From an uncultured virus (IMG/VR IMGVR_UViG_3300010338_001863) (Duplodnaviria > Heunggongvirae > Uroviricota > Caudoviricetes), in IMG/VR virus record IMGVR_UViG_3300010338_001863: DNA of 62,853 nt; one strand, 5' to 3'. Numbering within the stretch: position 1 is the stretch's first letter; each line of letters opens with the position of its first letter. The notes beneath the pieces were generated by a model that saw only the letters and a program-made list of their open reading frames with translations, was not told the origin of the DNA and ran no database searches. Shown piece by piece: positions 1 to 62,853 of this stretch. A program made the position numbers and the translations under genes.

Positions 1-610
1 CATAATCGTTCAATTTACAATTCTTCCCAGCAGGGATAAGCAGCATATCTCCTATCACATCAACAGCCAAATTGGCCGCAGACGGAGGGATTTTGTTTTC
101 AGTATACCTATTGTTGTCGAGCTTAGAATAAACATAATATTTTTCATAATATTTTTCATAAGAAAATTTTCTATATATTATGCGTTTTATAGTTAAATAA
201 CTATTCATATTGTATTCTCTTACCCCTCTTACCCCTCTTGCTTTGACTTTGAAGGGGATTAAATTAGGATAATTTTTCAGGGATATTTTTTCTAAAGTTG
301 GGGATAGATATTCGCCCATATAATAATCTACCTCTCTATCCTCTATACATTTGTTTAATAGCATCAGGAGATTGTCGGAGATAGGCTCTTTCTCCATCCT
401 GCGAAACAAGTTCTCTAAAACTTGCGATGTGCTTACCCCAGAGATAAGTTCAGCGTTTTCCAACAATTCCTGATTAGTCATTGCTTGGAGGTCTTTAGCG
501 TATAGAATACGATGTCCTACCAAGCTTCTGCATGTCTTGCAGAAACACCTGCCTACTAATTCGTGAGCGTCGTATTGGTCATGCAATATCTTTAATTGTT
601 CTTTGGTCAT
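1..610 (-). CDS. HxxYxxH-CxxC family protein A (3'-truncated by window edge; absent from ORF track)
   Basis: ATG at 610 overlaps the TGA of the upstream gene (ATGA), preceded by GGAGG. Manual translation MTKEQLKILHDQYDAHELVGRCFCKTCRSL... stays open to base 1. Confidence 0.8.
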   Translation of the reverse strand, partial: MTKEQLKILHDQYDAHELVGRCFCKTCRSLVGHRILYAKDLQAMTNQELLENAELISGVSTSQVLENLFRRMEKEPISDNLLMLLNKCIEDREVDYYMGEYLSPTLEKISLKNYPNLIPFKVKARGVRGVREYNMNSYLTIKRIIYRKFSYEKYYEKYYVYSKLDNNRYTENKIPPSAANLAVDVIGDMLLIPAGKNCKLNDY

Positions 611-1290
611 GCTTCCTCCCATTGGACTTTAGTGCGTTCCATAAGTATCTTACTAAATCCACCATATGAGATTATTTCTTTTACTTTGTCTATATTGTTG
701 TTGGTATAATTCAAATATAGAGGGCTATTTTTTGCATCCCTAATTTTATCTTGCATGTAGTCCAAAATTTCCTTTACATCGTTAATGTTTCCTTTTATGT
801 TAGAGATTATCCTACACATTTGACTTATATATCTCAATCTCTCCCTTTCTTTATCTATAAAATAGCATATGATTTGTTTTGGTATTTGTATCCCATAGTA
901 ATCTATTTGGGAAAGAATCGCACAATCAAAATTGTCTTTGTAAATTCTTTCTAATTCCTCTTTTGTGGTAATTATCCCTTTGGCTAACTTTAATGCTATA
1001 TTATATGTCTTCTCCTTAATCAATTTATCTATTTCTTCTGAGGTCACATTCTTTTTCAGAAGGAGAGCTTCAAATAAAACATATTGTTCGTTAGCCTTGT
1101 TCTTTATTATCTTTTCTAAGATAAGATTAAAGTCCCCAATCTGTTCAAGAGTTTTCTTGGGAAGGTATTTGGGAGGGATTAGGTTTTTAGCAAATCCACA
1201 ATCCTTACACACCAAATCCCTCGTCCTTGCCTTTATGAAGTCGTGGGAATTATATATTTCATGTAAATTATGTATTTTATTTATATCCAT
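607..1290 (-). CDS. HxxYxxH-CxxC family protein B
   Basis: 227 aa, GGAGG RBS, N-terminus LHEIYNSHDF...VCKDCG. Confidence 0.8.
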   Translation of the reverse strand: MDINKIHNLHEIYNSHDFIKARTRDLVCKDCGFAKNLIPPKYLPKKTLEQIGDFNLILEKIIKNKANEQYVLFEALLLKKNVTSEEIDKLIKEKTYNIALKLAKGIITTKEELERIYKDNFDCAILSQIDYYGIQIPKQIICYFIDKERERLRYISQMCRIISNIKGNINDVKEILDYMQDKIRDAKNSPLYLNYTNNNIDKVKEIISYGGFSKILMERTKVQWEEA

Positions 1291-1291
1291 A

Positions 1292-1537
1292 TTATCCTCC
1301 TTTATCTTCCATTATTTTTTTGTGGAAGATGCTCATTTCTGCGGCTTCTATCTCGCCTTTAGTGTATCCTTTCTTCAGCGTTTTAGATATCATAGTCATA
1401 AACATCCCTGCTTCCTCAGCGGTTATCTTCCCCGATATTGCTAATACTCTGAATATCCCAGCCAGAATTAGTATGTCTTCTTTAGCATTTTTTATTTTTT
1501 TAGTTTTATTATCTATTATTTCTTTTATTTCTTTCAT
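1292..1537 (-). CDS. hypothetical protein
   Basis: 81 aa, AGGAGG RBS, tightly packed in the operon. Confidence 0.7.
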   Translation of the reverse strand: MKEIKEIIDNKTKKIKNAKEDILILAGIFRVLAISGKITAEEAGMFMTMISKTLKKGYTKGEIEAAEMSIFHKKIMEDKGG

Positions 1538-2177
1538 TTCTTCCTCCTTTCCCGAACACGTCGGACAACCCTAAGAATTTCTTCTCTCCCATATCGCTAA
1601 TAGTCAGGAATTCACCAAACTCCTGCTTCATGTAGCTATATAACTTATTACCTCTTACTCTTCTTATTATATGTAGCAAAGAATAAGAAAAGCTTTTCCT
1701 CATACGATTTATCTCTTCGGGGTTAGCTTCTAAGAGGTCGATTATCATTTGCTGGTCTATCTTGTCGATTATGTTTTCTTTGATTATAAAGCTCCACAAG
1801 TCATGCAATTGGGCATATCTCAATATTGGAGTAGTATATATCTTCCTCGTCAAAAATATGCTTACCAGCAATACCCTGTATAGATATATATAATTAGTCC
1901 TGTCGCATTCTTTTATTAGCTCTTCTTGATTGAATGGGATTTTGGAATACAACAGGCTATATAATCTAACAATTAAATTGTTGTCCTTGTTGTTATATAT
2001 CTTAGAGTAGTATTGGTTAGCATCAAAAACTTGAAGCTTTTTCTTTATGTATTTGGGAAGGAGTTCGTATTTAACGAACCGACTCATCTTCCCGCATTCA
2101 CATACTTTACAATGTTTGCATTGAATCATATCGTGAGCATCATATTGGGAATGTAGATTAGCTAAATTATTTTTCAT
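1509..2177 (-). CDS. HxxYxxH-CxxC family protein C
   Basis: 222 aa, AAGGAGG RBS, N-terminus LHSQYDAHDM...CKHCKVCECG. Confidence 0.8.
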   Translation of the reverse strand: MKNNLANLHSQYDAHDMIQCKHCKVCECGKMSRFVKYELLPKYIKKKLQVFDANQYYSKIYNNKDNNLIVRLYSLLYSKIPFNQEELIKECDRTNYIYLYRVLLVSIFLTRKIYTTPILRYAQLHDLWSFIIKENIIDKIDQQMIIDLLEANPEEINRMRKSFSYSLLHIIRRVRGNKLYSYMKQEFGEFLTISDMGEKKFLGLSDVFGKGGRNERNKRNNR

Positions 2178-2188
2178 ATTTCCTCCTT

Positions 2189-2219
2189 AAAGGGAGGGCG
2201 AATCTATCACCCTCCCTTT
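2189..2219 (-). terminator. intergenic stem-loop (terminator or mRNA processing/stabilising hairpin)
   Basis: AAAGGGAGGGCGA / TCACCCTCCCTTT inverted repeat between the VWA gene stop and the next RBS, with only a short T tail. Confidence 0.5.
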
Positions 2220-2227
2220 TGTAATTT

Positions 2228-3367
2228 TTATTTCCTTACAATGTCTCCCATGTTTATTACTTCTCCGAAGGGCGCTGCGCCCCCGTCGGGACTAACCCAG
2301 ATAGTCTTTATCCCTGGGTCTGATTCGGGAAAGTCGCCTAGCAGGTCTGTGAAGTAGACTATCATCTTAGCGTTCTTTTCTTTGGCTAGTTTGAATGCTG
2401 GGCGGAAGTCAGTCCCACCAGCCGCTTTTCTCGTAAACTTCTTCCCAAGCAACCCTCTCGCTGAGAGTATCTTTATCGGCTTCCCAACTATCTCGGTATC
2501 TATTTGGTAGATTTCCTTTGGAGCTGGGATAGACAAAGCTACTCCGACAAACTGGCTAAGCAAGTCATCCTCTATACTGCCCGACACATCCAGGAAGATG
2601 AAGACCTTCCCTTCCGCTTCTCTCTTCTTGCCAGGGATTATCCCTGTCAAGTCAGGGAATCGTCTATTGGGCTTTGTATAGGAAGCTGTGAACCTGTCGG
2701 ACAAAGAGGCTGATATTAAGCTTCTCAGCTTATATTTCCAATTGACTATCTTATGCTGAGCTTCAAGCTGTGAATTAAGCTGGTGGGATAGCTTGCCTTT
2801 ATATTTCTGTGCTATCTCTCTTAACTTGTTCTCCATATCCTTTACGACAGCTTCAGACTCTTCGGAGTTCTCCCATTGGCTGTGGTCGTCCATAGATTTC
2901 TGTCCTTTAATTTTGTCTTTCTTTGCATCCTTAAGCAAGTCTCGGACGTATTCTTCGAACGATTTCCCAAGCTCATATTTTTCGAAAGGTTTCTTTGTGG
3001 GATAAACCGCATCCTTTATTGGGGGATCTCCCAAGATAGAGTTCACAGCCATGTCAGCACCTATATTCTGGATTTCATGGGGGACACCCAAGTTCCTAAG
3101 ATCCTTGTCTCTTAGAAGATGTCCAAGGACTACATGGAGGACTTCATGGGCTAAGACATATCTGAGTTGATAGAAATCAAGCTCTTCTAAAAACTTTCTG
3201 TTTATTAGTAGCTTGATTCTCCTGTCTTTAACCATGACCCCCATGGTTTCTATGATTTCGCTTTCCTCTATATCGAAGAGCATCAAACAATCACCGTAGT
3301 ATTGCATGTCGAATTCTCTATCCATCAGCATACCCTTGATGATTGTCGGTATATTTCCCATTTCCAT
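2228..3367 (-). CDS. metallopeptidase-like (HEXXH) plus VWA domain protein (DUF2201-type)
   Basis: LAHEVLH...NIGADMAVNS N-terminal motif; C-terminal MIDAS motifs FLDVSGS, GGTDFRPAF and YFTDLLG; adjacent to an AAA+ ATPase. Confidence 0.85.
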   Translation of the reverse strand: MEMGNIPTIIKGMLMDREFDMQYYGDCLMLFDIEESEIIETMGVMVKDRRIKLLINRKFLEELDFYQLRYVLAHEVLHVVLGHLLRDKDLRNLGVPHEIQNIGADMAVNSILGDPPIKDAVYPTKKPFEKYELGKSFEEYVRDLLKDAKKDKIKGQKSMDDHSQWENSEESEAVVKDMENKLREIAQKYKGKLSHQLNSQLEAQHKIVNWKYKLRSLISASLSDRFTASYTKPNRRFPDLTGIIPGKKREAEGKVFIFLDVSGSIEDDLLSQFVGVALSIPAPKEIYQIDTEIVGKPIKILSARGLLGKKFTRKAAGGTDFRPAFKLAKEKNAKMIVYFTDLLGDFPESDPGIKTIWVSPDGGAAPFGEVINMGDIVRK

Positions 3368-3379
3368 ACTACCTCCTAT

Positions 3380-3405
3380 GGGAGGGCTGGATAACCAGCC
3401 CTCCC
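3380..3405 (-). promoter_or_regulatory. perfect 11-bp intergenic stem-loop
   Basis: GGGAGGGCTGG-ataa-CCAGCCCTCCC directly upstream of the VWA gene RBS; same GGGAGGG stem base as the 2189 hairpin. Confidence 0.6.
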
Positions 3406-3415
3406 GACTAAAGGC

Positions 3416-4516
3416 TTATTTTCCCATGAGCTGCTGAATTTCCATATTTAACTGAATCATGGCTTCGCTATGTTTAGCGGAGAACTCGGGAGCGACTTTG
3501 ATGATTGCGTTGAATGTCTTACGTTTGTCCTGCCCGACCATCTTCTTAAACATGGATATCGCAACCTCTTCCAAGACCGTATCTTCAAGGAATTTCTTGA
3601 TTGATTTAGCCACATCGTCCTTGAAGGTCTCGCCAGATATTTCAAAGGCGAAGTCGTACGCCGTTGCTATTGCCTTATGTTTAAACTCTTTTTGATGCTT
3701 GGCGTATCGTTCCTGAAGTTTCTTATCCTTCAGGTACTTGCCGCTGAGGATATCCTTAGCCGAGACAGGCGGCTCTGGGTCTGCCAAGAAGCTCTCGAAC
3801 GCTACCGCAGCCTCTGCTCCAACAGAGCCTGACAAGATGTTCGAGACGCTGGAGCTAATTCCAGCTTCCTCGTGCATCTTGAGAGCCAACCAGCCTCTCT
3901 CCCAGTTTCTGGGATTAGGAACCTGATTGAACTCCGTAACGTTCTTGATGTTATTAACTTGGCAGAAGAATTTGGGATAGGTCAGCAAAAACTGAACTAT
4001 CTTCTCGTCTATCCCTCTTTTCTTCGCATAATCAACCCATTCACCCACCTCAGCTTTGACTCTGATTATGTGGGCTCTGGATATGAAAGCTTCACCCAGA
4101 ATCTCTATGACATCCGCTTCGCTAATCGGATTAGCGCAAGCGACTATCGTATGGAGCTCAGGGTTGGATTTATACCCAACCGAACCTCTACCTTCAATTA
4201 TCTTGAAGACAGCTTGGATAGAGGATATGTGTCCTCTATTAGGTTCGTCGAAGTTGATTATCGCCTTCTCGTTGTAGGGAGGCAGAACCTTACATATGTA
4301 TTCGCCTGACGATGTCGGGATACCTGTGAGGTCTGCGGGTTCAACAAGAGCGGTTCTGATGTTGTAGGGTTTTGCTCCAACCTCAGCCGCTACCTGTTCA
4401 ACCATTTGCGTCTTCCCTATTCCGGGGACGCCGACCATCATCAGAGTGATTTTTTCTTTCGACTCTGCGATGGCTTTGAGAAGCCTTTTGGCTTCCATCA
4501 AGCTATACTCTTTCAT
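3416..4516 (-). CDS. MoxR-like AAA+ ATPase
   Basis: Walker A GVPGIGKT, DLTGIP, Walker B NFDEPNR, ACANP sensor, PNPRNWE; paired with the VWA gene. Confidence 0.85.
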   Translation of the reverse strand: MKEYSLMEAKRLLKAIAESKEKITLMMVGVPGIGKTQMVEQVAAEVGAKPYNIRTALVEPADLTGIPTSSGEYICKVLPPYNEKAIINFDEPNRGHISSIQAVFKIIEGRGSVGYKSNPELHTIVACANPISEADVIEILGEAFISRAHIIRVKAEVGEWVDYAKKRGIDEKIVQFLLTYPKFFCQVNNIKNVTEFNQVPNPRNWERGWLALKMHEEAGISSSVSNILSGSVGAEAAVAFESFLADPEPPVSAKDILSGKYLKDKKLQERYAKHQKEFKHKAIATAYDFAFEISGETFKDDVAKSIKKFLEDTVLEEVAISMFKKMVGQDKRKTFNAIIKVAPEFSAKHSEAMIQLNMEIQQLMGK

Positions 4517-4529
4517 TCGTACCTCCTAT

Positions 4530-4841
4530 TTATTTTACTATTATTATAATCTCTCTGCCTTTTTCTACAAGCTCGGGAATTACACAAGATTGCAATCTAT
4601 GCCCTTCCCTTATGACAGCGATTTTGTTCTTCGGGATGTCATTAATATCGACAGTTGGACCCCATAAGTCTACAACGTCTTTTTTTAATTTCATGACATC
4701 CTGCTCACAAAGATATCTTTTCCCTTTGATATTTTTTGTGGCAACCTTCTTTGTAAGAACACTTACAAGAAGTTTGTATTTTGAAACCCCGTATTTATTC
4801 ATGGCTTGGGTTTCGGTAAGCCATGTCTTTCTCTGTTTCAT
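4530..4841 (-). CDS. putative HTH (excisionase/MerR-like) DNA-binding protein
   Basis: WLTETQAMNKYGVSKYKL...KGKRYLCEQDV pattern; GGAGG RBS. Confidence 0.5.
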   Translation of the reverse strand: MKQRKTWLTETQAMNKYGVSKYKLLVSVLTKKVATKNIKGKRYLCEQDVMKLKKDVVDLWGPTVDINDIPKNKIAVIREGHRLQSCVIPELVEKGREIIIIVK

Positions 4842-4849
4842 TTTGTCCT

Positions 4850-5062
4850 CCTATATAGTTAATTTTAAATCCTCTAAATAATCTAACAGCTCTACATCTC
4901 CTTGAAGGATAGCGACATCCTTCTTGAAGATTATAACTATTGTATCATTTTTTTCAGGAGATAAAACTTCCTCATCCTTTTTACGATGGAGTAGCCTTTC
5001 TCCAATATCTTCCCCATAATTTTCTTTGGGGGATATTTCAATGTTACTTGGTCTATTATCAT
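4850..5062 (-). pseudogene. small gene split by a -1 frameshift at an A7 run
   Basis: ATG at 5062 gives MIIDQ...FYLLKK and stops 3 codons later; the -1 frame continues NDTIVIIFKKDVAILQGDVELLDYLEDLKLTI* up to the next RBS. Confidence 0.45.
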
Positions 5063-5445
5063 AACTCCCCCTTTATATATCTATCCAACAAGGATTTTTT
5101 TAATTCTTTCCTCTGCTGAGCATACTCTTCATATATCTCAGGCATAGCCTTAAGGAATTGGGGAGACATAAGAAGAGTGGGATTCTTCTTGAAGAGATTG
5201 TCTAAAGCTTGTTTTGGATTATCAAGCTTAGAAATCAAGAAGAATATCCCAGCCAAGTCGCCAGACTCTATCTTAGAATCGACGACATCTTGGAGAGTAT
5301 GAAGTTTCAATTTATTTATTTCTTCTATAAGCATTTCATAGTCTCCCCAAGTGTTTATATGATAACACGAGCATATAAAACTATGTGGGTCGTGCCCATA
5401 GTTCTCGTGTATCTTAAACAAGTTTACAAGATTTATGTCTATCAT
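5059..5445 (-). CDS. HxxYxxH-CxC family protein E (divergent)
   Basis: 128 aa, N-terminus IHENYGHDPHSFICSC; ATGA overlap with neighbour. Confidence 0.7.
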   Translation of the reverse strand: MIDINLVNLFKIHENYGHDPHSFICSCYHINTWGDYEMLIEEINKLKLHTLQDVVDSKIESGDLAGIFFLISKLDNPKQALDNLFKKNPTLLMSPQFLKAMPEIYEEYAQQRKELKKSLLDRYIKGEL

Positions 5446-5822
5446 ACCTCTACCTCCTCTATCCTGTCAAGGATAAGTGTTGTAGGAGTCCAATCCATAT
5501 TATTGGGTTGGACTAAGAAGTTATTCATAAGCAAGTGGGTTTTGCTAACCCATATAAGATTGCCTATGAAAACTTTACCTTTCTGAGGCTTTTCTTTTGA
5601 GTTATCTTGGTAATATTTCCCTTCCTCAGATAGGTTTCTCTTGCCTGATTTAGGAGAGTATACTATCCTAATAACGCTTCCATCCATTACAGGATAGAAA
5701 CGGAAACGGGAATCGTCCATCTCAGAATCAAGTTTTATACTTTTCCCGTCCATAACAACCTGCCTTTGTGTATATAAGCAGGAGAAGAATTTTTTAAGTT
5801 CTTCTTTGTTTGTTATTTTCAT
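5442..5822 (-). CDS. hypothetical protein
   Basis: 126 aa, GGAGG RBS, ATGA overlaps at both ends. Confidence 0.75.
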   Translation of the reverse strand: MKITNKEELKKFFSCLYTQRQVVMDGKSIKLDSEMDDSRFRFYPVMDGSVIRIVYSPKSGKRNLSEEGKYYQDNSKEKPQKGKVFIGNLIWVSKTHLLMNNFLVQPNNMDWTPTTLILDRIEEVEV

Positions 5823-6265
5823 TTTACCTCCTTTGCTACATCTACCCCTTCCAATATCCTTAGGTAGATGTTTATTAAATCTTGCTCATTAGGTATGTAA
5901 TCTTCATTGGTAGTTATACCAACTCTCATTGTAACATCCCCTTCGGAATTGTAGGGGAGTTCTTTCGGGAACACATACCTATGTAAGGTTATAAGAGAAT
6001 CATCCGTCAATACCTTAAGGACTGATTTGCTCTTATAGACCTTAATCCCATCTTTTTCGAAAGCCAGTTCTAACGGCGTAGATTCCTGTTCCATCGTAGG
6101 AATCTCGTAGTTAGTCATCTGGTTTACGACGTGGGACAATCTTGTTATCGGGACCCCGTTCTTATTTATCAGCGTGAAGTGAGCCCCGCAATGACAGACC
6201 TTGTTCACGAATTCGTGGCTCTTGTATGTACTGTGAAGCAAGGCTGTGGATGGGTCTATCTTCAT
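5819..6265 (-). CDS. HxxYxxH-CxC family protein D
   Basis: 148 aa, N-terminus LHSTYKSHEFVNKVCHCG; AGGAGGT RBS. Confidence 0.8.
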   Translation of the reverse strand: MKIDPSTALLHSTYKSHEFVNKVCHCGAHFTLINKNGVPITRLSHVVNQMTNYEIPTMEQESTPLELAFEKDGIKVYKSKSVLKVLTDDSLITLHRYVFPKELPYNSEGDVTMRVGITTNEDYIPNEQDLINIYLRILEGVDVAKEVK

Positions 6266-6286
6266 AACACCTCCTATTTTGTAAAT

Positions 6287-6775
6287 TTATGTTCCCCAAG
6301 TATCATATTTAAATTTACAATATTTCTCATATGCTTGGTAGTCTTCTATTATGGGGTTGTATTCCCCAACAATTTCTACTTTATATACAACCTTATATTT
6401 ATCCTTATAATAATAATAGACATTGGCTAAAGTATTGGCTTTTATTTCGTCGGGGAAATATTTTATATCTACATACCCAAATCTTTCATGGTCTCTATCG
6501 TCGTTAGAAAAACCTAAAGATGCTTTATCAGTTACCCACTTGCCCCCACCTAAAGCTAAACTAGTTCCAAATTCATTACTAAAAAAAACATATTTAAAAT
6601 GTTTTTTAACATCAAAATTTTCTAATTTTTCTAAAAAGTTATCCTTATTGAGATCTTTCTCAGTCTCAATAAGTTTCTCTAAAACCTCTTCTCCGATATC
6701 TAATATCAGATAATCCCCGTTATGGAATATTATTTTTTTAGCGTATTCTAATTTTTCCACATGTATTTTGTTCAT
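6287..6775 (-). CDS. hypothetical protein
   Basis: 162 aa, AGGAGG RBS, more AT-rich than its neighbours. Confidence 0.75.
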   Translation of the reverse strand: MNKIHVEKLEYAKKIIFHNGDYLILDIGEEVLEKLIETEKDLNKDNFLEKLENFDVKKHFKYVFFSNEFGTSLALGGGKWVTDKASLGFSNDDRDHERFGYVDIKYFPDEIKANTLANVYYYYKDKYKVVYKVEIVGEYNPIIEDYQAYEKYCKFKYDTWGT

Positions 6776-6831
6776 AATAACCTCCTATATTAATATTACT
6801 TTATCTTTAATTTTATCTGTATACTCTTCCT

Positions 6832-7080
6832 TTATCCCATCAAAAAACTTCTTCGAGAATTTACCTCCTTTATTTCTCTTGGGAGGATATAGAAATGGTC
6901 TTTCCCGCCCGTCCAGACTTCTATCTTATCACCTTCTTTGGTGACAGATAGCATTTCGAATTCGGATTTAATTGCCTTAATGGCCTCATCCGAATTGAAA
7001 TAAAGACCGACAATCTTGTCAGCCTTTTTCCAGTTCTCTTCGTCAGGGGTAATTAACCCCTTTACTTCCACTATTTTCAT
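6832..7080 (-). CDS. hypothetical protein
   Basis: 82 aa, AAGGAGG RBS. Confidence 0.7.
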   Translation of the reverse strand: MKIVEVKGLITPDEENWKKADKIVGLYFNSDEAIKAIKSEFEMLSVTKEGDKIEVWTGGKDHFYILPREIKEVNSRRSFLMG

Positions 7081-7089
7081 TTCGCCTCC

Positions 7090-8211
7090 TTATAAATTCC
7101 CTTCTTTTATTTTTTCTTGGAACCCATATACTGCATTCCATACATCAACAAATGTCCAATAGTTCATCTTATCCCCGAATATGTAATGCAATAATGTTCC
7201 TTGCCAATAATATCCTTTCCCGACATCAAGCTTAAACATTTTTAGCTTGATAAGTTTTGACTTCTCTTGTTTTATTTTTTCGTCCAATTCCTCATTTTTT
7301 TGCTTAAGTTCTTTATATAACTTAAGCAATTCCGAATATGAAAGGTTCTCATATTCGGTTCCTTTGAAGTATACCTTAATAGCCTCTTCAATACTAATTT
7401 CTTTATTGATATACTCCTTATGATTAGATTTATGTTGGTCGTAAGGGTCATCGAAGCATTCATCGTCATCATCAACACAATATGGGAGTATTGATTCCAT
7501 ACTCCAATACGACTCTTCGGAGGAAGAAACTTCTAAAATAGCTTTGTCCCCCTTATGTTTAATTTTAAGGAATACGGAGTTAGCTAAAGATTTTAAAGAA
7601 TCTTCTGCAACTCCTTTTATTTCATTTAACTTAGTGTAGGTGGACAAAGATTCCTCCCACAGATTTTTCAATTCTTGGAGGTTAACATTTTTAACCTCCT
7701 CTATCATCCCATCAAGCCCAAGACATTCTTCTACGGTTTTGATGGGAGTTTCGGTCGGGAGGGATTCTAAATTTCCCCAACCGATTTTGCTTTCCTCAAA
7801 ATATCCACAGGAGACACATTTATATACCAATTTGTCTCCTTGGATATTTTTCCCAAAGTTATGTGGAGATTTTACCTCCTGCATTTCTCCACATTGTTTA
7901 CACACCTCTATTTTGAGGTGCGTTTCAGAGTCTATTATCTTAGACTCTTTTTGAAGGAATACGTGGGGATTTTCTTTCCCACATACTTTGCAGCTCTCCC
8001 CACACTTCAGGTCCGAACAATCATGGACCAGAAGCCCGATAATGGGGACTTTCTTCCCCTTCTTATCGGTTATTTCCTTGACTACAAATCCTTCGTAGTC
8101 AAGGTTTGCATCATAGGCATATTCTTTGCCTATGATGATGAAAGGGCTGGGAATATACCAGCCCTTGTCTCCCTTCTTGGGGGAATATTTTTCCCCATTA
8201 AAAAAAACCAT
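7090..8211 (-). CDS. multi-zinc-ribbon protein with coiled-coil C-terminus
   Basis: 373 aa with repeated CxxCG...H units (CKVCG, CKQCG, CVSCG); GGAGG RBS. Confidence 0.7.
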   Translation of the reverse strand: MVFFNGEKYSPKKGDKGWYIPSPFIIIGKEYAYDANLDYEGFVVKEITDKKGKKVPIIGLLVHDCSDLKCGESCKVCGKENPHVFLQKESKIIDSETHLKIEVCKQCGEMQEVKSPHNFGKNIQGDKLVYKCVSCGYFEESKIGWGNLESLPTETPIKTVEECLGLDGMIEEVKNVNLQELKNLWEESLSTYTKLNEIKGVAEDSLKSLANSVFLKIKHKGDKAILEVSSSEESYWSMESILPYCVDDDDECFDDPYDQHKSNHKEYINKEISIEEAIKVYFKGTEYENLSYSELLKLYKELKQKNEELDEKIKQEKSKLIKLKMFKLDVGKGYYWQGTLLHYIFGDKMNYWTFVDVWNAVYGFQEKIKEGNL

Positions 8212-8237
8212 TCTTCCCTCCTTCGAGGAGGATGTAC

Positions 8238-8528
8238 CTAATGGTACATCTCCTCGTATTCCACTGAAGACCCCTCATCTTCTTGAAAGGTCTCAAGCTC
8301 AGAATCAATCTTATTGATCTGAGCGAGAAGTTCCTGCTTCTTTTTTAGAAGCTTAAGGAACTCCTTTACTTTCCCCGCCAATTCAGCGGGGAAGTTTTTC
8401 TTGGATATGAATCCGTTTTTGGATTCGTATCCAAGGACCTTGTCCTTATTATCAAGGACAAGGTTTCCTCCCATGAACGGGAGTTTATATTTCCCGTCCA
8501 TGGAGAGGAGAGAAGCAAATGTTAACAT
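8238..8528 (-). CDS. hypothetical protein
   Basis: Start moved to ATG 8528, which follows AGGAGG; C-terminal coiled coil. Confidence 0.7.
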   Translation of the reverse strand: MLTFASLLSMDGKYKLPFMGGNLVLDNKDKVLGYESKNGFISKKNFPAELAGKVKEFLKLLKKKQELLAQINKIDSELETFQEDEGSSVEYEEMYH

Positions 8529-8569
8529 TGCTCCTCCTATCCCCAACCTTCGAGAGAGTACAGCTTAAT

Positions 8570-8649
8570 CTCTCCCGTAAGGATTTACGGTGGTGTTTGC
8601 CTTACGAGAGGCTACATCTCCCCACCCTAAGATGGGGAGGTATAGCCCC
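8570..8649 (-). repeat. intergenic hairpin repeat, copy 1
   Basis: CTCTCCCGTAA..TTTACGG..CCTTAC plus a GGCTA...TAGCCCC stem-loop; related copies at 9663-9704 and 9962-10030. Confidence 0.6.
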
Positions 8650-8784
8650 TTTCGGGGCGGATACATTCACAGCTTGAAGCTCAGCATAAGATAGTCAAGT
8701 GCAATATATCCCTGTCGGCTTTTGGACCGCAGATGGGGACCAGATAGCTGGAGGCCCCCATCTGAATAAAATCATTTTCCCTCC

Positions 8785-9162
8785 TTAAGGCTGGATTTTA
8801 ATCCAACCTTGGTGGCGGAATACCGCCACCTTTTTGACACTCCCGTCAGGGAGTGTCTCTTCTTTTGACTCCCTGACGGAATGGGCGTAATATAAAGTTA
8901 CGCCCATGTCCTTAGCCTTTCGGCTAAGGACAGCCTGAAAGGCAGGCGACCCTCCAGGCTGATAGACCTCGCCACCCTCCTTGATGGCGAGGGAGCAGAG
9001 GTCAGAGGCCAAAGCCTCTAACTCTGACACCTCAGCAGAGGTGTTGTTCAACCTCTGCTGAAGCTCCTTTCCACCTTCTAAGGTGGAAAGCAGTGAGAAC
9101 CCTTCGCCCTGCTCGGGCAAAGGGGTATGGGCTGATGCCCATATCTTTTTCATATTTCCCAT
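8785..9162 (-). CDS. csx20: Csx20-like protein, candidate cyclic-oligoadenylate ring nuclease
   Basis: 125 aa. The motifs SAH, ELQ..LNN, VYQPGG and YYAHSVRESKEETLPDGSVKKVAVFRH match my recollection of the Csx20 pattern (FSH...ELQ..WSNI...QGD...YATT.R.S.E....DG..K...F.H). Not verified by search. Confidence 0.65.
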   Translation of the reverse strand: MGNMKKIWASAHTPLPEQGEGFSLLSTLEGGKELQQRLNNTSAEVSELEALASDLCSLAIKEGGEVYQPGGSPAFQAVLSRKAKDMGVTLYYAHSVRESKEETLPDGSVKKVAVFRHQGWIKIQP

Positions 9163-9174
9163 TTTTCCTCCTTC

Positions 9175-9725
9175 CCACCCCCTCGACTTGGGGCGCCCTT
9201 GTATTTGTTAAGCCCCCAAGGGAGGGGCCGAGTTTGTTTGCGGTTTACCCTTCTCCGTTTAAGGAAGGCATCCCTACCGCTAAGGTCCTTCCCGAGGAGA
9301 CCATCCATACCCAGGTCTTCCAATGGGGAGTGAGATACACTCCTCACTCACGAGTGGGTATTTATTTCTTATCGAAACCTCCCCAATACCCACAGAGAGG
9401 TTCCTAGGTCGGCGCCCCATAAACGCCGCCTCCACACTTTAGCTGGTGTTGCCACCAGTTGGGAAGGAGTAAGTGTGGGGAAACTCCTTCCCCTCTTTCA
9501 GCCTTTGGCTGCCCCATGCCCCTCCGTAGAAGAGTTTAGGGGACCCTCGCTCTTGTCGAGGGTTATCAACAGACACAGCCTCTCCTGGGCTGTATCCTAA
9601 GCATCCAAGTTTCCTTGGATGGCAGCACTCTTAGGTGCTGCAGTCCCCCAGCATAGCTGGGAGGCTATATCTTCCCCACTTATCAGTGAGGAAGGTATAG
9701 CCCCCCCTTGGTTAGGGGGGGAGAA
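9175..9725. other. GC-rich non-coding array of back-to-back stem-loops
   Basis: More than ten short inverted repeats, e.g. GGGAAGGAGT/ACTCCTTCCC, ACCCTCG/CGAGGGT, CATCCAAG/CTTGGATG, GCAGCAC/GTGCTGC, CCCAGC/GCTGGG. Confidence 0.7.
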
Positions 9726-9761
9726 TTTTTGTTTCCCTTCTTATCGGGATCGCAACTCCTA

Positions 9762-9953
9762 CTATTTTTTAGAAGGGGATTTTTTCCCCTTCTTTTTCTG
9801 TTCTTGGATGTGAATCTCACAATATTCACATCCAAGAAGATTGCAACTGAGGCAATTGAACGTTGCCTCAGTCACCGGTGAGCGCCACCAATGGCGCTCA
9901 CACGAACACACCCCGAGGCATCCCTCGGGGCATTTTAAATACTTCTTCTTCAT
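9762..9953 (-). CDS. small Cys-rich (zinc-binding) protein
   Basis: 63 aa with 8 Cys; GAGGAGG RBS. Confidence 0.65.
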   Translation of the reverse strand: MKKKYLKCPEGCLGVCSCERHWWRSPVTEATFNCLSCNLLGCEYCEIHIQEQKKKGKKSPSKK

Positions 9954-9961
9954 TTCTCCTC

Positions 9962-10030
9962 CTCTCCCGTAATTTACGGGGGTTTTTCCTTACATTATCC
10001 CACCATTTTAAGGTGGGATAATGTAGCCCC
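9962..10030 (-). repeat. intergenic hairpin repeat, copy 3
   Basis: CTCTCCCGTAATTTACGG..CCTTAC plus a TACATTATCCCACC/GGTGGGATAATGTA stem ending in GCCCC. Confidence 0.6.
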
Positions 10031-10031
10031 A

Positions 10032-10412
10032 TTAGTAGTAAGGTATCCATTCGACATGGCCCTTAGAGACCACGTCGTCTATTAACTCTACCGCATTTTT
10101 CAATGCGGCAGGTGTTATTTCGTGGAGAGTTACCTCCGCCTCTCCACGTGCCTTACCCTCACCAAAGACTGCGGTGAGGGTCTTGTCCTCATAATTGAGG
10201 ACAAGATACTGAAGGGGGACAAACCCCCTCCAGGTCAGGGCTTCCCTTTCGAGAAGCCCGTCTACTATACACTGGTTGTCCCAAAAAGGACAACCATTGC
10301 AAGTGAGATAACAATTATCTGTTACCTCACTTAATCTGATGTGGCCATTATGTAAATGGCCACAATTACATCTTCCCCCACAATGCGGGGGAATGTATAA
10401 AATATTTTCCAT
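10032..10412 (-). CDS. Cys/His-rich hypothetical protein, first gene of the leftmost early operon
   Basis: 126 aa, HCGGRCNCGH and CNGCPF motifs; AAGGAGGT RBS. Confidence 0.7.
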   Translation of the reverse strand: MENILYIPPHCGGRCNCGHLHNGHIRLSEVTDNCYLTCNGCPFWDNQCIVDGLLEREALTWRGFVPLQYLVLNYEDKTLTAVFGEGKARGEAEVTLHEITPAALKNAVELIDDVVSKGHVEWIPYY

Positions 10413-10527
10413 TTTACCTCCTTCCCCTGCCTGCTCGGTTCCCCAAGTCAGGACTTATGGGGACGCCTCATATTTATTACTCCCCTGAGACTGGGGAGAA
10501 TTTACTCTACATATTTAAATGTAGGGT

Positions 10528-10554
10528 TGACGACAGATATATTATCTGCCGTCA
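10528..10554. promoter_or_regulatory. near-perfect palindrome, candidate operator
   Basis: TGACGACAGATA-TAT-TATCTGCCGTCA upstream of the early operon. Confidence 0.45.
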
Positions 10555-10564
10555 CAATATTTAT

Positions 10565-10876
10565 AGGCACGGCTGGGAGATAGGGGGGGGGCATTTCCCC
10601 CAGCCGCCTACCCCCCCCGGGGGGGATAGTGGCGTAACCCCCTCCTCCCCGCGACTAAAAAAATGGGGGAATTGAGGGGGGGGGTGTATTCCTTCCTTCC
10701 TTTCCTTCCCTTCCTTCCTCCATTTCTCCTCACCCTTCCTTCCTTCCCTTCTTTCCTTTCTCCATTTCTCCTCATCCTTCCTTTCCTTCTTCCCTTCTTC
10801 TTTCTCTCTCCACTTTTTCCTCCTTTTTCCTCCCTTTCTTTCTCCTTCTCTTTTTTCTCCTCTTTCTTTTTTTTCT
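10565..10876. other. G/C homopolymer cluster with C8G7 palindrome followed by a ~188-nt polypyrimidine tract; candidate genome terminus/pac or origin region
   Basis: G9 at 10583, C8G7 at 10611-10625, G9 at 10676, then almost pure C/T at 10689-10876. The function is inferred. Confidence 0.5.
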
Positions 10877-10879
10877 TAC

Positions 10880-10927
10880 AGGGGAACTTAGCCGAAAGCC
10901 CATGACTTTAGTCACGGGGAGTGTCAA
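10880..10927 (+). mobile_element. collapsed IS200/IS605-type end (single hairpin)
   Basis: AAGCCCATGACTTTAGTCACGGGGAGTGTCAA is typical of tnpB-element ends; preceded by TTAC; shares the GACTTTAGTC core with the 15.4-kb element. Confidence 0.6.
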
Positions 10928-11024
10928 AGGTAAATAGGCAAAAAAATGTGATATGTGGGGGGGGTGGGATAATATGTGAATAAGATATTATGGTTAAAAA
11001 ATGTGGTAATTTTTTAGATGGTGG

Positions 11025-11240
11025 TTATATATATTTTCTGACTATTTCTGATTTTTTCTTTATTTCGTAGAAAGCTAGTTTTAAGCTTCTACTTGATGCT
11101 GATAGTGGGGTTTGGGAGTTAGGGAGTGCTATTGAGATTGTATATTCTTTATTAGAAGGGTTAAAAGAGATTTTTAGGAAATCTCCTTTAAGTTTGAGGT
11201 CGATTTTGACATTTCTTATTATATCTTCTATATAGTCCAT
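11025..11240 (-). CDS. hypothetical protein
   Basis: 71 aa, AAGGAG RBS. Confidence 0.6.
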   Translation of the reverse strand: MDYIEDIIRNVKIDLKLKGDFLKISFNPSNKEYTISIALPNSQTPLSASSRSLKLAFYEIKKKSEIVRKYI

Positions 11241-12031
11241 AAATCTCCTTTGATAGAATTGAAATATTGTTCTACTGGCTGATGCAAGTAATATAATTTA
11301 AGTAGAGCTAGGAATGCTTTAGTGGTTGATTTTAAGTCTACTTCCAATTGTTGGATTTTGGAATCTGACTTAGGGAACTTGACGATGAAGGCTTTAGTTG
11401 GGTAGAGGTTGTATGTTTCTTTGAGTGCTAGGGCGTAGGCTGCTACTTGGTAGAAGTTGTGGACTTTAAGTTTGTTAGTTGTTTTCCAATCGAGTAGGAT
11501 GAGGTTGTTTTGTTGATCTGAAGCTAATGCGTCGAGCCTACCTCCGAACCCTAGGGATGGGGAAGCAACAGGGATATCTCCTGACTGGAATGTAAGGTTG
11601 AGTGAGTGAGTCCAGTTGAGGAAGTTTTTGAAGGCTGCTTGAGCTTGCTGAGAAAGCTGGGGTATTGGTTTTAGGTTGATTAGGGCGTCTATCGCGTTGT
11701 GACATTCAGTTCCGACGTCTGCTGCTTCTTTCTTCAGTCTATCTGGGGACTTGAGAGCTGAGGAGTAAGCTTCTTCTAAATCTTCTTCTGAGAGGCTGAC
11801 CCCTATGGAGAGTTTGGATTCTAGGGCTGACTTCATCGAATCTAAGGCTGTTTTCTTACTCCAATAGGAAAGAGCTCCAGACTTCCCGGCGTCGAGCACT
11901 TCCAGAATAGCTGACACAGATGGGAGCTTTTGGTTTGCTACTTTGTAGAAATGACAAGTCTTAAATCCTACTCGCTCCTCAGAGTAATCGATCTGGAAAT
12001 TTGGGGACAAATTGATCAGAATCCCTCCCAA
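11228..12031 (-). CDS. PD-(D/E)XK superfamily exonuclease
   Basis: Motifs LPSVSAIL, GTECH, GGRLDAL, LLDWKT and QVAAYA. Confidence 0.85.
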   Translation of the reverse strand: MGGILINLSPNFQIDYSEERVGFKTCHFYKVANQKLPSVSAILEVLDAGKSGALSYWSKKTALDSMKSALESKLSIGVSLSEEDLEEAYSSALKSPDRLKKEAADVGTECHNAIDALINLKPIPQLSQQAQAAFKNFLNWTHSLNLTFQSGDIPVASPSLGFGGRLDALASDQQNNLILLDWKTTNKLKVHNFYQVAAYALALKETYNLYPTKAFIVKFPKSDSKIQQLEVDLKSTTKAFLALLKLYYLHQPVEQYFNSIKGDLWTI

Positions 12032-12291
12032 TCGGGGATTTGGGACTCTACAAATTTTACTGCTTTAGGGAAGTTAGGGTTGCTAGCAAATTTCATTGCC
12101 AACTCGGACAGGAGTCTAGCTAAAAGGTCTTTGTAGATACTCTGGTCCTCAACCAGTTGCTTGAGGAGCTGAGCTGTGGACTCTGGGTCGGATATGAACT
12201 TTGGGGCTAAAAGAAACGCTATTCTCCTTCTTCCCTGCACAGATTGCGACAAGTCTCTAAGTAATTTTAAGTCTGAATTTGACAGATTCAT
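12016..12291 (-). CDS. hypothetical protein
   Basis: Real start is probably ATG 12291 (MNLSNSD) after GGAGG; the upstream part of the 174-aa ORF only overlaps the resolvase. Confidence 0.65.
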   Translation of the reverse strand: MNLSNSDLKLLRDLSQSVQGRRRIAFLLAPKFISDPESTAQLLKQLVEDQSIYKDLLARLLSELAMKFASNPNFPKAVKFVESQIPDWEGF

Positions 12292-12797
12292 TGTTTTTCC
12301 TCCTTGTTTAGATTTAACGACTCTGATTGTCTTCCAAACTCTGCTATCAGGATTGAATCGGATATCCCTGAGTTGGGAGCTTCTATCCCGAACCGCTGCC
12401 TGACTACCTCCAGCGACGCTTTCTTCAGCTGCTCCTTCTTCAATCCTTTGGGAAGCAAGGCGGACTGCCAGGCTTTGCTGTCCACGAACTTGTACGGGAT
12501 GCCAATCGCTTCCAGAACTATCAGCGTGGCTTCTAGGCAACGGAGCGCGGAAGCCGTCGCTTTGAACCTGGTCGGATTCACCATCGGACGCTCAAGGTAC
12601 GCAATCGAGTCCTTGTACGGCAACAGGAGATCGACCAACTTCGCATAATCCACCCTGGAAATGAAGTGCGACTTCTTCTGGTAGTCCAGCACGCTCTTTA
12701 TCGGGGTGTTGATGTGGAGTACAACTTCTCTGGTATCCAAAGTTAGGACGGCTATCCCTCCAGTCACACCGTTGTCTATTCCTATTACGTATTTCAT
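12288..12797 (-). CDS. RuvC-like Holliday junction resolvase
   Basis: VIGIDNGVTGGIA, YLERP, WQ and SDSILIA acidic RNase-H-fold motifs. Confidence 0.8.
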   Translation of the reverse strand: MKYVIGIDNGVTGGIAVLTLDTREVVLHINTPIKSVLDYQKKSHFISRVDYAKLVDLLLPYKDSIAYLERPMVNPTRFKATASALRCLEATLIVLEAIGIPYKFVDSKAWQSALLPKGLKKEQLKKASLEVVRQRFGIEAPNSGISDSILIAEFGRQSESLNLNKEEKQ

Positions 12798-12844
12798 CAA
12801 TTCCTCCTGTTAGGAAAAGTAAGAAAGATCTTGGGATACTTCTG

Positions 12845-13210
12845 TCAGGAATGCCCAGATCCTCTTTTAGGAAATATCTTGTCTGCCAAATCCAACAATT
12901 CCTGGAAAGTCAACCCGCATTCCCTGCAATTGTCGTCCACTGGACATTCAAACAAGAGAGGGCATTTCCCTATCGTTTCGAATTCTTGCTTGTACAATTC
13001 CAAAGCTTCCAACTTCGGCATGTCGTACAGCTCCATGAATACTTCCAGCCATCCATCGGGTTTCCCGGCGGATACGTTGCATTCAAAGCAAACACCCTTC
13101 TTTTCTCCAAAGTATTTGCCTCCAAGCTTTTTTATTTCTTTTTTTATCTGCCTGGCTTTCATCCCATCTGGGATTCCAAGTTCTTTCCCGCATTTTTCAC
13201 ATTTAATCAT
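12845..13210 (-). CDS. zinc-finger protein
   Basis: CEKCG, CFEC and CP....CP....CREC motifs; no SD, start lies just after a -10 box. Confidence 0.7.
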   Translation of the reverse strand: MIKCEKCGKELGIPDGMKARQIKKEIKKLGGKYFGEKKGVCFECNVSAGKPDGWLEVFMELYDMPKLEALELYKQEFETIGKCPLLFECPVDDNCRECGLTFQELLDLADKIFPKRGSGHS

Positions 13211-13218
13211 AAAAGATA

Positions 13219-13247
13219 ATTATACTATTTTTTTTGAGAAAAGTCAA
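13219..13247 (-). promoter_or_regulatory. sigma70-type promoter
   Basis: TTGACT-17 nt (with A8)-TATAAT, 8 nt before ATG 13210. Confidence 0.85.
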
Positions 13248-13253
13248 GTATTT

Positions 13254-13856
13254 TTATAAGTCAATCCCTTGTTGTTCATCTATGTTTTTTTTCTTAAAAA
13301 AATCTATAATTTTTTTAAATATATTTTTTCTTTCTTCTTTTTTTTGGAAATGCTCTAACATATATTTTGCCGCAGAAGAAATAAAATTTTCGTATTCGGC
13401 CAATCCATTAAAAATAAAAATTTCTCTTACAAACAATTCCCCATTATGAAAAATTATCTTATTTTGTATTACGAAATCTCTAGCTAAAACATAGTTAAAG
13501 AAAAAATCATAAACATACTCTTCATCTAAAAACTTCCCGGTTTTTATAAAATATTCGTCCCTAAGTTTTTGAGTTATTTTAATCAAAACTTTTACCCCTA
13601 TGGAATCATTATCTTTTATTTTTGGTCGATTTATTAATTCCAACAATGTTTTAGCTTGATCATAATTTATATATAATATATCGCTATATATTCTTTTGTT
13701 TTTTACATAATATAGTCCGCATTTTACTAATTCTTTCATTTTATCTATATCACTAGTTCTGTCTTCAATTGCCCTATTAACTAAATATCTATCTTCGACA
13801 AATAGTCTCTTTCTTATATCGTCATGTATTTTATGATATATCCCTATGTCTATCAT
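13254..13856 (-). CDS. hypothetical protein
   Basis: 200 aa ORF in operon orientation. Confidence 0.7.
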   Translation of the reverse strand: MIDIGIYHKIHDDIRKRLFVEDRYLVNRAIEDRTSDIDKMKELVKCGLYYVKNKRIYSDILYINYDQAKTLLELINRPKIKDNDSIGVKVLIKITQKLRDEYFIKTGKFLDEEYVYDFFFNYVLARDFVIQNKIIFHNGELFVREIFIFNGLAEYENFISSAAKYMLEHFQKKEERKNIFKKIIDFFKKKNIDEQQGIDL

Positions 13857-13919
13857 AATAGTTTTTTTATATTCTCCTCAATTTGTTTATTTAAACCTTC
13901 CCATAATTTCTTGTTAAAT

Positions 13920-14366
13920 CTAGAAAATATCTTCTTCTTCAAGATATACCAAAATAGTTTTTGCTTTTATTTTATGGCTTTTAAAAATGTTAAATAACTT
14001 CTTGGTTATAATTTCTTTGTAATTATCTTTCCATTTTAAACAAAATATTTCACTTCTGAATTCAATCTCATCTTCATAAAAAATTACCTGATCAAAAGAA
14101 ATTTCCCCAATATTTTTTATTTTGATATTGTTCTTATTCCATGGAGTCCCAGGGATTTTATACCATTTAGTTTTTGAAACGATATCAGTTACTATTAATA
14201 TGCTTACTTTGTGCATAAATTATGAGATGTCATCATAAGACTCTTTATATATGCTATATTTTTCATTGGTTATTTTTTCAATTATTTCTTTTCTTGAAAA
14301 ATAACGATTAGGATTTTCACCTAAAAATTTTATAATCATATGTCGAAGTTCTTCATTATTATTCAT
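13920..14366 (-). pseudogene. two in-frame ORFs (48 aa and 98 aa) separated by one TAA; possible nonsense-disrupted gene
   Basis: ATG 14366 MNNNEELRHMIIKFLGENPNRYFSRKEII...DIS* is followed in the same frame by F-MHKVS...; ATG 14216 has no SD. Confidence 0.45.
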
Positions 14367-15366
14367 AGTTAGGATTTAATACCTTCATACTTAATTTCCT
14401 TTTTATCAAATCACAAAAAGTATATTTTTTAGGCCTTACAACAATCCCTTCTCTTTGGGTATTGGTATTGGCATAACAGCCGGAGCTCATAGACACTAAA
14501 TAATCAATATTCCAATCTTTCTTGAATTCTCCCTCATAAATTAATGGGACTGTCTTTAATCCTAATTCTTTACAAATAGAAACAATTTCGTCAAATCCCA
14601 AATATTTTTGTCCAGGGACATCAAAGATATCAAATACCATAAAATCTATTCCTCTTATCCCAAGCGGGTTCGTTTGTATCTTTTCTCCAAATATTTCGCC
14701 TTGTATAGCTATTTCCATTTTAGAATATTTTAACTTGTCTCCTATCCTATATTTCTTCTCTATTTCCCAATAGGCATTCTCTCCGTATTTTATTATATAA
14801 TTTCTGCTACATACATTAAATTTTGCTTCATAATAAAAGAATGTCGCTGATGTCCCATCTATTTTTTCTGTTATATATATATCTCCATCAATCTTTTTAA
14901 ATTCATCTAGTAATTCTGGCTTTGACTGGAGATTGATTTCATCTGTTTTTGGGATATAATATGGCATAGGGCCTTGCGGTTCTCCTTTAATAGTTATATC
15001 TATAGGTTTTTCCCATTTTTGAATTCCAAGGTCAGAAGTAACGTCGTCTCCTTTCTGTACTTCTTTTTTAAGCAAACTTAATGGAAGAATCAAACCAACT
15101 GATAATACTCCCTTCATTTTGACAGGTCTCAATCTGTTCCCAACTACCCCGTTATAGAATTTAGGTTTGCCCTTAGTTAAAAATGGAGCTACATCATGAG
15201 GTACCCAAGTATCAGGCTCAACAAATATTACTAAATCTCCCGGTTTATATAATCCTTTTTGAACTATTACTTTCCATCCCTTACCTTCTAATTCTGCAAG
15301 TTCTATTCTATCAGCACCAGATATCGGGATAAGATTTTTTATCGTTTGGATTGTCGCTAAGTTCAT
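14359..15366 (-). CDS. RNA ligase (Rnl2-like, DRB0094 family)
   Basis: N-terminal GADRIE domain; nucleotidyltransferase motifs EKIDGTS, QGEIFG, FMVFDI, REGIVVR and KVLN. Confidence 0.9.
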   Translation of the reverse strand: MNLATIQTIKNLIPISGADRIELAELEGKGWKVIVQKGLYKPGDLVIFVEPDTWVPHDVAPFLTKGKPKFYNGVVGNRLRPVKMKGVLSVGLILPLSLLKKEVQKGDDVTSDLGIQKWEKPIDITIKGEPQGPMPYYIPKTDEINLQSKPELLDEFKKIDGDIYITEKIDGTSATFFYYEAKFNVCSRNYIIKYGENAYWEIEKKYRIGDKLKYSKMEIAIQGEIFGEKIQTNPLGIRGIDFMVFDIFDVPGQKYLGFDEIVSICKELGLKTVPLIYEGEFKKDWNIDYLVSMSSGCYANTNTQREGIVVRPKKYTFCDLIKRKLSMKVLNPNYE

Positions 15367-15400
15367 TTTATCCCTCCTTATTTAATTATTATGATTAAAA

Positions 15401-15588
15401 TTGACGTACTCTGCACGACTAAAGTCGGCAGATTCTTTCCTGTATTGCTACAGGCTACATTGCATATTCGGTTTATACCGATTACCAATGGGGGACGCCA
15501 TAACCCCAACTACTTGGTTTTCACCAAGATACTTTTTACGTCCTAACCACATGACTAAAGTCAGTGGCTTGCGGACGCTATAGTTTAT
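15401..15588 (-). mobile_element. non-autonomous IS200/IS605-type miniature element (left end plus omegaRNA-like right end, no tnpA/tnpB)
   Basis: Two subterminal hairpins with a GACTTTAGTC core; right end GAATCTGCCGACTTTAGTCGTGCAGAGTACGTCAA; GC-rich island in AT-rich DNA, located after TGAC. Confidence 0.75.
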
Positions 15589-15681
15589 GTCATTTTTTCT
15601 TTTATACAAATAGGCTAACTTTACATCTCCATCGTATAATTCTTCTTTTCCATTATTTTTAATCCATCTTAAATTAGGCAT
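15448..15681 (-). CDS. small gene interrupted by, and reading into, the miniature IS element
   Basis: GAGGTG RBS; the first ~31 codons are phage-like and the rest derive from the element. Confidence 0.5.
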   Translation of the reverse strand: MPNLRWIKNNGKEELYDGDVKLAYLYKRKNDINYSVRKPLTLVMWLGRKKYLGENQVVGVMASPIGNRYKPNMQCSL

Positions 15682-15691
15682 ATCACCTCTT

Positions 15692-15959
15692 TCAATACTT
15701 TATATTTTTGGTATTTAATGTACAAAAACAAGGACCCTTGTCTTTTGTAGAACAATTTTTACAAGAGTCATAAGCTTCGGTACCATTTGTGGTGGTATAT
15801 TGGATAAAAGAAATAGAATTAAAAGAATCTAAAAAAGAATTTATTTTGTTTTTCATTTCATCTGCTTCTTTTTTTTTGTTTGGATTTATTTTTATATTTT
15901 AATTTCACAAGCTCATCTATCATGAAATGAAAAGCTATTTTTATATTTTCTATTTCCAT
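15692..15959 (-). pseudogene. small Cys-cluster gene split at an A9 run (or two tiny ORFs)
   Basis: MEIENIK...KSKQKK stops shortly after the A9 run; the shifted frame continues EADEMKNK...CKNCSTKDKGPCFCTL...*. Confidence 0.4.
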
Positions 15960-15960
15960 A

Positions 15961-16221
15961 TTATTTCTCCTCCCAATAATTAATTTTTCTTTTGATTATT
16001 TGAGCATAACACATAGTAAAATCAATTGCTTTTTGAAAAAGTCTATTTTTCTTTTTGTATCCCCTTTTAAGTAAATATTTCTCTGCGTCTTCTTTATTTA
16101 AAAATACTTTATCTATTTTATTATCTCCTTTGGTTGTATCGCTTAGAACAACAATATAAACGTCGGAATAATTTATTTCATATACAAATGATCCTATAGG
16201 GTATTGTTTTTCTTGGCTCAT
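15961..16221 (-). CDS. hypothetical protein
   Basis: Start at ATG 16221 after AAGGAGG; VYIVV...IDKVFLNKEDAEKY motif common in small phage proteins. Confidence 0.7.
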   Translation of the reverse strand: MSQEKQYPIGSFVYEINYSDVYIVVLSDTTKGDNKIDKVFLNKEDAEKYLLKRGYKKKNRLFQKAIDFTMCYAQIIKRKINYWEEK

Positions 16222-16254
16222 ATTCGTTTCCTCCTTCATGTTCATTACAAATTT

Positions 16255-16283
16255 ATTTTATATTTTTTTTGATTATTTGTCAA
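16255..16283 (-). promoter_or_regulatory. sigma70-type promoter
   Basis: TTGACA-17 nt (with A8)-TAAAAT. Confidence 0.8.
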
Positions 16284-16357
16284 GAGTATACAAAAAATGT
16301 TTTAAAAAGACAATAAAGAAATAAACAAAACCCAATAAAACAAAGACAGAAATAAAA

Positions 16358-16966
16358 TTAAATATTATTTCCATATATCCCACATTCAAAATGAATAAAT
16401 TTATCTCTATGTATACCTGGGATTTTCCCAAATTTTTTTATCTCTTCTATATGTTCCCTAGTCCCATATCCCGCGTGTTTAGAGAATTTAAATTGAGGAT
16501 ATTTCTGTTCAAGTTTAGCCATCAACCTATCTCTAAAAACTTTAGCCACTATACTTGCGGCTCCTATCTCATAAACCTTTTGGTCTCCCTTTTTTATTGC
16601 CTGTTGCCTAAAAGGGAAGTTCCCTATTTTAAATTTTCCATCAACCAAAATACAATATCTATCCATATCGACTATATGCTTAATCAGCCTACCGGCAGAA
16701 TCCCTAAGAACTTGCTGATTAGCCCAATTAATGCCAATTTGATTTATTATATTTGCAGAACGGCAAGAAATTGCAATTATGGCATGCTTTCGTATTTCTT
16801 TATCAAGCTCTTCTCTTTGTTCCCTGGTAAGCATTTTAGAATCTTCTATCCCTTTTATTATAGGGCTTCCATAAGGGAACAATACCGCGCAGGCGACTAT
16901 CGGTCCGGCGAAACATCCCCTTCCTACCTCATCCACGCCTATTCTCGTGAATATTTTCGGTTCCAT
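16358..16966 (-). CDS. rnhB: ribonuclease HII
   Basis: Motifs GVDEVGRG, GP, DSK, LVDG, KGD, AASIVAKVFRD, HAGYGT and IHR. Confidence 0.95.
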   Translation of the reverse strand: MEPKIFTRIGVDEVGRGCFAGPIVACAVLFPYGSPIIKGIEDSKMLTREQREELDKEIRKHAIIAISCRSANIINQIGINWANQQVLRDSAGRLIKHIVDMDRYCILVDGKFKIGNFPFRQQAIKKGDQKVYEIGAASIVAKVFRDRLMAKLEQKYPQFKFSKHAGYGTREHIEEIKKFGKIPGIHRDKFIHFECGIYGNNI

Positions 16967-17460
16967 TTTATTACCTCCGCTTTACATTTAAAGCTTATAT
17001 TCCTGGTAGTGTTAGATTTGGAGAAAGTAAATATGTCTACCCAATTCTTCATCTTAGGATTCATAGTATCTTCTAAAACATAATATCTTCCTCTTACTTT
17101 AACCAAATCTCCAAAATTGAGTTTATGTTTTTTTATTAAATCTCTAGATAGAGCTATAGCTCCATTATAAACAACCCTTCCAGATGCCATTATATTAGGT
17201 GTGGAATCAGTCTCTTCGGGGATATTGGTATAATAAGAACACATTAAATTATCTAATTTGATAATTTCGTATGCTTGGGATTTAGTTGGGATATATACAT
17301 TGACTACATTAAATTCTCTAAAATTTAAGTTTTTATTCTTTCTATTAACTATAAAACTAAGCAATATTATTAAAAAAGCTATAAAATATAATAGTAATTT
17401 GTATTTTGTTATTGCCCTTATTATTTTCTTTTTTCTTCTAAAATATCTCTTTCTTTTCAT
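16939..17460 (-). CDS. membrane-anchored 3D-domain (MltA-like) protein
   Basis: Basic N-terminus plus TM helix; ETDSTPNIMASG, IALSRDL, LEDTMN and VDIF motifs. Confidence 0.8.
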   Translation of the reverse strand: MKRKRYFRRKKKIIRAITKYKLLLYFIAFLIILLSFIVNRKNKNLNFREFNVVNVYIPTKSQAYEIIKLDNLMCSYYTNIPEETDSTPNIMASGRVVYNGAIALSRDLIKKHKLNFGDLVKVRGRYYVLEDTMNPKMKNWVDIFTFSKSNTTRNISFKCKAEVIKWNRKYSRE

Positions 17461-17623
17461 TTATCCCTTTCATTTTCGAAAAATGGATCTTTTCTTTCTT
17501 TTCATTTAGGATATACTCTCCAGTTGGCTTGATTATACATCCATCCTCATCAATATAATATCCTAGTTTATTAATTATATTAAGCTTTAACCCAAGCATA
17601 GTTAGTTTTTCCGCCTCATTCAT
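17438..17623 (-). CDS. hypothetical protein
   Basis: 61 aa, overlaps both neighbours. Confidence 0.55.
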   Translation of the reverse strand: MNEAEKLTMLGLKLNIINKLGYYIDEDGCIIKPTGEYILNEKKEKIHFSKMKGINEKKEIF

Positions 17624-17744
17624 CGATCATCCTATAATCTTTTTTATGTTTGATTCTTCCCTTCTTTGTTTTGAATATCCTAGTAGCAGGGTTTATATTA
17701 CCCCAAGTTTTCCTGACTTTGATGTTAGTTTTAAAATTTTTCAT
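17616..17744 (-). CDS. small basic protein (42 aa, below the ORF-track cutoff)
   Basis: MKNFKTNIKVRKTWGNINPATRIFKTKKGRIKHKKDYRMIDE*; starts 8 nt after a -10 box. Confidence 0.6.
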   Translation of the reverse strand: MKNFKTNIKVRKTWGNINPATRIFKTKKGRIKHKKDYRMIDE

Positions 17745-17752
17745 ATCTAATA

Positions 17753-17781
17753 ATTTTATCTTTTTTTTAAATAATTGTCAA
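17753..17781 (-). promoter_or_regulatory. sigma70-type promoter
   Basis: TTGACA-17 nt (with A8)-TAAAAT. Confidence 0.8.
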
Positions 17782-17793
17782 ATTTTCGTTCTA

Positions 17794-18096
17794 TTTCCTT
17801 CTTCTTTCCCCTTCCTTCCTTTCTTCCTTTTCTCTTCTCTTCTCTCTTCTTTACCCCCCAGAGCGCCGCCCTTTTATGCATGTATGCATGCCGACTGATG
17901 ACTAGAGAAAAAAGATATATATATATAAACTAATACTTAGTCTATATACTAATACTTCCTCCAGCTACTTCCTCCCTTCCTCCTTCTTTCTTCCTTCTTT
18001 CTTTCTTCTACTTCTTTTTTCTCTTTCTCTTTCTCCAGAGAATTAGAGAAGTAGGAGAAGAGAGAAAGAGGAAGGAGGGATAGGAGTGGTGGAGAA
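17794..18096. repeat. polypyrimidine tracts, (AT)n core and complementary polypurine tract
   Basis: C/T tracts at about 17794-17860 and 17955-18035, ATATATATATAT and two TAATACTT copies at about 17915-17957, A/G tract at 18036-18096 forming an imperfect inverted repeat. Confidence 0.7.
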
Positions 18097-18099
18097 GCA

Positions 18100-18565
18100 A
18101 GCTAGCTAGAACCCGCATCAGGAAGGCCTAGGATAGGTCCAGGATGAGGTTTTAGCTATTTAGCTAGGTGGAAGTATTCTTCCCTTCTTTTTTGAGCTAG
18201 GAAGGGTATATATCCTTTTCCTCTAGTCAACGTGTGGCGGTTGCACACATTGCATAATTTAAGTGAGAACAAATAGCTGCCTGATCCCTCCTACTATCCT
18301 CATCCCCTCTTTAGCTACATTTGAGCTAGAGGCGGAACCTGGCAAGTGGGCATGCATAAGGGGTCGTACCGCATCCTACGCCGATGGATGTTACCTACCC
18401 AGCCTTGGAGCCTTATATTCTGGGGGTGCTTACATCGGACAGGTCAGACTATGAAGACTTTTCCTGTTGTTCAGATTCGGGGACTGATAACCACCGTTGT
18501 CTACGAACGGGGCCAGTGGCTTTGGATTAGAGAGGGAAAGCTCGCTTGATTGAAACCTCTTTAGA
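18100..18565 (-). ncRNA. candidate structured non-coding RNA of unknown family
   Basis: Directly downstream of a perfect sigma70 promoter; GC-rich; no credible minus-strand ORF; several hairpins; 3' end uncertain. Confidence 0.45.
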
Positions 18566-18571
18566 ATAAAA

Positions 18572-18600
18572 ATTATACAAAAAAAGCAGCTGGATGTCAA
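18572..18600 (-). promoter_or_regulatory. perfect consensus sigma70 promoter
   Basis: TTGACA-tccagctgctttttttg (17 nt)-TATAAT. Confidence 0.9.
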
Positions 18601-18615
18601 GTCCAGTCTAAAATT

Positions 18616-19020
18616 TTAGAATAAGCCTTCGTTTTGGCTCATGTCAGGCATTTGTTCCGGCTCTAAAGCTTTTATTGTGAATTTGTGGAACTTTATTCTA
18701 CCTGCATCTACAAAAGCTTTTAATTCTTCTTCTGTGTAAATTTTTCCTTCCTCTGATCTGAAGCCTAAGGACATTATTAATCCGTTGTCTCCATCGTCGA
18801 GTAGGACGTTGATTCTGTTCATCGGGACTTGTATTCCGAGAAGTTGGGACATGATTTTAGCTGTTGACTCATGTCCTACTCCAGAAATTATTTCTCTGTT
18901 GGCGAATTTGCTTTCTAATATAAAAGATTTAGCCGCTTCTAGAGAGAGCGGTCTAAATTCAACACCACAATCTCTCGAGATCATGTTTGTTGAGAATGCG
19001 TTCAAGATGTATGTTTTCAT
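18616..19020 (-). CDS. acrIII-1: DUF1874 / AcrIII-1 family viral ring nuclease (anti-type III CRISPR)
   Basis: YILNAF, LSLEAAK, SGVGHESTA (catalytic GH), LLGIQVPMNR and R.EEGKI..EEL match the STIV B116/SIRV1 gp29/YddF family pattern. Confidence 0.9.
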   Translation of the reverse strand: MKTYILNAFSTNMISRDCGVEFRPLSLEAAKSFILESKFANREIISGVGHESTAKIMSQLLGIQVPMNRINVLLDDGDNGLIMSLGFRSEEGKIYTEEELKAFVDAGRIKFHKFTIKALEPEQMPDMSQNEGLF

Positions 19021-19053
19021 ATTTTTATTTTTCCTCCTTTCAATTGTCTAATA

Positions 19054-19082
19054 ATATTATATTTTTTTTAAATTAAACTCAA
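19054..19082 (-). promoter_or_regulatory. sigma70-type promoter for acrIII-1
   Basis: TTGAGT-17 nt (with A8)-TAATAT, with an overlapping TATAAT; back-to-back with the rightward motif. Confidence 0.65.
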
Positions 19083-19096
19083 GTTCTTGTCTTTGA

Positions 19097-19113
19097 TTTA
19101 AAAAAAAGATAGT
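19097..19113 (+). promoter_or_regulatory. putative late promoter motif TTT-A8-NATAGT, copy 1
   Basis: TTTAAAAAAAAGATAGT, 6 nt before an SD-less ATG. Confidence 0.7.
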
Positions 19114-19119
19114 TAGTAT

Positions 19120-19284
19120 ATGACAGGTATTGAGTTGATAGGAAGATTAGGAATAGACAAAATAATCGACGAAGAGATGATAGAGGACGATGTGAAAGAA
19201 GAAGAATTTAACTTGTACATGCTGAATCTGTATAAGAAAAAAATAAACATGATTGAGGATTTAAAAGAATGGATGCAACTCTAG
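19120..19284 (+). CDS. small acidic protein (54 aa, below the ORF-track cutoff)
   Basis: MTGIELIGRLGIDKIIDEEMIEDD...WMQL*, directly after the promoter motif. Confidence 0.6.
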   Translation: MTGIELIGRLGIDKIIDEEMIEDDVKEEEFNLYMLNLYKKKINMIEDLKEWMQL

Positions 19285-21062
19285 ATTTCCTTATAAAATA
19301 CCAAAAAGAATTAAATTCTTTATACAGGGATATTAAAGAAGAGGATTTCCCTTTTTCGTATATAAGTAAACATATAGTTTCTTGGAGATTGAACAAAGAT
19401 ATAGAATATCCTCTAAATATTCTAGACTTTATACTTAGACATTTTGGGGAAATGAAAAACTTTTTGGGAACAATCATTCCAGACAGGGTTGTTACATATT
19501 TGAGTAAGTTGTCCGGGATGTATTTAGAATTGCTTGCGGATGAGGATACCTACCCGGAATATGAAAGATATCAGAAAGAGGATTTCTCTCAGGCTGAATC
19601 TGCTTTCTTAAAATCCAAAAAAATGAGACCTGAGGATAAAAAGAAAGTAAAGCCTAACTCTATGTATCACAAATTGTTTTATGAAATAGCTTCTGATCCT
19701 AAATATTTGGCCAAACACTTAATAGAAAACCTTAGCTTACCAATAGAAAAAGTAATGCATCCAAGTGTTAAGAATGAGTTTTTGAAAGATTTAAAGGGTA
19801 GAGATGTAGATTTGTATTATAAATATATAAATAGATTTGAGAAAGATAATGTAGGCGACAAGGAAAGATTCGAATTGGCGATTAAGAATATAGAATCCGA
19901 AATAGGAGAAGAGTTGGTCAACAGAATCAGAAAAGGGCTTAAAACTTATCCCGGGGATTCGGATAAAGAAAGACCTTTGGCAAATTTAAGAAGAGTTTAT
20001 AAAATGGTATTTAACAAATTAGCTAAAGATAATGCTAAACCGATAGAATTAGTTAGAGCAATATTAAGACAATTATTGCAAAATCCTATAGTTACTTCTT
20101 TTAAATTAGCCCCATTTTTCTCAACAGACATAATAGGAGAATATAAAGATTTGTTTGTTTCAGAATTTGAAAATGTATTCAACCAGATAAGGACGATAGA
20201 TGGGTTTAGGTACAATGATAATGGGAAATTTGATATTCCCATGAATTCTATTTCTAGATTAATTGGGATTGGGATGTTAAACAAAGAAACAGCTAAAAAA
20301 ATTTTATTGAATTTAATTAAAAAAGATGCTACTGGAGAAGTTATAAAAAGAGCCAAAAAATCTGGGTTGGAAGATTTATTGTATGAAATTGAAGGTTTGG
20401 TTGGTGAAAATATAAACGAGTTCAATATATTAAAAAGACCTATCGAGGATCCTAAATCTTTTGAAAATTTAATAGAAAAAATAAATTCAATTCAGAATGA
20501 GCGGATTGCAAAGAAGTATATCCACTATTATATCATTTCTTTATTTAATAATTCTAAAGAATCTATGTTTGATTTGTTGAGAAAAATAGTAGATGGATAT
20601 AAAAAAATAAAAAATGATTCCGCAAAAAATTTCTATTTTCGTTTTGTTGATTTGTATTTTAAAAAACATGTTTATACTAATTTGGAAAACTATGTAAAAG
20701 ATATTGTCTATAGAGTAGGGGAGTTGAATGAAGAGGAAATTTCTTTCCTCAAAAAATTAATAAACTTTAATGAAATAGAAGTTAATTCTCCCGAGATGGC
20801 GGCATTTGTTTATGTTATTTACAATAAGGATAAAAGTATAAACAAAGAATCTTTAGTTAATTTTTTTGAAAGAATATTTAGAGAAAATGACCCCAATAAC
20901 ATTAGAGCAAAGATTGAATCTTTTTATAGAATAGTTTCTGAAGCCGGAGTGCATTTGGATGATATTCGTCACTTAATAGATCCAATTAATAATAAATTTT
21001 ATCCTAAGTCAACTAAAGCAGAGGATTTTATAAACATATTAAATCTAAGGGAGGCAAAATGA
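19269..21062 (+). CDS. hypothetical helical protein
   Basis: 597 aa ORF. Confidence 0.8.
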   Translation: MDATLDFLIKYQKELNSLYRDIKEEDFPFSYISKHIVSWRLNKDIEYPLNILDFILRHFGEMKNFLGTIIPDRVVTYLSKLSGMYLELLADEDTYPEYERYQKEDFSQAESAFLKSKKMRPEDKKKVKPNSMYHKLFYEIASDPKYLAKHLIENLSLPIEKVMHPSVKNEFLKDLKGRDVDLYYKYINRFEKDNVGDKERFELAIKNIESEIGEELVNRIRKGLKTYPGDSDKERPLANLRRVYKMVFNKLAKDNAKPIELVRAILRQLLQNPIVTSFKLAPFFSTDIIGEYKDLFVSEFENVFNQIRTIDGFRYNDNGKFDIPMNSISRLIGIGMLNKETAKKILLNLIKKDATGEVIKRAKKSGLEDLLYEIEGLVGENINEFNILKRPIEDPKSFENLIEKINSIQNERIAKKYIHYYIISLFNNSKESMFDLLRKIVDGYKKIKNDSAKNFYFRFVDLYFKKHVYTNLENYVKDIVYRVGELNEEEISFLKKLINFNEIEVNSPEMAAFVYVIYNKDKSINKESLVNFFERIFRENDPNNIRAKIESFYRIVSEAGVHLDDIRHLIDPINNKFYPKSTKAEDFINILNLREAK

Positions 21063-22792
21063 TAATAATTAAAGCGATAGAAAATATCGGAGAAAAATTC
21101 TTTAAAAAAAGTTTTGACAACATAAGAGATGAGGTAGAGCAAGAAATTATTAAAGATAGCAAAACCTCCTTTCAATATCTAAAATATTTATCAAAAATAG
21201 GACAAATGCCTTTATTTAAAAATTTGACAAAATTAATAAAATCTGCGGAATATTATTCAAAAGAAATCCCTCCAGAATATCAGGAATATTATTCAAAAGA
21301 AATCTCTGGGGGGGATATGATTGAATTTATAGGAAATGACCCTAGGTCTCAAAAGCAATTTGAAGAGGAGTTTTTCCAGGAATTAGAAAATAAATTAGAA
21401 AATAAAGAAAGAAAGCAAGAAGATGGTTTTATTATTAATGACGACAAAGATCTTACGCCAATATTTGAAAAGTCAAAATTATTTATGTTCCAGAAAATAA
21501 GCGAAGATGACATGAAAGAATTTATAGAATATATAGCTTTAGCGATAGCCTCCAGAATTTCGTCTGTTAAAGAGTATTCAGAAAGGTCAAACGTAGAAGA
21601 GCATTTTATTTCTGAAGTAAATCCTTTTATTGATTTTAAAGAAAAAGATATTAAAAGTTTTGCGAACTTTTTTGCTGGGATTAAAGATGAAAAGAGAAGA
21701 GAAATAGTTTTTAATGAGGTTGTTAAGAGTACTTCAAAGATTGTTTTTGGGGCTTATTCTTATAGATATTTTTTGAATTTTGTAAAAGAAAAAAAACCTA
21801 ATTTGTTTAAAAATTTTAAAACAGAGATTTTGGACTTATTAGAATATAAAATTAATTTTGATGCATTAGCAGAAAGAACAAATACTCCTAGAACAAAATT
21901 AGAATTACAAAGATTTAATAAATTTATTAAATATATATCTGACAATATAGTAGATTTAGATATTCCTAAAATAAAAGAGATGGCGAATAAAATTAGGGAA
22001 GCGACATTAAGTGAGAAAATAGAATCTTTAAATAAAAATATGATAAAAGATACAGTGATTGAGTTATTGTTTATAAGTGAATTAGGCTTATTTTATGATA
22101 AATTTCTTGGTAAAATAAATAAGGAATATATTAAGTCTGTTGTATTAGACAAAATAGTTAAAAAATATAATTTACAATTTGCTTATAAGGATTGGACTCA
22201 AAGTATGGCTAAAGGAGAGAATGTTGAGTATTCTTTTGATTATAATAATAAAATATGGGGCAGGCTGGATTTATCTGATAAAAATGCATTAAAGTCTGTT
22301 TTGAGAATGTTGGTTGAAATGATTTTGCATCCAGACCTCTTTTCAGAAAAAGAGATTATAGAGTTATTAGATCGTGTTTATAAAAATAAAATTAATATTT
22401 CAAAAAATAAAGATATATTAGTGGATAAGAAATTTATATCGGACATAGCCCTCCACGCTTTAGGACAATTAGGCCACTCTGGGACATTTGCTGATGAAGA
22501 GTGTTCAATATTTCTATTTAAAAACATAGTTGAAAGATATAAAAAATCTTTTTCATTACCTAGATATGGCCAATTGGTTTCAGATATATATAAAGGGGTA
22601 TTAAATTCTTTTTTTAGATATGGGAAAAATTTCGAAAGACCTTTACCGCAAACATTAGCTGTGCTTGTGGATTATAGATATAGTGATTTAAAAAAAGATA
22701 TAGATAATTTTGGGTTTCATTTTAAAAAGTCTATGGGGAGATTAGATTCAATAATAAAAAAATTAAAAGGATTTAAATTAATCGATGAATAA
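21059..22792 (+). CDS. hypothetical helical protein
   Basis: 577 aa, GGAGG RBS, internal EYYSKEI duplication. Confidence 0.8.
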   Translation: MIIIKAIENIGEKFFKKSFDNIRDEVEQEIIKDSKTSFQYLKYLSKIGQMPLFKNLTKLIKSAEYYSKEIPPEYQEYYSKEISGGDMIEFIGNDPRSQKQFEEEFFQELENKLENKERKQEDGFIINDDKDLTPIFEKSKLFMFQKISEDDMKEFIEYIALAIASRISSVKEYSERSNVEEHFISEVNPFIDFKEKDIKSFANFFAGIKDEKRREIVFNEVVKSTSKIVFGAYSYRYFLNFVKEKKPNLFKNFKTEILDLLEYKINFDALAERTNTPRTKLELQRFNKFIKYISDNIVDLDIPKIKEMANKIREATLSEKIESLNKNMIKDTVIELLFISELGLFYDKFLGKINKEYIKSVVLDKIVKKYNLQFAYKDWTQSMAKGENVEYSFDYNNKIWGRLDLSDKNALKSVLRMLVEMILHPDLFSEKEIIELLDRVYKNKINISKNKDILVDKKFISDIALHALGQLGHSGTFADEECSIFLFKNIVERYKKSFSLPRYGQLVSDIYKGVLNSFFRYGKNFERPLPQTLAVLVDYRYSDLKKDIDNFGFHFKKSMGRLDSIIKKLKGFKLIDE

Positions 22793-23000
22793 TAAATTTT
22801 GCCCAAAATGTTATCAATATATGTTGCAACATAATTTAATATCTCCTATTATTCCATTAGATAATATAGTATTTAGATGCTCTGTCCCTATATATACATC
22901 TGATGGATGTGGGGTACCTACTGTTTTAGTTTGGAATTGTGATTTACAGAAATATGAAGAAATGACTCAAAAGGAATATGAATCGAAATATGGATTATGA
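22785..23000 (+). CDS. small zinc-binding protein
   Basis: CPKC...C...C motif. Confidence 0.6.
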   Translation: MNNKFCPKCYQYMLQHNLISPIIPLDNIVFRCSVPIYTSDGCGVPTVLVWNCDLQKYEEMTQKEYESKYGL

Positions 23001-23361
23001 TTTAATAAAAAATAAATCTCCGATAGAAATAGTGACCGATCCAGAGAATATTTTTTTGAATACCTATATCCATTATTTTATTATGGAGGCCCCTTTTACT
23101 GAAAAGGATGTTATTGATTATAAAAAAATACATTCCGCATATATGTTATTAGTAAGAATATTTATGGAATATGGTCAAGAGATTAAAATAGATTTAGATA
23201 AAAAATATTATGAAGATGCTGTTAAGAAAAAGATGATTAAACATAAATTTTTGAGACCTATTTGGAAAGCAGAATGTATGAATAAGGTGGCATACGGATG
23301 TAGTTTGGCTGAAGCTATTTGTAAATTATCTATAATATTAAAATTTAATTTAGAGGTTTGA
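22978..23361 (+). CDS. hypothetical protein, possible phage ABA-sandwich domain
   Basis: C-terminal WKAEC...AYGCSLAEAICKL pattern. Confidence 0.45.
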   Translation: MNRNMDYDLIKNKSPIEIVTDPENIFLNTYIHYFIMEAPFTEKDVIDYKKIHSAYMLLVRIFMEYGQEIKIDLDKKYYEDAVKKKMIKHKFLRPIWKAECMNKVAYGCSLAEAICKLSIILKFNLEV

Positions 23362-23362
23362 T

Positions 23363-24004
23363 ATGGATATTTCGAAATCCGAAAATAGAGTAAAGATTGA
23401 AGAATTCATATTAACTAATATGGATGAGATGTCCCCAGAACAGATGTCTATAAAATTGTATGAGACATTGGGGATATCTGTCCAACCTCACGAAATAACC
23501 GATTATATTAAAAATTATATTAAAAAAGGAAATAGTCTCGTATCAAACATGACAAAAATGGTAGATGATGTATTGTCGGCAAATATAGATGATAATGTAT
23601 TAGAAGCTACGAAAAAATTTTCTATTTCTCAGATAAATGAAGAGTTTAAATTAATATATGATAGAATAAAAAGTTTATATCAATTAGCAAAATTGGATCC
23701 AGAAAAAGCTAGTTATGATAAAAGAATTACTGATTATTTAGAAAGAGCCAATCAGCTTAGGAATATAATATCAAAAGATTATATAACAGAAATAAAAAAC
23801 AATTTAATGTTAGATATAGGGAAAAGAATTGTTCTTTCCGCTATAGCCAATTTTATACCATATATCCCAGAAGACAAAAGAGTTGAAGCTAAAGATAAAT
23901 TTATGAATTCTTTGTCTTTTTTGTTTAATAATTATTCCGAGATAGAGCCGGAAGAGGTTTCTAAAATAAAGAAAGAATATGGCCAGACCGAGGAAAGTAA
24001 ATAA
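23363..24004 (+). CDS. putative terminase small subunit
   Basis: N-terminal HTH-like segment, helical, immediately upstream of and overlapping TerL. Confidence 0.5.
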   Translation: MDISKSENRVKIEEFILTNMDEMSPEQMSIKLYETLGISVQPHEITDYIKNYIKKGNSLVSNMTKMVDDVLSANIDDNVLEATKKFSISQINEEFKLIYDRIKSLYQLAKLDPEKASYDKRITDYLERANQLRNIISKDYITEIKNNLMLDIGKRIVLSAIANFIPYIPEDKRVEAKDKFMNSLSFLFNNYSEIEPEEVSKIKKEYGQTEESK

Positions 24005-26699
24005 GCAAGAAGCGTCTTCTATTTTTGATCAGATACAGAAAGAAGCCGCAAAAACTTTAGTTGAAGCTAATCTGTCTAATTTATCTGAAGAAAAAAGAAA
24101 AGAAATAATTGCTGAAGGTGGGGATTCTATTTGGGAATCTGAAAATATTTTGAATTTTAGAGATTTTATAAGATCGCCTGAACATATGAATTTTCCAGAG
24201 TTGTCTGATAGACAATATGCCGTTTCTGATTATATTCTTGGGGATGACCCCAAAAAAATGTTTGACAACAATAGGAATACAGCGGTTTTGGTTTGGGGGA
24301 AGGGTTGTGTAACCGAAGATTGTGAAATATATACGGCTGATGGAAAAAGAATAACGGCTAAAGAATCTTTTGAAAAAAATATCCCGTTTTTTTCTTGGAG
24401 TTATTATAATGATGAGGTAAGGCCTTTTTTGTCTACTCCATTTATTAAAAAAGATAGAAAAGAACATTGTTATTTTATTATAACATCTAATGGAAATACT
24501 ATAAAAGTTTCTGAGGATCATCTTTTTTTAAGCAATGGAGAATGGGTTAAGGCAAAAGATTTAAAGGTTAATGATAAAATAGATAGTGTAATTTGGTATA
24601 GTATAAATAATTTACATCCAGATGTAACAGAAGAATTTGCTTATCTTAATGGTGTTTTGTATGCTATTAATAATAATGGATACTTTGAGATAAAAGACAT
24701 AAAAATATATGAAAAATTTAAAGAATATTTAGATAAGAATAATTTTGTCGGTCATATATTAAAAAATGGCGTCCTTTCTGAAGAGGCAAAAAAATTCCTT
24801 TTATCGAAAGGTTTTAATTTTGATTTTAACAGAATTGACCTTAGGTTTATATTTACTAATAAAACTTCGAGGTTAAGTTTTCTTAAAGGTTTTTTGCAAA
24901 ATGAAAAAAACAAAAAAATATCTATTGATTTATATAGAGATCTAGATTTAATGTTTAGAAGTTTTGGTATAGTATTAAGATATGACTATAGAAGAAATAT
25001 TATAAAGAATTCGTATTATAGATTACTTAAAAATATAAAAAATATAAAAGAAAAAAAGCCTAAAGTAATTCAAGAGAAAATATGTAAAAAAATATATATG
25101 GGGGAACATTGGGTTTATACCCCAACTGTTCCAATATCTAAAAACTATATAATGTGTAATTTTATAAATCACAATAGCGGTAAAGATACTATTAGCGCCT
25201 TGATTCAATTATATATAGTATATGTATTATTGCATTTAAAAAGTCCGCAAGCTTTTTTTGACAAGGGACCACAATCTAGTATAGATTTGCTTAATATAGC
25301 TAGCACGAGAGAGCAAGCTCAGGAGGTTTATTTTCAATTATTAAAAAAGTTTATTTTAAATTGGACTTGGTTAAAAAATAGGTATCAATTGACTGTTAAT
25401 GGTAGATTTTTCTCTGCGCCAGCTAGCCAAGATGCTATAGATATTTCAAATAAAGTGGTAATTACTAATGAGTCAATAATATTCCCTAAAAATATACAAA
25501 TGTTTAGTGGATCGTCTGAGGCTGATTCTTCTGAAGGTAAAAACTTGCTATGTTTTGTGTTAGACGAGGCTGATGCATTTAAATCAGGGACAAGTAGAAG
25601 CGCAGAAAAAATTTATAGAGTATGTAGAACATCAGCTTTCTCTCGTTTTAAAAATAGATTTAAAGGATTTGTTATAAGCTATCCTAGGTCTGAGAAAGGG
25701 TTTATTCTTTCTTTATATAATTCAGTTAAAGATGATATCCAATATTATTGTGATAGAGCCGCTACTTGGGAGGCATTGCCCCCTAGAATGTTTTCTAAGG
25801 ATACATTTAATTTTAATGGAGTAGATATCCCTATAGATTTTTACGAAGAATTTAAAATGGACCCAGTAGGTTCTCAGTTGGCTTACATGGCCGTGCCAGT
25901 TGAAGAATCGAATAAATATATAGAAATAGAAAATTTGACTACCCCATTTGCTGAAAAAGAAAGATCCATTTTTGAATTTAAAGATTATATAAAACAAGAA
26001 GTGGATGGGAAGTATGTTTGTAAAGATATTATATACACTCCATCAAAAATGCCCGCCGGGCATTATTGTATTTCTTTTGACTTGGCTGTTAAAGAAGATA
26101 ATTGTGCTGTTTGTTTGGCGCATTTAATAGAAGATAAAATAATAATAGATTTTGTCACTGCTTGGGTCCCTAGGCCAGACGATAATATAAAAGTATCTTT
26201 GGCTAATGTTAATAAGATTGTCCAGGAAATGAGTGAAAAGGTGAGGCCATCTATAATAGGTGGAGATACATGGAATTCGGCTTTATTATGCCAAAACCTC
26301 CAATCAAAAGGGTTTAACGCAAAAACCATTAAAATAACCCATGATGATTATTTGTTATTTAGGAGGTTTTTATTGAATGGGAATGTTTTTATTCCAAAGG
26401 ATACGTATCTAATTAACGAGATAAAAGATTTGTATTATGAGAGATATGATAAAGTAAATCACCCAGATGGGAAGCACGATGATAGATTCATGGCGTGTTT
26501 GATAGCTTTCAAATCTTTACTAAGCTTAAATGTTAAAAATACAAATTTAATGTTGGAGGGAGAATTTGTTGGAGACAATCTAGCAACTTCAGATGATTTT
26601 GTAGATTCCGAGAGTTTGGAAGAAAACGGTATATTTATAGATAGTAAGTTTATGATTAATTTGGACGATCCTCCAGACAAGAAATACCGTATTATTTAA
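23979..26699 (+). CDS. terL: terminase large subunit (intein-containing)
   Basis: Spliced Walker A WGKG|SGKD, Walker B VLDEADAF, ISYPR; nuclease motifs FDLA..ED and HPDGKHDD. Confidence 0.92.
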   Translation: MARPRKVNKQEASSIFDQIQKEAAKTLVEANLSNLSEEKRKEIIAEGGDSIWESENILNFRDFIRSPEHMNFPELSDRQYAVSDYILGDDPKKMFDNNRNTAVLVWGKGCVTEDCEIYTADGKRITAKESFEKNIPFFSWSYYNDEVRPFLSTPFIKKDRKEHCYFIITSNGNTIKVSEDHLFLSNGEWVKAKDLKVNDKIDSVIWYSINNLHPDVTEEFAYLNGVLYAINNNGYFEIKDIKIYEKFKEYLDKNNFVGHILKNGVLSEEAKKFLLSKGFNFDFNRIDLRFIFTNKTSRLSFLKGFLQNEKNKKISIDLYRDLDLMFRSFGIVLRYDYRRNIIKNSYYRLLKNIKNIKEKKPKVIQEKICKKIYMGEHWVYTPTVPISKNYIMCNFINHNSGKDTISALIQLYIVYVLLHLKSPQAFFDKGPQSSIDLLNIASTREQAQEVYFQLLKKFILNWTWLKNRYQLTVNGRFFSAPASQDAIDISNKVVITNESIIFPKNIQMFSGSSEADSSEGKNLLCFVLDEADAFKSGTSRSAEKIYRVCRTSAFSRFKNRFKGFVISYPRSEKGFILSLYNSVKDDIQYYCDRAATWEALPPRMFSKDTFNFNGVDIPIDFYEEFKMDPVGSQLAYMAVPVEESNKYIEIENLTTPFAEKERSIFEFKDYIKQEVDGKYVCKDIIYTPSKMPAGHYCISFDLAVKEDNCAVCLAHLIEDKIIIDFVTAWVPRPDDNIKVSLANVNKIVQEMSEKVRPSIIGGDTWNSALLCQNLQSKGFNAKTIKITHDDYLLFRRFLLNGNVFIPKDTYLINEIKDLYYERYDKVNHPDGKHDDRFMACLIAFKSLLSLNVKNTNLMLEGEFVGDNLATSDDFVDSESLEENGIFIDSKFMINLDDPPDKKYRII
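24306..25175 (+). mobile_element. intein (290 aa) with degenerate LAGLIDADG endonuclease
   Basis: N-terminal CVTEDC, block B VSEDHLF, C-terminal HN followed by Ser; inserted in the Walker A loop. Confidence 0.92.
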
Positions 26700-26711
26700 A
26701 AAAAATATAGT
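26695..26711 (+). promoter_or_regulatory. putative late promoter motif, copy 2
   Basis: TTTAAAAAAAATATAGT, 9 nt before SD-less ATG 26721. Confidence 0.65.
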
Positions 26712-26720
26712 CTTATTAGT

Positions 26721-27065
26721 ATGAAAGTAATTGCAATAATTAATTCTATGCCTGGTCCGATGGGAGATTATGGATTAGTAGAAGATTATGGATATCCTAA
26801 TATAGAAGAATATGGGATGGATTTGGGACAAAGAGATAATGATTTATTTGTCCCATATGGTGGAACTGGCGGGACTATAATAAATGAAGAAATACCCAAT
26901 ATTAAAAAAATACTTTTGGATTTAAGAAATATAAAAATTGATGAAGAGTTGCAAAAGGAAATAGATAACCTTAAACTATATTTTGATGTAGAAGTGGCTA
27001 ATTCTGATGAAGAATTTAATTCTAAATATAATAATTCTTTTGACGTTGTTATAACTAATGTATAG
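26721..27065 (+). CDS. hypothetical protein
   Basis: 114 aa. Confidence 0.7.
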   Translation: MKVIAIINSMPGPMGDYGLVEDYGYPNIEEYGMDLGQRDNDLFVPYGGTGGTIINEEIPNIKKILLDLRNIKIDEELQKEIDNLKLYFDVEVANSDEEFNSKYNNSFDVVITNV

Positions 27066-27077
27066 GAGGAACAATAA

Positions 27078-30000
27078 ATGATTAAGGAAACTTTAAAGAA
27101 AGTTTTGGAATCTTTTAAAAAAAATATCTATAATATAATAACAAATTTAAGTATAGATGTTACGCAAAAAGTAACAATTAAAACATATTCATTAATAGAT
27201 TTGGCTGTAAGTGTTATATTGGAATATTTATTAAATGGCTTAATTCAAGAATTCGATAGCAATCCCTATAAAAAAATGTTAATAGTTAATTCTTTTGAAA
27301 AAAATAAGCTAGGTTTGTCTACAATTGTAAGAGATGAAATAAAAAACATCTTAAATAACAATAAGGACATGGAATTTAAAGATTTATTAATTAGTTTTGC
27401 ACAAGGAATTGATGATAATTTCATTGGGATCTTTTTTAGTAATTTAGATATAGAAATGTCAAAAGAGAAAAAGGTTTTGATTAACTGGGCAATAGTACGG
27501 CAAAGTTTAGAATCTCAAAAAAGTCAATTAATTTATATTAGAACGTATCTGCATTCTTTGTTAAAAAAGATGTTGCCTATTGATTATGTTCAAAGTTTAT
27601 TATATAAAATTCTTAATATTTATAGAAAATATGTTCATGACGCTGAAGAATTAGATATAGATTTGAGGAATAGATTTATTAGCTATGTTAGTTCTCTTAA
27701 AAGAGTATCTGATAACACTCCAGTGCTAAAAGAAAAAATAGAAGAAATGCGAAAAGCTATTGGGAAAAATGATTCTAATGTCGCAGAAATATTTATGGCT
27801 TTATCTAACCATCAGAAAATTATAAGTGGGGTAAGCCGAATGTATATCCCTGCAAATAGACTTCATGACGAAGAAACGGCAAATTTAGTATTTTATAATT
27901 ATACTAAGATTAATAATAATTTAGAAGAATTAGTAAAGATTTTAAGTGAATATACCGAGGATTATCAAAAGGCCAATGATATATTTAAGATAGTTTTTGG
28001 ATCGGCCAAATTAGAAGAAGATTTAAGGCCATTTTTAGTGAATTACAAGGAATTTGAGCTCCAGGATGTGGTTAACATTGAAAATAAAATAGAAGAGACG
28101 ATAGAACAGTTAGATGTAGATAACGTTGCGACAAAAATGGAGAATATATTAAAAGAATTTGATAAAGGCGCTTTGTTTAATTTAAAGAATTTAATATTTA
28201 AAAAAGTTTCTAATAATAATATTGATATAGATTCGAAGATTTCTGAATGTTTGATGTATTATGACAATTGTATAAAAAAAATGGAAGATTTTAGCGATAA
28301 ATGTGAGATAATCATAAAAGACTTAAAAGAAATTGAGGGAATATATATGGAAATGGAAAATGAAAGTAATGTAGAAGAGAATATACATGAGCCAGAGTTA
28401 GCTTTAGCTGTTGCAAAAAATAAAGCATTAAACAAAAAAGCCGATTTTTTCTCTTTTAAGACAAATTTTTATGAGATATCTCAAAAGCTTTATTTGGAAA
28501 TAAAAGATTTATTTAATATCATGTATCAAAATATGTATAAAAAAAATATATTATGGAACGCAGAAAACTTTGAGAAAGAATTGAAAAATACGATTGCTGA
28601 TTATTTTCAGCGCGATTTGAAACATCTTTTTAAATCTGGATTAGAATCTATTATAAAAGAATTTGAAATTAAGGTTGAAAGCGCAAAAGATAGATTAATT
28701 TCTGCTAGCATCCCTAATTATGATTTTATTATATCTGTATTAAAAAGAATAAAAGATATGTCTACTTCTGGATATGAAGATGCTATCAAAAAAATAGCTG
28801 CTACTACTGGGAAGTATTCTTTTGGCCCTATTAAAGTTGAGAAAAAAATAAGAGTGATAATAGATGATAAGAAGTTTTTCGAATTGTTTTCTGCTCAAAT
28901 TGATGCAAGAAAAAGCGAAATAATTGAGGAATTAAATAATATTTTTAATAAAAAAGGAGAAGAAATTTATTATAAAATTAAAGAAAAGTTGGAAGTTATT
29001 ATAAATTTTACTACTTTTATAAAATTAAATGCTTTTCGTGATTATGAAAGTTTCTTTTTATATTTAGATTCTTTAATTGATTTGGCTGATAAATTTAATA
29101 ATAAATTAGATGAATTGGTTGAAAAATATAAAAAGGGAGATACGAATATATCGTACGAAAAAGGTCCTATTTTAAGTTTTGGGGCATATTTGTCTCAAAT
29201 AGGTGTTATTAGTGTAGAATATTATTTATATAAAAAAAATAACGAAAGTTTGCAGGATTATATAAATAGAACTGATATTTTAAAAAAAGAAGTTGAAAGG
29301 TTTAAGGATAATATTGTAAAATTTCTTAATTTTATAAAAAGTTTTAATATTGAAAAAATATTCGATGATATTAACAATATTGATGAGAATTATAATTTAT
29401 CTCCTATTGGTGGGGCAAGTTCAACTATAAAAAACAAATTAGAAGATAGATTTAATGAAATTTTGAAGGATAATGTTTTAATAAAAAAAATATATGATGA
29501 TTTTAGATCTAATAATAATATAGGAAGTTCTTTGAATATAGAAAAAGGTATTAAAAAAGAAATAGAAAATATATTGGTTAATAATAAATCTATTGATAAT
29601 AAAATTGTTAATATAGATGATGCTTTAAAAGGTAAAAAGATTGACATAAATGAATCAAATATCGCTGTAGCTATATTAACTAATTGTCTTTATAAAATAG
29701 TGTCCAATTCTGTTTACAAACAAGATCTTATGAATTTTTTCAACAATGCTGGATCGTTGCGTCCCGAAGATTTAAAACAAATAAGGAATTTAATATATAT
29801 GGACAATTCTTTTGAATATATAAGGGAAATTTATGAAGTTGCCTTAATGCCAACTAAGGAACAAACAGAAAAAATATTAAATGATATAAGAAATTTTGTT
29901 AAAACAAATAAATTAAAAAAAATGGTGTGGCATATGATTGGTGCTATGCCTATAAACAAGAAGAAATCTTCTTTTGAGTATAGTGATATAAACATGATTA

Positions 30001-30533
30001 TTGAAGAGATGGTCACTTCCATTGCTAATGCTATTTTGAGTTTTGTTAACGAATGTTATGTCCAAGCTTTTGATTCATATTATGACCTAATAAAGAATGT
30101 CCAACCCAAGGAACAAGAAAAAGATTCTAGGACGCAGAGAATATATAATGACCAAGATCGAGAAAATCAGATGGACTATGATCAAAATATATCTCCATTT
30201 AATCAGTTTTCTTTATCTTATGCTGCTAAATTAAAAAATAACGTGATTAAAAAAATAGCTTATTTAACTCCTAATTATGAATGGTATAAAGATTATGATT
30301 TGAGTTCTAATAGACTAAATATTCTTAATATAAATAAAGAGAAATTCCTTATAGTTAGTAAGGAAAAATTTGAGCCTGGAGAACAAGTTATTATAGATAA
30401 TGGGGTGTTCCAGAAAGAAGCTATAATAGCCGAAAATATCGATAATTATAAATATAAAGTATATATTGATGGGTTAGAGGATGTGGTTTCTGTTATGCAA
30501 ATTAAGAAAATTAGGAGGCAAAAAAATGGATAA
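27078..30533 (+). CDS. large putative internal head protein
   Basis: 1151 aa between TerL and portal; K-x-A motifs at segment boundaries; C-terminal SH3/KOW-like segment. Confidence 0.6.
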   Translation: MIKETLKKVLESFKKNIYNIITNLSIDVTQKVTIKTYSLIDLAVSVILEYLLNGLIQEFDSNPYKKMLIVNSFEKNKLGLSTIVRDEIKNILNNNKDMEFKDLLISFAQGIDDNFIGIFFSNLDIEMSKEKKVLINWAIVRQSLESQKSQLIYIRTYLHSLLKKMLPIDYVQSLLYKILNIYRKYVHDAEELDIDLRNRFISYVSSLKRVSDNTPVLKEKIEEMRKAIGKNDSNVAEIFMALSNHQKIISGVSRMYIPANRLHDEETANLVFYNYTKINNNLEELVKILSEYTEDYQKANDIFKIVFGSAKLEEDLRPFLVNYKEFELQDVVNIENKIEETIEQLDVDNVATKMENILKEFDKGALFNLKNLIFKKVSNNNIDIDSKISECLMYYDNCIKKMEDFSDKCEIIIKDLKEIEGIYMEMENESNVEENIHEPELALAVAKNKALNKKADFFSFKTNFYEISQKLYLEIKDLFNIMYQNMYKKNILWNAENFEKELKNTIADYFQRDLKHLFKSGLESIIKEFEIKVESAKDRLISASIPNYDFIISVLKRIKDMSTSGYEDAIKKIAATTGKYSFGPIKVEKKIRVIIDDKKFFELFSAQIDARKSEIIEELNNIFNKKGEEIYYKIKEKLEVIINFTTFIKLNAFRDYESFFLYLDSLIDLADKFNNKLDELVEKYKKGDTNISYEKGPILSFGAYLSQIGVISVEYYLYKKNNESLQDYINRTDILKKEVERFKDNIVKFLNFIKSFNIEKIFDDINNIDENYNLSPIGGASSTIKNKLEDRFNEILKDNVLIKKIYDDFRSNNNIGSSLNIEKGIKKEIENILVNNKSIDNKIVNIDDALKGKKIDINESNIAVAILTNCLYKIVSNSVYKQDLMNFFNNAGSLRPEDLKQIRNLIYMDNSFEYIREIYEVALMPTKEQTEKILNDIRNFVKTNKLKKMVWHMIGAMPINKKKSSFEYSDINMIIEEMVTSIANAILSFVNECYVQAFDSYYDLIKNVQPKEQEKDSRTQRIYNDQDRENQMDYDQNISPFNQFSLSYAAKLKNNVIKKIAYLTPNYEWYKDYDLSSNRLNILNINKEKFLIVSKEKFEPGEQVIIDNGVFQKEAIIAENIDNYKYKVYIDGLEDVVSVMQIKKIRRQKNG

Positions 30534-31773
30534 ACAAGCTATAATCCAAGACATATTGTTAGATACTTATTGGGCTAATACTGTTGGTAAGACTACCTAT
30601 CCTGGCGCCAGACAGAATTATATGGCCGAGCTAGAAAGGAATATGTTAAAATTGTTCGCTTTGAAAGTGACTTTTTCTGAATTGCATGATATATTGAATG
30701 GATATGGATATGAGAGTGATGATATAAATAAAATATTTAGACAAATTACTCATGTAGATCCAAATAAGATAGTATTCTTGAGAAAAGAAATGTTAAAAAA
30801 TTTGCCTCCAGAAGTCCCTATGTATAGTTATGGATTTGGGAAAAGCAAAAAAGGTGACACTTTTTACTATGTGTTATATGATGATATAAGCTCTTCTTTT
30901 GGAGTTTATGAGAAAAAAGCTGGAGAAAAAGACTATTCTTCTGTCAAATATTTTTTAACATTAAATGAAGCTTTTAAATACATATCCAAAAAAACAAAAA
31001 ATATATATAGATTTGATTTGCCAGCATGGGAGGAAGCTCTTCAATTTAAGGGGGAATTGAAATTTGAGGAGGATAAGAATTATAAAGAATTGGATGATAT
31101 GCTATATAATTTATATAAGTCTGATTCTTTAACATTTAAGAAGGCAGATCAGATTTTGACTGAATCTGTGAAGAAAGGGAAAATTTCTTATGATGCTGCT
31201 ATTAATCTCATGAAAGTTTATGCTGAAGATAAGTTAGATAAAAATCATGAGAAAGATGTTTTGGAAAATAAAAAAGAAGAGGAAGAAAAAGGACCTAAAG
31301 AAGAAGAAGAAGTAAAAAAAGAGAATTTAAAAGAAAAACAGGAAGTTTCTATGAAAGAAGAGCTTAAAAATAAAACTCCTGTTGATTATTTTAAATCAAG
31401 CTTGCCTAATAGGTTAGATGTATCAGTCCCTGATCAAATTAAAAGCGTAATGGTGTATATAAACAATAAATCTAGCGATATTTCTAAATATCAGATTAAA
31501 TTATATAAACTTAACTATGAATTACAGCAAACCATATCTAAGTTCGTCTCGTTAAATCCAGAATTAGGAAATGTCGCTAATGATTATATAGCGATGATAA
31601 ATGTTATACTTGAAATAAAAGATAGGTCGTCAAATAAAGTCAAATATGGGTTAATAGTGTTTTTTATATCTCCAGATGGGTCTGTTAGCACATCCGATTC
31701 TTTTAAAGGAGAGGATGATATAGTGTATGGATTGAGTGAGAATGGGATCGATCAATATTTTTCTAAAAGTTAA
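30526..31773 (+). CDS. hypothetical virion protein
   Basis: Start moved to ATG 30526 after AGGAGG. Confidence 0.75.
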   Translation: MDKQAIIQDILLDTYWANTVGKTTYPGARQNYMAELERNMLKLFALKVTFSELHDILNGYGYESDDINKIFRQITHVDPNKIVFLRKEMLKNLPPEVPMYSYGFGKSKKGDTFYYVLYDDISSSFGVYEKKAGEKDYSSVKYFLTLNEAFKYISKKTKNIYRFDLPAWEEALQFKGELKFEEDKNYKELDDMLYNLYKSDSLTFKKADQILTESVKKGKISYDAAINLMKVYAEDKLDKNHEKDVLENKKEEEEKGPKEEEEVKKENLKEKQEVSMKEELKNKTPVDYFKSSLPNRLDVSVPDQIKSVMVYINNKSSDISKYQIKLYKLNYELQQTISKFVSLNPELGNVANDYIAMINVILEIKDRSSNKVKYGLIVFFISPDGSVSTSDSFKGEDDIVYGLSENGIDQYFSKS

Positions 31774-31795
31774 TTGTTAAATAGGAGAAAAGAAT

Positions 31796-33691
31796 ATGAA
31801 AAAAACCGGGAAAATCGGTGATAATAACAATAATGAAAATGAAGACTTGATGTCTGGGGACTTTTCTTTTTTTGAAACCCCGGCCGAAGATGGTATTAAA
31901 AAAATAGCTAAATTGACAAAAACTGCCGCTGATAATAATTATAGTTTCATACAAGATGTTGATTCTTCGGCATTACCAAATGTAGGTAAAGCCCCTATTT
32001 TATACATAGATCCGATGTTCGATCCTATCTTATTTTTGTTCCCAAAAGATAGGATAGATGAAATAAATAAAAGATTGAGGCATTATTATGAAACCAATCC
32101 TATAGTTGGGTCTGCTATAGATCTTCATTCAAGTATTCCAATAACAGATTTTCATTTGGAATGTTTGGATAAAAATAATCAGAAATATTGGAACGATTGG
32201 AAAGATAGGGTAGGATTAATTGAAACTTTGAGACAATTAATACATGATTATTGGTTATTAGGTGAAGCAATAGGGATACCTATATGGGATCCATATAATC
32301 AAGAAATAAGTCATTTTAATCAATACCCTCCAGAAAATATAGATATAGTTCAAACTTATGTTACTCCTAAAAAATTTTTTCTTTTAAAACCTGATCCGAA
32401 ATTAAGCGAGAAGTTAAGATCTAATGATGGGATAGATGCTGAGCTTGTTAGATATATGGATCCTAAATATATAGAAAGCATTAAAAACAATAAACCATAT
32501 TTATTAGGAGATAGCGATAAGGTTATTTATTTGGCTAGAACTACTACAAAATACAGAAGTAGAGGAATATCTATTTTATCTAGATGTCTTAAGGATTTGT
32601 TGTATATGGATAAATTGAGGTTATTACAGATAACATTCGTAGATAGGCACTTGTTCCCATTAAAAATTTTTAAATTAGGATCGGAACAGCATAAATGGAT
32701 TCCTAGCAAAAAACATTTTGTAAAGCTAAAGCAAATATTGGCCGCGAATCAAAGCGATCCGTCTTTTAATATAATATGGAACTTTGGTTTGAGCGTTGAT
32801 TATGTTGGGACTCATGATAAAATAGCAAATTTGATACCAGAATTTGAGTGGGCAATTAAGCAGGTTATGGCTGGGTTATTTGTTAATGAAGAAATAATTC
32901 ATGGTGGTTTACCGTCTACAGTTAGAGATACTACTAGCATGAGGACATTAATGCAACGATATAATGATGTAAGAGAAAAAATAGAAAGAATGCTTATAAC
33001 TCATGTTTTCTTGCCGGTAGCAAGAGCTAGGAGAATGTATAAGAAATCCGCAAAAGATTATTTTGAAAAGCTTGAAAAAAGAGCAAGTGATTTATATTAT
33101 TCTATATATAAAAAATCTATCAAAAAAGGAGATATTGCTCCTCATGATATATATGTTAAGGCTAATTCTGGATTAATTGATATATCTGCTTTTGATATTC
33201 CAAGACCTATATGGAAGAGAATAAATATATTCAATAATTTAACGGAGCAACAATATATGATGCAATTGGAGAACGAAGGGAAGATCCCTCTTTCTGTTGT
33301 CTTGGAAATGCTTGGCTTAGATCCTGAAGCTATATTGGAGAAATTAAAAGAGCAAGAATCTACTAGGTTTGATAGTGTGTATAGAGAAATAAAATCGGAA
33401 TTAGCAAAAAGTGAAGAGATTAGAAGCCAAGTTTTGGCTGGGAAAAAAGTAGAAGAATGGATAGCCGGGAATAAAGTTACTCCGGCCCCTTCTTCTGGCG
33501 GTGGTTTAGGTGATTTGTTTGGCGGAGGAGGAGGTTTAGGTAGCGGCCCTAGCTTACCTCCTATGGGTGGTCCAGAAGGTATGCCTCCAATATCTCCAAT
33601 AGAAACATCTTCTGCACCAGAAGTTCCTACTGAATTGCCTAAAATGGAGTCAGAAGGGCCTTTGCCTAATTTGCCAGAAGGAGAAAAGTAA
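31796..33691 (+). CDS. portal protein
   Basis: Motifs YYETNPIVGSAIDLH, YWLLGEA, RGISIL and PLKIFKLG; Gly/Pro-rich tail; located between TerL and the protease. Confidence 0.8.
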   Translation: MKKTGKIGDNNNNENEDLMSGDFSFFETPAEDGIKKIAKLTKTAADNNYSFIQDVDSSALPNVGKAPILYIDPMFDPILFLFPKDRIDEINKRLRHYYETNPIVGSAIDLHSSIPITDFHLECLDKNNQKYWNDWKDRVGLIETLRQLIHDYWLLGEAIGIPIWDPYNQEISHFNQYPPENIDIVQTYVTPKKFFLLKPDPKLSEKLRSNDGIDAELVRYMDPKYIESIKNNKPYLLGDSDKVIYLARTTTKYRSRGISILSRCLKDLLYMDKLRLLQITFVDRHLFPLKIFKLGSEQHKWIPSKKHFVKLKQILAANQSDPSFNIIWNFGLSVDYVGTHDKIANLIPEFEWAIKQVMAGLFVNEEIIHGGLPSTVRDTTSMRTLMQRYNDVREKIERMLITHVFLPVARARRMYKKSAKDYFEKLEKRASDLYYSIYKKSIKKGDIAPHDIYVKANSGLIDISAFDIPRPIWKRINIFNNLTEQQYMMQLENEGKIPLSVVLEMLGLDPEAILEKLKEQESTRFDSVYREIKSELAKSEEIRSQVLAGKKVEEWIAGNKVTPAPSSGGGLGDLFGGGGGLGSGPSLPPMGGPEGMPPISPIETSSAPEVPTELPKMESEGPLPNLPEGEK

Positions 33692-33692
33692 T

Positions 33693-34358
33693 ATGTTTAA
33701 AAAAGCGGAATCAATGGAAGATATAAAAAAACAATTAGCTAATATGAAATTAGAAGATAAAATAGATTTATTATCTGATGTTGATGTAGATTGGGATGGT
33801 TTTTTTGCAAGTGTATTATTCCAAAAAATGCAAAATGATCCTAACGTCTCTGAAAAGATAAAATCTAAGCTTTCTAGAGGGGAGTCTTCTTTTGGCAGTC
33901 AAGAAAAATCAGAAAATATTGAAGAGAAATTTGGGGATTCTGATTATGGAGAAGAATTCTCAGATGAAAAAGAAGAAGCCATAGATGATTTAAATAAGAT
34001 GATTAAAAATGAAAATAATGAAGATTCTGAGGATATTGATGAAGAAAATAAAAATGATAAAGAAGAATTTAAAGAAAGCAAATCAGAAAAGCCTAAAAAA
34101 GAAAAAATAATTAAATTTAAGTTAAAAAAGGATGAATTTGAGGGCAACAAATTAAATGATAAAAAGTCTTATAATAGTAATTTAGATCATGATTCTGATG
34201 AGTATTCTGTTAATAGAGATTATTCAGTAAAGGATGGAAGAACATCTTATGATCCAGCTCATCCAGAGGATTATATTATAGATGATGAAGATAATGAATT
34301 AAACCCTGGTAATCCTAAAGGTAAAAGAAATTGGGGAGAAAATGGTAAAAAAAATTAA
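33693..34358 (+). CDS. acidic hypothetical head-module protein
   Basis: 221 aa, begins MFKKA. Confidence 0.7.
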   Translation: MFKKAESMEDIKKQLANMKLEDKIDLLSDVDVDWDGFFASVLFQKMQNDPNVSEKIKSKLSRGESSFGSQEKSENIEEKFGDSDYGEEFSDEKEEAIDDLNKMIKNENNEDSEDIDEENKNDKEEFKESKSEKPKKEKIIKFKLKKDEFEGNKLNDKKSYNSNLDHDSDEYSVNRDYSVKDGRTSYDPAHPEDYIIDDEDNELNPGNPKGKRNWGENGKKN

Positions 34359-34575
34359 TCCAAAGTATTACAATAACCTGTCTTCTGTTTCTTCCGCAAA
34401 TTTTTATTTTAATAAAGCTTTTGAGTATATAAATTATGCTTTAATGGAGTTAGATGCGTTGGATTTTGAGACAGAAGAGGTAGTTAATATTAAAAAAAAC
34501 ATAGTTTATTTAGAGGATAAAATTAAGAAAAAGATGTATGAAATTGAAAATAAGGGAGGCCAAAGTGAGTTTTAA
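34342..34575 (+). CDS. hypothetical protein
   Basis: 77 aa, GGAG RBS. Confidence 0.6.
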   Translation: MVKKINPKYYNNLSSVSSANFYFNKAFEYINYALMELDALDFETEEVVNIKKNIVYLEDKIKKKMYEIENKGGQSEF

Positions 34576-34789
34576 AAAATATGGAGAAGTTACTACGATA
34601 AAAACATACAAATTTGGAGAGAAAAGAAAATATATAATATGTGACAAATGTAAAGGAAGAATTGGAGTTTTTGATAAGAAATTTGCAAAAATAAATGAAA
34701 GACTTATCCCTATAGAAAATTTATCTGGAATGAAGATTAAGTGTTTCAAGTGTAATAATCTTATAGATATGAAAGAAGATGTGAGATAG
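34538..34789 (+). CDS. zinc-ribbon protein
   Basis: CDKC...CFKC; a TT-A8-CATAGT motif lies upstream at about 34490-34505. Confidence 0.65.
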   Translation: MKLKIREAKVSFKKYGEVTTIKTYKFGEKRKYIICDKCKGRIGVFDKKFAKINERLIPIENLSGMKIKCFKCNNLIDMKEDVR

Positions 34790-34804
34790 TTTGGAGGTAA
34801 TAAA

Positions 34805-37800
34805 ATGTTTAAGAAGATATCATCTGCGTCAAATTTCGGTGTAATAGAAATAGAGAATTCTAAAGAATTAATATCTGTTACTTCAAATAATAAGGTTGTT
34901 TCTTTTAAATATGACCCAGAAAATTTTGTATATTTTAGATGTAGAGCAATAACCGCAGATGTTCCGAATGCCAACGCTGATTACTTTCCAGAAGAAGAGA
35001 TTAAAAAATCATATAAAACTTTTATAGGTGTGGGTTTATATAAAGATCATAATGCCGATTCTGTTAGTAAAGCTATAGGTAAAATTTTGTGGGCTGAGTA
35101 TATTCCTGAAGGTAAATATGTCGAATTAATAGGATGTATTGATAAAAAATTGGACCCAGATACTGCTAGAAGAGTAACTAGTGGGATAATAGATTCGTGT
35201 AGTATGGGATGCTCTGTTACTCAGAGTGTATGCTCTATTTGCGGGAATGTAGCATATTCTCCTAAAGAATATTGTGAACACATTAATCCTATAAATGGGA
35301 TGAAAGGTAGAATACTTGCTGATGGGAAAATGGTTTATGAAATAAATAAGGGTATTCAATTTACAGAACTTTCCTTAGTTACCAGCCCAGCTGATAAAAC
35401 AGCGAGATTGTTTGAGGTTGTCGCTAGTGCTAAAAAAAACAATGATTCTAATAAAAAACCTGGAATGATTCTAAGTGTTGATGAGTTCTTTGAAAATTCT
35501 AAAAAAATATCGACATTTGATAAAGCTATAGAATTATATCAAAAAATTAAGGATAATGCATATGGGGTTGTCTCCCCAGTAAGTAGTGATTATATACTTG
35601 ATGACAAAAAGAAACAAGCTATTTCCAAAATGCTACAATTTTTTTTCGCTTTAAATCATCCTATTTATAAATTAGCATTCCATTATAGGAATCTCACTGA
35701 ATCAGAGGTTTTAAAAAATTTTGGAGATAAAATAGATAGTGCCCTTAAGAATATAATATTAGGGAATTTATCTGCTGATATGGAAAAAGATAAACAAAAG
35801 GATGAAGATAATTTTGAAAGTACATTTTCGAATGAATTCCAGATAGCTGTTTCAATATTAAATGCCAATGGAATATTTTCTCCATTTCCAGTTACGTCTG
35901 ATAAGAGAAGATTATTTTTAAGATTTGCTAATTATGCTAGTCCAAATCAGCATTTTTATTTTTATAAAAATTATTTAAGAAATGGGCTGTTTGTTACGTT
36001 GCCTGGATTAATGCCATATATAAGAGAATGTTATAATATGCTATATATAAAAAATGATACTTCTGAGCAGATATTTAATATGTTGGAAAATTTGAATAGG
36101 CATTACTATTCGTTAAAATCTATTGAGAATAAAAATTGGGTAAACAATGAAATGATCCATAAAAAAATTGAAACTATCTATAACGAATTAGATAAATATT
36201 TTTCAGAAATTGGATATGATAAAGAAACCAAATTCGATTCTAATTATATAAAAAATATGGTTTTGTCTGAATATTCAGGGTTCCCTAAAATGTGCGTAAA
36301 CAGTAAGAGAATATTTTATAAGAGAGAAGTGTCGCTTAAAAATATATTAGATTTTGTGGCAAAATTTAAAGTGCTATTAGCTTCGGATAGATTTTCTAAT
36401 ATTTGGGACAATTCGGATTTTAATGCTATTTCCGGCCAATTTGATAATCTAGAAAAGGAATATATATTTAATTTCGGAATGAGAAATATCAAAGATGAAA
36501 AATTAAAAAAATTTTATGATGATATAAGAAATATGATGTTTAAAAAATCAAGAGATATTAGTATAGAAAAAATTAAGAGTTTTTTGCCAACTAATTTTGG
36601 AATAAGTCTGAATTTTGAGGATATTAATTATAGTTTATTAGCTGATTCCGTAATAAATGTAGATTTTTTGGGATTATTGAATTATTCTAGATATTATAAT
36701 AGAATAAATGATATATTACTTGAAGAAGATACAGAAAAAATACAAGAGGTAAAAAGTGAAGATAAGAGATCTCCTATCCCAAGATTGAATACTATTCATA
36801 CTTTTCTTTCTGGGATTGGTAATAAAAAAGAGTATGAAAATGAGATATTAAGGTCAACTATTGAGGCAATAAAATCTGATGTAGAAAAATATTATATAGA
36901 TGTAGAAAATGCTGTTTGGATGTCCCCAATAGAGAAAAAATATAAAGAACCCAAAATACAAGACAAAAAAAGTATAATTAAAGAGTTAATTAAAGAACAG
37001 TTAAGAAAAATGTCTGATAAAAATACTGTTTCTTTTAATATTGGTATAATGAAAAATATTTATGATATATTGAAAAATAATGAGAAAGAGATAGATAGGG
37101 ATATTGTAGAGAATATAATAGAAGATGTTTTAAATGTTGGGGGAAAAACTATTAGAATGTATTATCTTAATAAACGAAAGGCTTTGGATGGAGCAAAAGA
37201 AAGTCTTTCGAGTATATCTAATAATATTAATAATATAATTAGAGAACGTAAGAATAATACTGATGCTATTAAAAAACTTCTTTTCAATATTTCTGAAATT
37301 AATGGATATGAATCTTTCTTAAAAAATATAATTTCCGATTTAGATGTTAGAGAAAACTATTTAGGATATCCAACTGATTTTGTGGAATGGCTTAACAAAT
37401 ATGATATTGGATTTGGGGCCAAATCTAAATCTTATAAAGTTATTATTGATAAATGCGATGATATTCTTAAGGATATGTTATATTCAACATATAATGCCAT
37501 TGCATATTTGTCAAAAATATCTGGGGAAAAAGCTCCAGACACTACGAATCGTGTAATAAATGGATCTAATATTTTGGATAGAATAATATTTGTTGGGAAA
37601 AAAATACATGAGATGTATGAATGGGCTTCTAATATATCAGAGAAATTTTTGGCTAACACTAAAAAACAGGAAAGTAGTGTGAATTTAGACCAGATTATGT
37701 ATTATTATACAAAATTATATGATGCTTTATCTAAGTCTATTCCTAAAGACATAGGATCTTTCGATAACCAAAAAATGGTAGTAATAAAAAATGAATTAAA

Positions 37801-38305
37801 TAAAATATACGAAGATATAAACAAAAACAAAAAACATATTGAAGTTAAGGTAGATAATACGTTAGAAAAAAGGCGTTTTAATGATTTCTTGCGTCTTTTT
37901 GTTGAAAATATCGTTAAATCTGTTTCTCCTATTGCTAAATATTTTGGAGATATAAGTATTGTGTTAGAAAAATTCAAGAAAATGCTTATTGAATTGGACA
38001 ACGATTTGGACAAGAAATCGAGTTTATATTTAAAAAAAGATAGATATATAGAAGGTAGTTTAAAGTTCTTTTATGTTAAAGGAGAAGGTTTTAGAAGTTC
38101 TAAAATTATTTGTAAGCAAGGAAATAAGTCGGTTAGGACTTCTTTATTTAATGTTTTACCTACTGATGTTATGCTCGATATTGTTGATAATAAAGATACC
38201 AGGTTTTCTCCAGAAGACTTAGTTAATTTATTAAAAAATAAATTTTCTTCAATTGAAGAGTTCTCTCAGTGGGTAAAAAGAAATTTTAAAAACAGGAGGA
38301 AATAA
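34805..38305 (+). CDS. prohead (capsid maturation) protease with ~950-aa C-terminal extension
   Basis: N-terminal ~210 aa contain PNANAD.F, KDHN, AIGKI, SMGCSV, CSICGN..YCEH and ELSLV..PAD; located upstream of scaffold and capsid. Confidence 0.8.
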   Translation: MFKKISSASNFGVIEIENSKELISVTSNNKVVSFKYDPENFVYFRCRAITADVPNANADYFPEEEIKKSYKTFIGVGLYKDHNADSVSKAIGKILWAEYIPEGKYVELIGCIDKKLDPDTARRVTSGIIDSCSMGCSVTQSVCSICGNVAYSPKEYCEHINPINGMKGRILADGKMVYEINKGIQFTELSLVTSPADKTARLFEVVASAKKNNDSNKKPGMILSVDEFFENSKKISTFDKAIELYQKIKDNAYGVVSPVSSDYILDDKKKQAISKMLQFFFALNHPIYKLAFHYRNLTESEVLKNFGDKIDSALKNIILGNLSADMEKDKQKDEDNFESTFSNEFQIAVSILNANGIFSPFPVTSDKRRLFLRFANYASPNQHFYFYKNYLRNGLFVTLPGLMPYIRECYNMLYIKNDTSEQIFNMLENLNRHYYSLKSIENKNWVNNEMIHKKIETIYNELDKYFSEIGYDKETKFDSNYIKNMVLSEYSGFPKMCVNSKRIFYKREVSLKNILDFVAKFKVLLASDRFSNIWDNSDFNAISGQFDNLEKEYIFNFGMRNIKDEKLKKFYDDIRNMMFKKSRDISIEKIKSFLPTNFGISLNFEDINYSLLADSVINVDFLGLLNYSRYYNRINDILLEEDTEKIQEVKSEDKRSPIPRLNTIHTFLSGIGNKKEYENEILRSTIEAIKSDVEKYYIDVENAVWMSPIEKKYKEPKIQDKKSIIKELIKEQLRKMSDKNTVSFNIGIMKNIYDILKNNEKEIDRDIVENIIEDVLNVGGKTIRMYYLNKRKALDGAKESLSSISNNINNIIRERKNNTDAIKKLLFNISEINGYESFLKNIISDLDVRENYLGYPTDFVEWLNKYDIGFGAKSKSYKVIIDKCDDILKDMLYSTYNAIAYLSKISGEKAPDTTNRVINGSNILDRIIFVGKKIHEMYEWASNISEKFLANTKKQESSVNLDQIMYYYTKLYDALSKSIPKDIGSFDNQKMVVIKNELNKIYEDINKNKKHIEVKVDNTLEKRRFNDFLRLFVENIVKSVSPIAKYFGDISIVLEKFKKMLIELDNDLDKKSSLYLKKDRYIEGSLKFFYVKGEGFRSSKIICKQGNKSVRTSLFNVLPTDVMLDIVDNKDTRFSPEDLVNLLKNKFSSIEEFSQWVKRNFKNRRK

Positions 38306-39483
38306 TGGCTAAAAAAGGTAAAGATCTTGAGAAGACTGAAGAAGTATTGGAAGAAGAAAAAGATAACTCTCTAGATCTTCTTGAAGAGCCTTCTGATGAA
38401 GATGTTGAAATGTCTGATTTAGAAGATCTTGAAGATATAGAGGAATCTGATTCTGAGATTTCAGTCGATTCAGAGAATGATTCTGTTGTACCTTTAGAGT
38501 CTGAAGAAGAAGAATCTAAAGAAGAAGACGAAAAAAGTGATAAAAAAGAAGAAAAAGATGAGGAAGATGATGATGAAGAGGTAGAGGAGGAAAGTGTTGA
38601 TAAAATTGACGATGAAGAGCTTAAAAAAGTTAAAGAAGCTTTCATGTCTATGATCAATTCTTTATCTAAAAAGGTTTCTAAAACTCAAAAAACTGAAAAA
38701 ATAGACGCTCCTGTAGATGAAAAAACGTCTACTAAAGGCGCCGAACAGCCTAAAGCTGATGATGGCATAGAGAGTGAGAAAGAGGTAAAAACTCATGTCA
38801 AATCTAATGCCAAAATTAAATTAGAGAAAAAAGCTATGGATGGAGATTCGTGGGCTATAAATCCTAAAGAACTTGAAAAAGCGGAAAAAGCTCCTAAAGC
38901 TAAAAGAGCTGTTCCTTCTAACTTTACCGCTAATGACAAAGAAATCAATAGCGAAGAAGTTGATATAGAAGGGAGCAATTCTGCATCTTCTAAGGCAATA
39001 AAAGATGTATATAATAAATTGGGTCCAGTTGGAGATGAGGTCCCTATGTCTTTTGATAAGAAGTCTTATTTAAGCAAAGATATCCAAATGCTTAAAGAAG
39101 CTCTTAGACAGAGTGAAGCTGAAAAAGCCAATATACTTAGAAAGCAGGCAGAGTTGGAAGAAAGGCTTAGGATAAAAGAGGTTTCTGATAAGATATTCGA
39201 AGTGGTTTCTTATATGAAAAATAAGAATCTTATTACTCCTGGGTATGAGGAAGATGTTGTGGATGTCTTATCTACCAAATTTGCTAGTGTGGAAATGCTT
39301 GAATCTTTAAAAAAGATGGCCTCTTTCTTAAACGCAGGTGCAATAAATAAAACTGCAAGTGAAATAGAACATGAAGAAGGAGTTGTTCCGCAGTTAGAAC
39401 TTGAAACCCCTAAAATACCGGTTTCTGAAGATGTTGCGGTAAAACTCGCAAAAATATGGAAAAATAAAACTCAAAATGGTTAA
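38305..39483 (+). CDS. putative scaffolding protein
   Basis: Highly acidic N-terminus plus coiled coil; between protease and capsid genes. Confidence 0.65.
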   Translation: MAKKGKDLEKTEEVLEEEKDNSLDLLEEPSDEDVEMSDLEDLEDIEESDSEISVDSENDSVVPLESEEEESKEEDEKSDKKEEKDEEDDDEEVEEESVDKIDDEELKKVKEAFMSMINSLSKKVSKTQKTEKIDAPVDEKTSTKGAEQPKADDGIESEKEVKTHVKSNAKIKLEKKAMDGDSWAINPKELEKAEKAPKAKRAVPSNFTANDKEINSEEVDIEGSNSASSKAIKDVYNKLGPVGDEVPMSFDKKSYLSKDIQMLKEALRQSEAEKANILRKQAELEERLRIKEVSDKIFEVVSYMKNKNLITPGYEEDVVDVLSTKFASVEMLESLKKMASFLNAGAINKTASEIEHEEGVVPQLELETPKIPVSEDVAVKLAKIWKNKTQNG

Positions 39484-39493
39484 GGAGGAATAA

Positions 39494-40000
39494 ATGTTGG
39501 AGACTATATATGTGAATTCTGAAGATTCTCTTACTAGGGTAAAAGCTGGTGAGAAAATATATGCCGGACAGCCGGTTTCTCTTGATTCAAATGGAGAACT
39601 CGTCCCGGCTACTGCGTCAAGCAAAGTTTATGGACTTGCAAAGCTTGATGCTGCTGATCCGTATAAAAACGTAGCATACGGAGAAGTTGGAGCTTACGGA
39701 ACTGGAAGACTTTCTGTTATAACTGATGGTCTTGTAAAAGTAAGCGCTACCGTTAGCGGAAACATTGAGGTAACCCCTGAGGGTCCCCTTGCTTCTGTTG
39801 TCACTCAGAAAATATTTGACGATACCAAAGCATATGATGTCGGAGACGTGCTTTATGTGGATGCAAATGGTTTGATAACAAATGTTCCTTCCGATAAGAA
39901 ATCTATATTTGGTAGAGTTAAAAAATTTTATGCTACAGAGAAGATACTTGAAATAGTGGTTTCACCGACTGTAGCAAATGAAGCTACGCAATTAGCTTAA
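39494..40000 (+). CDS. putative capsid decoration/cement protein
   Basis: IYAGQPVSLDSNG...YDVGDVLYVDANGLIT beta-rich pattern; directly before the MCP; strong RBS. Confidence 0.65.
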   Translation: MLETIYVNSEDSLTRVKAGEKIYAGQPVSLDSNGELVPATASSKVYGLAKLDAADPYKNVAYGEVGAYGTGRLSVITDGLVKVSATVSGNIEVTPEGPLASVVTQKIFDDTKAYDVGDVLYVDANGLITNVPSDKKSIFGRVKKFYATEKILEIVVSPTVANEATQLA

Positions 40001-40015
40001 TAAATGGAGGAACAA

Positions 40016-40984
40016 ATGACGAACAAAGATAAAGATCTTCTTATAAAAAATATAATGGAGTTGGTCCAGAAAAATGGTGGAGCTCTTGGAAACTTCTCTA
40101 AAATCGCTTCTGTTACCGAAGTTGGAAATATAAGCGATGAAGAGATTAACAAGCAGTTTGACCAAGTTTTTTATGGACCTAATGGTTTGCAGAAGGTAGC
40201 ATATGCTATGCAAGCCCCGCTCAAGATATTGCTTGACTATCATGGAATAGGTAGAAGGCTTTTAAAAATAGACTCTATACCTCAAGGTGAAATACCGGTC
40301 TATGATAAAGATATCGATGAGTTTGCGTCTGTTAAGGTTGCTAACCTTGGTAGACCGCCAGTGGTAGAAACTTCTGTCAAAAGGATATTATTCCCTACGA
40401 TGAACCTTATGAGACTTGCTAAAGTTTCGTATGAAGATATCGAGGTAAGAAGATATCCTGTGTTCGACAGAGCGAAAGAAAGGGTTGCGATAGCGATGGC
40501 GATAGCTGAAGATAGAGAAATATTCAACCTGCTTGGAGTAGCAGCTAACGTTGGACCTAACCCACAAATCCTTCTTTCTTCTCTTGGTGGAAAACTTGGA
40601 AGAGTTGCGTTTGCAAAGGCTTTCGGAGTTATAGCTGGAAGACAGTTGCAGCCTGCTCAGGTTGTAATGTCACCGGCTAAATACGCTGACTTGCTTGCTC
40701 TTGGCTCGGATGAAATAGACCAGGCTACCTTAAATCAGACGACTCAGACTGGTTCGCTTGGTGTATTTATGGGATTACAGTTGCTCGTTTCTACGAAGCT
40801 TCCTGATCCGACCAAAATATATGTAACGACGACTCCCGATAAACTCGGAAGAATACCGTTGAGAAAAGAGCTTCAGGTCAAAATAAATGACTTCCCGATA
40901 TATGGCGCATACTATGTTCTTGGATGGGAGCTCATTGGTTTCGGTATACATAACACTTACGGAATAGTTGAAATAGCTCAATAA
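40016..40984 (+). CDS. major capsid protein (HK97-like fold)
   Basis: About 320 aa; Y.GIGRRLL, R.PVFDRA, AEDREIF and WELIGFGI motifs; higher-GC codon usage; followed by a terminator; GGAGG favours ATG 40016 over 40004. Confidence 0.85.
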   Translation: MTNKDKDLLIKNIMELVQKNGGALGNFSKIASVTEVGNISDEEINKQFDQVFYGPNGLQKVAYAMQAPLKILLDYHGIGRRLLKIDSIPQGEIPVYDKDIDEFASVKVANLGRPPVVETSVKRILFPTMNLMRLAKVSYEDIEVRRYPVFDRAKERVAIAMAIAEDREIFNLLGVAANVGPNPQILLSSLGGKLGRVAFAKAFGVIAGRQLQPAQVVMSPAKYADLLALGSDEIDQATLNQTTQTGSLGVFMGLQLLVSTKLPDPTKIYVTTTPDKLGRIPLRKELQVKINDFPIYGAYYVLGWELIGFGIHNTYGIVEIAQ

Positions 40985-40999
40985 GTGTTTTCTAAATTC

Positions 41000-41029
41000 G
41001 GGGCCATCTTTATGGTGGCCCCAATTTTT
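41000..41029 (+). terminator. rho-independent terminator
   Basis: GGGGCCATC/GGTGGCCCC stem plus T-run after the MCP gene. Confidence 0.8.
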
Positions 41030-41059
41030 ATTATATAAGAAAATGAATGGAGGAAAAAA

Positions 41060-41797
41060 ATGAAGATCAAAAATGAATCCAAATATATATTAATAATAGG
41101 AAACATATCCTTAAATCCTAATCAAGTAATAGATTTCCCTGATTCCATGAAAAACGACGTTTCTTTAGTGGAATTTATAAATAAAAAATATATTAAGGTT
41201 TTAACTAATAAAGAGGTTAAAAATATAATTGCTCCACCCAAGCCTAAATATGTTGTTGGAGAAGAGGATAGTAAGAAGGTTAAGAAGGGGAATATTGAAT
41301 ATGTTGTTTCTGGGGTTACTGAGAGACTTGGAGATAATGTAGATAACGTAGATGGTGGAATAGGTACCGAAGAAGACGAAGTCGCTAAATTATTGCAAAA
41401 AGAAATAGAAGGGGAAGAGTTGGTTGATGTTGATGGCAATAATATAGCTGATGGGGAAGATAAAATAATGAATAAAGCTTTGGATGCTGAAGCTGAAATT
41501 TCTGAAGATTTAGCTAGAACAATTAAATCTAATGGAGATTTTGGCGGAGAAGATGTCCCTGTTACAGAAATAATAAATGAGAATATAAAAAATGCTCAAA
41601 AAGATATAAATGAATCTTTAAATGTTACGGCTATTCCTAAGGAAATTAAAAATTTTGAGAAACAACCTATGCATAAAAAAAGATTAGAGATAAGTAAGAG
41701 TAACGATGAAAAGTTTTTAAATACTCTTGCTTCTTCTAGCAATAATGAGGTTATTAAAAAATTAGCTCTTGATAGAATAAAGGAAATAAAAAAATGA
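41060..41797 (+). CDS. hypothetical protein
   Basis: 245 aa, GGAGG RBS. Confidence 0.75.
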   Translation: MKIKNESKYILIIGNISLNPNQVIDFPDSMKNDVSLVEFINKKYIKVLTNKEVKNIIAPPKPKYVVGEEDSKKVKKGNIEYVVSGVTERLGDNVDNVDGGIGTEEDEVAKLLQKEIEGEELVDVDGNNIADGEDKIMNKALDAEAEISEDLARTIKSNGDFGGEDVPVTEIINENIKNAQKDINESLNVTAIPKEIKNFEKQPMHKKRLEISKSNDEKFLNTLASSSNNEVIKKLALDRIKEIKK

Positions 41798-42198
41798 CAA
41801 ATCTTAGAGTATACAGGCAAAATTCTCTTAGGACAATATTGGTTTGGGACGTTGATCAAGAGATGGATCAAATAAACGTCTTTAAAGATGACGTCCCAAT
41901 AAGATTTGAAAAGTTTATCCCGCCATCTGATAAATTTAAGAAAAAAACAGATGGCATACTTATATATCATAAAGAAAATGAGATTAATCCATTTGAAGAT
42001 TTTATTCTTAAAATAGAATTTTTATCTAATGGCAAATTGGTTTCTATAGATAAAGAAATTTTTGCCCTTAGTACTATAAAAAAAGAAATGGAATCCTCTG
42101 ATTCTAAAATTATATACATATATGGATATGATTATGATAAAAAGAAATGGGTTCCATTCCCAGTTAATCCTCTTTTAAAAGAGGTAAAAAATGGTTAA
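41794..42198 (+). CDS. hypothetical virion protein
   Basis: 134 aa, ATGA overlap. Confidence 0.7.
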   Translation: MTNLRVYRQNSLRTILVWDVDQEMDQINVFKDDVPIRFEKFIPPSDKFKKKTDGILIYHKENEINPFEDFILKIEFLSNGKLVSIDKEIFALSTIKKEMESSDSKIIYIYGYDYDKKKWVPFPVNPLLKEVKNG

Positions 42199-42964
42199 TC
42201 CATTGGATTTAAACAATGGGTATATTATTCAATGGACTATTCCAAGAGAGATTAAAGAAAGATCTGATATAGATAGTATTAAAATATATAGGTCTACTTC
42301 TGAAAATTATGGATATTCTCTATTGGAGACTTTAAGTTTTCCTATAGAGAATATTCCTACATCTTATAAAGATTTAACCGGGTCTGTTTCTAATTATTAT
42401 TTAATTACTTTTAATTCCACTACTTCTGGATTTGAAAGTAATTACCATTTAACATTCAAATTTCCAACTCCTTTAGAATTAAGATATATTAGTTGCCTTA
42501 AATCGATGATGCCAAATATTTTAAAAGATAATTTAGGTGGATTTGATGCATTGACTGATAATGATTATTTAGCTGGATTAACTTTAGGGCTTCAATATTT
42601 TAATTCATATCCACCAATTACTGGATATACTTTAGATAATTTCCCTAAAACATATTTATATTTATTATTAGGTATTTCAATGATGTTAATGATAGTAGCT
42701 AGATATTTGCCTATTTCTGTTAGAGACTGGACATATTCTGAGCCAGGCGGAGTTACTTTGGTAGTTGATAGAGGGTCAAAATTCCAGCAAGCTATAGAAT
42801 TAATACAAAAAACTTATGGGCAATATCTGGAAATAATAAAGATGGATTTATCTGTGGATAATGTTGAGGCTTTTGGAACTATACCTCTACCTTTGAGTTT
42901 AGGTGGGGTTATTCCACAGGGTGTTGCTAATATATTGAATATTTTTAACTCTATCGCAAGATAG
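42191..42964 (+). CDS. putative head-tail adaptor/neck protein
   Basis: Fn3-like N-terminus, FNSYPP.T motif, position after the MCP gene. Confidence 0.55.
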   Translation: MVNPLDLNNGYIIQWTIPREIKERSDIDSIKIYRSTSENYGYSLLETLSFPIENIPTSYKDLTGSVSNYYLITFNSTTSGFESNYHLTFKFPTPLELRYISCLKSMMPNILKDNLGGFDALTDNDYLAGLTLGLQYFNSYPPITGYTLDNFPKTYLYLLLGISMMLMIVARYLPISVRDWTYSEPGGVTLVVDRGSKFQQAIELIQKTYGQYLEIIKMDLSVDNVEAFGTIPLPLSLGGVIPQGVANILNIFNSIAR

Positions 42965-42973
42965 TGAGTTTAA

Positions 42974-42990
42974 TTTAAAAAAAAGATAGT
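42974..42990 (+). promoter_or_regulatory. putative late promoter motif, copy 3
   Basis: TTTAAAAAAAAGATAGT, 6 nt before SD-less ATG 42997. Confidence 0.7.
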
Positions 42991-42996
42991 TTTATT

Positions 42997-43362
42997 ATGG
43001 ATAAATATAAAGACATCATAGATTTATTCCACCAGATATCAAAAAAAATAGATAATTTAAATGAAAAAAATTTCTCTGATAAGAAAGAAATAAAAGAAGA
43101 AGTTAAAAAAATAGAGTCTTTGGTTAATCAATTGCAAAAAGATGTATATGGGAATAATATCCATCATGATAATTTTAATGAATGGATCAAAAAACATGAG
43201 GAAGAAAAAGATTTATTGATACAAGAAATTAAGAATATTAAAGAATCAATATTTGAAATAAAAAATAAATTTACCGAATTAGATGTAAGAAGCGGAGTAA
43301 TTGGAAGCTTGACCGCTGTTCTTACTACTATAATAGCTTTTTTGAGTAGAGGTAAACCATGA
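42997..43362 (+). CDS. coiled-coil protein with C-terminal membrane anchor
   Basis: Hydrophobic C-terminus GVIGSLTAVLTTIIAFL. Confidence 0.65.
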   Translation: MDKYKDIIDLFHQISKKIDNLNEKNFSDKKEIKEEVKKIESLVNQLQKDVYGNNIHHDNFNEWIKKHEEEKDLLIQEIKNIKESIFEIKNKFTELDVRSGVIGSLTAVLTTIIAFLSRGKP

Positions 43363-43742
43363 GATATTTTATAAAAGAATCAAAATTAGATGGGATTAAG
43401 CCATTAGATGAGTTAGAAAAACAACGACAGGAAACTGTTAAAAAAGAATTAGAAGAAAAAGTCAACAATATCCATACTCAGATGGTCCCTCAAGAAGAAT
43501 TTTTCCAAGAAGAATCTTTTGATGTTGAGAATTATAATGATGGGTTAAAAAAAGGAGCCAAATTTTTATTAGATGCTCATTTAAATTTAGAAAAAGCTTT
43601 TGTTGAATTAAAAAAAGTTATGGTGGATATTGATAACCAAAATTTGATGGATTCCAATTTGAGAAAAATAATATTTAAATTAATGAAAATTAGCGGTATA
43701 ATAAAGAAAACAAGTGATAAATTGATGGGCATTAAAAAATGA
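43359..43742 (+). CDS. hypothetical protein
   Basis: 127 aa, ATGA overlap. Confidence 0.7.
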   Translation: MRYFIKESKLDGIKPLDELEKQRQETVKKELEEKVNNIHTQMVPQEEFFQEESFDVENYNDGLKKGAKFLLDAHLNLEKAFVELKKVMVDIDNQNLMDSNLRKIIFKLMKISGIIKKTSDKLMGIKK

Positions 43743-44425
43743 ATAAAAATCAAATAAAAGAATACTTAAGAAGATTATTTAGGTCTAGGATGAATGAAGA
43801 AATAGGGAATTTAGAATCTAAAAAAATAAGTCCTAACCCAGAATCTACAAGAGTTGAGTATAAAGGTGTGAGTGGAGATATAGCAAAACAAAAAGCTAAA
43901 GAAAAAGTTATAAAAGAAATATCTGATATATTACAAGAAATATATATCACCTCTGCTACTAAAAAACCCCAAACATTTAAAAGAGTAAAATATAAAACCC
44001 CTAAAATAAGAAAAGCTCCGAGAAGTCCTAAAGGATACAAAAGAAAAGTATATGTCCCAGTTAAAATTTACAGTTCTACCAAAAGAGAAATATATAAAAC
44101 GGCTGATTTTTTTGATCAAGATTCTTTATATTTAAATGATTGGAAAGATTTATTTGACACATTAAAAAAATATGATTATATGGCTACAATAAAAATAAAA
44201 TGGGATAATTATACTCCAGATCCTACTTGTAGAGTGTGCGCGGAATTACATGGTCAAGAGATTGATTTGGAAAATTTTTGGGGTGGAAAATGGGGAATAT
44301 CTCATTCAAAATGTGATTGTTTAATAAGACCTATTGTTTATTTTAAAAACAAAAGGTATGTGTATTCAATTGAAGATGGTATTAGTATTAAAAATAAATT
44401 TATTAACATAGTCGGAGGGAAATAG
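43739..44425 (+). CDS. protein with MuF/SPP1 gp7-like Cys/His motif
   Basis: TCRVCAELHG...SHSKCDC. Confidence 0.5.
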   Translation: MNKNQIKEYLRRLFRSRMNEEIGNLESKKISPNPESTRVEYKGVSGDIAKQKAKEKVIKEISDILQEIYITSATKKPQTFKRVKYKTPKIRKAPRSPKGYKRKVYVPVKIYSSTKREIYKTADFFDQDSLYLNDWKDLFDTLKKYDYMATIKIKWDNYTPDPTCRVCAELHGQEIDLENFWGGKWGISHSKCDCLIRPIVYFKNKRYVYSIEDGISIKNKFINIVGGK

Positions 44426-44426
44426 A

Positions 44427-46994
44427 ATGTTTTTTGTAAATGATATCCATTTTGAATTTGATGAAAAAACGAATACTATAAACATAGTCAATCCAGATTT
44501 TTATTCTAGTTTTTTTATATTAAATAGTAAAAAGATTAGAGAAATGATTTTTAATAGCGTAAGAAATCTAACCAGTTCGGATATTATTAAAATAAAAAAT
44601 GGGAAGGAAATTTTTAGTATAAATTATAATGGGGATTTAGTAATAATAAAAAAAGCTGCTGATGATGGATACATAAAGAATAGAATAATTTATTTAATTA
44701 ATGTTGCGAATAAAGTATATCAAAAAAATAAAGATGAAAAGATAGAGAAAATAATTTCTAATTTAAAGAAACTAAGAGATGCCTATAAAAAAGCTAGCGA
44801 AAATTCTGACCCAATCTACAAGTTAGATATATATTCTAAAATCGAAGAATATCTAAATTTTTATAATAAAGAATTAGACAAATATACTAAAAGTGATAAA
44901 GAGCCAGAGCTATTTAAAAATTACGAAATAGTTGATTTAAGAGTTTTAAATGATAAATTTGATATTTTGGATTATATAGGATTAAAAAAGGAAATAAATG
45001 ATATTTTTAAAAAATATAAAGATTTTCCTTATTTGTTGAGTTTCTATTTAGGAAATTCAAGAGAACGAATTAGAAAAGAAATTGATAAAAGGAAAAACTC
45101 TATCCTTAATATAATTAAAAATAAATTAAATGAGTTGGATATCTCTCCAACTCAGAAAATTATAGAATTTAAGAATATTAAAGAGAATATAGAAAACCTT
45201 TATCCTAAAAAAGAAGATATTATAAATGCCCACGATGATGAATTGTTAGAAGAACATAAAAAAAGTTTAAAAGAAGACATTGAAAATTCTTATAAACGAA
45301 GAAAATTAGAAGAAGAAGAAGAGGCAAATTTAAAAAAGATATTAGATCGTTCTCCAGAAGAGGTAAAAGAAATAATGAGAAAAAAAGAGAAAAATAGATT
45401 AAAAGATATTGATAGAAGGAAAAAGGATGAAATGGCTGAAAGAGAAAGGACTCTTTTTGAATATTATGTTGATAAATATAATACTTCAGTTTATTCGTTA
45501 TTAGAATATTATCAAAAAACAGTTATGGATATACAAAAAGTTTTGTCTTACATTTACAGAGTTAAAATAGGGATGTATACTTATAATTTTTTGGATTATG
45601 TAAAACTGGAAGAATGGGATATATTTTATAAGGATATTAAAAGTTTAAAACTAAATAGTGAATCATACGCTAAAAGTATGATAACTTATGATAAAGAAAG
45701 TGCAAAAGTGTATGTAAATGAATTCGATAAATTAATAAGTTATTTCGATGAGATGTTTAAAAAAATAAATTATTGTATAAATGAAATTAAATTAAATAAT
45801 GAAAATTTTAAAAGAGAATTGGAATATTATGAGTTAAAAGAAGATTTGTCGGAAGAGGAAGCAAAAAAAATAATTGAAGAAACTTTGGCGGTTAATAAGG
45901 ATAAAATTATATCTGATATTAATAAGATAAAGGAATTATCTAAAAAAGAATTAAAAAGAAAAATTGAAGATATTAAGTCAATGCTATTGAGGATTGAAAA
46001 AAAATCCAATTTAGATATAAAAAACCCTAAAAAGGATGACATAAAAAATAGCATAGATACTATTGAAGGTTTTGTGAAGAGACATGATGTATTAGATCCT
46101 TCTATTGATAAAGCTTTAGATATGTTAAAAAAATATTTTATAGAAAAAGAGGAAAATATTATGGAAAAAAAATCTTTAGATATATTCCATGGATTTATTA
46201 AAAAAATCGCTAAAGAATATGCCTTTGAGGAAGTGGGGAATATTAAAAAAGAATTAGAAAGAGCCAAAGTTTTATTAAAAAAAATAATGGGGTATATGGA
46301 TAACGAGTCTAAAAGAAAGATTTATGAAATAATAAAAGATATAGATTCTATGTTAATAAAGAAAAAAGAAGAGCAAATTGACAAAAAATCAGAAGATATG
46401 ACGACCCCAAATAAGAATGGAGAGGTTGTTACTCCAATTAAGAGCGGGGATCCTAAAAAGGATTTTGAAATAGAATTTGCAAAATCTTTGTCTTTTGGCA
46501 AAACTAAAGAACAAGCTATGTCTGATGCATTTAAGAAAGTTAAACAAATGGGGTATAAAGTTGAGTCTAAGAAAAATTTGATTAAAATGAATAAGATAGC
46601 TGTTGGAGATAAGGTCTGGCTTAAAGAATTTGATTATAAAGACGATTCTAATTATGGTATAGTAATATATGTAAATCCAGATAAAGTTATAGTTGATTGG
46701 GGTACTGGTATCCCTACGGAGGAATTACCTAACAACTTAGTTTGTGATAATTTTAATAATGATAAAATAAATATAAAAGATATACCTTCTATCCCCTCTA
46801 ATGTGGTAATTAAGAAAGATGAGATAATATCAAAAGCTATAGCCAATATACCGTTTAAATCGATATCTAAAATTATTGAAGAGATAGAAAAAACCGATAA
46901 ATCTTTTGTTTTGGTAGGAAAGAAAGCAAAAATGATAAATAAGGAAAACGGTTTTGGGCTAGTTATGTATGGAGAGGATATAAAATTCTTTTAG
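44427..46994 (+). CDS. large coiled-coil putative internal head protein
   Basis: 855 aa, many K-x-A/S motifs, SH3-like segment near the C-terminus. Confidence 0.6.
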   Translation: MFFVNDIHFEFDEKTNTINIVNPDFYSSFFILNSKKIREMIFNSVRNLTSSDIIKIKNGKEIFSINYNGDLVIIKKAADDGYIKNRIIYLINVANKVYQKNKDEKIEKIISNLKKLRDAYKKASENSDPIYKLDIYSKIEEYLNFYNKELDKYTKSDKEPELFKNYEIVDLRVLNDKFDILDYIGLKKEINDIFKKYKDFPYLLSFYLGNSRERIRKEIDKRKNSILNIIKNKLNELDISPTQKIIEFKNIKENIENLYPKKEDIINAHDDELLEEHKKSLKEDIENSYKRRKLEEEEEANLKKILDRSPEEVKEIMRKKEKNRLKDIDRRKKDEMAERERTLFEYYVDKYNTSVYSLLEYYQKTVMDIQKVLSYIYRVKIGMYTYNFLDYVKLEEWDIFYKDIKSLKLNSESYAKSMITYDKESAKVYVNEFDKLISYFDEMFKKINYCINEIKLNNENFKRELEYYELKEDLSEEEAKKIIEETLAVNKDKIISDINKIKELSKKELKRKIEDIKSMLLRIEKKSNLDIKNPKKDDIKNSIDTIEGFVKRHDVLDPSIDKALDMLKKYFIEKEENIMEKKSLDIFHGFIKKIAKEYAFEEVGNIKKELERAKVLLKKIMGYMDNESKRKIYEIIKDIDSMLIKKKEEQIDKKSEDMTTPNKNGEVVTPIKSGDPKKDFEIEFAKSLSFGKTKEQAMSDAFKKVKQMGYKVESKKNLIKMNKIAVGDKVWLKEFDYKDDSNYGIVIYVNPDKVIVDWGTGIPTEELPNNLVCDNFNNDKINIKDIPSIPSNVVIKKDEIISKAIANIPFKSISKIIEEIEKTDKSFVLVGKKAKMINKENGFGLVMYGEDIKFF

Positions 46995-47003
46995 GAGGAT
47001 AAG

Positions 47004-47192
47004 ATGGAAATAGAAAAGGAAATACAAAAGTATACTGAAGAAATAAAAAAAATACAGGAAGAAATTAATAAAATAGATATGAGAAAAAATGAGTTATTAA
47101 AAATGGGTTTTAGGATAGAAGGGATTTTAAGTTATTTAAATGGGTTATTAAATGATAAAGATAAATCCAATAGCGGAAGTCCAGAAGTATAA
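47004..47192 (+). CDS. small coiled-coil protein
   Basis: 62 aa, AGGAGG RBS. Confidence 0.65.
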   Translation: MEIEKEIQKYTEEIKKIQEEINKIDMRKNELLKMGFRIEGILSYLNGLLNDKDKSNSGSPEV

Positions 47193-48129
47193 ATTAAAAA
47201 TAGATCCATTGGGGAATTTGAAATATAGGATATCATGGGATCCTCCTAATGATATATCAGTTTCTGGTTATAAAGTGTTTGCTGGATTTGAGCCTTTTTA
47301 CATTAGATCGCTTATATCTGGATTTGACCCGCTTCCCGCTTCTCAAACATCTTTTGAATTCCAATTCCCAAATACGGTTCATACTGATATGGATATATAT
47401 TTTTGGGTTGGGTATATTCATAATGGTAGCCTTTTTTTTATTAATGAGTTAGGTAAAAACGAAAGAGATTCTATAGAATATAATATAATGTATCCAAGTC
47501 AGCATTCTTATCAAACTAGCATATATATAGCTGATGATATGAAATATTTTTTTGAAGAAATAAGGAGAAGGGCTAAGGCTGTATGGGAAGATATATGTGA
47601 AGAGGTTATAATATATAAAAGTCAATGGAATGGTTTGCCAGATTCTTATACCCAACAGGAGCTAAATGATAACCCTACATATAATGAAATAACTAGAGGA
47701 GAAGACTCATATGGAACAGGTTTTTATCCTGGATTTTTCCCTGGGTATATAAGTAAAGTTAGATTTGGAACTTTGCCGCAATTTACATATGAATTTCAGC
47801 CTCAGGGTATAGTCCCAGTTATGTCTATAGATTCTGCATGGACATTGTGGGAACCAAATCTTAGGCAGAATGATTTGATTTATAGGAAATTAGATGGGAA
47901 ATTTTATATGATAACTAGTATTGGGGTTTCTAATATAAGAGGAATAAGAATAGTACAAAGATTGACGATTGAACCTATTAATCCTAATAGTCCATTAAAT
48001 AAAATAAACAATGAAGATTTGATTAGTAAATGGAATAATATAAATAAATTAGATTATTTAAGAATAGGTTTTGGAGTTATGCCTGGGAACAATCAAAATA
48101 TTGAGGACTACTTATTGTTTAGATTTTAA
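47152..48129 (+). CDS. putative head-closure/neck protein
   Basis: Fn3-like N-terminus; YGTGF..GF and WT.WEP.L...DLI motifs; upstream of the tail genes. Confidence 0.55.
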   Translation: MIKINPIAEVQKYKLKIDPLGNLKYRISWDPPNDISVSGYKVFAGFEPFYIRSLISGFDPLPASQTSFEFQFPNTVHTDMDIYFWVGYIHNGSLFFINELGKNERDSIEYNIMYPSQHSYQTSIYIADDMKYFFEEIRRRAKAVWEDICEEVIIYKSQWNGLPDSYTQQELNDNPTYNEITRGEDSYGTGFYPGFFPGYISKVRFGTLPQFTYEFQPQGIVPVMSIDSAWTLWEPNLRQNDLIYRKLDGKFYMITSIGVSNIRGIRIVQRLTIEPINPNSPLNKINNEDLISKWNNINKLDYLRIGFGVMPGNNQNIEDYLLFRF

Positions 48130-48141
48130 AAAAAAGATAGT
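48125..48141 (+). promoter_or_regulatory. putative late promoter motif, copy 4
   Basis: TTTAAAAAAAAGATAGT, 7 nt before SD-less ATG 48149. Confidence 0.7.
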
Positions 48142-48148
48142 ATTATAT

Positions 48149-48781
48149 ATGATAATAGGAGAATTAAAGCCAAATTCGATAGTAAATAACCAAGCTGTAT
48201 ATAGAGTTCCTAATTTATATGAAAAAATAAGGAGAGATCTTGTCGTTGTTTTAAGAGCTTGCTTTGCTAGCGAATATACTGACGAAAATATTAGATATAA
48301 TATAAATCCTAATAACACAAAAATTAAGATATATAATTCTTATCCTAAAACTTTAGAATTCTTCCCATCAATTATAGTATCTATAGATACTGCTAACGTA
48401 TCTTTTAAATATTTACAGGATGATTTTTTAAATGATATTAATGGTGTTCAGAAATATAACGGTGGAGTTGAATTCGGTGTTAAAATAGTTATATATTCAA
48501 GAAGTGTTGTGGAAAGAGATAGAATTGTCGATCACATGATATATTTTTTAAGAAATATAATTGTTAAAAATATAAGAGGAATAGGTGTTCATTATAGCAA
48601 TAATATAGCGATCGGGGATGAATCCACAAATGTAATAAATAAAGAATTGATATTTTCTAATGCTATAACTATTCCTTGCTATTCTGAATATGAGATAGAA
48701 AGAGAAGAGGAAGGTGGAGTTATAAATGCTATAGATATAACTTCAAATATACAATTATTTATGGAGGAGTACAATGAGTGA
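48149..48781 (+). CDS. putative tail terminator/completion protein
   Basis: FPSIIVS...IYSRS..ERDRIVD pattern; immediately before the sheath; start moved to 48149. Confidence 0.55.
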   Translation: MIIGELKPNSIVNNQAVYRVPNLYEKIRRDLVVVLRACFASEYTDENIRYNINPNNTKIKIYNSYPKTLEFFPSIIVSIDTANVSFKYLQDDFLNDINGVQKYNGGVEFGVKIVIYSRSVVERDRIVDHMIYFLRNIIVKNIRGIGVHYSNNIAIGDESTNVINKELIFSNAITIPCYSEYEIEREEEGGVINAIDITSNIQLFMEEYNE

Positions 48782-50381
48782 TTTAACCAAAATAAAACCG
48801 GGTTTTTATTCCCAAGTTGGGATATCATCTGAATTGTTTAGACAAATAGTTGATAGTGGATTACCTCTTATTATAGGTACCGCTCCTATTTATAAAGACA
48901 AAAAGTTCGAAATAACAGTAACATCCCCGCATCATTATTACATATTTGGGGAAGAAATATATTTAGCGAAATCTTTTATCGCTGATTATTCTAATGTTAA
49001 TTATGGATTTACTAATGGATATGTGGTTGGATTGATTGCTTATGAAGTTTTCCAAGATCTTGTGGCTGGAGATAATATAACTATTAAATATGGAAACGTT
49101 GATAGTGGATATGAAACTATATCTTATACTTATAATGGGACTGGAAGTTTAACGTTAACCGATTTTGTTAATAATATCCCCTCAGTATTTACTAATAAAA
49201 TAGGTTTTGCTGCTTTTGGGTCTAGATTATTTATTTATTCATTAGATAAAGATAATACTATTAAAATAGTTTCTGCGAGTTCTAAATTCGGAGTATCTAG
49301 CGGGAATAGACCGAATGCTATATATATAAGTAACGCATTGTTTAATAAAAAATGTTCTATTACTTTGTCTGTTTTTAAAACAGATGAAGATTATAAAGTT
49401 AATCTTATTACTAATGAGCAAAATGGATACGCCCTGTATTCTGATGATATGGGATATTCTATCCCTGTAGCTATATATTCTGCATATCTTAATAATGCAG
49501 AAAATTTCTTGGTATATCAATTGAAATTGGAAGAGGAGTATACTTCTGATGATATTTATTCTGCATTTGAAAATGCTTTAAAAGAGGCCGAAAAAATTAG
49601 ATGTAATATGATTATCCCGATGTTGCCTATAAATGAGTATAATATATCCTCTCTTATTTTGAATCATGTGTCTAAATGTTCTAGTGGTCAGGTAAGAAAA
49701 GAACGAATAGCTATAATGAGCGTAAGTGAGGTTGATTCTAAAATAGATATTCAAAATCTTAATTATAATGAAATTTTCGCCAATAGTGAGTATAGCAATA
49801 GGTTTTTAATATGCATGCCTGGGAAATGTTACTTTGTTTATAATGGTAAAACTTATACGTATAATGGAACATTTAAGTCGGTAGCTTTTGCATTTCAAAT
49901 GTTAAGTTACGATGAAGCTACTTCTATGAGTAGGAAACTATTAAATGGATTTTCTTTGGATTATCCAGATTTGAGAACTGATCAAGAAATTAATGATATT
50001 GTTAATAAAGGATATACATATATTGAAACTTTATATGGTAATCCTGTTGTGAGAAGAAGCATAACTACTTGTATTAGTAATATTGCTGGACAGGAGATAT
50101 CTGTAACAAGATCTATAGATAGAGTTGTAAAAGAATTAAGAGAGACTCTTGAATCTAATTATGTGGGTCAAAAAAAGATACCTGGAGAAACTTTGCATAA
50201 TATAGAAAAGACTACTATTAGTGTTTTAGATAGGATGGTTTCTCTTGGTATGATTTCGGGATATAAAGATGTTGTTGCATCTGATGATTTTGTTGACCCA
50301 AGAATGGTTAGGGTTAAATTATCTATATCCCCTGTATATGTATTATTGTGGGGGATGATAGAAGTAACTATAACACTATAA
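48774..50381 (+). CDS. tail sheath protein
   Basis: N-terminal KPGFY, IIGTA; C-terminal VRRSITT, EISVTR..D, YVG and DPR.V.V....PVY.L motifs. Confidence 0.88.
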   Translation: MSDLTKIKPGFYSQVGISSELFRQIVDSGLPLIIGTAPIYKDKKFEITVTSPHHYYIFGEEIYLAKSFIADYSNVNYGFTNGYVVGLIAYEVFQDLVAGDNITIKYGNVDSGYETISYTYNGTGSLTLTDFVNNIPSVFTNKIGFAAFGSRLFIYSLDKDNTIKIVSASSKFGVSSGNRPNAIYISNALFNKKCSITLSVFKTDEDYKVNLITNEQNGYALYSDDMGYSIPVAIYSAYLNNAENFLVYQLKLEEEYTSDDIYSAFENALKEAEKIRCNMIIPMLPINEYNISSLILNHVSKCSSGQVRKERIAIMSVSEVDSKIDIQNLNYNEIFANSEYSNRFLICMPGKCYFVYNGKTYTYNGTFKSVAFAFQMLSYDEATSMSRKLLNGFSLDYPDLRTDQEINDIVNKGYTYIETLYGNPVVRRSITTCISNIAGQEISVTRSIDRVVKELRETLESNYVGQKKIPGETLHNIEKTTISVLDRMVSLGMISGYKDVVASDDFVDPRMVRVKLSISPVYVLLWGMIEVTITL

Positions 50382-50393
50382 TAAGGAGATAAT

Positions 50394-50897
50394 ATGGGAA
50401 TAAATTCAACTAAATTAGCAAAAACTAATGCTAGGGTTCCGGCTAGTATTGTTATACAGATAAGAAAAGGGAGTGGTAGTGCTGTAAAGATTGGGGCTGT
50501 TACTGGGATGACTGTTAGGATGTCAAGAAGATTAACTAGAAGGTTTGAGTTAGATACTGATATACCTGGTAGCAGTGTAGAAATAGTCCCTGGGACATTA
50601 CAAGATTTAAGTTTAAGCATAAAAAGGGCAATGTTATATAATGCAGCTGGTGGTGGGGATTTTATTGAATATTTGAAAGAAAACGGCATATATTCGGCTT
50701 ATGATATATTAGCTCAAAAATTCCCCTTTGAAATAGTTGAGAAAAGATATAATCCAAGTGATAGTGGAGAAAATTTTAAAGAAATAACATATTATGGTTG
50801 TATGGTTGAGTCTATGCCATATGATTATGAGATAACTGGAGATTGGCTTATTATACAAGATGTTTCTATTTGGGCGTCTGGCGTTAAGTATTCTTAA
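50394..50897 (+). CDS. tail tube protein
   Basis: 167 aa after the sheath; KIGAV, EIVPG, PFEI and YYGC motifs. Confidence 0.8.
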   Translation: MGINSTKLAKTNARVPASIVIQIRKGSGSAVKIGAVTGMTVRMSRRLTRRFELDTDIPGSSVEIVPGTLQDLSLSIKRAMLYNAAGGGDFIEYLKENGIYSAYDILAQKFPFEIVEKRYNPSDSGENFKEITYYGCMVESMPYDYEITGDWLIIQDVSIWASGVKYS

Positions 50898-50909
50898 TAG
50901 GAGGTAATA

Positions 50910-51224
50910 ATGGAAAAGGAACTTGAATTATTTAAGGATATAGTTAATGATTTGGATAAATTGGACGTTAAAATAGGAGAACATGTTTTTACTATAGAAT
51001 CATTAAGTTATGGAGATTATATAAAACTTGGGGATTTGAGTAAGGATCCTATAGAATTACTTGTACATTCTATTAAAAAAATAGATGGAAAAGTATATGA
51101 CGCTAATTTTTTAAGAACTCTAATATCTAAACTTAGTATTAATAATGTTTCTGTTTTGCTAAAAGCGATTGATGATATTTATAAAAGAGAAGATGGGATA
51201 GCCGAATCTGTAAAAAAAAATTAA
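50910..51224 (+). CDS. tail assembly chaperone (G-like)
   Basis: Between tube and tape measure; ends KKN* on an A9 slippery run. Confidence 0.75.
   Translation: MEKELELFKDIVNDLDKLDVKIGEHVFTIESLSYGDYIKLGDLSKDPIELLVHSIKKIDGKVYDANFLRTLISKLSINNVSVLLKAIDDIYKREDGIAESVKKN
51212..51221 (+). promoter_or_regulatory. programmed -1 ribosomal frameshift site
   Basis: A AAA AAT heptamer just before the stop; the -1 frame is open to 51529. Confidence 0.8.
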
Positions 51225-51529
51225 CAAATATAGATGAGCTTAAAAACTTGCCAGAAGATGTAGTTTTTGAGGTTGCTTTTAGCTTTAAGTTAAGCCCCGA
51301 CGAAATAATTAAATGGAAATATTATAAAATATTGTGGTATTATATGTATATTAAAAAGAAAGAGATCTTAGAATCAGAAAAAAATTATGAATATATAAAG
51401 ATAATGGGGGCTTTCATAAATCCTAGTATTGCTTCAGAACTCAAAAAAGGCGAAACAATATCTGAATCCTTTGACCCATTTTTGGAAAAAACACTAGAAG
51501 ATGTGAAAAACAATTTAGTTTATGGATAA
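51221..51529 (+). CDS. tail assembly chaperone frameshift extension (T-like)
   Basis: -1 frame LTNIDELKNLPEDVVF...; only a TTG start without SD, so probably expressed as a fusion. Confidence 0.7.
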   Translation, partial: LTNIDELKNLPEDVVFEVAFSFKLSPDEIIKWKYYKILWYYMYIKKKEILESEKNYEYIKIMGAFINPSIASELKKGETISESFDPFLEKTLEDVKNNLVYG

Positions 51530-53267
51530 TAATATTAAAAAAGCTAAACAAGAATTAGAAAAATTCGCTGATATACTTTCTGTTAGTGAGCGTTTTTCTG
51601 GGAATATCAGGGAATTAGGGAAAGAAGGTAAGAGGTTATTTGGAAAGGCAATAAATAATACTGAGAAATTAATTGTTTCTTTAAGTGAGTTAGATGAAGC
51701 TTTCGCTATAGAAAATTATACCAATAAAATAGCTCGATTAAAAGAATTACAACATAAATCTACTGGATATGAAAAAGAACAAATATTAAGAATGGAAAAT
51801 GAGATAAGATCTCTATTGTCAACAAGTAGGGGTGCTAAATTATTTGATGCAGAAACTATAGCTAAAAATGCTAAAGCTAAGCATGAAAAAATAGTTAAAA
51901 AATCCTTTGAAGATTTGTATGATAATTTTGCTGGATTAGCTAGAGATTTAAGTAAAACTCTTGGGAAGAGTAGTATTGGTGCTAAATTAGAATCTTATCT
52001 TTTTACTAAACAAGAAAAAGAGGGTATAGGTGGTGTTCTTGGGAAAGGACTTGGAGTTGCTGCTACCAAGTTAGGGTTAGAAGGTCTTGATAAGATATCG
52101 TCAACCTTAAATATGTTATCTGGCACATTTACGAGAATTTCTCTTAGTGCAGGGGTATTTATAACAGCTTTTAAAACAATAGGAGAAATAATTGTAGGTG
52201 TTACAGATTTGGCTAGAAAGTTTAAGTCTTTGTCTGGAAGTTTGCAGTTTATTGGTGGGTTAAGAAGTGTTGGAGATATTGGTGCTGAGATACAAGAGGG
52301 GGTATCTAAAAGATTATCTTTGACGGAATTAAGTGGGACTGGTAAATATAAAGAAATAGTAGAATTGATTCCGACGGTTCTAAAAGACAGCAATATGTTT
52401 TCTAGAAATATTAATGAAAACCTTTCTGATATAGCTTCACAAATGACAGAAATAGTAAAGCAAAGCGCTGTTTTTAATTATACAATAGAGCAAGCTGCAG
52501 AACAGTCAATGAGAATATATTCAGCTTTTGGGGCTAATGGATTGGAGTCAAATTTTAAAAGGCTTAATATATTATCCAGAACTCAAATGATGGGATTTGA
52601 AGAATTTTTTGGTAATATGGGTGGATTTGAGAGCGTATTCAATTCTTTTGGCGAAAAAATGTGGGAAGTATCGTTAAAAATTTCCTCTAGTATGGAAAAC
52701 TTTACTAAGAAATTAGATAAGTCCTTAATACAAAGATCTTTAATAGGATTATATTCTATGCCGATATCTCAACAATTAGGATTAAGTCTTGCCATGGGTG
52801 GGATGAGGGCTTATACAGAAATGATTAGCGGGAAACCTGAGTCTTATTTTGGGACTATTTCTAAGTTATTTGATATGGTAAAAAAGAATGTATCTAAAAG
52901 TCCTTTAGGAATTGCCGGTATTTCTAACTTTATATCTCAATATTTTGGAGCTGATGTAGCTAAAAGGTATGCATATAATATTGATGGATTTAGGCAAAAA
53001 TTTGAGGAAGCTTTAAGAATGAGGAAAGAGGATGAAATGAATAGGTTGATAGAAGAAGCTGCTAAAGAAAATTTAACTCAACGTTCTTTAAATTCTATAA
53101 AGGAAAGTGTTTCTGTTTTAGCAAAAATAGCTGCTTATGTTGAAGATATTAAGAATTATATAATTCTTTTGCTTAGTAAGTGGTCGCTTTTAAAAGTTGT
53201 TGGGGCTGGGGTTAAATCGAGTTTAGATTATAATATTTTAAGTTCATCTAAAGGGGGTGGTAAGTAA
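51522..53267 (+). CDS. tape measure protein
   Basis: 581 aa helical protein with Gly/Ala-rich segments, directly after the chaperone pair. Confidence 0.7.
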   Translation: MDNNIKKAKQELEKFADILSVSERFSGNIRELGKEGKRLFGKAINNTEKLIVSLSELDEAFAIENYTNKIARLKELQHKSTGYEKEQILRMENEIRSLLSTSRGAKLFDAETIAKNAKAKHEKIVKKSFEDLYDNFAGLARDLSKTLGKSSIGAKLESYLFTKQEKEGIGGVLGKGLGVAATKLGLEGLDKISSTLNMLSGTFTRISLSAGVFITAFKTIGEIIVGVTDLARKFKSLSGSLQFIGGLRSVGDIGAEIQEGVSKRLSLTELSGTGKYKEIVELIPTVLKDSNMFSRNINENLSDIASQMTEIVKQSAVFNYTIEQAAEQSMRIYSAFGANGLESNFKRLNILSRTQMMGFEEFFGNMGGFESVFNSFGEKMWEVSLKISSSMENFTKKLDKSLIQRSLIGLYSMPISQQLGLSLAMGGMRAYTEMISGKPESYFGTISKLFDMVKKNVSKSPLGIAGISNFISQYFGADVAKRYAYNIDGFRQKFEEALRMRKEDEMNRLIEEAAKENLTQRSLNSIKESVSVLAKIAAYVEDIKNYIILLLSKWSLLKVVGAGVKSSLDYNILSSSKGGGK

Positions 53268-53962
53268 TGTCTTTATTTTATCCTTTAGGTTTTAAATTTG
53301 ATTATGAAAATGAAAACAATAAATTATTAGGATCTTCTAAATTAGGGATTTTTAAAAAGCCTATTTTTAATTATTTTTTTGTTAATCCTAATTCATTGCA
53401 GTTCTCAAGGAATGCTAGACAATCTGTTTCTAGGACTTTCAGTGGTCCTATAGTTTCTCATTGGCCTAATGAGTGGGATGAATTATCTTTCTCTGGGCAT
53501 TTTTATGGATTAAGAGGTATCTCTGAAGCGATGTTGGTTGAAAAAATAATAAATAGAGAATATGTTAGGCAAAAAAAGGAAATACATTTAGTGTATAAAT
53601 TTAAAACATTCAAGGGATATATTACTAAGATATCTGCTTCTGCAGATGCAAGTGATCCTCTTCTTATAACATATAATTTTAGTTTTATTTCTATGGAAGC
53701 ATTTGATTTATATAGGATGCTTATTGGGAATATCCCATATCCATCTTTAGAATTAGATACTTTGAGTAGGAAAATTGAAAATATAAAAGATTATATAAAT
53801 TATCAAATAGATAACTTGTCATCGCTTGGATTATTTATAGTATCTTTAAGTGGTCAAAGCAAAGAAAATATTGAGGAATATGGGTTGGGGAGATTTGGGC
53901 AATTAGCTATTAGTGGTATTTCTAGTTTAATAAAGAGATATTTTCTTAGGCCTAGAGGATAA
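53267..53962 (+). CDS. baseplate/tail tube initiator protein
   Basis: VNPNSL, LSFSG and FKGYI...A..P....YNFSF pattern. Confidence 0.6.
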   Translation: MSLFYPLGFKFDYENENNKLLGSSKLGIFKKPIFNYFFVNPNSLQFSRNARQSVSRTFSGPIVSHWPNEWDELSFSGHFYGLRGISEAMLVEKIINREYVRQKKEIHLVYKFKTFKGYITKISASADASDPLLITYNFSFISMEAFDLYRMLIGNIPYPSLELDTLSRKIENIKDYINYQIDNLSSLGLFIVSLSGQSKENIEEYGLGRFGQLAISGISSLIKRYFLRPRG

Positions 53963-56359
53963 ATGGTAGAAGTCTTTTTGTTAAAATTATCTAATGACAG
54001 ATATTTATTTAATGAGTTCCCTAAATCTGCTGATTATTTAAACGAAATAGAAGACAAAGATTTGATTAAAAAAATAATAGATGAGACTAAAGGTATAATT
54101 AACAATACCCAAAAGGTATTAGATGAGACTAAAGGTATAATTAACAATACCCAAAAGGTATTAGATGAGACTAAAGGTATAATTAACAATACCCAAAAGG
54201 TATTAGATGAGACTAAAGGTATAATTAACAATACCCAAAAGGTATTAGAATTTAACAAAAAGGCTAATTATTCTCCTCAAACTATAGAGGAAATTTCTAG
54301 TACGGATTTTTCTAAAGTTCCTAAAAGTATATTTAAAGTTATAGATATAACAAATCATTTGCGTTCTGTTAATATAAATAATTCCGACCAAGAAATGTTA
54401 AGTGCTGACTTCTCTGTTGTGTTGCCAATAGAGGATAATTTTAATAATGAATTTATAACATTAAATGGGTATAATGTATATATCAATGATTTCTTTATTA
54501 TTAAATTAAATAATAAAGAAGTATTTTATGGATTTGTTGATAGTATATCTATTAGTGCGACAGTTGATTCTAATGTTATTTGCAATATTAGATTGTATAG
54601 TTATACGAAATTATTGAAGACTTCTAGTTTTGTTGTATCAGAAGCATTGTTGAATAAAATATATACTGATTTTAATAATAATGAAAATCAGATAAAAACT
54701 TCAAAAGAATTTTTTGCTAATATACAAAATTTAACTGTCTGGAGTGATATTTTCCAAGACAAAACAGTAATGGAAATAATTAGATATATATTAAAATATA
54801 AGCTTTTTTGCACAGATACACTTAACTTTAATTTTGAGAATTTTCTTAATACTTCATCTAAATATCTAGAGCAAAATATGGTAATTCCCTCTTTTTATGT
54901 TTTGTTCTGTATGCATTATGTTAAAAATGGATTTAATATAATACAAACAGATATGGATATTCATATCAAACCATATTTAAATTTATTATCTAATGGAATC
55001 CCGATGACTGATTCTATTTATAAAACTCCATACGATGTAATAGGTGATGTTTGTAATAATTTGCTGTTGGAGTTTTTTGAGGATTTTGGAAATACTTTAA
55101 TTATAAGGGAAAAGTATTATTTTAATAAAAACCAACCAATATATCCTAAAATTGGTATTTTGAATTATCTTTCTGGTGTTGAAATTAGTAATTATAACAA
55201 TTATAATTCTAACATATTTGTAACCACATTTGTTGAAGATCTTATTGGCCAGTTATCGGAATATATAAATGGTGTATTTTATGATCATTTATCTATATAT
55301 AAAAATAATTTTATATATAATAATGAAACATATGTCTCTCCATATAATAGATCTTATGGTAGCTTATCTGCTATTTCTAAATATAAATACAAAATAGGAT
55401 TAGCTGAAAATAGTTCGTCTTTTAATTTGTCTTTTCTGTTTCCAATAGACTATGAGTTTGAACTATGTAGCCCAAATAAAATATATCATTTGTTTGGAGA
55501 TACTATATATTTGTCTAAATATAATATCTTCATATATCCTAAAAATGTTAGTATTTCTATTAATGTAGACGAGAATATCGGATATTCTTTATCTGGGTCT
55601 GTTTTTTGTTTTGATCCTGCGTTGTTTGAAATGCTAAATAAAATAATGAACTTTTTCTATTCTAAAAATTTTATCTATAATTCTGAACAAATATCTACAA
55701 ATAACCCAGCTTCTAAAGAATTTATTTCTATGGTTAAGGGGTTTATAAATAAAAATGGACTAAGTATCTTTATTAATTCAGATAAAATATTTATGAAAGT
55801 TTTAGAAGAATACAAAGGGTTTAAGATAAGTGTAAATAAAAATGTTGCTCCCTTTTTTACTGCTTTAACTAGGATTGACCTTAAAGAAAATAATATAAAA
55901 AAATTGAAGGAATTATATAAAGATTTTTTAAATAAAAAAATAATATTATCAGTTGGGGATGAGGTTGTTTTAGATAAGACAATTAGTAATCCAGAAAAAG
56001 CCAATGATTCAAAAGATGTCACTTTTTATCACAATAAAATCGTTTTGAATAAAACTTATGAAACAACAATAGAAGAATATTTAAAAGGTGTATTTTTTGT
56101 AGAAAGGAATAATGTTACAATGAAGGATGAATATGTTTCTTTGTTTTATAAGATTGATACTGATTTTAGGCAAATTCTAGTTACGAATGAAATATCATAT
56201 GATTCTTTTAAAGAAGATTTGTTTTATAAAATAAAAAAGAGGAATATTTTTAAAAATGAAAGAATAGAGTTAATAGATCTTATAAATCAGTTAATAAATG
56301 TAACTAATGAGAAAAAAGATTCTGGGAATAAAATTAAAAAAGACATAACTAAGAGGTAA
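53963..56359 (+). CDS. baseplate hub protein
   Basis: IDITNHL.SV, VFYGFVDSIS and LEFFED..N.LIIR motifs; position in the module. Confidence 0.6.
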   Translation: MVEVFLLKLSNDRYLFNEFPKSADYLNEIEDKDLIKKIIDETKGIINNTQKVLDETKGIINNTQKVLDETKGIINNTQKVLDETKGIINNTQKVLEFNKKANYSPQTIEEISSTDFSKVPKSIFKVIDITNHLRSVNINNSDQEMLSADFSVVLPIEDNFNNEFITLNGYNVYINDFFIIKLNNKEVFYGFVDSISISATVDSNVICNIRLYSYTKLLKTSSFVVSEALLNKIYTDFNNNENQIKTSKEFFANIQNLTVWSDIFQDKTVMEIIRYILKYKLFCTDTLNFNFENFLNTSSKYLEQNMVIPSFYVLFCMHYVKNGFNIIQTDMDIHIKPYLNLLSNGIPMTDSIYKTPYDVIGDVCNNLLLEFFEDFGNTLIIREKYYFNKNQPIYPKIGILNYLSGVEISNYNNYNSNIFVTTFVEDLIGQLSEYINGVFYDHLSIYKNNFIYNNETYVSPYNRSYGSLSAISKYKYKIGLAENSSSFNLSFLFPIDYEFELCSPNKIYHLFGDTIYLSKYNIFIYPKNVSISINVDENIGYSLSGSVFCFDPALFEMLNKIMNFFYSKNFIYNSEQISTNNPASKEFISMVKGFINKNGLSIFINSDKIFMKVLEEYKGFKISVNKNVAPFFTALTRIDLKENNIKKLKELYKDFLNKKIILSVGDEVVLDKTISNPEKANDSKDVTFYHNKIVLNKTYETTIEEYLKGVFFVERNNVTMKDEYVSLFYKIDTDFRQILVTNEISYDSFKEDLFYKIKKRNIFKNERIELIDLINQLINVTNEKKDSGNKIKKDITKR
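54078..54245 (+). repeat. in-frame tandem repeat, 4 x 42 nt, identical copies
   Basis: Unit TAGATGAGACTAAAGGTATAATTAACAATACCCAAAAGGTAT encodes DETKGIINNTQKVL. Confidence 0.95.
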
Positions 56360-56363
56360 GAAA

Positions 56364-57344
56364 ATGTTTAAAATAGGAGACGGAGTTTTTCAATCTATAA
56401 TTTCTGATAATAATTCTCTTTTTTCTGATATTAAGGTTTTAAGAAACTATAATTTAAACTTATCCCCAAATCAATATTTTTTTCATTGCCCATCACCCGG
56501 GGATTTTATATCTTATTTTACGTATGATGAAATGTCTCGAAATTTCTATTTTAACACTTTGTTTAATTATATAGATTTTATAGATAAGGAAATATTAAAT
56601 GAATATGGAATAAATGAAAACCAACATCCTAACTCTGTACATACTCCTTCATATGGAGATACTTATATAGGCAAATTTGGTAGGATATATTTAAATGATA
56701 GTGTAATTATTAGTAGTGATAATTATAGATCTAAAGCTTATTTTTGGGATGATGGTTTATATGAAAATAGGTCTTATAATTTTAAAATAAGAACAGAGGA
56801 TTCTAGTGTGTCTATATATACTACTAGTAGCGACCCAGTTAATAAATTTGGAGATTCTTTAAATATAGAGATAAATAAATATGACTATAGTTCTTTTTCT
56901 ATTTCCAATGTATCTAATGAAAGAATAAATTTTGATGGGACTTATTCTAAGAAAATGATGTTTATGCAAAATGACAATGTCTATGGGTTTGATATGCAAT
57001 TTAATAGCGACATGTCTTTTAGGTTTGAATTAGGATATGATCAAAATAAGCAAAGGTTTGCTAGTTTAAATATTAATAAAGATGGGGTTTATTTTAAAAC
57101 AATTAAGCATTCTATACAATTAGATAACGTTAGTGATAATATAAAAATGATTTCTAATTCTATGTCAGTATTATTGTCTGATTTGAGTATGTCTGCTAAA
57201 AATATAAGTATTAACACAAAAGAAGAGATTTCCCCTATAGTTTTAGGTGCTCCTGGGCTTCCTTCTGTGCCAGCTCTTACAATAGCTGGTTTTTTGGTGA
57301 TAAAGCTTAATGGGAAGGAAATTAAGATTCCTTATAGTATTTAA
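56364..57344 (+). CDS. putative baseplate spike (gpV-like)
   Basis: P..GD N-terminal motif, beta-rich C-terminus, position after the hub. Confidence 0.45.
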   Translation: MFKIGDGVFQSIISDNNSLFSDIKVLRNYNLNLSPNQYFFHCPSPGDFISYFTYDEMSRNFYFNTLFNYIDFIDKEILNEYGINENQHPNSVHTPSYGDTYIGKFGRIYLNDSVIISSDNYRSKAYFWDDGLYENRSYNFKIRTEDSSVSIYTTSSDPVNKFGDSLNIEINKYDYSSFSISNVSNERINFDGTYSKKMMFMQNDNVYGFDMQFNSDMSFRFELGYDQNKQRFASLNINKDGVYFKTIKHSIQLDNVSDNIKMISNSMSVLLSDLSMSAKNISINTKEEISPIVLGAPGLPSVPALTIAGFLVIKLNGKEIKIPYSI

Positions 57345-57356
57345 AAAAAATATAGT
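57340..57356 (+). promoter_or_regulatory. putative late promoter motif, copy 5
   Basis: TTTAAAAAAAATATAGT, 6 nt before SD-less ATG 57363. Confidence 0.7.
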
Positions 57357-57362
57357 TTTATT

Positions 57363-57782
57363 ATGATAGATGTTAATAGGATTAAATCAGAATTTAAAAA
57401 AACAATAGATGGATTTAATGATTCTCAAAAAAAAGATTTAATTAATAAATGGAATAATTGCATTGAACAATTGATTTCTAAATTCAAAAATGCTAAAAAT
57501 GATGAATTTGAAATCTTAGACAACAAATCATATAGCATAAGACATAAAGAATATAATGAAATTAATGATTCAGATAAGATAGATATAAGTTCTCTTGGTA
57601 ATGGATTGACTCAGGTTGATATCGGGGTAATAATAGAAATGTTACAAAAGGTTACCTTTGAAAAGAATTACTATTTCAATAATGAATTAATCCGCAATAA
57701 TTATAAATATATATATAACAAAAAATTAATAAAATATGCTGATGAAATAATTAGGGATTTGGAGAGTTTAAAATGGCTTTAG
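57363..57782 (+). CDS. hypothetical protein
   Basis: 139 aa. Confidence 0.7.
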   Translation: MIDVNRIKSEFKKTIDGFNDSQKKDLINKWNNCIEQLISKFKNAKNDEFEILDNKSYSIRHKEYNEINDSDKIDISSLGNGLTQVDIGVIIEMLQKVTFEKNYYFNNELIRNNYKYIYNKKLIKYADEIIRDLESLKWL

Positions 57783-58237
57783 ACTTATTTATACTTTCTG
57801 ATATCCCCAATAACGAAGTTTTGAATAATATAAGCGATAAAACCAAGATAACTATGTTAAATTCTGATATACAATTTGATCAATATGGGAAGATATTATT
57901 AACAAGTGGGAAACAGAAAACTATACAAAATGTATCTAAAATATTATTAAGTGATTGCCAACATCCAGAAGACCAGGCTCTTTCTTCTCCGTTATATAAA
58001 TATATAGGGACCAAAATGGATGTTATGATTCAAAATGATTTGGTTTTTGATGTGATAGAGTCTCTTAATAAATATAATGAATATAATAATGATAACCCCG
58101 ATTCTAATGAATATCTAGGATATATAGATGATATATCCTATGTTAATGTTGGAGACCCTAGGGCGTATATGCTTAAATTGACAATAGAATTGGAGAGCGG
58201 AGAAAAGATTGGAAGTTTTATCGGGATTAATGTATGA
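57773..58237 (+). CDS. baseplate wedge / sheath initiator (gp25-like)
   Basis: DIQFD..G...L..G..K..Q...KILL and DPR motifs; precedes baseplate J. Confidence 0.65.
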   Translation: MALDLFILSDIPNNEVLNNISDKTKITMLNSDIQFDQYGKILLTSGKQKTIQNVSKILLSDCQHPEDQALSSPLYKYIGTKMDVMIQNDLVFDVIESLNKYNEYNNDNPDSNEYLGYIDDISYVNVGDPRAYMLKLTIELESGEKIGSFIGINV

Positions 58238-59655
58238 CATTTAATGAAATAATAAATAATATAATTGACAAGATAAAAGAGTATTCTCAGAAAAATGCTA
58301 TACCAATAGATACCAGAGTTGGAACTGTTTTACGAGATTTTATAATCGCTCCAATATGTTATGTTATAGAAGATATTTATAAAAATATAGATACTAAATT
58401 ATCTTCAAATTCTATCTTAACAGCGACTGGCTCAGATTTGGATAATATTGCTTCTTCGTATGGGTTCTATAGGCTACAGGGGAAAAAAGCTAGAGGAATA
58501 TGCAGGTTTTATAAGAAAATAGATAATCTAAGTATATCTAGTGTTGATATATTGTATGGTACATCTGTTTATGGATACAATAAGGAATTTGTTACATTAT
58601 CTAATGCTACTATTTCTTTAACTTCTTTAATTGAAACTAATATTAATAGCCCATTTTATGGCTATAGATATGTTGATGTGCAGGTTGAGGCTGTAGATGT
58701 TGGGAGTAGCTATAATTTATCCGCATTTGGTATTAATACTGTTTTATCTCAAGGTATTGATGGGGTAGCGAACTTATCTGATATAACAGGTGGAGCAGAT
58801 ATAGAGACGGACGATTCTTTAAGAACAAGAGTGTTAACGTGGCTTGGCGGTAATTATGGGACAATAAGTGGATATAAAAATGATATTATTTCCAATTTTA
58901 ATGTTGATGATATATCAATAATAACCAAGAATGATTCAGAATTTTTTAAGTCAAGACTTAGCGCTATAGGGGCATTTGATATAGTTATTAAAACTAATCA
59001 AACTTCTGTTATGTCGGAGAATTTAAATGTTACATTAGATAATAATGGGAACAATATAGTATTTCTTGGATATAAGCCAGTTAAAAGAATAATATCTATA
59101 ATGGATGCTAATAATAACCAGATAGTAAACTATACATTAAAAAATATTTTAGAATACGGTGATTTTTATTATAATAGCAGTAATAATGGATTCGTTGCGG
59201 ATATAGGTAATTATAGTACTTCTAAAGTATATGTTACATATGAGTATTATAATCAAATAAGCGAAATAAATGATTATATAAATAGTATAGACAAAAAAAT
59301 AATAAATACTAATCCTCTGGTAAGGAAATCAGAAGAAGTAAATATTTTTATAACAATGAAAGTTAAAAAACTTCCTGGATATTATTTTTTAAATATTGAA
59401 TCTAACATAAAAAATGCGTTAATAAACATGATTAATAGTAAGAAAATAGGGTCAACATTACAAAGAAGCGATATTATATCTGTTTCTTATGTTGATGGGG
59501 TTGATTATATTAATTTAAGTGATGGGTTTTTGGTTACCTATATAAGAAAATCTGTTAGCGATGATCAAATAGCTTTAATTGAAACTTTAAACTTAAATAA
59601 GTATGAGTCTTTTAATATATCAGAAAGTAATATATTAATAATAGAGGAGACATAA
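58234..59655 (+). CDS. baseplate J-like wedge protein
   Basis: Motifs TATGSDLDNIA, A.G...F, VEAVDVGSSYN and TGGADIETDDSLRTR. Confidence 0.9.
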   Translation: MTFNEIINNIIDKIKEYSQKNAIPIDTRVGTVLRDFIIAPICYVIEDIYKNIDTKLSSNSILTATGSDLDNIASSYGFYRLQGKKARGICRFYKKIDNLSISSVDILYGTSVYGYNKEFVTLSNATISLTSLIETNINSPFYGYRYVDVQVEAVDVGSSYNLSAFGINTVLSQGIDGVANLSDITGGADIETDDSLRTRVLTWLGGNYGTISGYKNDIISNFNVDDISIITKNDSEFFKSRLSAIGAFDIVIKTNQTSVMSENLNVTLDNNGNNIVFLGYKPVKRIISIMDANNNQIVNYTLKNILEYGDFYYNSSNNGFVADIGNYSTSKVYVTYEYYNQISEINDYINSIDKKIINTNPLVRKSEEVNIFITMKVKKLPGYYFLNIESNIKNALINMINSKKIGSTLQRSDIISVSYVDGVDYINLSDGFLVTYIRKSVSDDQIALIETLNLNKYESFNISESNILIIEET

Positions 59656-60110
59656 TGGCTATAGGTGATTTTTATCCATTTAGACCAGGACAGGTCGTTA
59701 CTGCGGACCAGTGGAATGAGTTATTTGAAGCTATAAGAAATGGCACTTTTTTCTTAAATAATAATGATCCTTTAATAGAGCAAATATCTAATTTATCTTC
59801 AAAGATACAGGTATTAGAGCAAGAAATAAATTATCTTAAAAATTATGTGAACGAGTTATATTATATGAGAGAAAATTTTACTCTTTCAGACTTACAAAAT
59901 AAAGTTACTTTGCAATATCCCCCAGTATTGAATTCTGAAATTGTTATATTAAATGCTACTGTTAGAACTAAAAGGATGTCTATAAATGATGAAATTTGGG
60001 ATTATTATGTTGATGGAACGGATATCATATTTAATCCAACCTTAGTAACTATCATAGAAGATGGGGATATTGTCTCTGTTATATATAGAAGGAGTCGAAC
60101 ATGGGATTAA
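59655..60110 (+). CDS. putative baseplate/tail fibre attachment protein
   Basis: F.PGQVVTADQWNEL N-terminus; DYYVDG...DGDIVSVIY. Confidence 0.55.
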   Translation: MAIGDFYPFRPGQVVTADQWNELFEAIRNGTFFLNNNDPLIEQISNLSSKIQVLEQEINYLKNYVNELYYMRENFTLSDLQNKVTLQYPPVLNSEIVILNATVRTKRMSINDEIWDYYVDGTDIIFNPTLVTIIEDGDIVSVIYRRSRTWD

Positions 60111-61678
60111 ATTTTAATGAAATTTATAAATACAAAGGATTTGATTTAATAACTATTAAAAATAGGTTTATAGCTCCTACTAGAGATAATAACTATGTAT
60201 CTGTTACTGATCAATTCGTAGTAAAAAAAACCCAAGATAATAAGATTTATTATTTAAAATTAACTGAAAGACCTTTTGTAAATGAAGTTAATCTTATTAA
60301 TGTTTCCGATGGGCAAAATTTATATACATATGCAGAAAACATTTCTAGCTTAGGGGCTTCTAATTTTACATATGATGATATTGATTTAATAAAAGGATAT
60401 ATAGCAATACAGAGTCTAACTGGCAATGGCGAAGAATACATAGTAACCGTTTCTTATAAGGGATTAGGTAGTGTGGTTTCTGCCGAGGATATTAATGAAC
60501 TAAAAACAGGAGCGTTAACTCATACTGAATTTTCTTTCAATGGAAATGTTAAGATACCTAATGGGACTTTAGATTTAAATAATAATAAAATAATAAATTT
60601 AAGCGATCCGTCTGGCGCATTAGATGCTGTAAACAAGAGATATGTAGATAATGTCGCGCATGGGTTAACTTGGCAAAAACCGGTAAAAGCAATTGTTACT
60701 TCATCTTTGCCATCTAATCCTAATGATGGGGATAGATATCTTATTAATATTTCTGGTAATAATAATTTAAATAAAATAGCAGAATGGCAATATAATCATT
60801 GGGAATATATAGCCCCAGAGTCAAATTGGACTTTATTTGTTGAAGATAGTGATACAGCTTATACTTATAATTCTGAATCTACTACTGATTTTAAATGGGT
60901 AGCTATAGCTAGACCGATGCTTTTGCCTAATGGAATTACAGGGCAGACATTAAAATATAATACAGATGGATGGGGATCCACCTCTGAAATTTTTATTTCT
61001 AATGGCAATATTGGTATAAATAATACAAATCCATTATATAATTTAGATGTTAATGGAAGTATTAATGCTAGCGCTTTTTATTTAAATGGACAACCTTTTT
61101 CGGGTGGTAGTGGCAACATAATTCAATCTGGAGATAGCTCCGTTTTGGTATCAGATTCTGGGAATGGCGAGATAAAATTTAGAGTTGACAATAATGATAT
61201 TTCAAAAATTGATTCAACTGGATTTTTTGTTAATGATATAAGAAATATAAATTTTGGACAAGACATAAATTTTTATAATAATATTGATTTAAAAAATAAT
61301 GATTTAAAAGGTGTGAGGAATATATATTCTTATAATACTAATGGATCTTTGAATATATATGCTACAGATATAATTGTTGGGAAAACTCTCCAATTTTCTG
61401 ATGGGTCTGGATGTAAGATAATTGCTGGGAGTGGTAGTTCTAATGTCCCTACAATTACTTATGATATTGATAATAAATGGAAATATTCTAATGATGGAGT
61501 CAATTTTTTAGAAATAGGGTCAGGTTCTGCAATTGAAAAGGTTACAACTTTACCAACTCCAGATTCATCTAAAAGAGGGAAACTTGTTTATTTGGAAGGA
61601 ACTATTGATAAATTGTATTGTTGTATGAAGGATAGTTATAATAATTATTCTTGGGTTTTAATTGCCATAGGAGAATAA
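60101..61678 (+). CDS. tail fibre protein (DUF2793-like segment)
   Basis: DAVNKRYVD neck, P..P.DGDRYLI...IAEW...WEY segment and GNIGINNTNP...LDVNG repeat. Confidence 0.7.
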   Translation: MGLNFNEIYKYKGFDLITIKNRFIAPTRDNNYVSVTDQFVVKKTQDNKIYYLKLTERPFVNEVNLINVSDGQNLYTYAENISSLGASNFTYDDIDLIKGYIAIQSLTGNGEEYIVTVSYKGLGSVVSAEDINELKTGALTHTEFSFNGNVKIPNGTLDLNNNKIINLSDPSGALDAVNKRYVDNVAHGLTWQKPVKAIVTSSLPSNPNDGDRYLINISGNNNLNKIAEWQYNHWEYIAPESNWTLFVEDSDTAYTYNSESTTDFKWVAIARPMLLPNGITGQTLKYNTDGWGSTSEIFISNGNIGINNTNPLYNLDVNGSINASAFYLNGQPFSGGSGNIIQSGDSSVLVSDSGNGEIKFRVDNNDISKIDSTGFFVNDIRNINFGQDINFYNNIDLKNNDLKGVRNIYSYNTNGSLNIYATDIIVGKTLQFSDGSGCKIIAGSGSSNVPTITYDIDNKWKYSNDGVNFLEIGSGSAIEKVTTLPTPDSSKRGKLVYLEGTIDKLYCCMKDSYNNYSWVLIAIGE

Positions 61679-62823
61679 TGTACGCAACTAATTTTATTAT
61701 AATGTCAGATGGATCTTTATGGGGCTGTGGAATGAATAATTATGGCCAACTTGGTATAGGTAGCAAACAATCTAATCCAGTATATGGATGGCAATTAATA
61801 TCTGCTGAAAAATGGATAAAAGTATGTGGTAGTCTATATCATACATTAGCTATAAAAAGTGATGGTACACTTTGGAGTTGGGGTAATAATTCTTGTGGAC
61901 AACTTGGGACTGGAGATTATATGGAAAGACTTATCCCGACTCAAATAGGTTCAGGTAAATGGATAGATATTAGTATAGGAGAAAGGCATTCTGCGGCTAT
62001 TTCCGAGGAACGTAAATTATATACATGGGGAGATAATACTTTTGGGCAATTAGGATTAGGAGACTTTTCTATTAGAAATGCTCCTACAATGACGTCTATT
62101 GATAGATGCTATAAAGTATCTTGTGGGAAAGATCACACATTAATTACAAGAGTTGAATCTAAAGATCTTATGGGATGTGGACGTAATGATACATTTCAAT
62201 TAGGCCAAAATAATACTAATAATTACAATTCATTTGTTGTTATTAGTAATGGAGTTATAGAATTTTCTGGTGGAACTTATCATACTGTTTTTATAAAAAA
62301 GGATGGATCTTTATATGGTTGTGGTAGTAGGATAGTTGGAGAATTAAGGCTTCCTACATATCCAAAATATGCAACTACTCCAATATTATTAGATTCATCT
62401 TATAAATGGAAAAAAATAATATGTAATGATCATACAACTGCTGGATTAAGAAAACAAAATGAAGATTGTATTGTTTTAGAGTGGTTTGGCTATGGTATAG
62501 GGGAAAATCCAGAATTTTTGTCTGATTCTTGTTATGATTTTTGGTTTTCATGGTCTGGTATTTGTTATATTGATTATAATGGGATGTTAAAAGGGCAAGG
62601 TTATGGATGGTTCCTTGGATTAGGTTCTCTTGACTATTTTGAGGACTTTGTAGAATTAGAGGTTTTGCCAATAAAAACAAGAGTCGGCTATAAAAATGAT
62701 TGGAGATGGGATTATTTTAAAAATTATAGGAATTATCCAATAGGAACAAAAAATAATTGGGTATGGGGAAGAAGTGGTAATGCTTTTATTTTAAATAATA
62801 AAAAGGAATTTAAAATTTGTTAA
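61678..62823 (+). CDS. RCC1-repeat beta-propeller protein
   Basis: Multiple repeats of H...I..DG.LW.WG.N..GQLG; start moved to ATG 61678. Confidence 0.9.
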   Translation: MYATNFIIMSDGSLWGCGMNNYGQLGIGSKQSNPVYGWQLISAEKWIKVCGSLYHTLAIKSDGTLWSWGNNSCGQLGTGDYMERLIPTQIGSGKWIDISIGERHSAAISEERKLYTWGDNTFGQLGLGDFSIRNAPTMTSIDRCYKVSCGKDHTLITRVESKDLMGCGRNDTFQLGQNNTNNYNSFVVISNGVIEFSGGTYHTVFIKKDGSLYGCGSRIVGELRLPTYPKYATTPILLDSSYKWKKIICNDHTTAGLRKQNEDCIVLEWFGYGIGENPEFLSDSCYDFWFSWSGICYIDYNGMLKGQGYGWFLGLGSLDYFEDFVELEVLPIKTRVGYKNDWRWDYFKNYRNYPIGTKNNWVWGRSGNAFILNNKKEFKIC

Positions 62824-62853
62824 TTTTATGAATTTTGTTGTTATAAATAATGG

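What the first reader, a model, noticed from the sequence alone, without database searches (positions are those of the whole stretch)
1..6265. Five-member HxxYxxH-CxxC tagged protein family surrounding a MoxR AAA+/VWA-metallopeptidase pair: candidate undescribed system
Seen: five genes in one operon begin with the same ~30-aa motif L-H-x2-Y-x2-H-[DE]...C-x(1-2)-C. They are <1..610 LHDQYDAHE..CFCKTC, 607..1290 LHEIYNSHD..CKDC, 1509..2177 LHSQYDAHD..CKVCEC, 5819..6265 LHSTYKSHE..CHC and the divergent 5059..5445 IHENYGHD..CSC. Their C-terminal bodies show no obvious similarity. Three lie downstream and two upstream of the AAA+/VWA pair. Established: MoxR ATPases use VWA partners as substrate-selecting chaperones, often for metal-centre insertion or complex remodelling. 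Inference: the HHCC motif is a zinc-binding docking tag linking interchangeable adaptors or effectors to the AAA+/VWA-peptidase core, possibly to remodel or degrade host targets early in infection. The family may continue beyond the window edge.
Basis: partly seen in the sequence, partly recalled or inferred. Interest (0 to 1): 0.82.

Follow-up and report, generated by a model that had tools for sequence, protein, structure and literature searches.

The report
Expanded phage gene family, new metal-binding motif
Five neighbouring phage genes that start with the same short His/Tyr/His/Cys/Cys motif are part of a rare, undescribed gene family with at least twelve tandem copies, but nothing yet shows that it works with the ATPase and peptidase genes beside it.

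Summary
All five minus-strand ORFs carry L/I-H-x2-Y-x(1-2)-H ... C-x(1-2)-C within 10-30 residues of a start codon preceded by a strong Shine-Dalgarno site. An HMM built only from members of other phages ranks exactly these five first among 781 window ORFs (E 1.7e-8 to 1.8e-4, next 0.023).

The family is larger than reported. A 97.5%-identical contig (L001) shows seven more copies beyond the window's left edge, giving 12 in about 13 kb. A distant phage (L007, ATPase 38% identical) has eight, on both sides of its ATPase/VWA pair.

An exhaustive search of 1.84 billion protein representatives found 30 true-looking hits, 14 of them new, always with the motif at the N-terminus. Pfam, PHROGs, NCBIfam, PADLOC, PDB sequences and fold searches gave no match. 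H, Y, H, C and C are invariant in 34 sequences.

The link to the MoxR-like ATPase and the DUF2201 VWA-metallopeptidase rests on synteny alone. It is seen in 2 of 4 ATPase lineages, and the closest ATPase relatives (51-57% identical) carry a different paralogue array instead.

My reading: a lineage-specific expansion of accessory proteins that share a small, probably zinc-binding, N-terminal module and have divergent bodies. The partner of the module is unknown.

The parts
1..610 (-). Family member A, 5' part. The gene runs about 149 nt past the window edge and is 252 aa in L001. Motif LHDQYDAHE..CFCKTC.
   Evidence: ORF and motif. Full length from L001 9469-10227 and the variant P0002. Full-length paralogue F (29% identity over 230 aa). 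HMM from other phages E 1.8e-4.
607..1290 (-). Family member B (227 aa). Motif LHEIYNSHD..CKDC.
   Evidence: left-out E 2.4e-6; 3.1e-7. Shares 39-41% identity over 54-61 aa with C after the motif. One strain (X4) has indels of 2, 12, 1 and 5 nt in this gene, consistent with the 43-aa truncated variant P0034.
1292..1537 (-). Interspersed 81-aa ORF without the motif, function unknown.
   Evidence: No Pfam or PHROG hit.
1509..2177 (-). Family member C (222 aa). Motif LHSQYDAHD..CKHCKVCEC.
   Evidence: 1.1e-6; 3.5e-6. AlphaFold2 of residues 1-62 gave pLDDT 77: helix 5-11, hairpin 17-19/24-26, helices 37-48 and 53-61. The body weakly resembles HEAT/TPR solenoids (TM 0.45-0.50).
2228..3367 (-). DUF2201_N metallopeptidase fused to a DUF2201 VWA-like domain (379 aa).
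   Evidence: Pfam PF13203 55.8 bits (cut-off 23.2) and PF09967 59.3 bits (cut-off 26.4). phrog_1314 E 6.7e-49. In 40 aligned homologues H78, H83, D260, S262 and S264 are invariant and H74 and E75 nearly so.
3416..4516 (-). MoxR/AAA_5-like AAA+ ATPase (366 aa).
   Evidence: phrog_1297 E 8.1e-41. Pfam AAA_3, AAA_5 and bpMoxR all below their cut-offs. Walker A G29-T36 and D90/E91 invariant in 11 homologues.
4530..4841 (-). Interspersed 103-aa ORF without the motif, function unknown.
5059..5445 (-). Family member E (128 aa), divergent motif IHENYGHDPHSFICSC.
   Evidence: Not retrieved by the 4-sequence leave-one-out HMM (E 0.57). Retrieved by the HMM from 22 members of other phages (8.7e-5, rank 4 of 781).
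5442..5822 (-). Interspersed 126-aa ORF without the motif. It overlaps D and E by 4 nt each.
5819..6265 (-). Family member D (148 aa). Motif LHSTYKSHE..VCHCG.
   Evidence: 1.9e-4; 1.7e-8, best of 781. The body weakly resembles PsbP/Tli4_C-like proteins (feature score 0.90 with 128 shared features; TM 0.50-0.55): a lead only.

Best explanation
The five ORFs belong to a lineage-specific tandem expansion of an undescribed phage protein family. There are at least 12 copies in this phage, 8 in a distant relative, and probably at least 4 on a third contig.

The family is defined by an N-terminal module: h-x2-[LMIA]-H-x2-Y-x(1-2)-H-x(3-17)-C-x(1-2)-C.

I infer three things.
- The two His and two Cys hold one metal ion, most likely zinc. 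The site pins a short helix to a beta-hairpin at the start of a helical N-terminal domain.
- This module is a common handle that binds one shared partner. The partner may be phage or host and is not identified.
- The rapidly diverging bodies give each copy its own target. Some bodies look like helical solenoids and at least one looks alpha/beta. The copies would then be accessory host-interaction proteins, each individually dispensable.

Shown: the family, its size, its invariant residues, its N-terminal position, the divergent bodies, the breakage of one copy in a natural strain, and its rarity.

Inferred: metal binding, the handle-plus-variable-body logic, and the accessory role.

The adjacent MoxR-like ATPase and VWA-metallopeptidase are one candidate partner, not an established one.
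For: Family reality:
- Leave-one-out and cross-phage HMMs retrieve the members.
- The shuffle control excludes chance.
- H, Y, H, C and C are invariant in 19 and then in 34 aligned sequences.

Expansion:
- 12 members lie in L001 and 8 in L007. L008 has 1, plus a partial second motif.
- 4 of the 10 new proteins looked up list a longest contig of 12,667 bp, which suggests one shared contig.

True N-termini: AGGAGG-like sites lie about 4-7 nt before all 20 starts examined.

No known family:
- 0 of 5 members hit Pfam or PHROGs.
- Of 34 members scanned against Pfam at E<=1, no family was matched by more than 1.
- 0 of 12 hit NCBIfam.
- 1 of 12 gave a spurious weak hit in PADLOC.
- There were 0 PDB sequence hits at E<=10.
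- No fold match was found.

Structure:
- The 62-aa model has pLDDT 77, with a helix, a hairpin and further helices.
- In paralogue H, residues 1-105 are confident (pLDDT 74-93) and the rest is poor.

Divergent bodies: only A-F, H-I, G-H and B-C are alike by BLASTP among the 19 bodies compared. C and D resemble different fold classes, weakly.

Dispensability: gene B carries frame-breaking indels in run X4, while gene order is otherwise colinear in three runs.

Rarity: 33 hits in 1,835,955,588 representatives. Sixteen are the query set or close variants, 14 are new, and 3 are long repeat proteins that I set aside without fetching.
Against: - No experiment or coordinate check shows metal binding. 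I could not read the model's coordinates, so the geometry of the four ligands is untested.
- The His-His spacing of 5 residues does not put both on one face of a continuous helix.
- The Cys spacing varies between C-x-C and C-x2-C.
- The handle-plus-variable-body idea is an analogy. Simple paralogue divergence, with the N-terminus under the strongest constraint, would give the same picture. Subfamilies A-F, G-H-I and B-C are homologous beyond the motif, as that view predicts.
- No host, expression time or partner is known.
- The one RNA run laid gave contigs only inside the VWA gene.
Confidence: 0.45

Rival explanations
1. The motif is a docking tag that brings interchangeable adaptors, effectors or substrates to the neighbouring MoxR-like ATPase and VWA-metallopeptidase. 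The pair then remodels or cleaves them or their bound targets.
For: - Members flank the pair on both sides in two lineages whose ATPases are 38% identical: window/L001 and L007/L008.
- In both, the VWA gene is followed closely by a run of members. In L007 a 151-aa ORF without the motif lies between them.
- The upstream gene 8785..9162 is also conserved in L007 126-506, so the whole module is syntenic.
- The VWA protein has an intact HExxH and an intact DxSxS metal-ion site.
- In a third lineage (L004/L003) a different paralogue array sits at the same place next to the pair. Paralogue arrays beside this pair therefore recur.
Against: - The loci were fetched by ATPase homology, so the co-occurrence is ascertainment-biased.
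- 2 of 4 ATPase lineages with flanking DNA lack the family: L004/L003 at 51-57% identity and L010 at 25%.
- VWA relatives are present in 188 phage records. The family has about 30 representatives among 1.84 billion proteins.
- The acidic residue after the second His is not conserved in the wider family.
- Published passages propose a virion-assembly role for this kind of pair in jumbo phages, not host remodelling (PMC7824862, passages read).
Confidence: 0.15
2. The family is an expansion of small zinc-finger nucleic-acid-binding proteins, either specific transcription factors or DNA/RNA-binding proteins. The conserved module or the basic bodies bind nucleic acid.
For: - A precedent exists. Passages in PMC7824862 describe about 35 copies of a zinc ribbon in Bacillus phage G, proposed to be transcription factors or structural DNA-binding proteins.
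- Many bodies are strongly basic, with net charges of +25 (I), +16 (H), +15 (G), +14 (C) and +14 in 100 aa (M).
- The genes lie in the block that holds an RNA ligase and a PD-(D/E)XK exonuclease.
Against: - The conserved module itself is about neutral, with mean net charge +0.4 and a range of -7 to +3 over 34 members.
- Some members are acidic: D -4, E -4, q2 -7.
- No helix-turn-helix or other DNA-binding family was detected.
- For sequence-specific factors one expects the DNA-reading part to vary and an effector part to be shared. That is not obviously the pattern here.
- Lysine-rich proteins are normal in AT-rich genomes.
Confidence: 0.2
3. The N-terminal module is a targeting or processing signal. 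It would send diverse cargo proteins into the capsid for injection, in the manner of the short N-terminal capsid-targeting sequence of T4 internal proteins (recalled, not from a call), or mark them for cleavage by a phage protease.
For: - The conserved part is always at the extreme N-terminus with variable cargo behind it.
- The phage encodes an unusually large protein with a prohead-protease domain at 34805..38305, and a metallopeptidase next to the array.
Against: - The genes are on the opposite strand from, and far from, the structural block at 19-62 kb.
- A folded, probably metal-binding module integrated into a confident 105-residue domain is unlike a short linear leader.
- No conserved cleavage site follows the motif in the alignments.
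Confidence: 0.07
4. There is no real family. The shared motif would be a chance resemblance or low-complexity effect in AT-rich ORFs.
For: The motif is short, E deviates in spacing, and the 4-sequence leave-one-out HMM did not retrieve E.
Against: - The shuffle control gave a mean of 0.004-0.016 against 3-4 observed.
- Cross-phage HMM retrieval put all five in the top 5 of 781.
- 14 independent new members carry the same five invariant residues at the N-terminus.
Confidence: 0.01

Closest known systems
MoxR AAA+ ATPase with a vWA protein carrying an N-terminal metallopeptidase, as described for group 2.2 jumbo phages (PMC7824862, passages read)
   Same: The window's 3416..4516 and 2228..3367 are this kind of pair. 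One is a MoxR/AAA_5-like ATPase (phrog_1297). The other is DUF2201_N peptidase plus DUF2201 VWA (phrog_1314), with HExxH and DxSxS intact.
   Different: That paper proposes virion assembly and processing. The passages I read do not mention an associated expanded family. Here the pair sits in a non-structural, opposite-strand block and is flanked by paralogue arrays.
Lineage-specific expansion of a zinc ribbon (about 35 copies) in Bacillus phage G (PMC7824862, same passages)
   Same: Many copies of a small Cys/His module protein in one large phage, function unknown.
   Different: A zinc ribbon has two Cys-pair knuckles. This module has one helix-borne H-x2-Y-x2-H and a single C-x(1-2)-C, with no Pfam zinc-ribbon hit shared by members (1 of 34 at E 0.083). 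I did not compare the phage G proteins directly.
RavA-ViaA and other MoxR/VWA chaperone pairs (PMC3893208 and PMC10585395, abstracts seen in the listing)
   Same: An AAA+ MoxR ATPase working with a VWA cofactor that selects client complexes.
   Different: Those clients are respiratory complexes, not an array of tagged paralogues. ViaA has no peptidase domain. No client tag of this kind is described in the abstracts I saw.
Zinc-binding anti-sigma (ZAS, H-x3-C-x2-C) domains and retroviral integrase HHCC N-terminal domains (motifs recalled; the listing shows where HHCC is used in print)
   Same: N-terminal His/His/Cys/Cys zinc sites that stabilise small helical domains used for protein binding or multimerisation.
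   Different: The spacing does not fit either one. Here it is H-x5-H, then 3-17 residues, then C-x(1-2)-C. No member matches Pfam zf-HC2 or integrase zinc-binding models.
Viral multigene families with one conserved docking domain and variable binding domains, such as poxvirus ankyrin/PRANC proteins and T4 internal proteins with a capsid-targeting leader (recalled, not from a call)
   Same: A conserved terminal module, a variable remainder, tandem copies and rapid turnover.
   Different: There is no sequence or fold relation, and the partner of the module here is unknown.

Membership tests
New H-Y-H-C-C N-terminal module family (defined here) | Invariant H, Y, H, C, C in the order H-x2-Y-x(1-2)-H-x(3-17)-C-x(1-2)-C | tested here: met
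   Invariant in 19 of 19 sequences and 34 of 34. All five window ORFs carry it. E has a one-residue shorter or three-residue longer Y-to-H spacing.
New H-Y-H-C-C N-terminal module family (defined here) | Motif lies within about 40 residues of a supported translation start | tested here: met
   The first His lies at residue 9-20 in the 20 members with DNA in hand. AGGAGG-like sites lie about 4-7 nt upstream of all 20 starts. In 30 of 33 exhaustive-search hits the match begins by residue 16.
New H-Y-H-C-C N-terminal module family (defined here) | Retrieved by a profile that does not contain the sequence or its own phage's copies | tested here: met
   The five window ORFs are the top 5 of 781 with an HMM from 22 members of other phages (E 1.7e-8 to 1.8e-4).
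New H-Y-H-C-C N-terminal module family (defined here) | Binds one metal ion through the two His and two Cys | not testable with these tools
   Model coordinates are not readable. This needs metal analysis of purified protein.
MoxR-type AAA+ ATPase (Pfam AAA_3 / AAA_5 / bpMoxR), for 3416..4516 | Pfam score at or above the gathering cut-off | tested here: not met
   AAA_3 22.9 against 27, AAA_5 19 against 22, bpMoxR 18.3 against 27. The L007 orthologue does pass AAA_5 (33.1 against 22) and AAA_3 (31.4 against 27). phrog_1297 E 8.1e-41. I therefore call it MoxR-like rather than a proven MoxR.
MoxR-type AAA+ ATPase, for 3416..4516 | Walker A GxxGxGK[ST] and Walker B acidic pair | tested here: met
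   GVPGIGKT in the sequence. G29, G32, G34, K35, T36, D90 and E91 are invariant in 11 homologues.
DUF2201_N metallopeptidase + DUF2201 VWA-like protein, for 2228..3367 | Both Pfam domains above cut-off, HExxH, and a DxSxS metal-ion site | tested here: met
   PF13203 55.8 (cut-off 23.2) and PF09967 59.3 (cut-off 26.4). H74 and E75 are nearly invariant. H78, H83, D260, S262 and S264 are invariant in 40 sequences.
Zinc-binding anti-sigma domain (Pfam zf-HC2; H-x3-C-x2-C, motif recalled) | H-x3-C-x2-C spacing and a Pfam match | tested here: not met
   The second His is 3-17 residues from the first Cys, and 24 of 34 members have C-x-C. 0 of 34 members match PF13490 at E<=1.
Zinc ribbon | Two Cys-pair knuckles on two hairpins | tested here: not met
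   Only one Cys pair is conserved. 1 of 34 members gave a weak Zn_ribbon_RanBP hit (E 0.083).
Retroviral-type HHCC N-terminal domain (H-x3-7-H-x23-32-C-x2-C, motif recalled) | Ligand spacing | tested here: not met
   H-x5-H fits, but the His-to-Cys gap is 3-17 residues, not 23-32, and C-x-C predominates. No Pfam integrase zinc-binding hit.
   Present beside the pair in 2 lineages (L001/L002, L007/L008) and absent in 2 (L004/L003, L010/L013). The contigs of the 14 new members could not be fetched, so the reverse test was not possible.
   This needs pull-down or co-expression. See Tried and rejected for the one computational attempt.

The most novel reading that the evidence does not exclude
The H-Y-H-C-C module is a dedicated recognition handle for the phage's own MoxR-like ATPase and VWA-metallopeptidase. 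Phages of this clade would then keep a remodelling or processing machine next to a fast-evolving magazine of clients or adaptors. The magazine is the H-Y-H-C-C family in two lineages and an unrelated ~350-aa family in a third, with ankyrin-repeat proteins added in one. This would be a viral counterpart of adaptor-based proteolysis or chaperone systems, with swappable client families.
Probability: 0.15. Interest if true: 0.8.

Novelty: new variant of a known kind. Interest (0 to 1): 0.55.

Why it matters
Large phages often carry expanded families of unknown proteins, and few have a defining feature that can be tested. This one has a sharp signature of five invariant residues. It has a probable metal site, a clear domain boundary, at least 12 tandem copies and natural knock-out variants.

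It is therefore a tractable entry point into how an uncultivated group of myoviruses diversifies accessory proteins. Laid runs labelled hot-spring, oil-field and subsurface metagenomes carry the region.

It also sharpens a question about the widespread but uncharacterised phage MoxR-like/VWA-metallopeptidase pair. In three related lineages the pair is bordered by paralogue arrays of different families. That is either a hotspot effect or a hint at what the pair acts on.

Tried and rejected
- **Complex prediction.** VWA protein (40-row alignment) with the 62-residue module (34 rows) scored 0.00 in both runs against a mark of 0.32. There was no verdict and the controls were not run. This is evidence neither way.
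- **Known phages.** blastn of window 1-8000 and tblastn of C against 50,697 phage records gave no match.
- **IMG/VR scans.**
  - The VWA protein alone gave nothing.
  - The ATPase alignment gave only the distant L013, which is the same contig as L010.
  - An exact 36-nt stretch of the window gave nothing.
  - A 7-sequence subfamily alignment gave 104 pattern matches, none confirmed.
  - Two degenerate motif patterns gave 10 and 1 loci. All look like chance matches: they are not at ORF starts and have HMM E of about 1e-4 or weaker even though the pattern forced the motif.
  - One of these, L016 9112-10077, carries a motif-like stretch at the C-terminal end of a 322-codon frame. I left it unresolved.
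- **Fold searches.** The 62-aa model gave no Foldseek PDB hit at E<=0.001, no VIA-align hit at Z>=2 among 48,161 chains, and no BFVD hit at E<=0.001. The 242-aa H model gave no Foldseek hit at E<=0.001 and a best Z of 3.9. These do not show that the fold is new.
- **Profile comparison.** The L004/L003 ~350-aa family compared with two subfamilies of the motif family gave probabilities of 0.2% and 0.1%.
- **RNA evidence.** The only RNA run (X20) gave two exact contigs inside the VWA gene and one poor match. This is no proof of transcription and says nothing about the motif genes.
- **Promoter and terminator scan of 1-9000.** Promoter-like sites were at chance level (28 against 24.7). Terminator-like sites lay mostly on the non-coding strand. 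Nothing follows for operon structure.
- **RNA genes.** No tRNA and no Rfam family in the window.
  - No whole genome was held.
  - The loci were not in held genomes.
  - The 34-row alignment was too diverse for the search for related loci.
- **Other window ORFs considered as members and rejected.** 15692..15856 and the minus-strand frame 12848..13219 have Cys pairs but no H-x2-Y-x2-H.

Full report
**What is in the window**

Bases 1-18,000 are coded almost entirely on the minus strand. The rest is a plus-strand structural block of a tailed, contractile phage. It holds a terminase, portal, major head protein, tail sheath, baseplate wedge and a 1166-aa protein with a prohead-protease domain. The protein tables list a 124,853-bp contig for the window's own proteins, so the window is about half of a large phage genome.

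The finding's region holds ten co-directional ORFs. In order of transcription they are:
- D, 6265-5819
- a 126-aa ORF
- E, 5445-5059
- a 103-aa ORF
- an AAA+ ATPase, 4516-3416
- a DUF2201_N plus DUF2201 protein, 3367-2228
- C, 2177-1509
- an 81-aa ORF
- B, 1290-607
- A, 610 to beyond the edge

Gaps are small and three junctions overlap by 4 nt. This layout is operon-like, but the promoter and terminator scan added nothing.

**The observation**

All five named ORFs start with the motif.

| Test | Result |
|---|---|
| Shuffle of the first 50 residues of 217 ORFs, 2000 times | Mean 0.004 strict and 0.016 relaxed hits; 3 and 4 observed, with A not countable |
| Leave-one-out HMMs from four sequences, against 781 six-frame ORFs | A, B, C and D each recovered as the best non-training hit (E 3.6e-4 to 1.1e-6); E not recovered (0.57) |
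| HMM from 22 members of other phages | Exactly the five ORFs first: D 1.7e-8, B 3.1e-7, C 3.5e-6, E 8.7e-5, A 1.8e-4; next 0.023, a Cys-rich ORF without the His/Tyr part |

So all five are members, and E is a spacing variant.

One caveat applies to the last test. The 14 library proteins among those 22 were found with a profile that contained the window members. The eight L007 and L008 rows were found with a window-only profile.

Every one of the 20 members for which I hold DNA has an AGGAGG-like site about 4-7 nt before its ATG. The motif is therefore at the true N-terminus. The record's own gene call for D starts at an internal Met and misses it (P0004).

**The family is much larger**

I searched for relatives of the ATPase and scanned metagenome contigs with their alignment. 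That gave L001, which matches the window with 256 mismatches in 10,078 ungapped positions and extends 6.6 kb past the window's left edge.

The motif HMM finds seven more members there, F, G, H, I, J, K and M. That makes 12 in about 13 kb.

L007 is a 13.7-kb contig whose ATPase is 38% identical. It carries eight members: three upstream of its ATPase/VWA pair and five downstream. L008 carries one more plus a partial duplicate.

In the alignment of 19 N-termini, H, Y, H, C and C are the only invariant columns.

An exhaustive HMMER search of 1,835,955,588 representatives with that alignment returned 33 proteins at E<=0.001:
- 16 are the query set or close variants of it.
- 14 are new.
- 3 are long proteins with several internal matches. 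I set these aside as repeat artefacts without fetching them.

In the 30 true-looking hits the match begins within the first 16 residues. With the new members added, the same five residues stay invariant in 34 of 34 sequences.

Two Cys spacings occur, C-x-C-G in 24 of 34 and C-x2-C in 10 of 34.

Four of the ten new proteins looked up list a longest contig of 12,667 bp, which suggests a third array.

**Not a known family**

| Library or method | Result |
|---|---|
| Pfam, five window members | Nothing |
| PHROGs, five window members | Nothing |
| Pfam, 34 members at E<=1 | 16 families, each hit by one member; best E 0.015 |
| NCBIfam, 12 members | Nothing |
| PADLOC, 12 members | One spurious weak hit |
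| PDB sequences, profile search at E<=10 | Nothing |
| Paper searches | No description of such a family in phages |

**Structure leads**

AlphaFold2 on C residues 1-62 with the 34-row alignment gave pLDDT 77. It predicts a helix carrying the first His and the Tyr, a hairpin ending in the Cys pair, and then two helices.

On paralogue H with an 8-row subfamily alignment, residues 1-105 are confident (pLDDT 74-93) and the rest is poor. The motif therefore caps a helical N-terminal domain rather than being a free peptide.

Neither model found a convincing structural neighbour. That shows neither novelty of fold nor the opposite.

I could not read coordinates, so the ligand geometry is unchecked.

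**Bodies**

BLASTP among 19 bodies links only four pairs:
- A-F: 29% identity over 230 aa
- H-I: 33%
- G-H: 21%
- B-C: 39-41% over 54-61 aa

Two library proteins, P0041 and P0043, belong to the G/H/I subfamily, so subfamilies cross phage lineages.

The ESM Atlas models weakly resemble helical solenoids for C (TM 0.45-0.50) and PsbP/Tli4_C-like alpha/beta proteins for D. These are leads only.

The module is about neutral in charge, while many bodies are strongly basic.

**Turnover**

I laid contigs of three DNA runs on window 1-9000. Gene order from A to D is colinear at roughly 90-99% identity in runs labelled hot-spring, oil-field and subsurface metagenomes.

One strain (X4) has indels of 2, 12, 1 and 5 nt inside gene B. 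This fits the 43-residue truncated B variant P0034. B is thus broken in a natural relative.

**The link to the ATPase/VWA pair**

The pair itself is of a known kind. The VWA protein passes both Pfam cut-offs and keeps HExxH and DxSxS. The ATPase is MoxR-like by phrog_1297 and by its Walker motifs, though it falls below the Pfam cut-offs.

Passages of PMC7824862 describe such MoxR/vWA-metallopeptidase pairs in jumbo phages and propose a virion-assembly role.

For a functional link there is only synteny. The arrays flank the pair in two lineages that have diverged to 38% ATPase identity, within a module whose upstream gene is also conserved.

Against it:
- The loci were found through the ATPase.
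- L004 (51% identical ATPase, 16.5 kb) and L003 (57%, 4.4 kb) have no member. They have six and two tandem copies of an unrelated ~350-aa family at the same place.
- L010 has none.
- VWA relatives occur in 188 phage records, whereas the motif family is extremely rare.

The pair therefore works without the family. The reverse dependence is untested.

The recurrence of different paralogue arrays, and of three ankyrin-repeat proteins in L007, next to this pair is unexplained. It may mark a hotspot for gene gain, or it may hint at what the pair acts on.

**Verdict**

The family is real, rare and undescribed.

The proposed system is a legitimate but weakly supported hypothesis, at about 0.15.

My best reading, at about 0.45, is a lineage-specific expansion of accessory proteins. 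They share a small, probably zinc-stabilised N-terminal handle and have diversified bodies.

The main rivals are a zinc-finger nucleic-acid-binding expansion (0.2) and a targeting or processing signal (0.07).

Noticed in passing
L004 7701-14536 and L003 719-3012: Six (L004) and two (L003) tandem paralogues of an unrelated ~350-aa family with no Pfam or PHROG hit. They lie directly after the VWA gene in L004 and before the ATPase in L003, the same position the motif family occupies in the window's phage.
   Followed up: partly
L007 1688-3532, 5556-7049, 7036-8859: Three large ankyrin-repeat proteins (Ank_2 E down to 1.5e-171) that share an N-terminal M[KE]YYK... stretch. They lie between motif-family genes and the ATPase.
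   Followed up: partly
window 34805..38305 (+): A 1166-aa protein whose first ~250 residues match prohead-protease families (phrog_18299, phrog_2774). The rest is unassigned, which makes this an unusually large protease fusion.
   Followed up: no
window 2001-4000 and 8001-10500: G+C is 0.44-0.49 here, against 0.24-0.39 in most of the window. The first stretch is the ATPase/VWA pair, whose composition differs from the motif genes beside it (0.34). The second holds only short ORFs and many hairpins with T-runs (8370-8857). It has no tRNA or Rfam match.
   Followed up: partly
window 7090..8211 (-) and 12848..13219 (-): Two Cys-pair-rich proteins with several C-x2-C knuckles. They are not members of the motif family. 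The second overlaps a plus-strand ORF (12831..13259) that a longest-ORF call prefers.
   Followed up: partly
window 14359..15366 (-) and 11228..12031 (-): An RNA ligase (PF09414, 105.5 bits, with a PHA02142 OB domain) and a PD-(D/E)XK exonuclease (phrog_298). Both lie in the same minus-strand block.
   Followed up: no
L001 12928-13200: The stretch upstream of member J contains a direct duplication that reads ...NQQTKEDKMN... twice in frame. The sequence just before the start codon (..KEDK-M..) is also shared by G, H and J, which suggests recent tandem duplication that included the ribosome-binding region.
   Followed up: no
L016 9112-10077 (+): An IMG/VR contig with a motif-like stretch (KLHHIYTQHDTVKLICACG) at the C-terminal end of a 322-codon frame. 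It is probably a chance product of the search pattern, but it was not resolved.
   Followed up: no
L001 15728-16342: A GP88-family protein (PF17338, 98.4 bits) and a small C-x2-C protein (15433-15690) lie between members K and M of the array.
   Followed up: no
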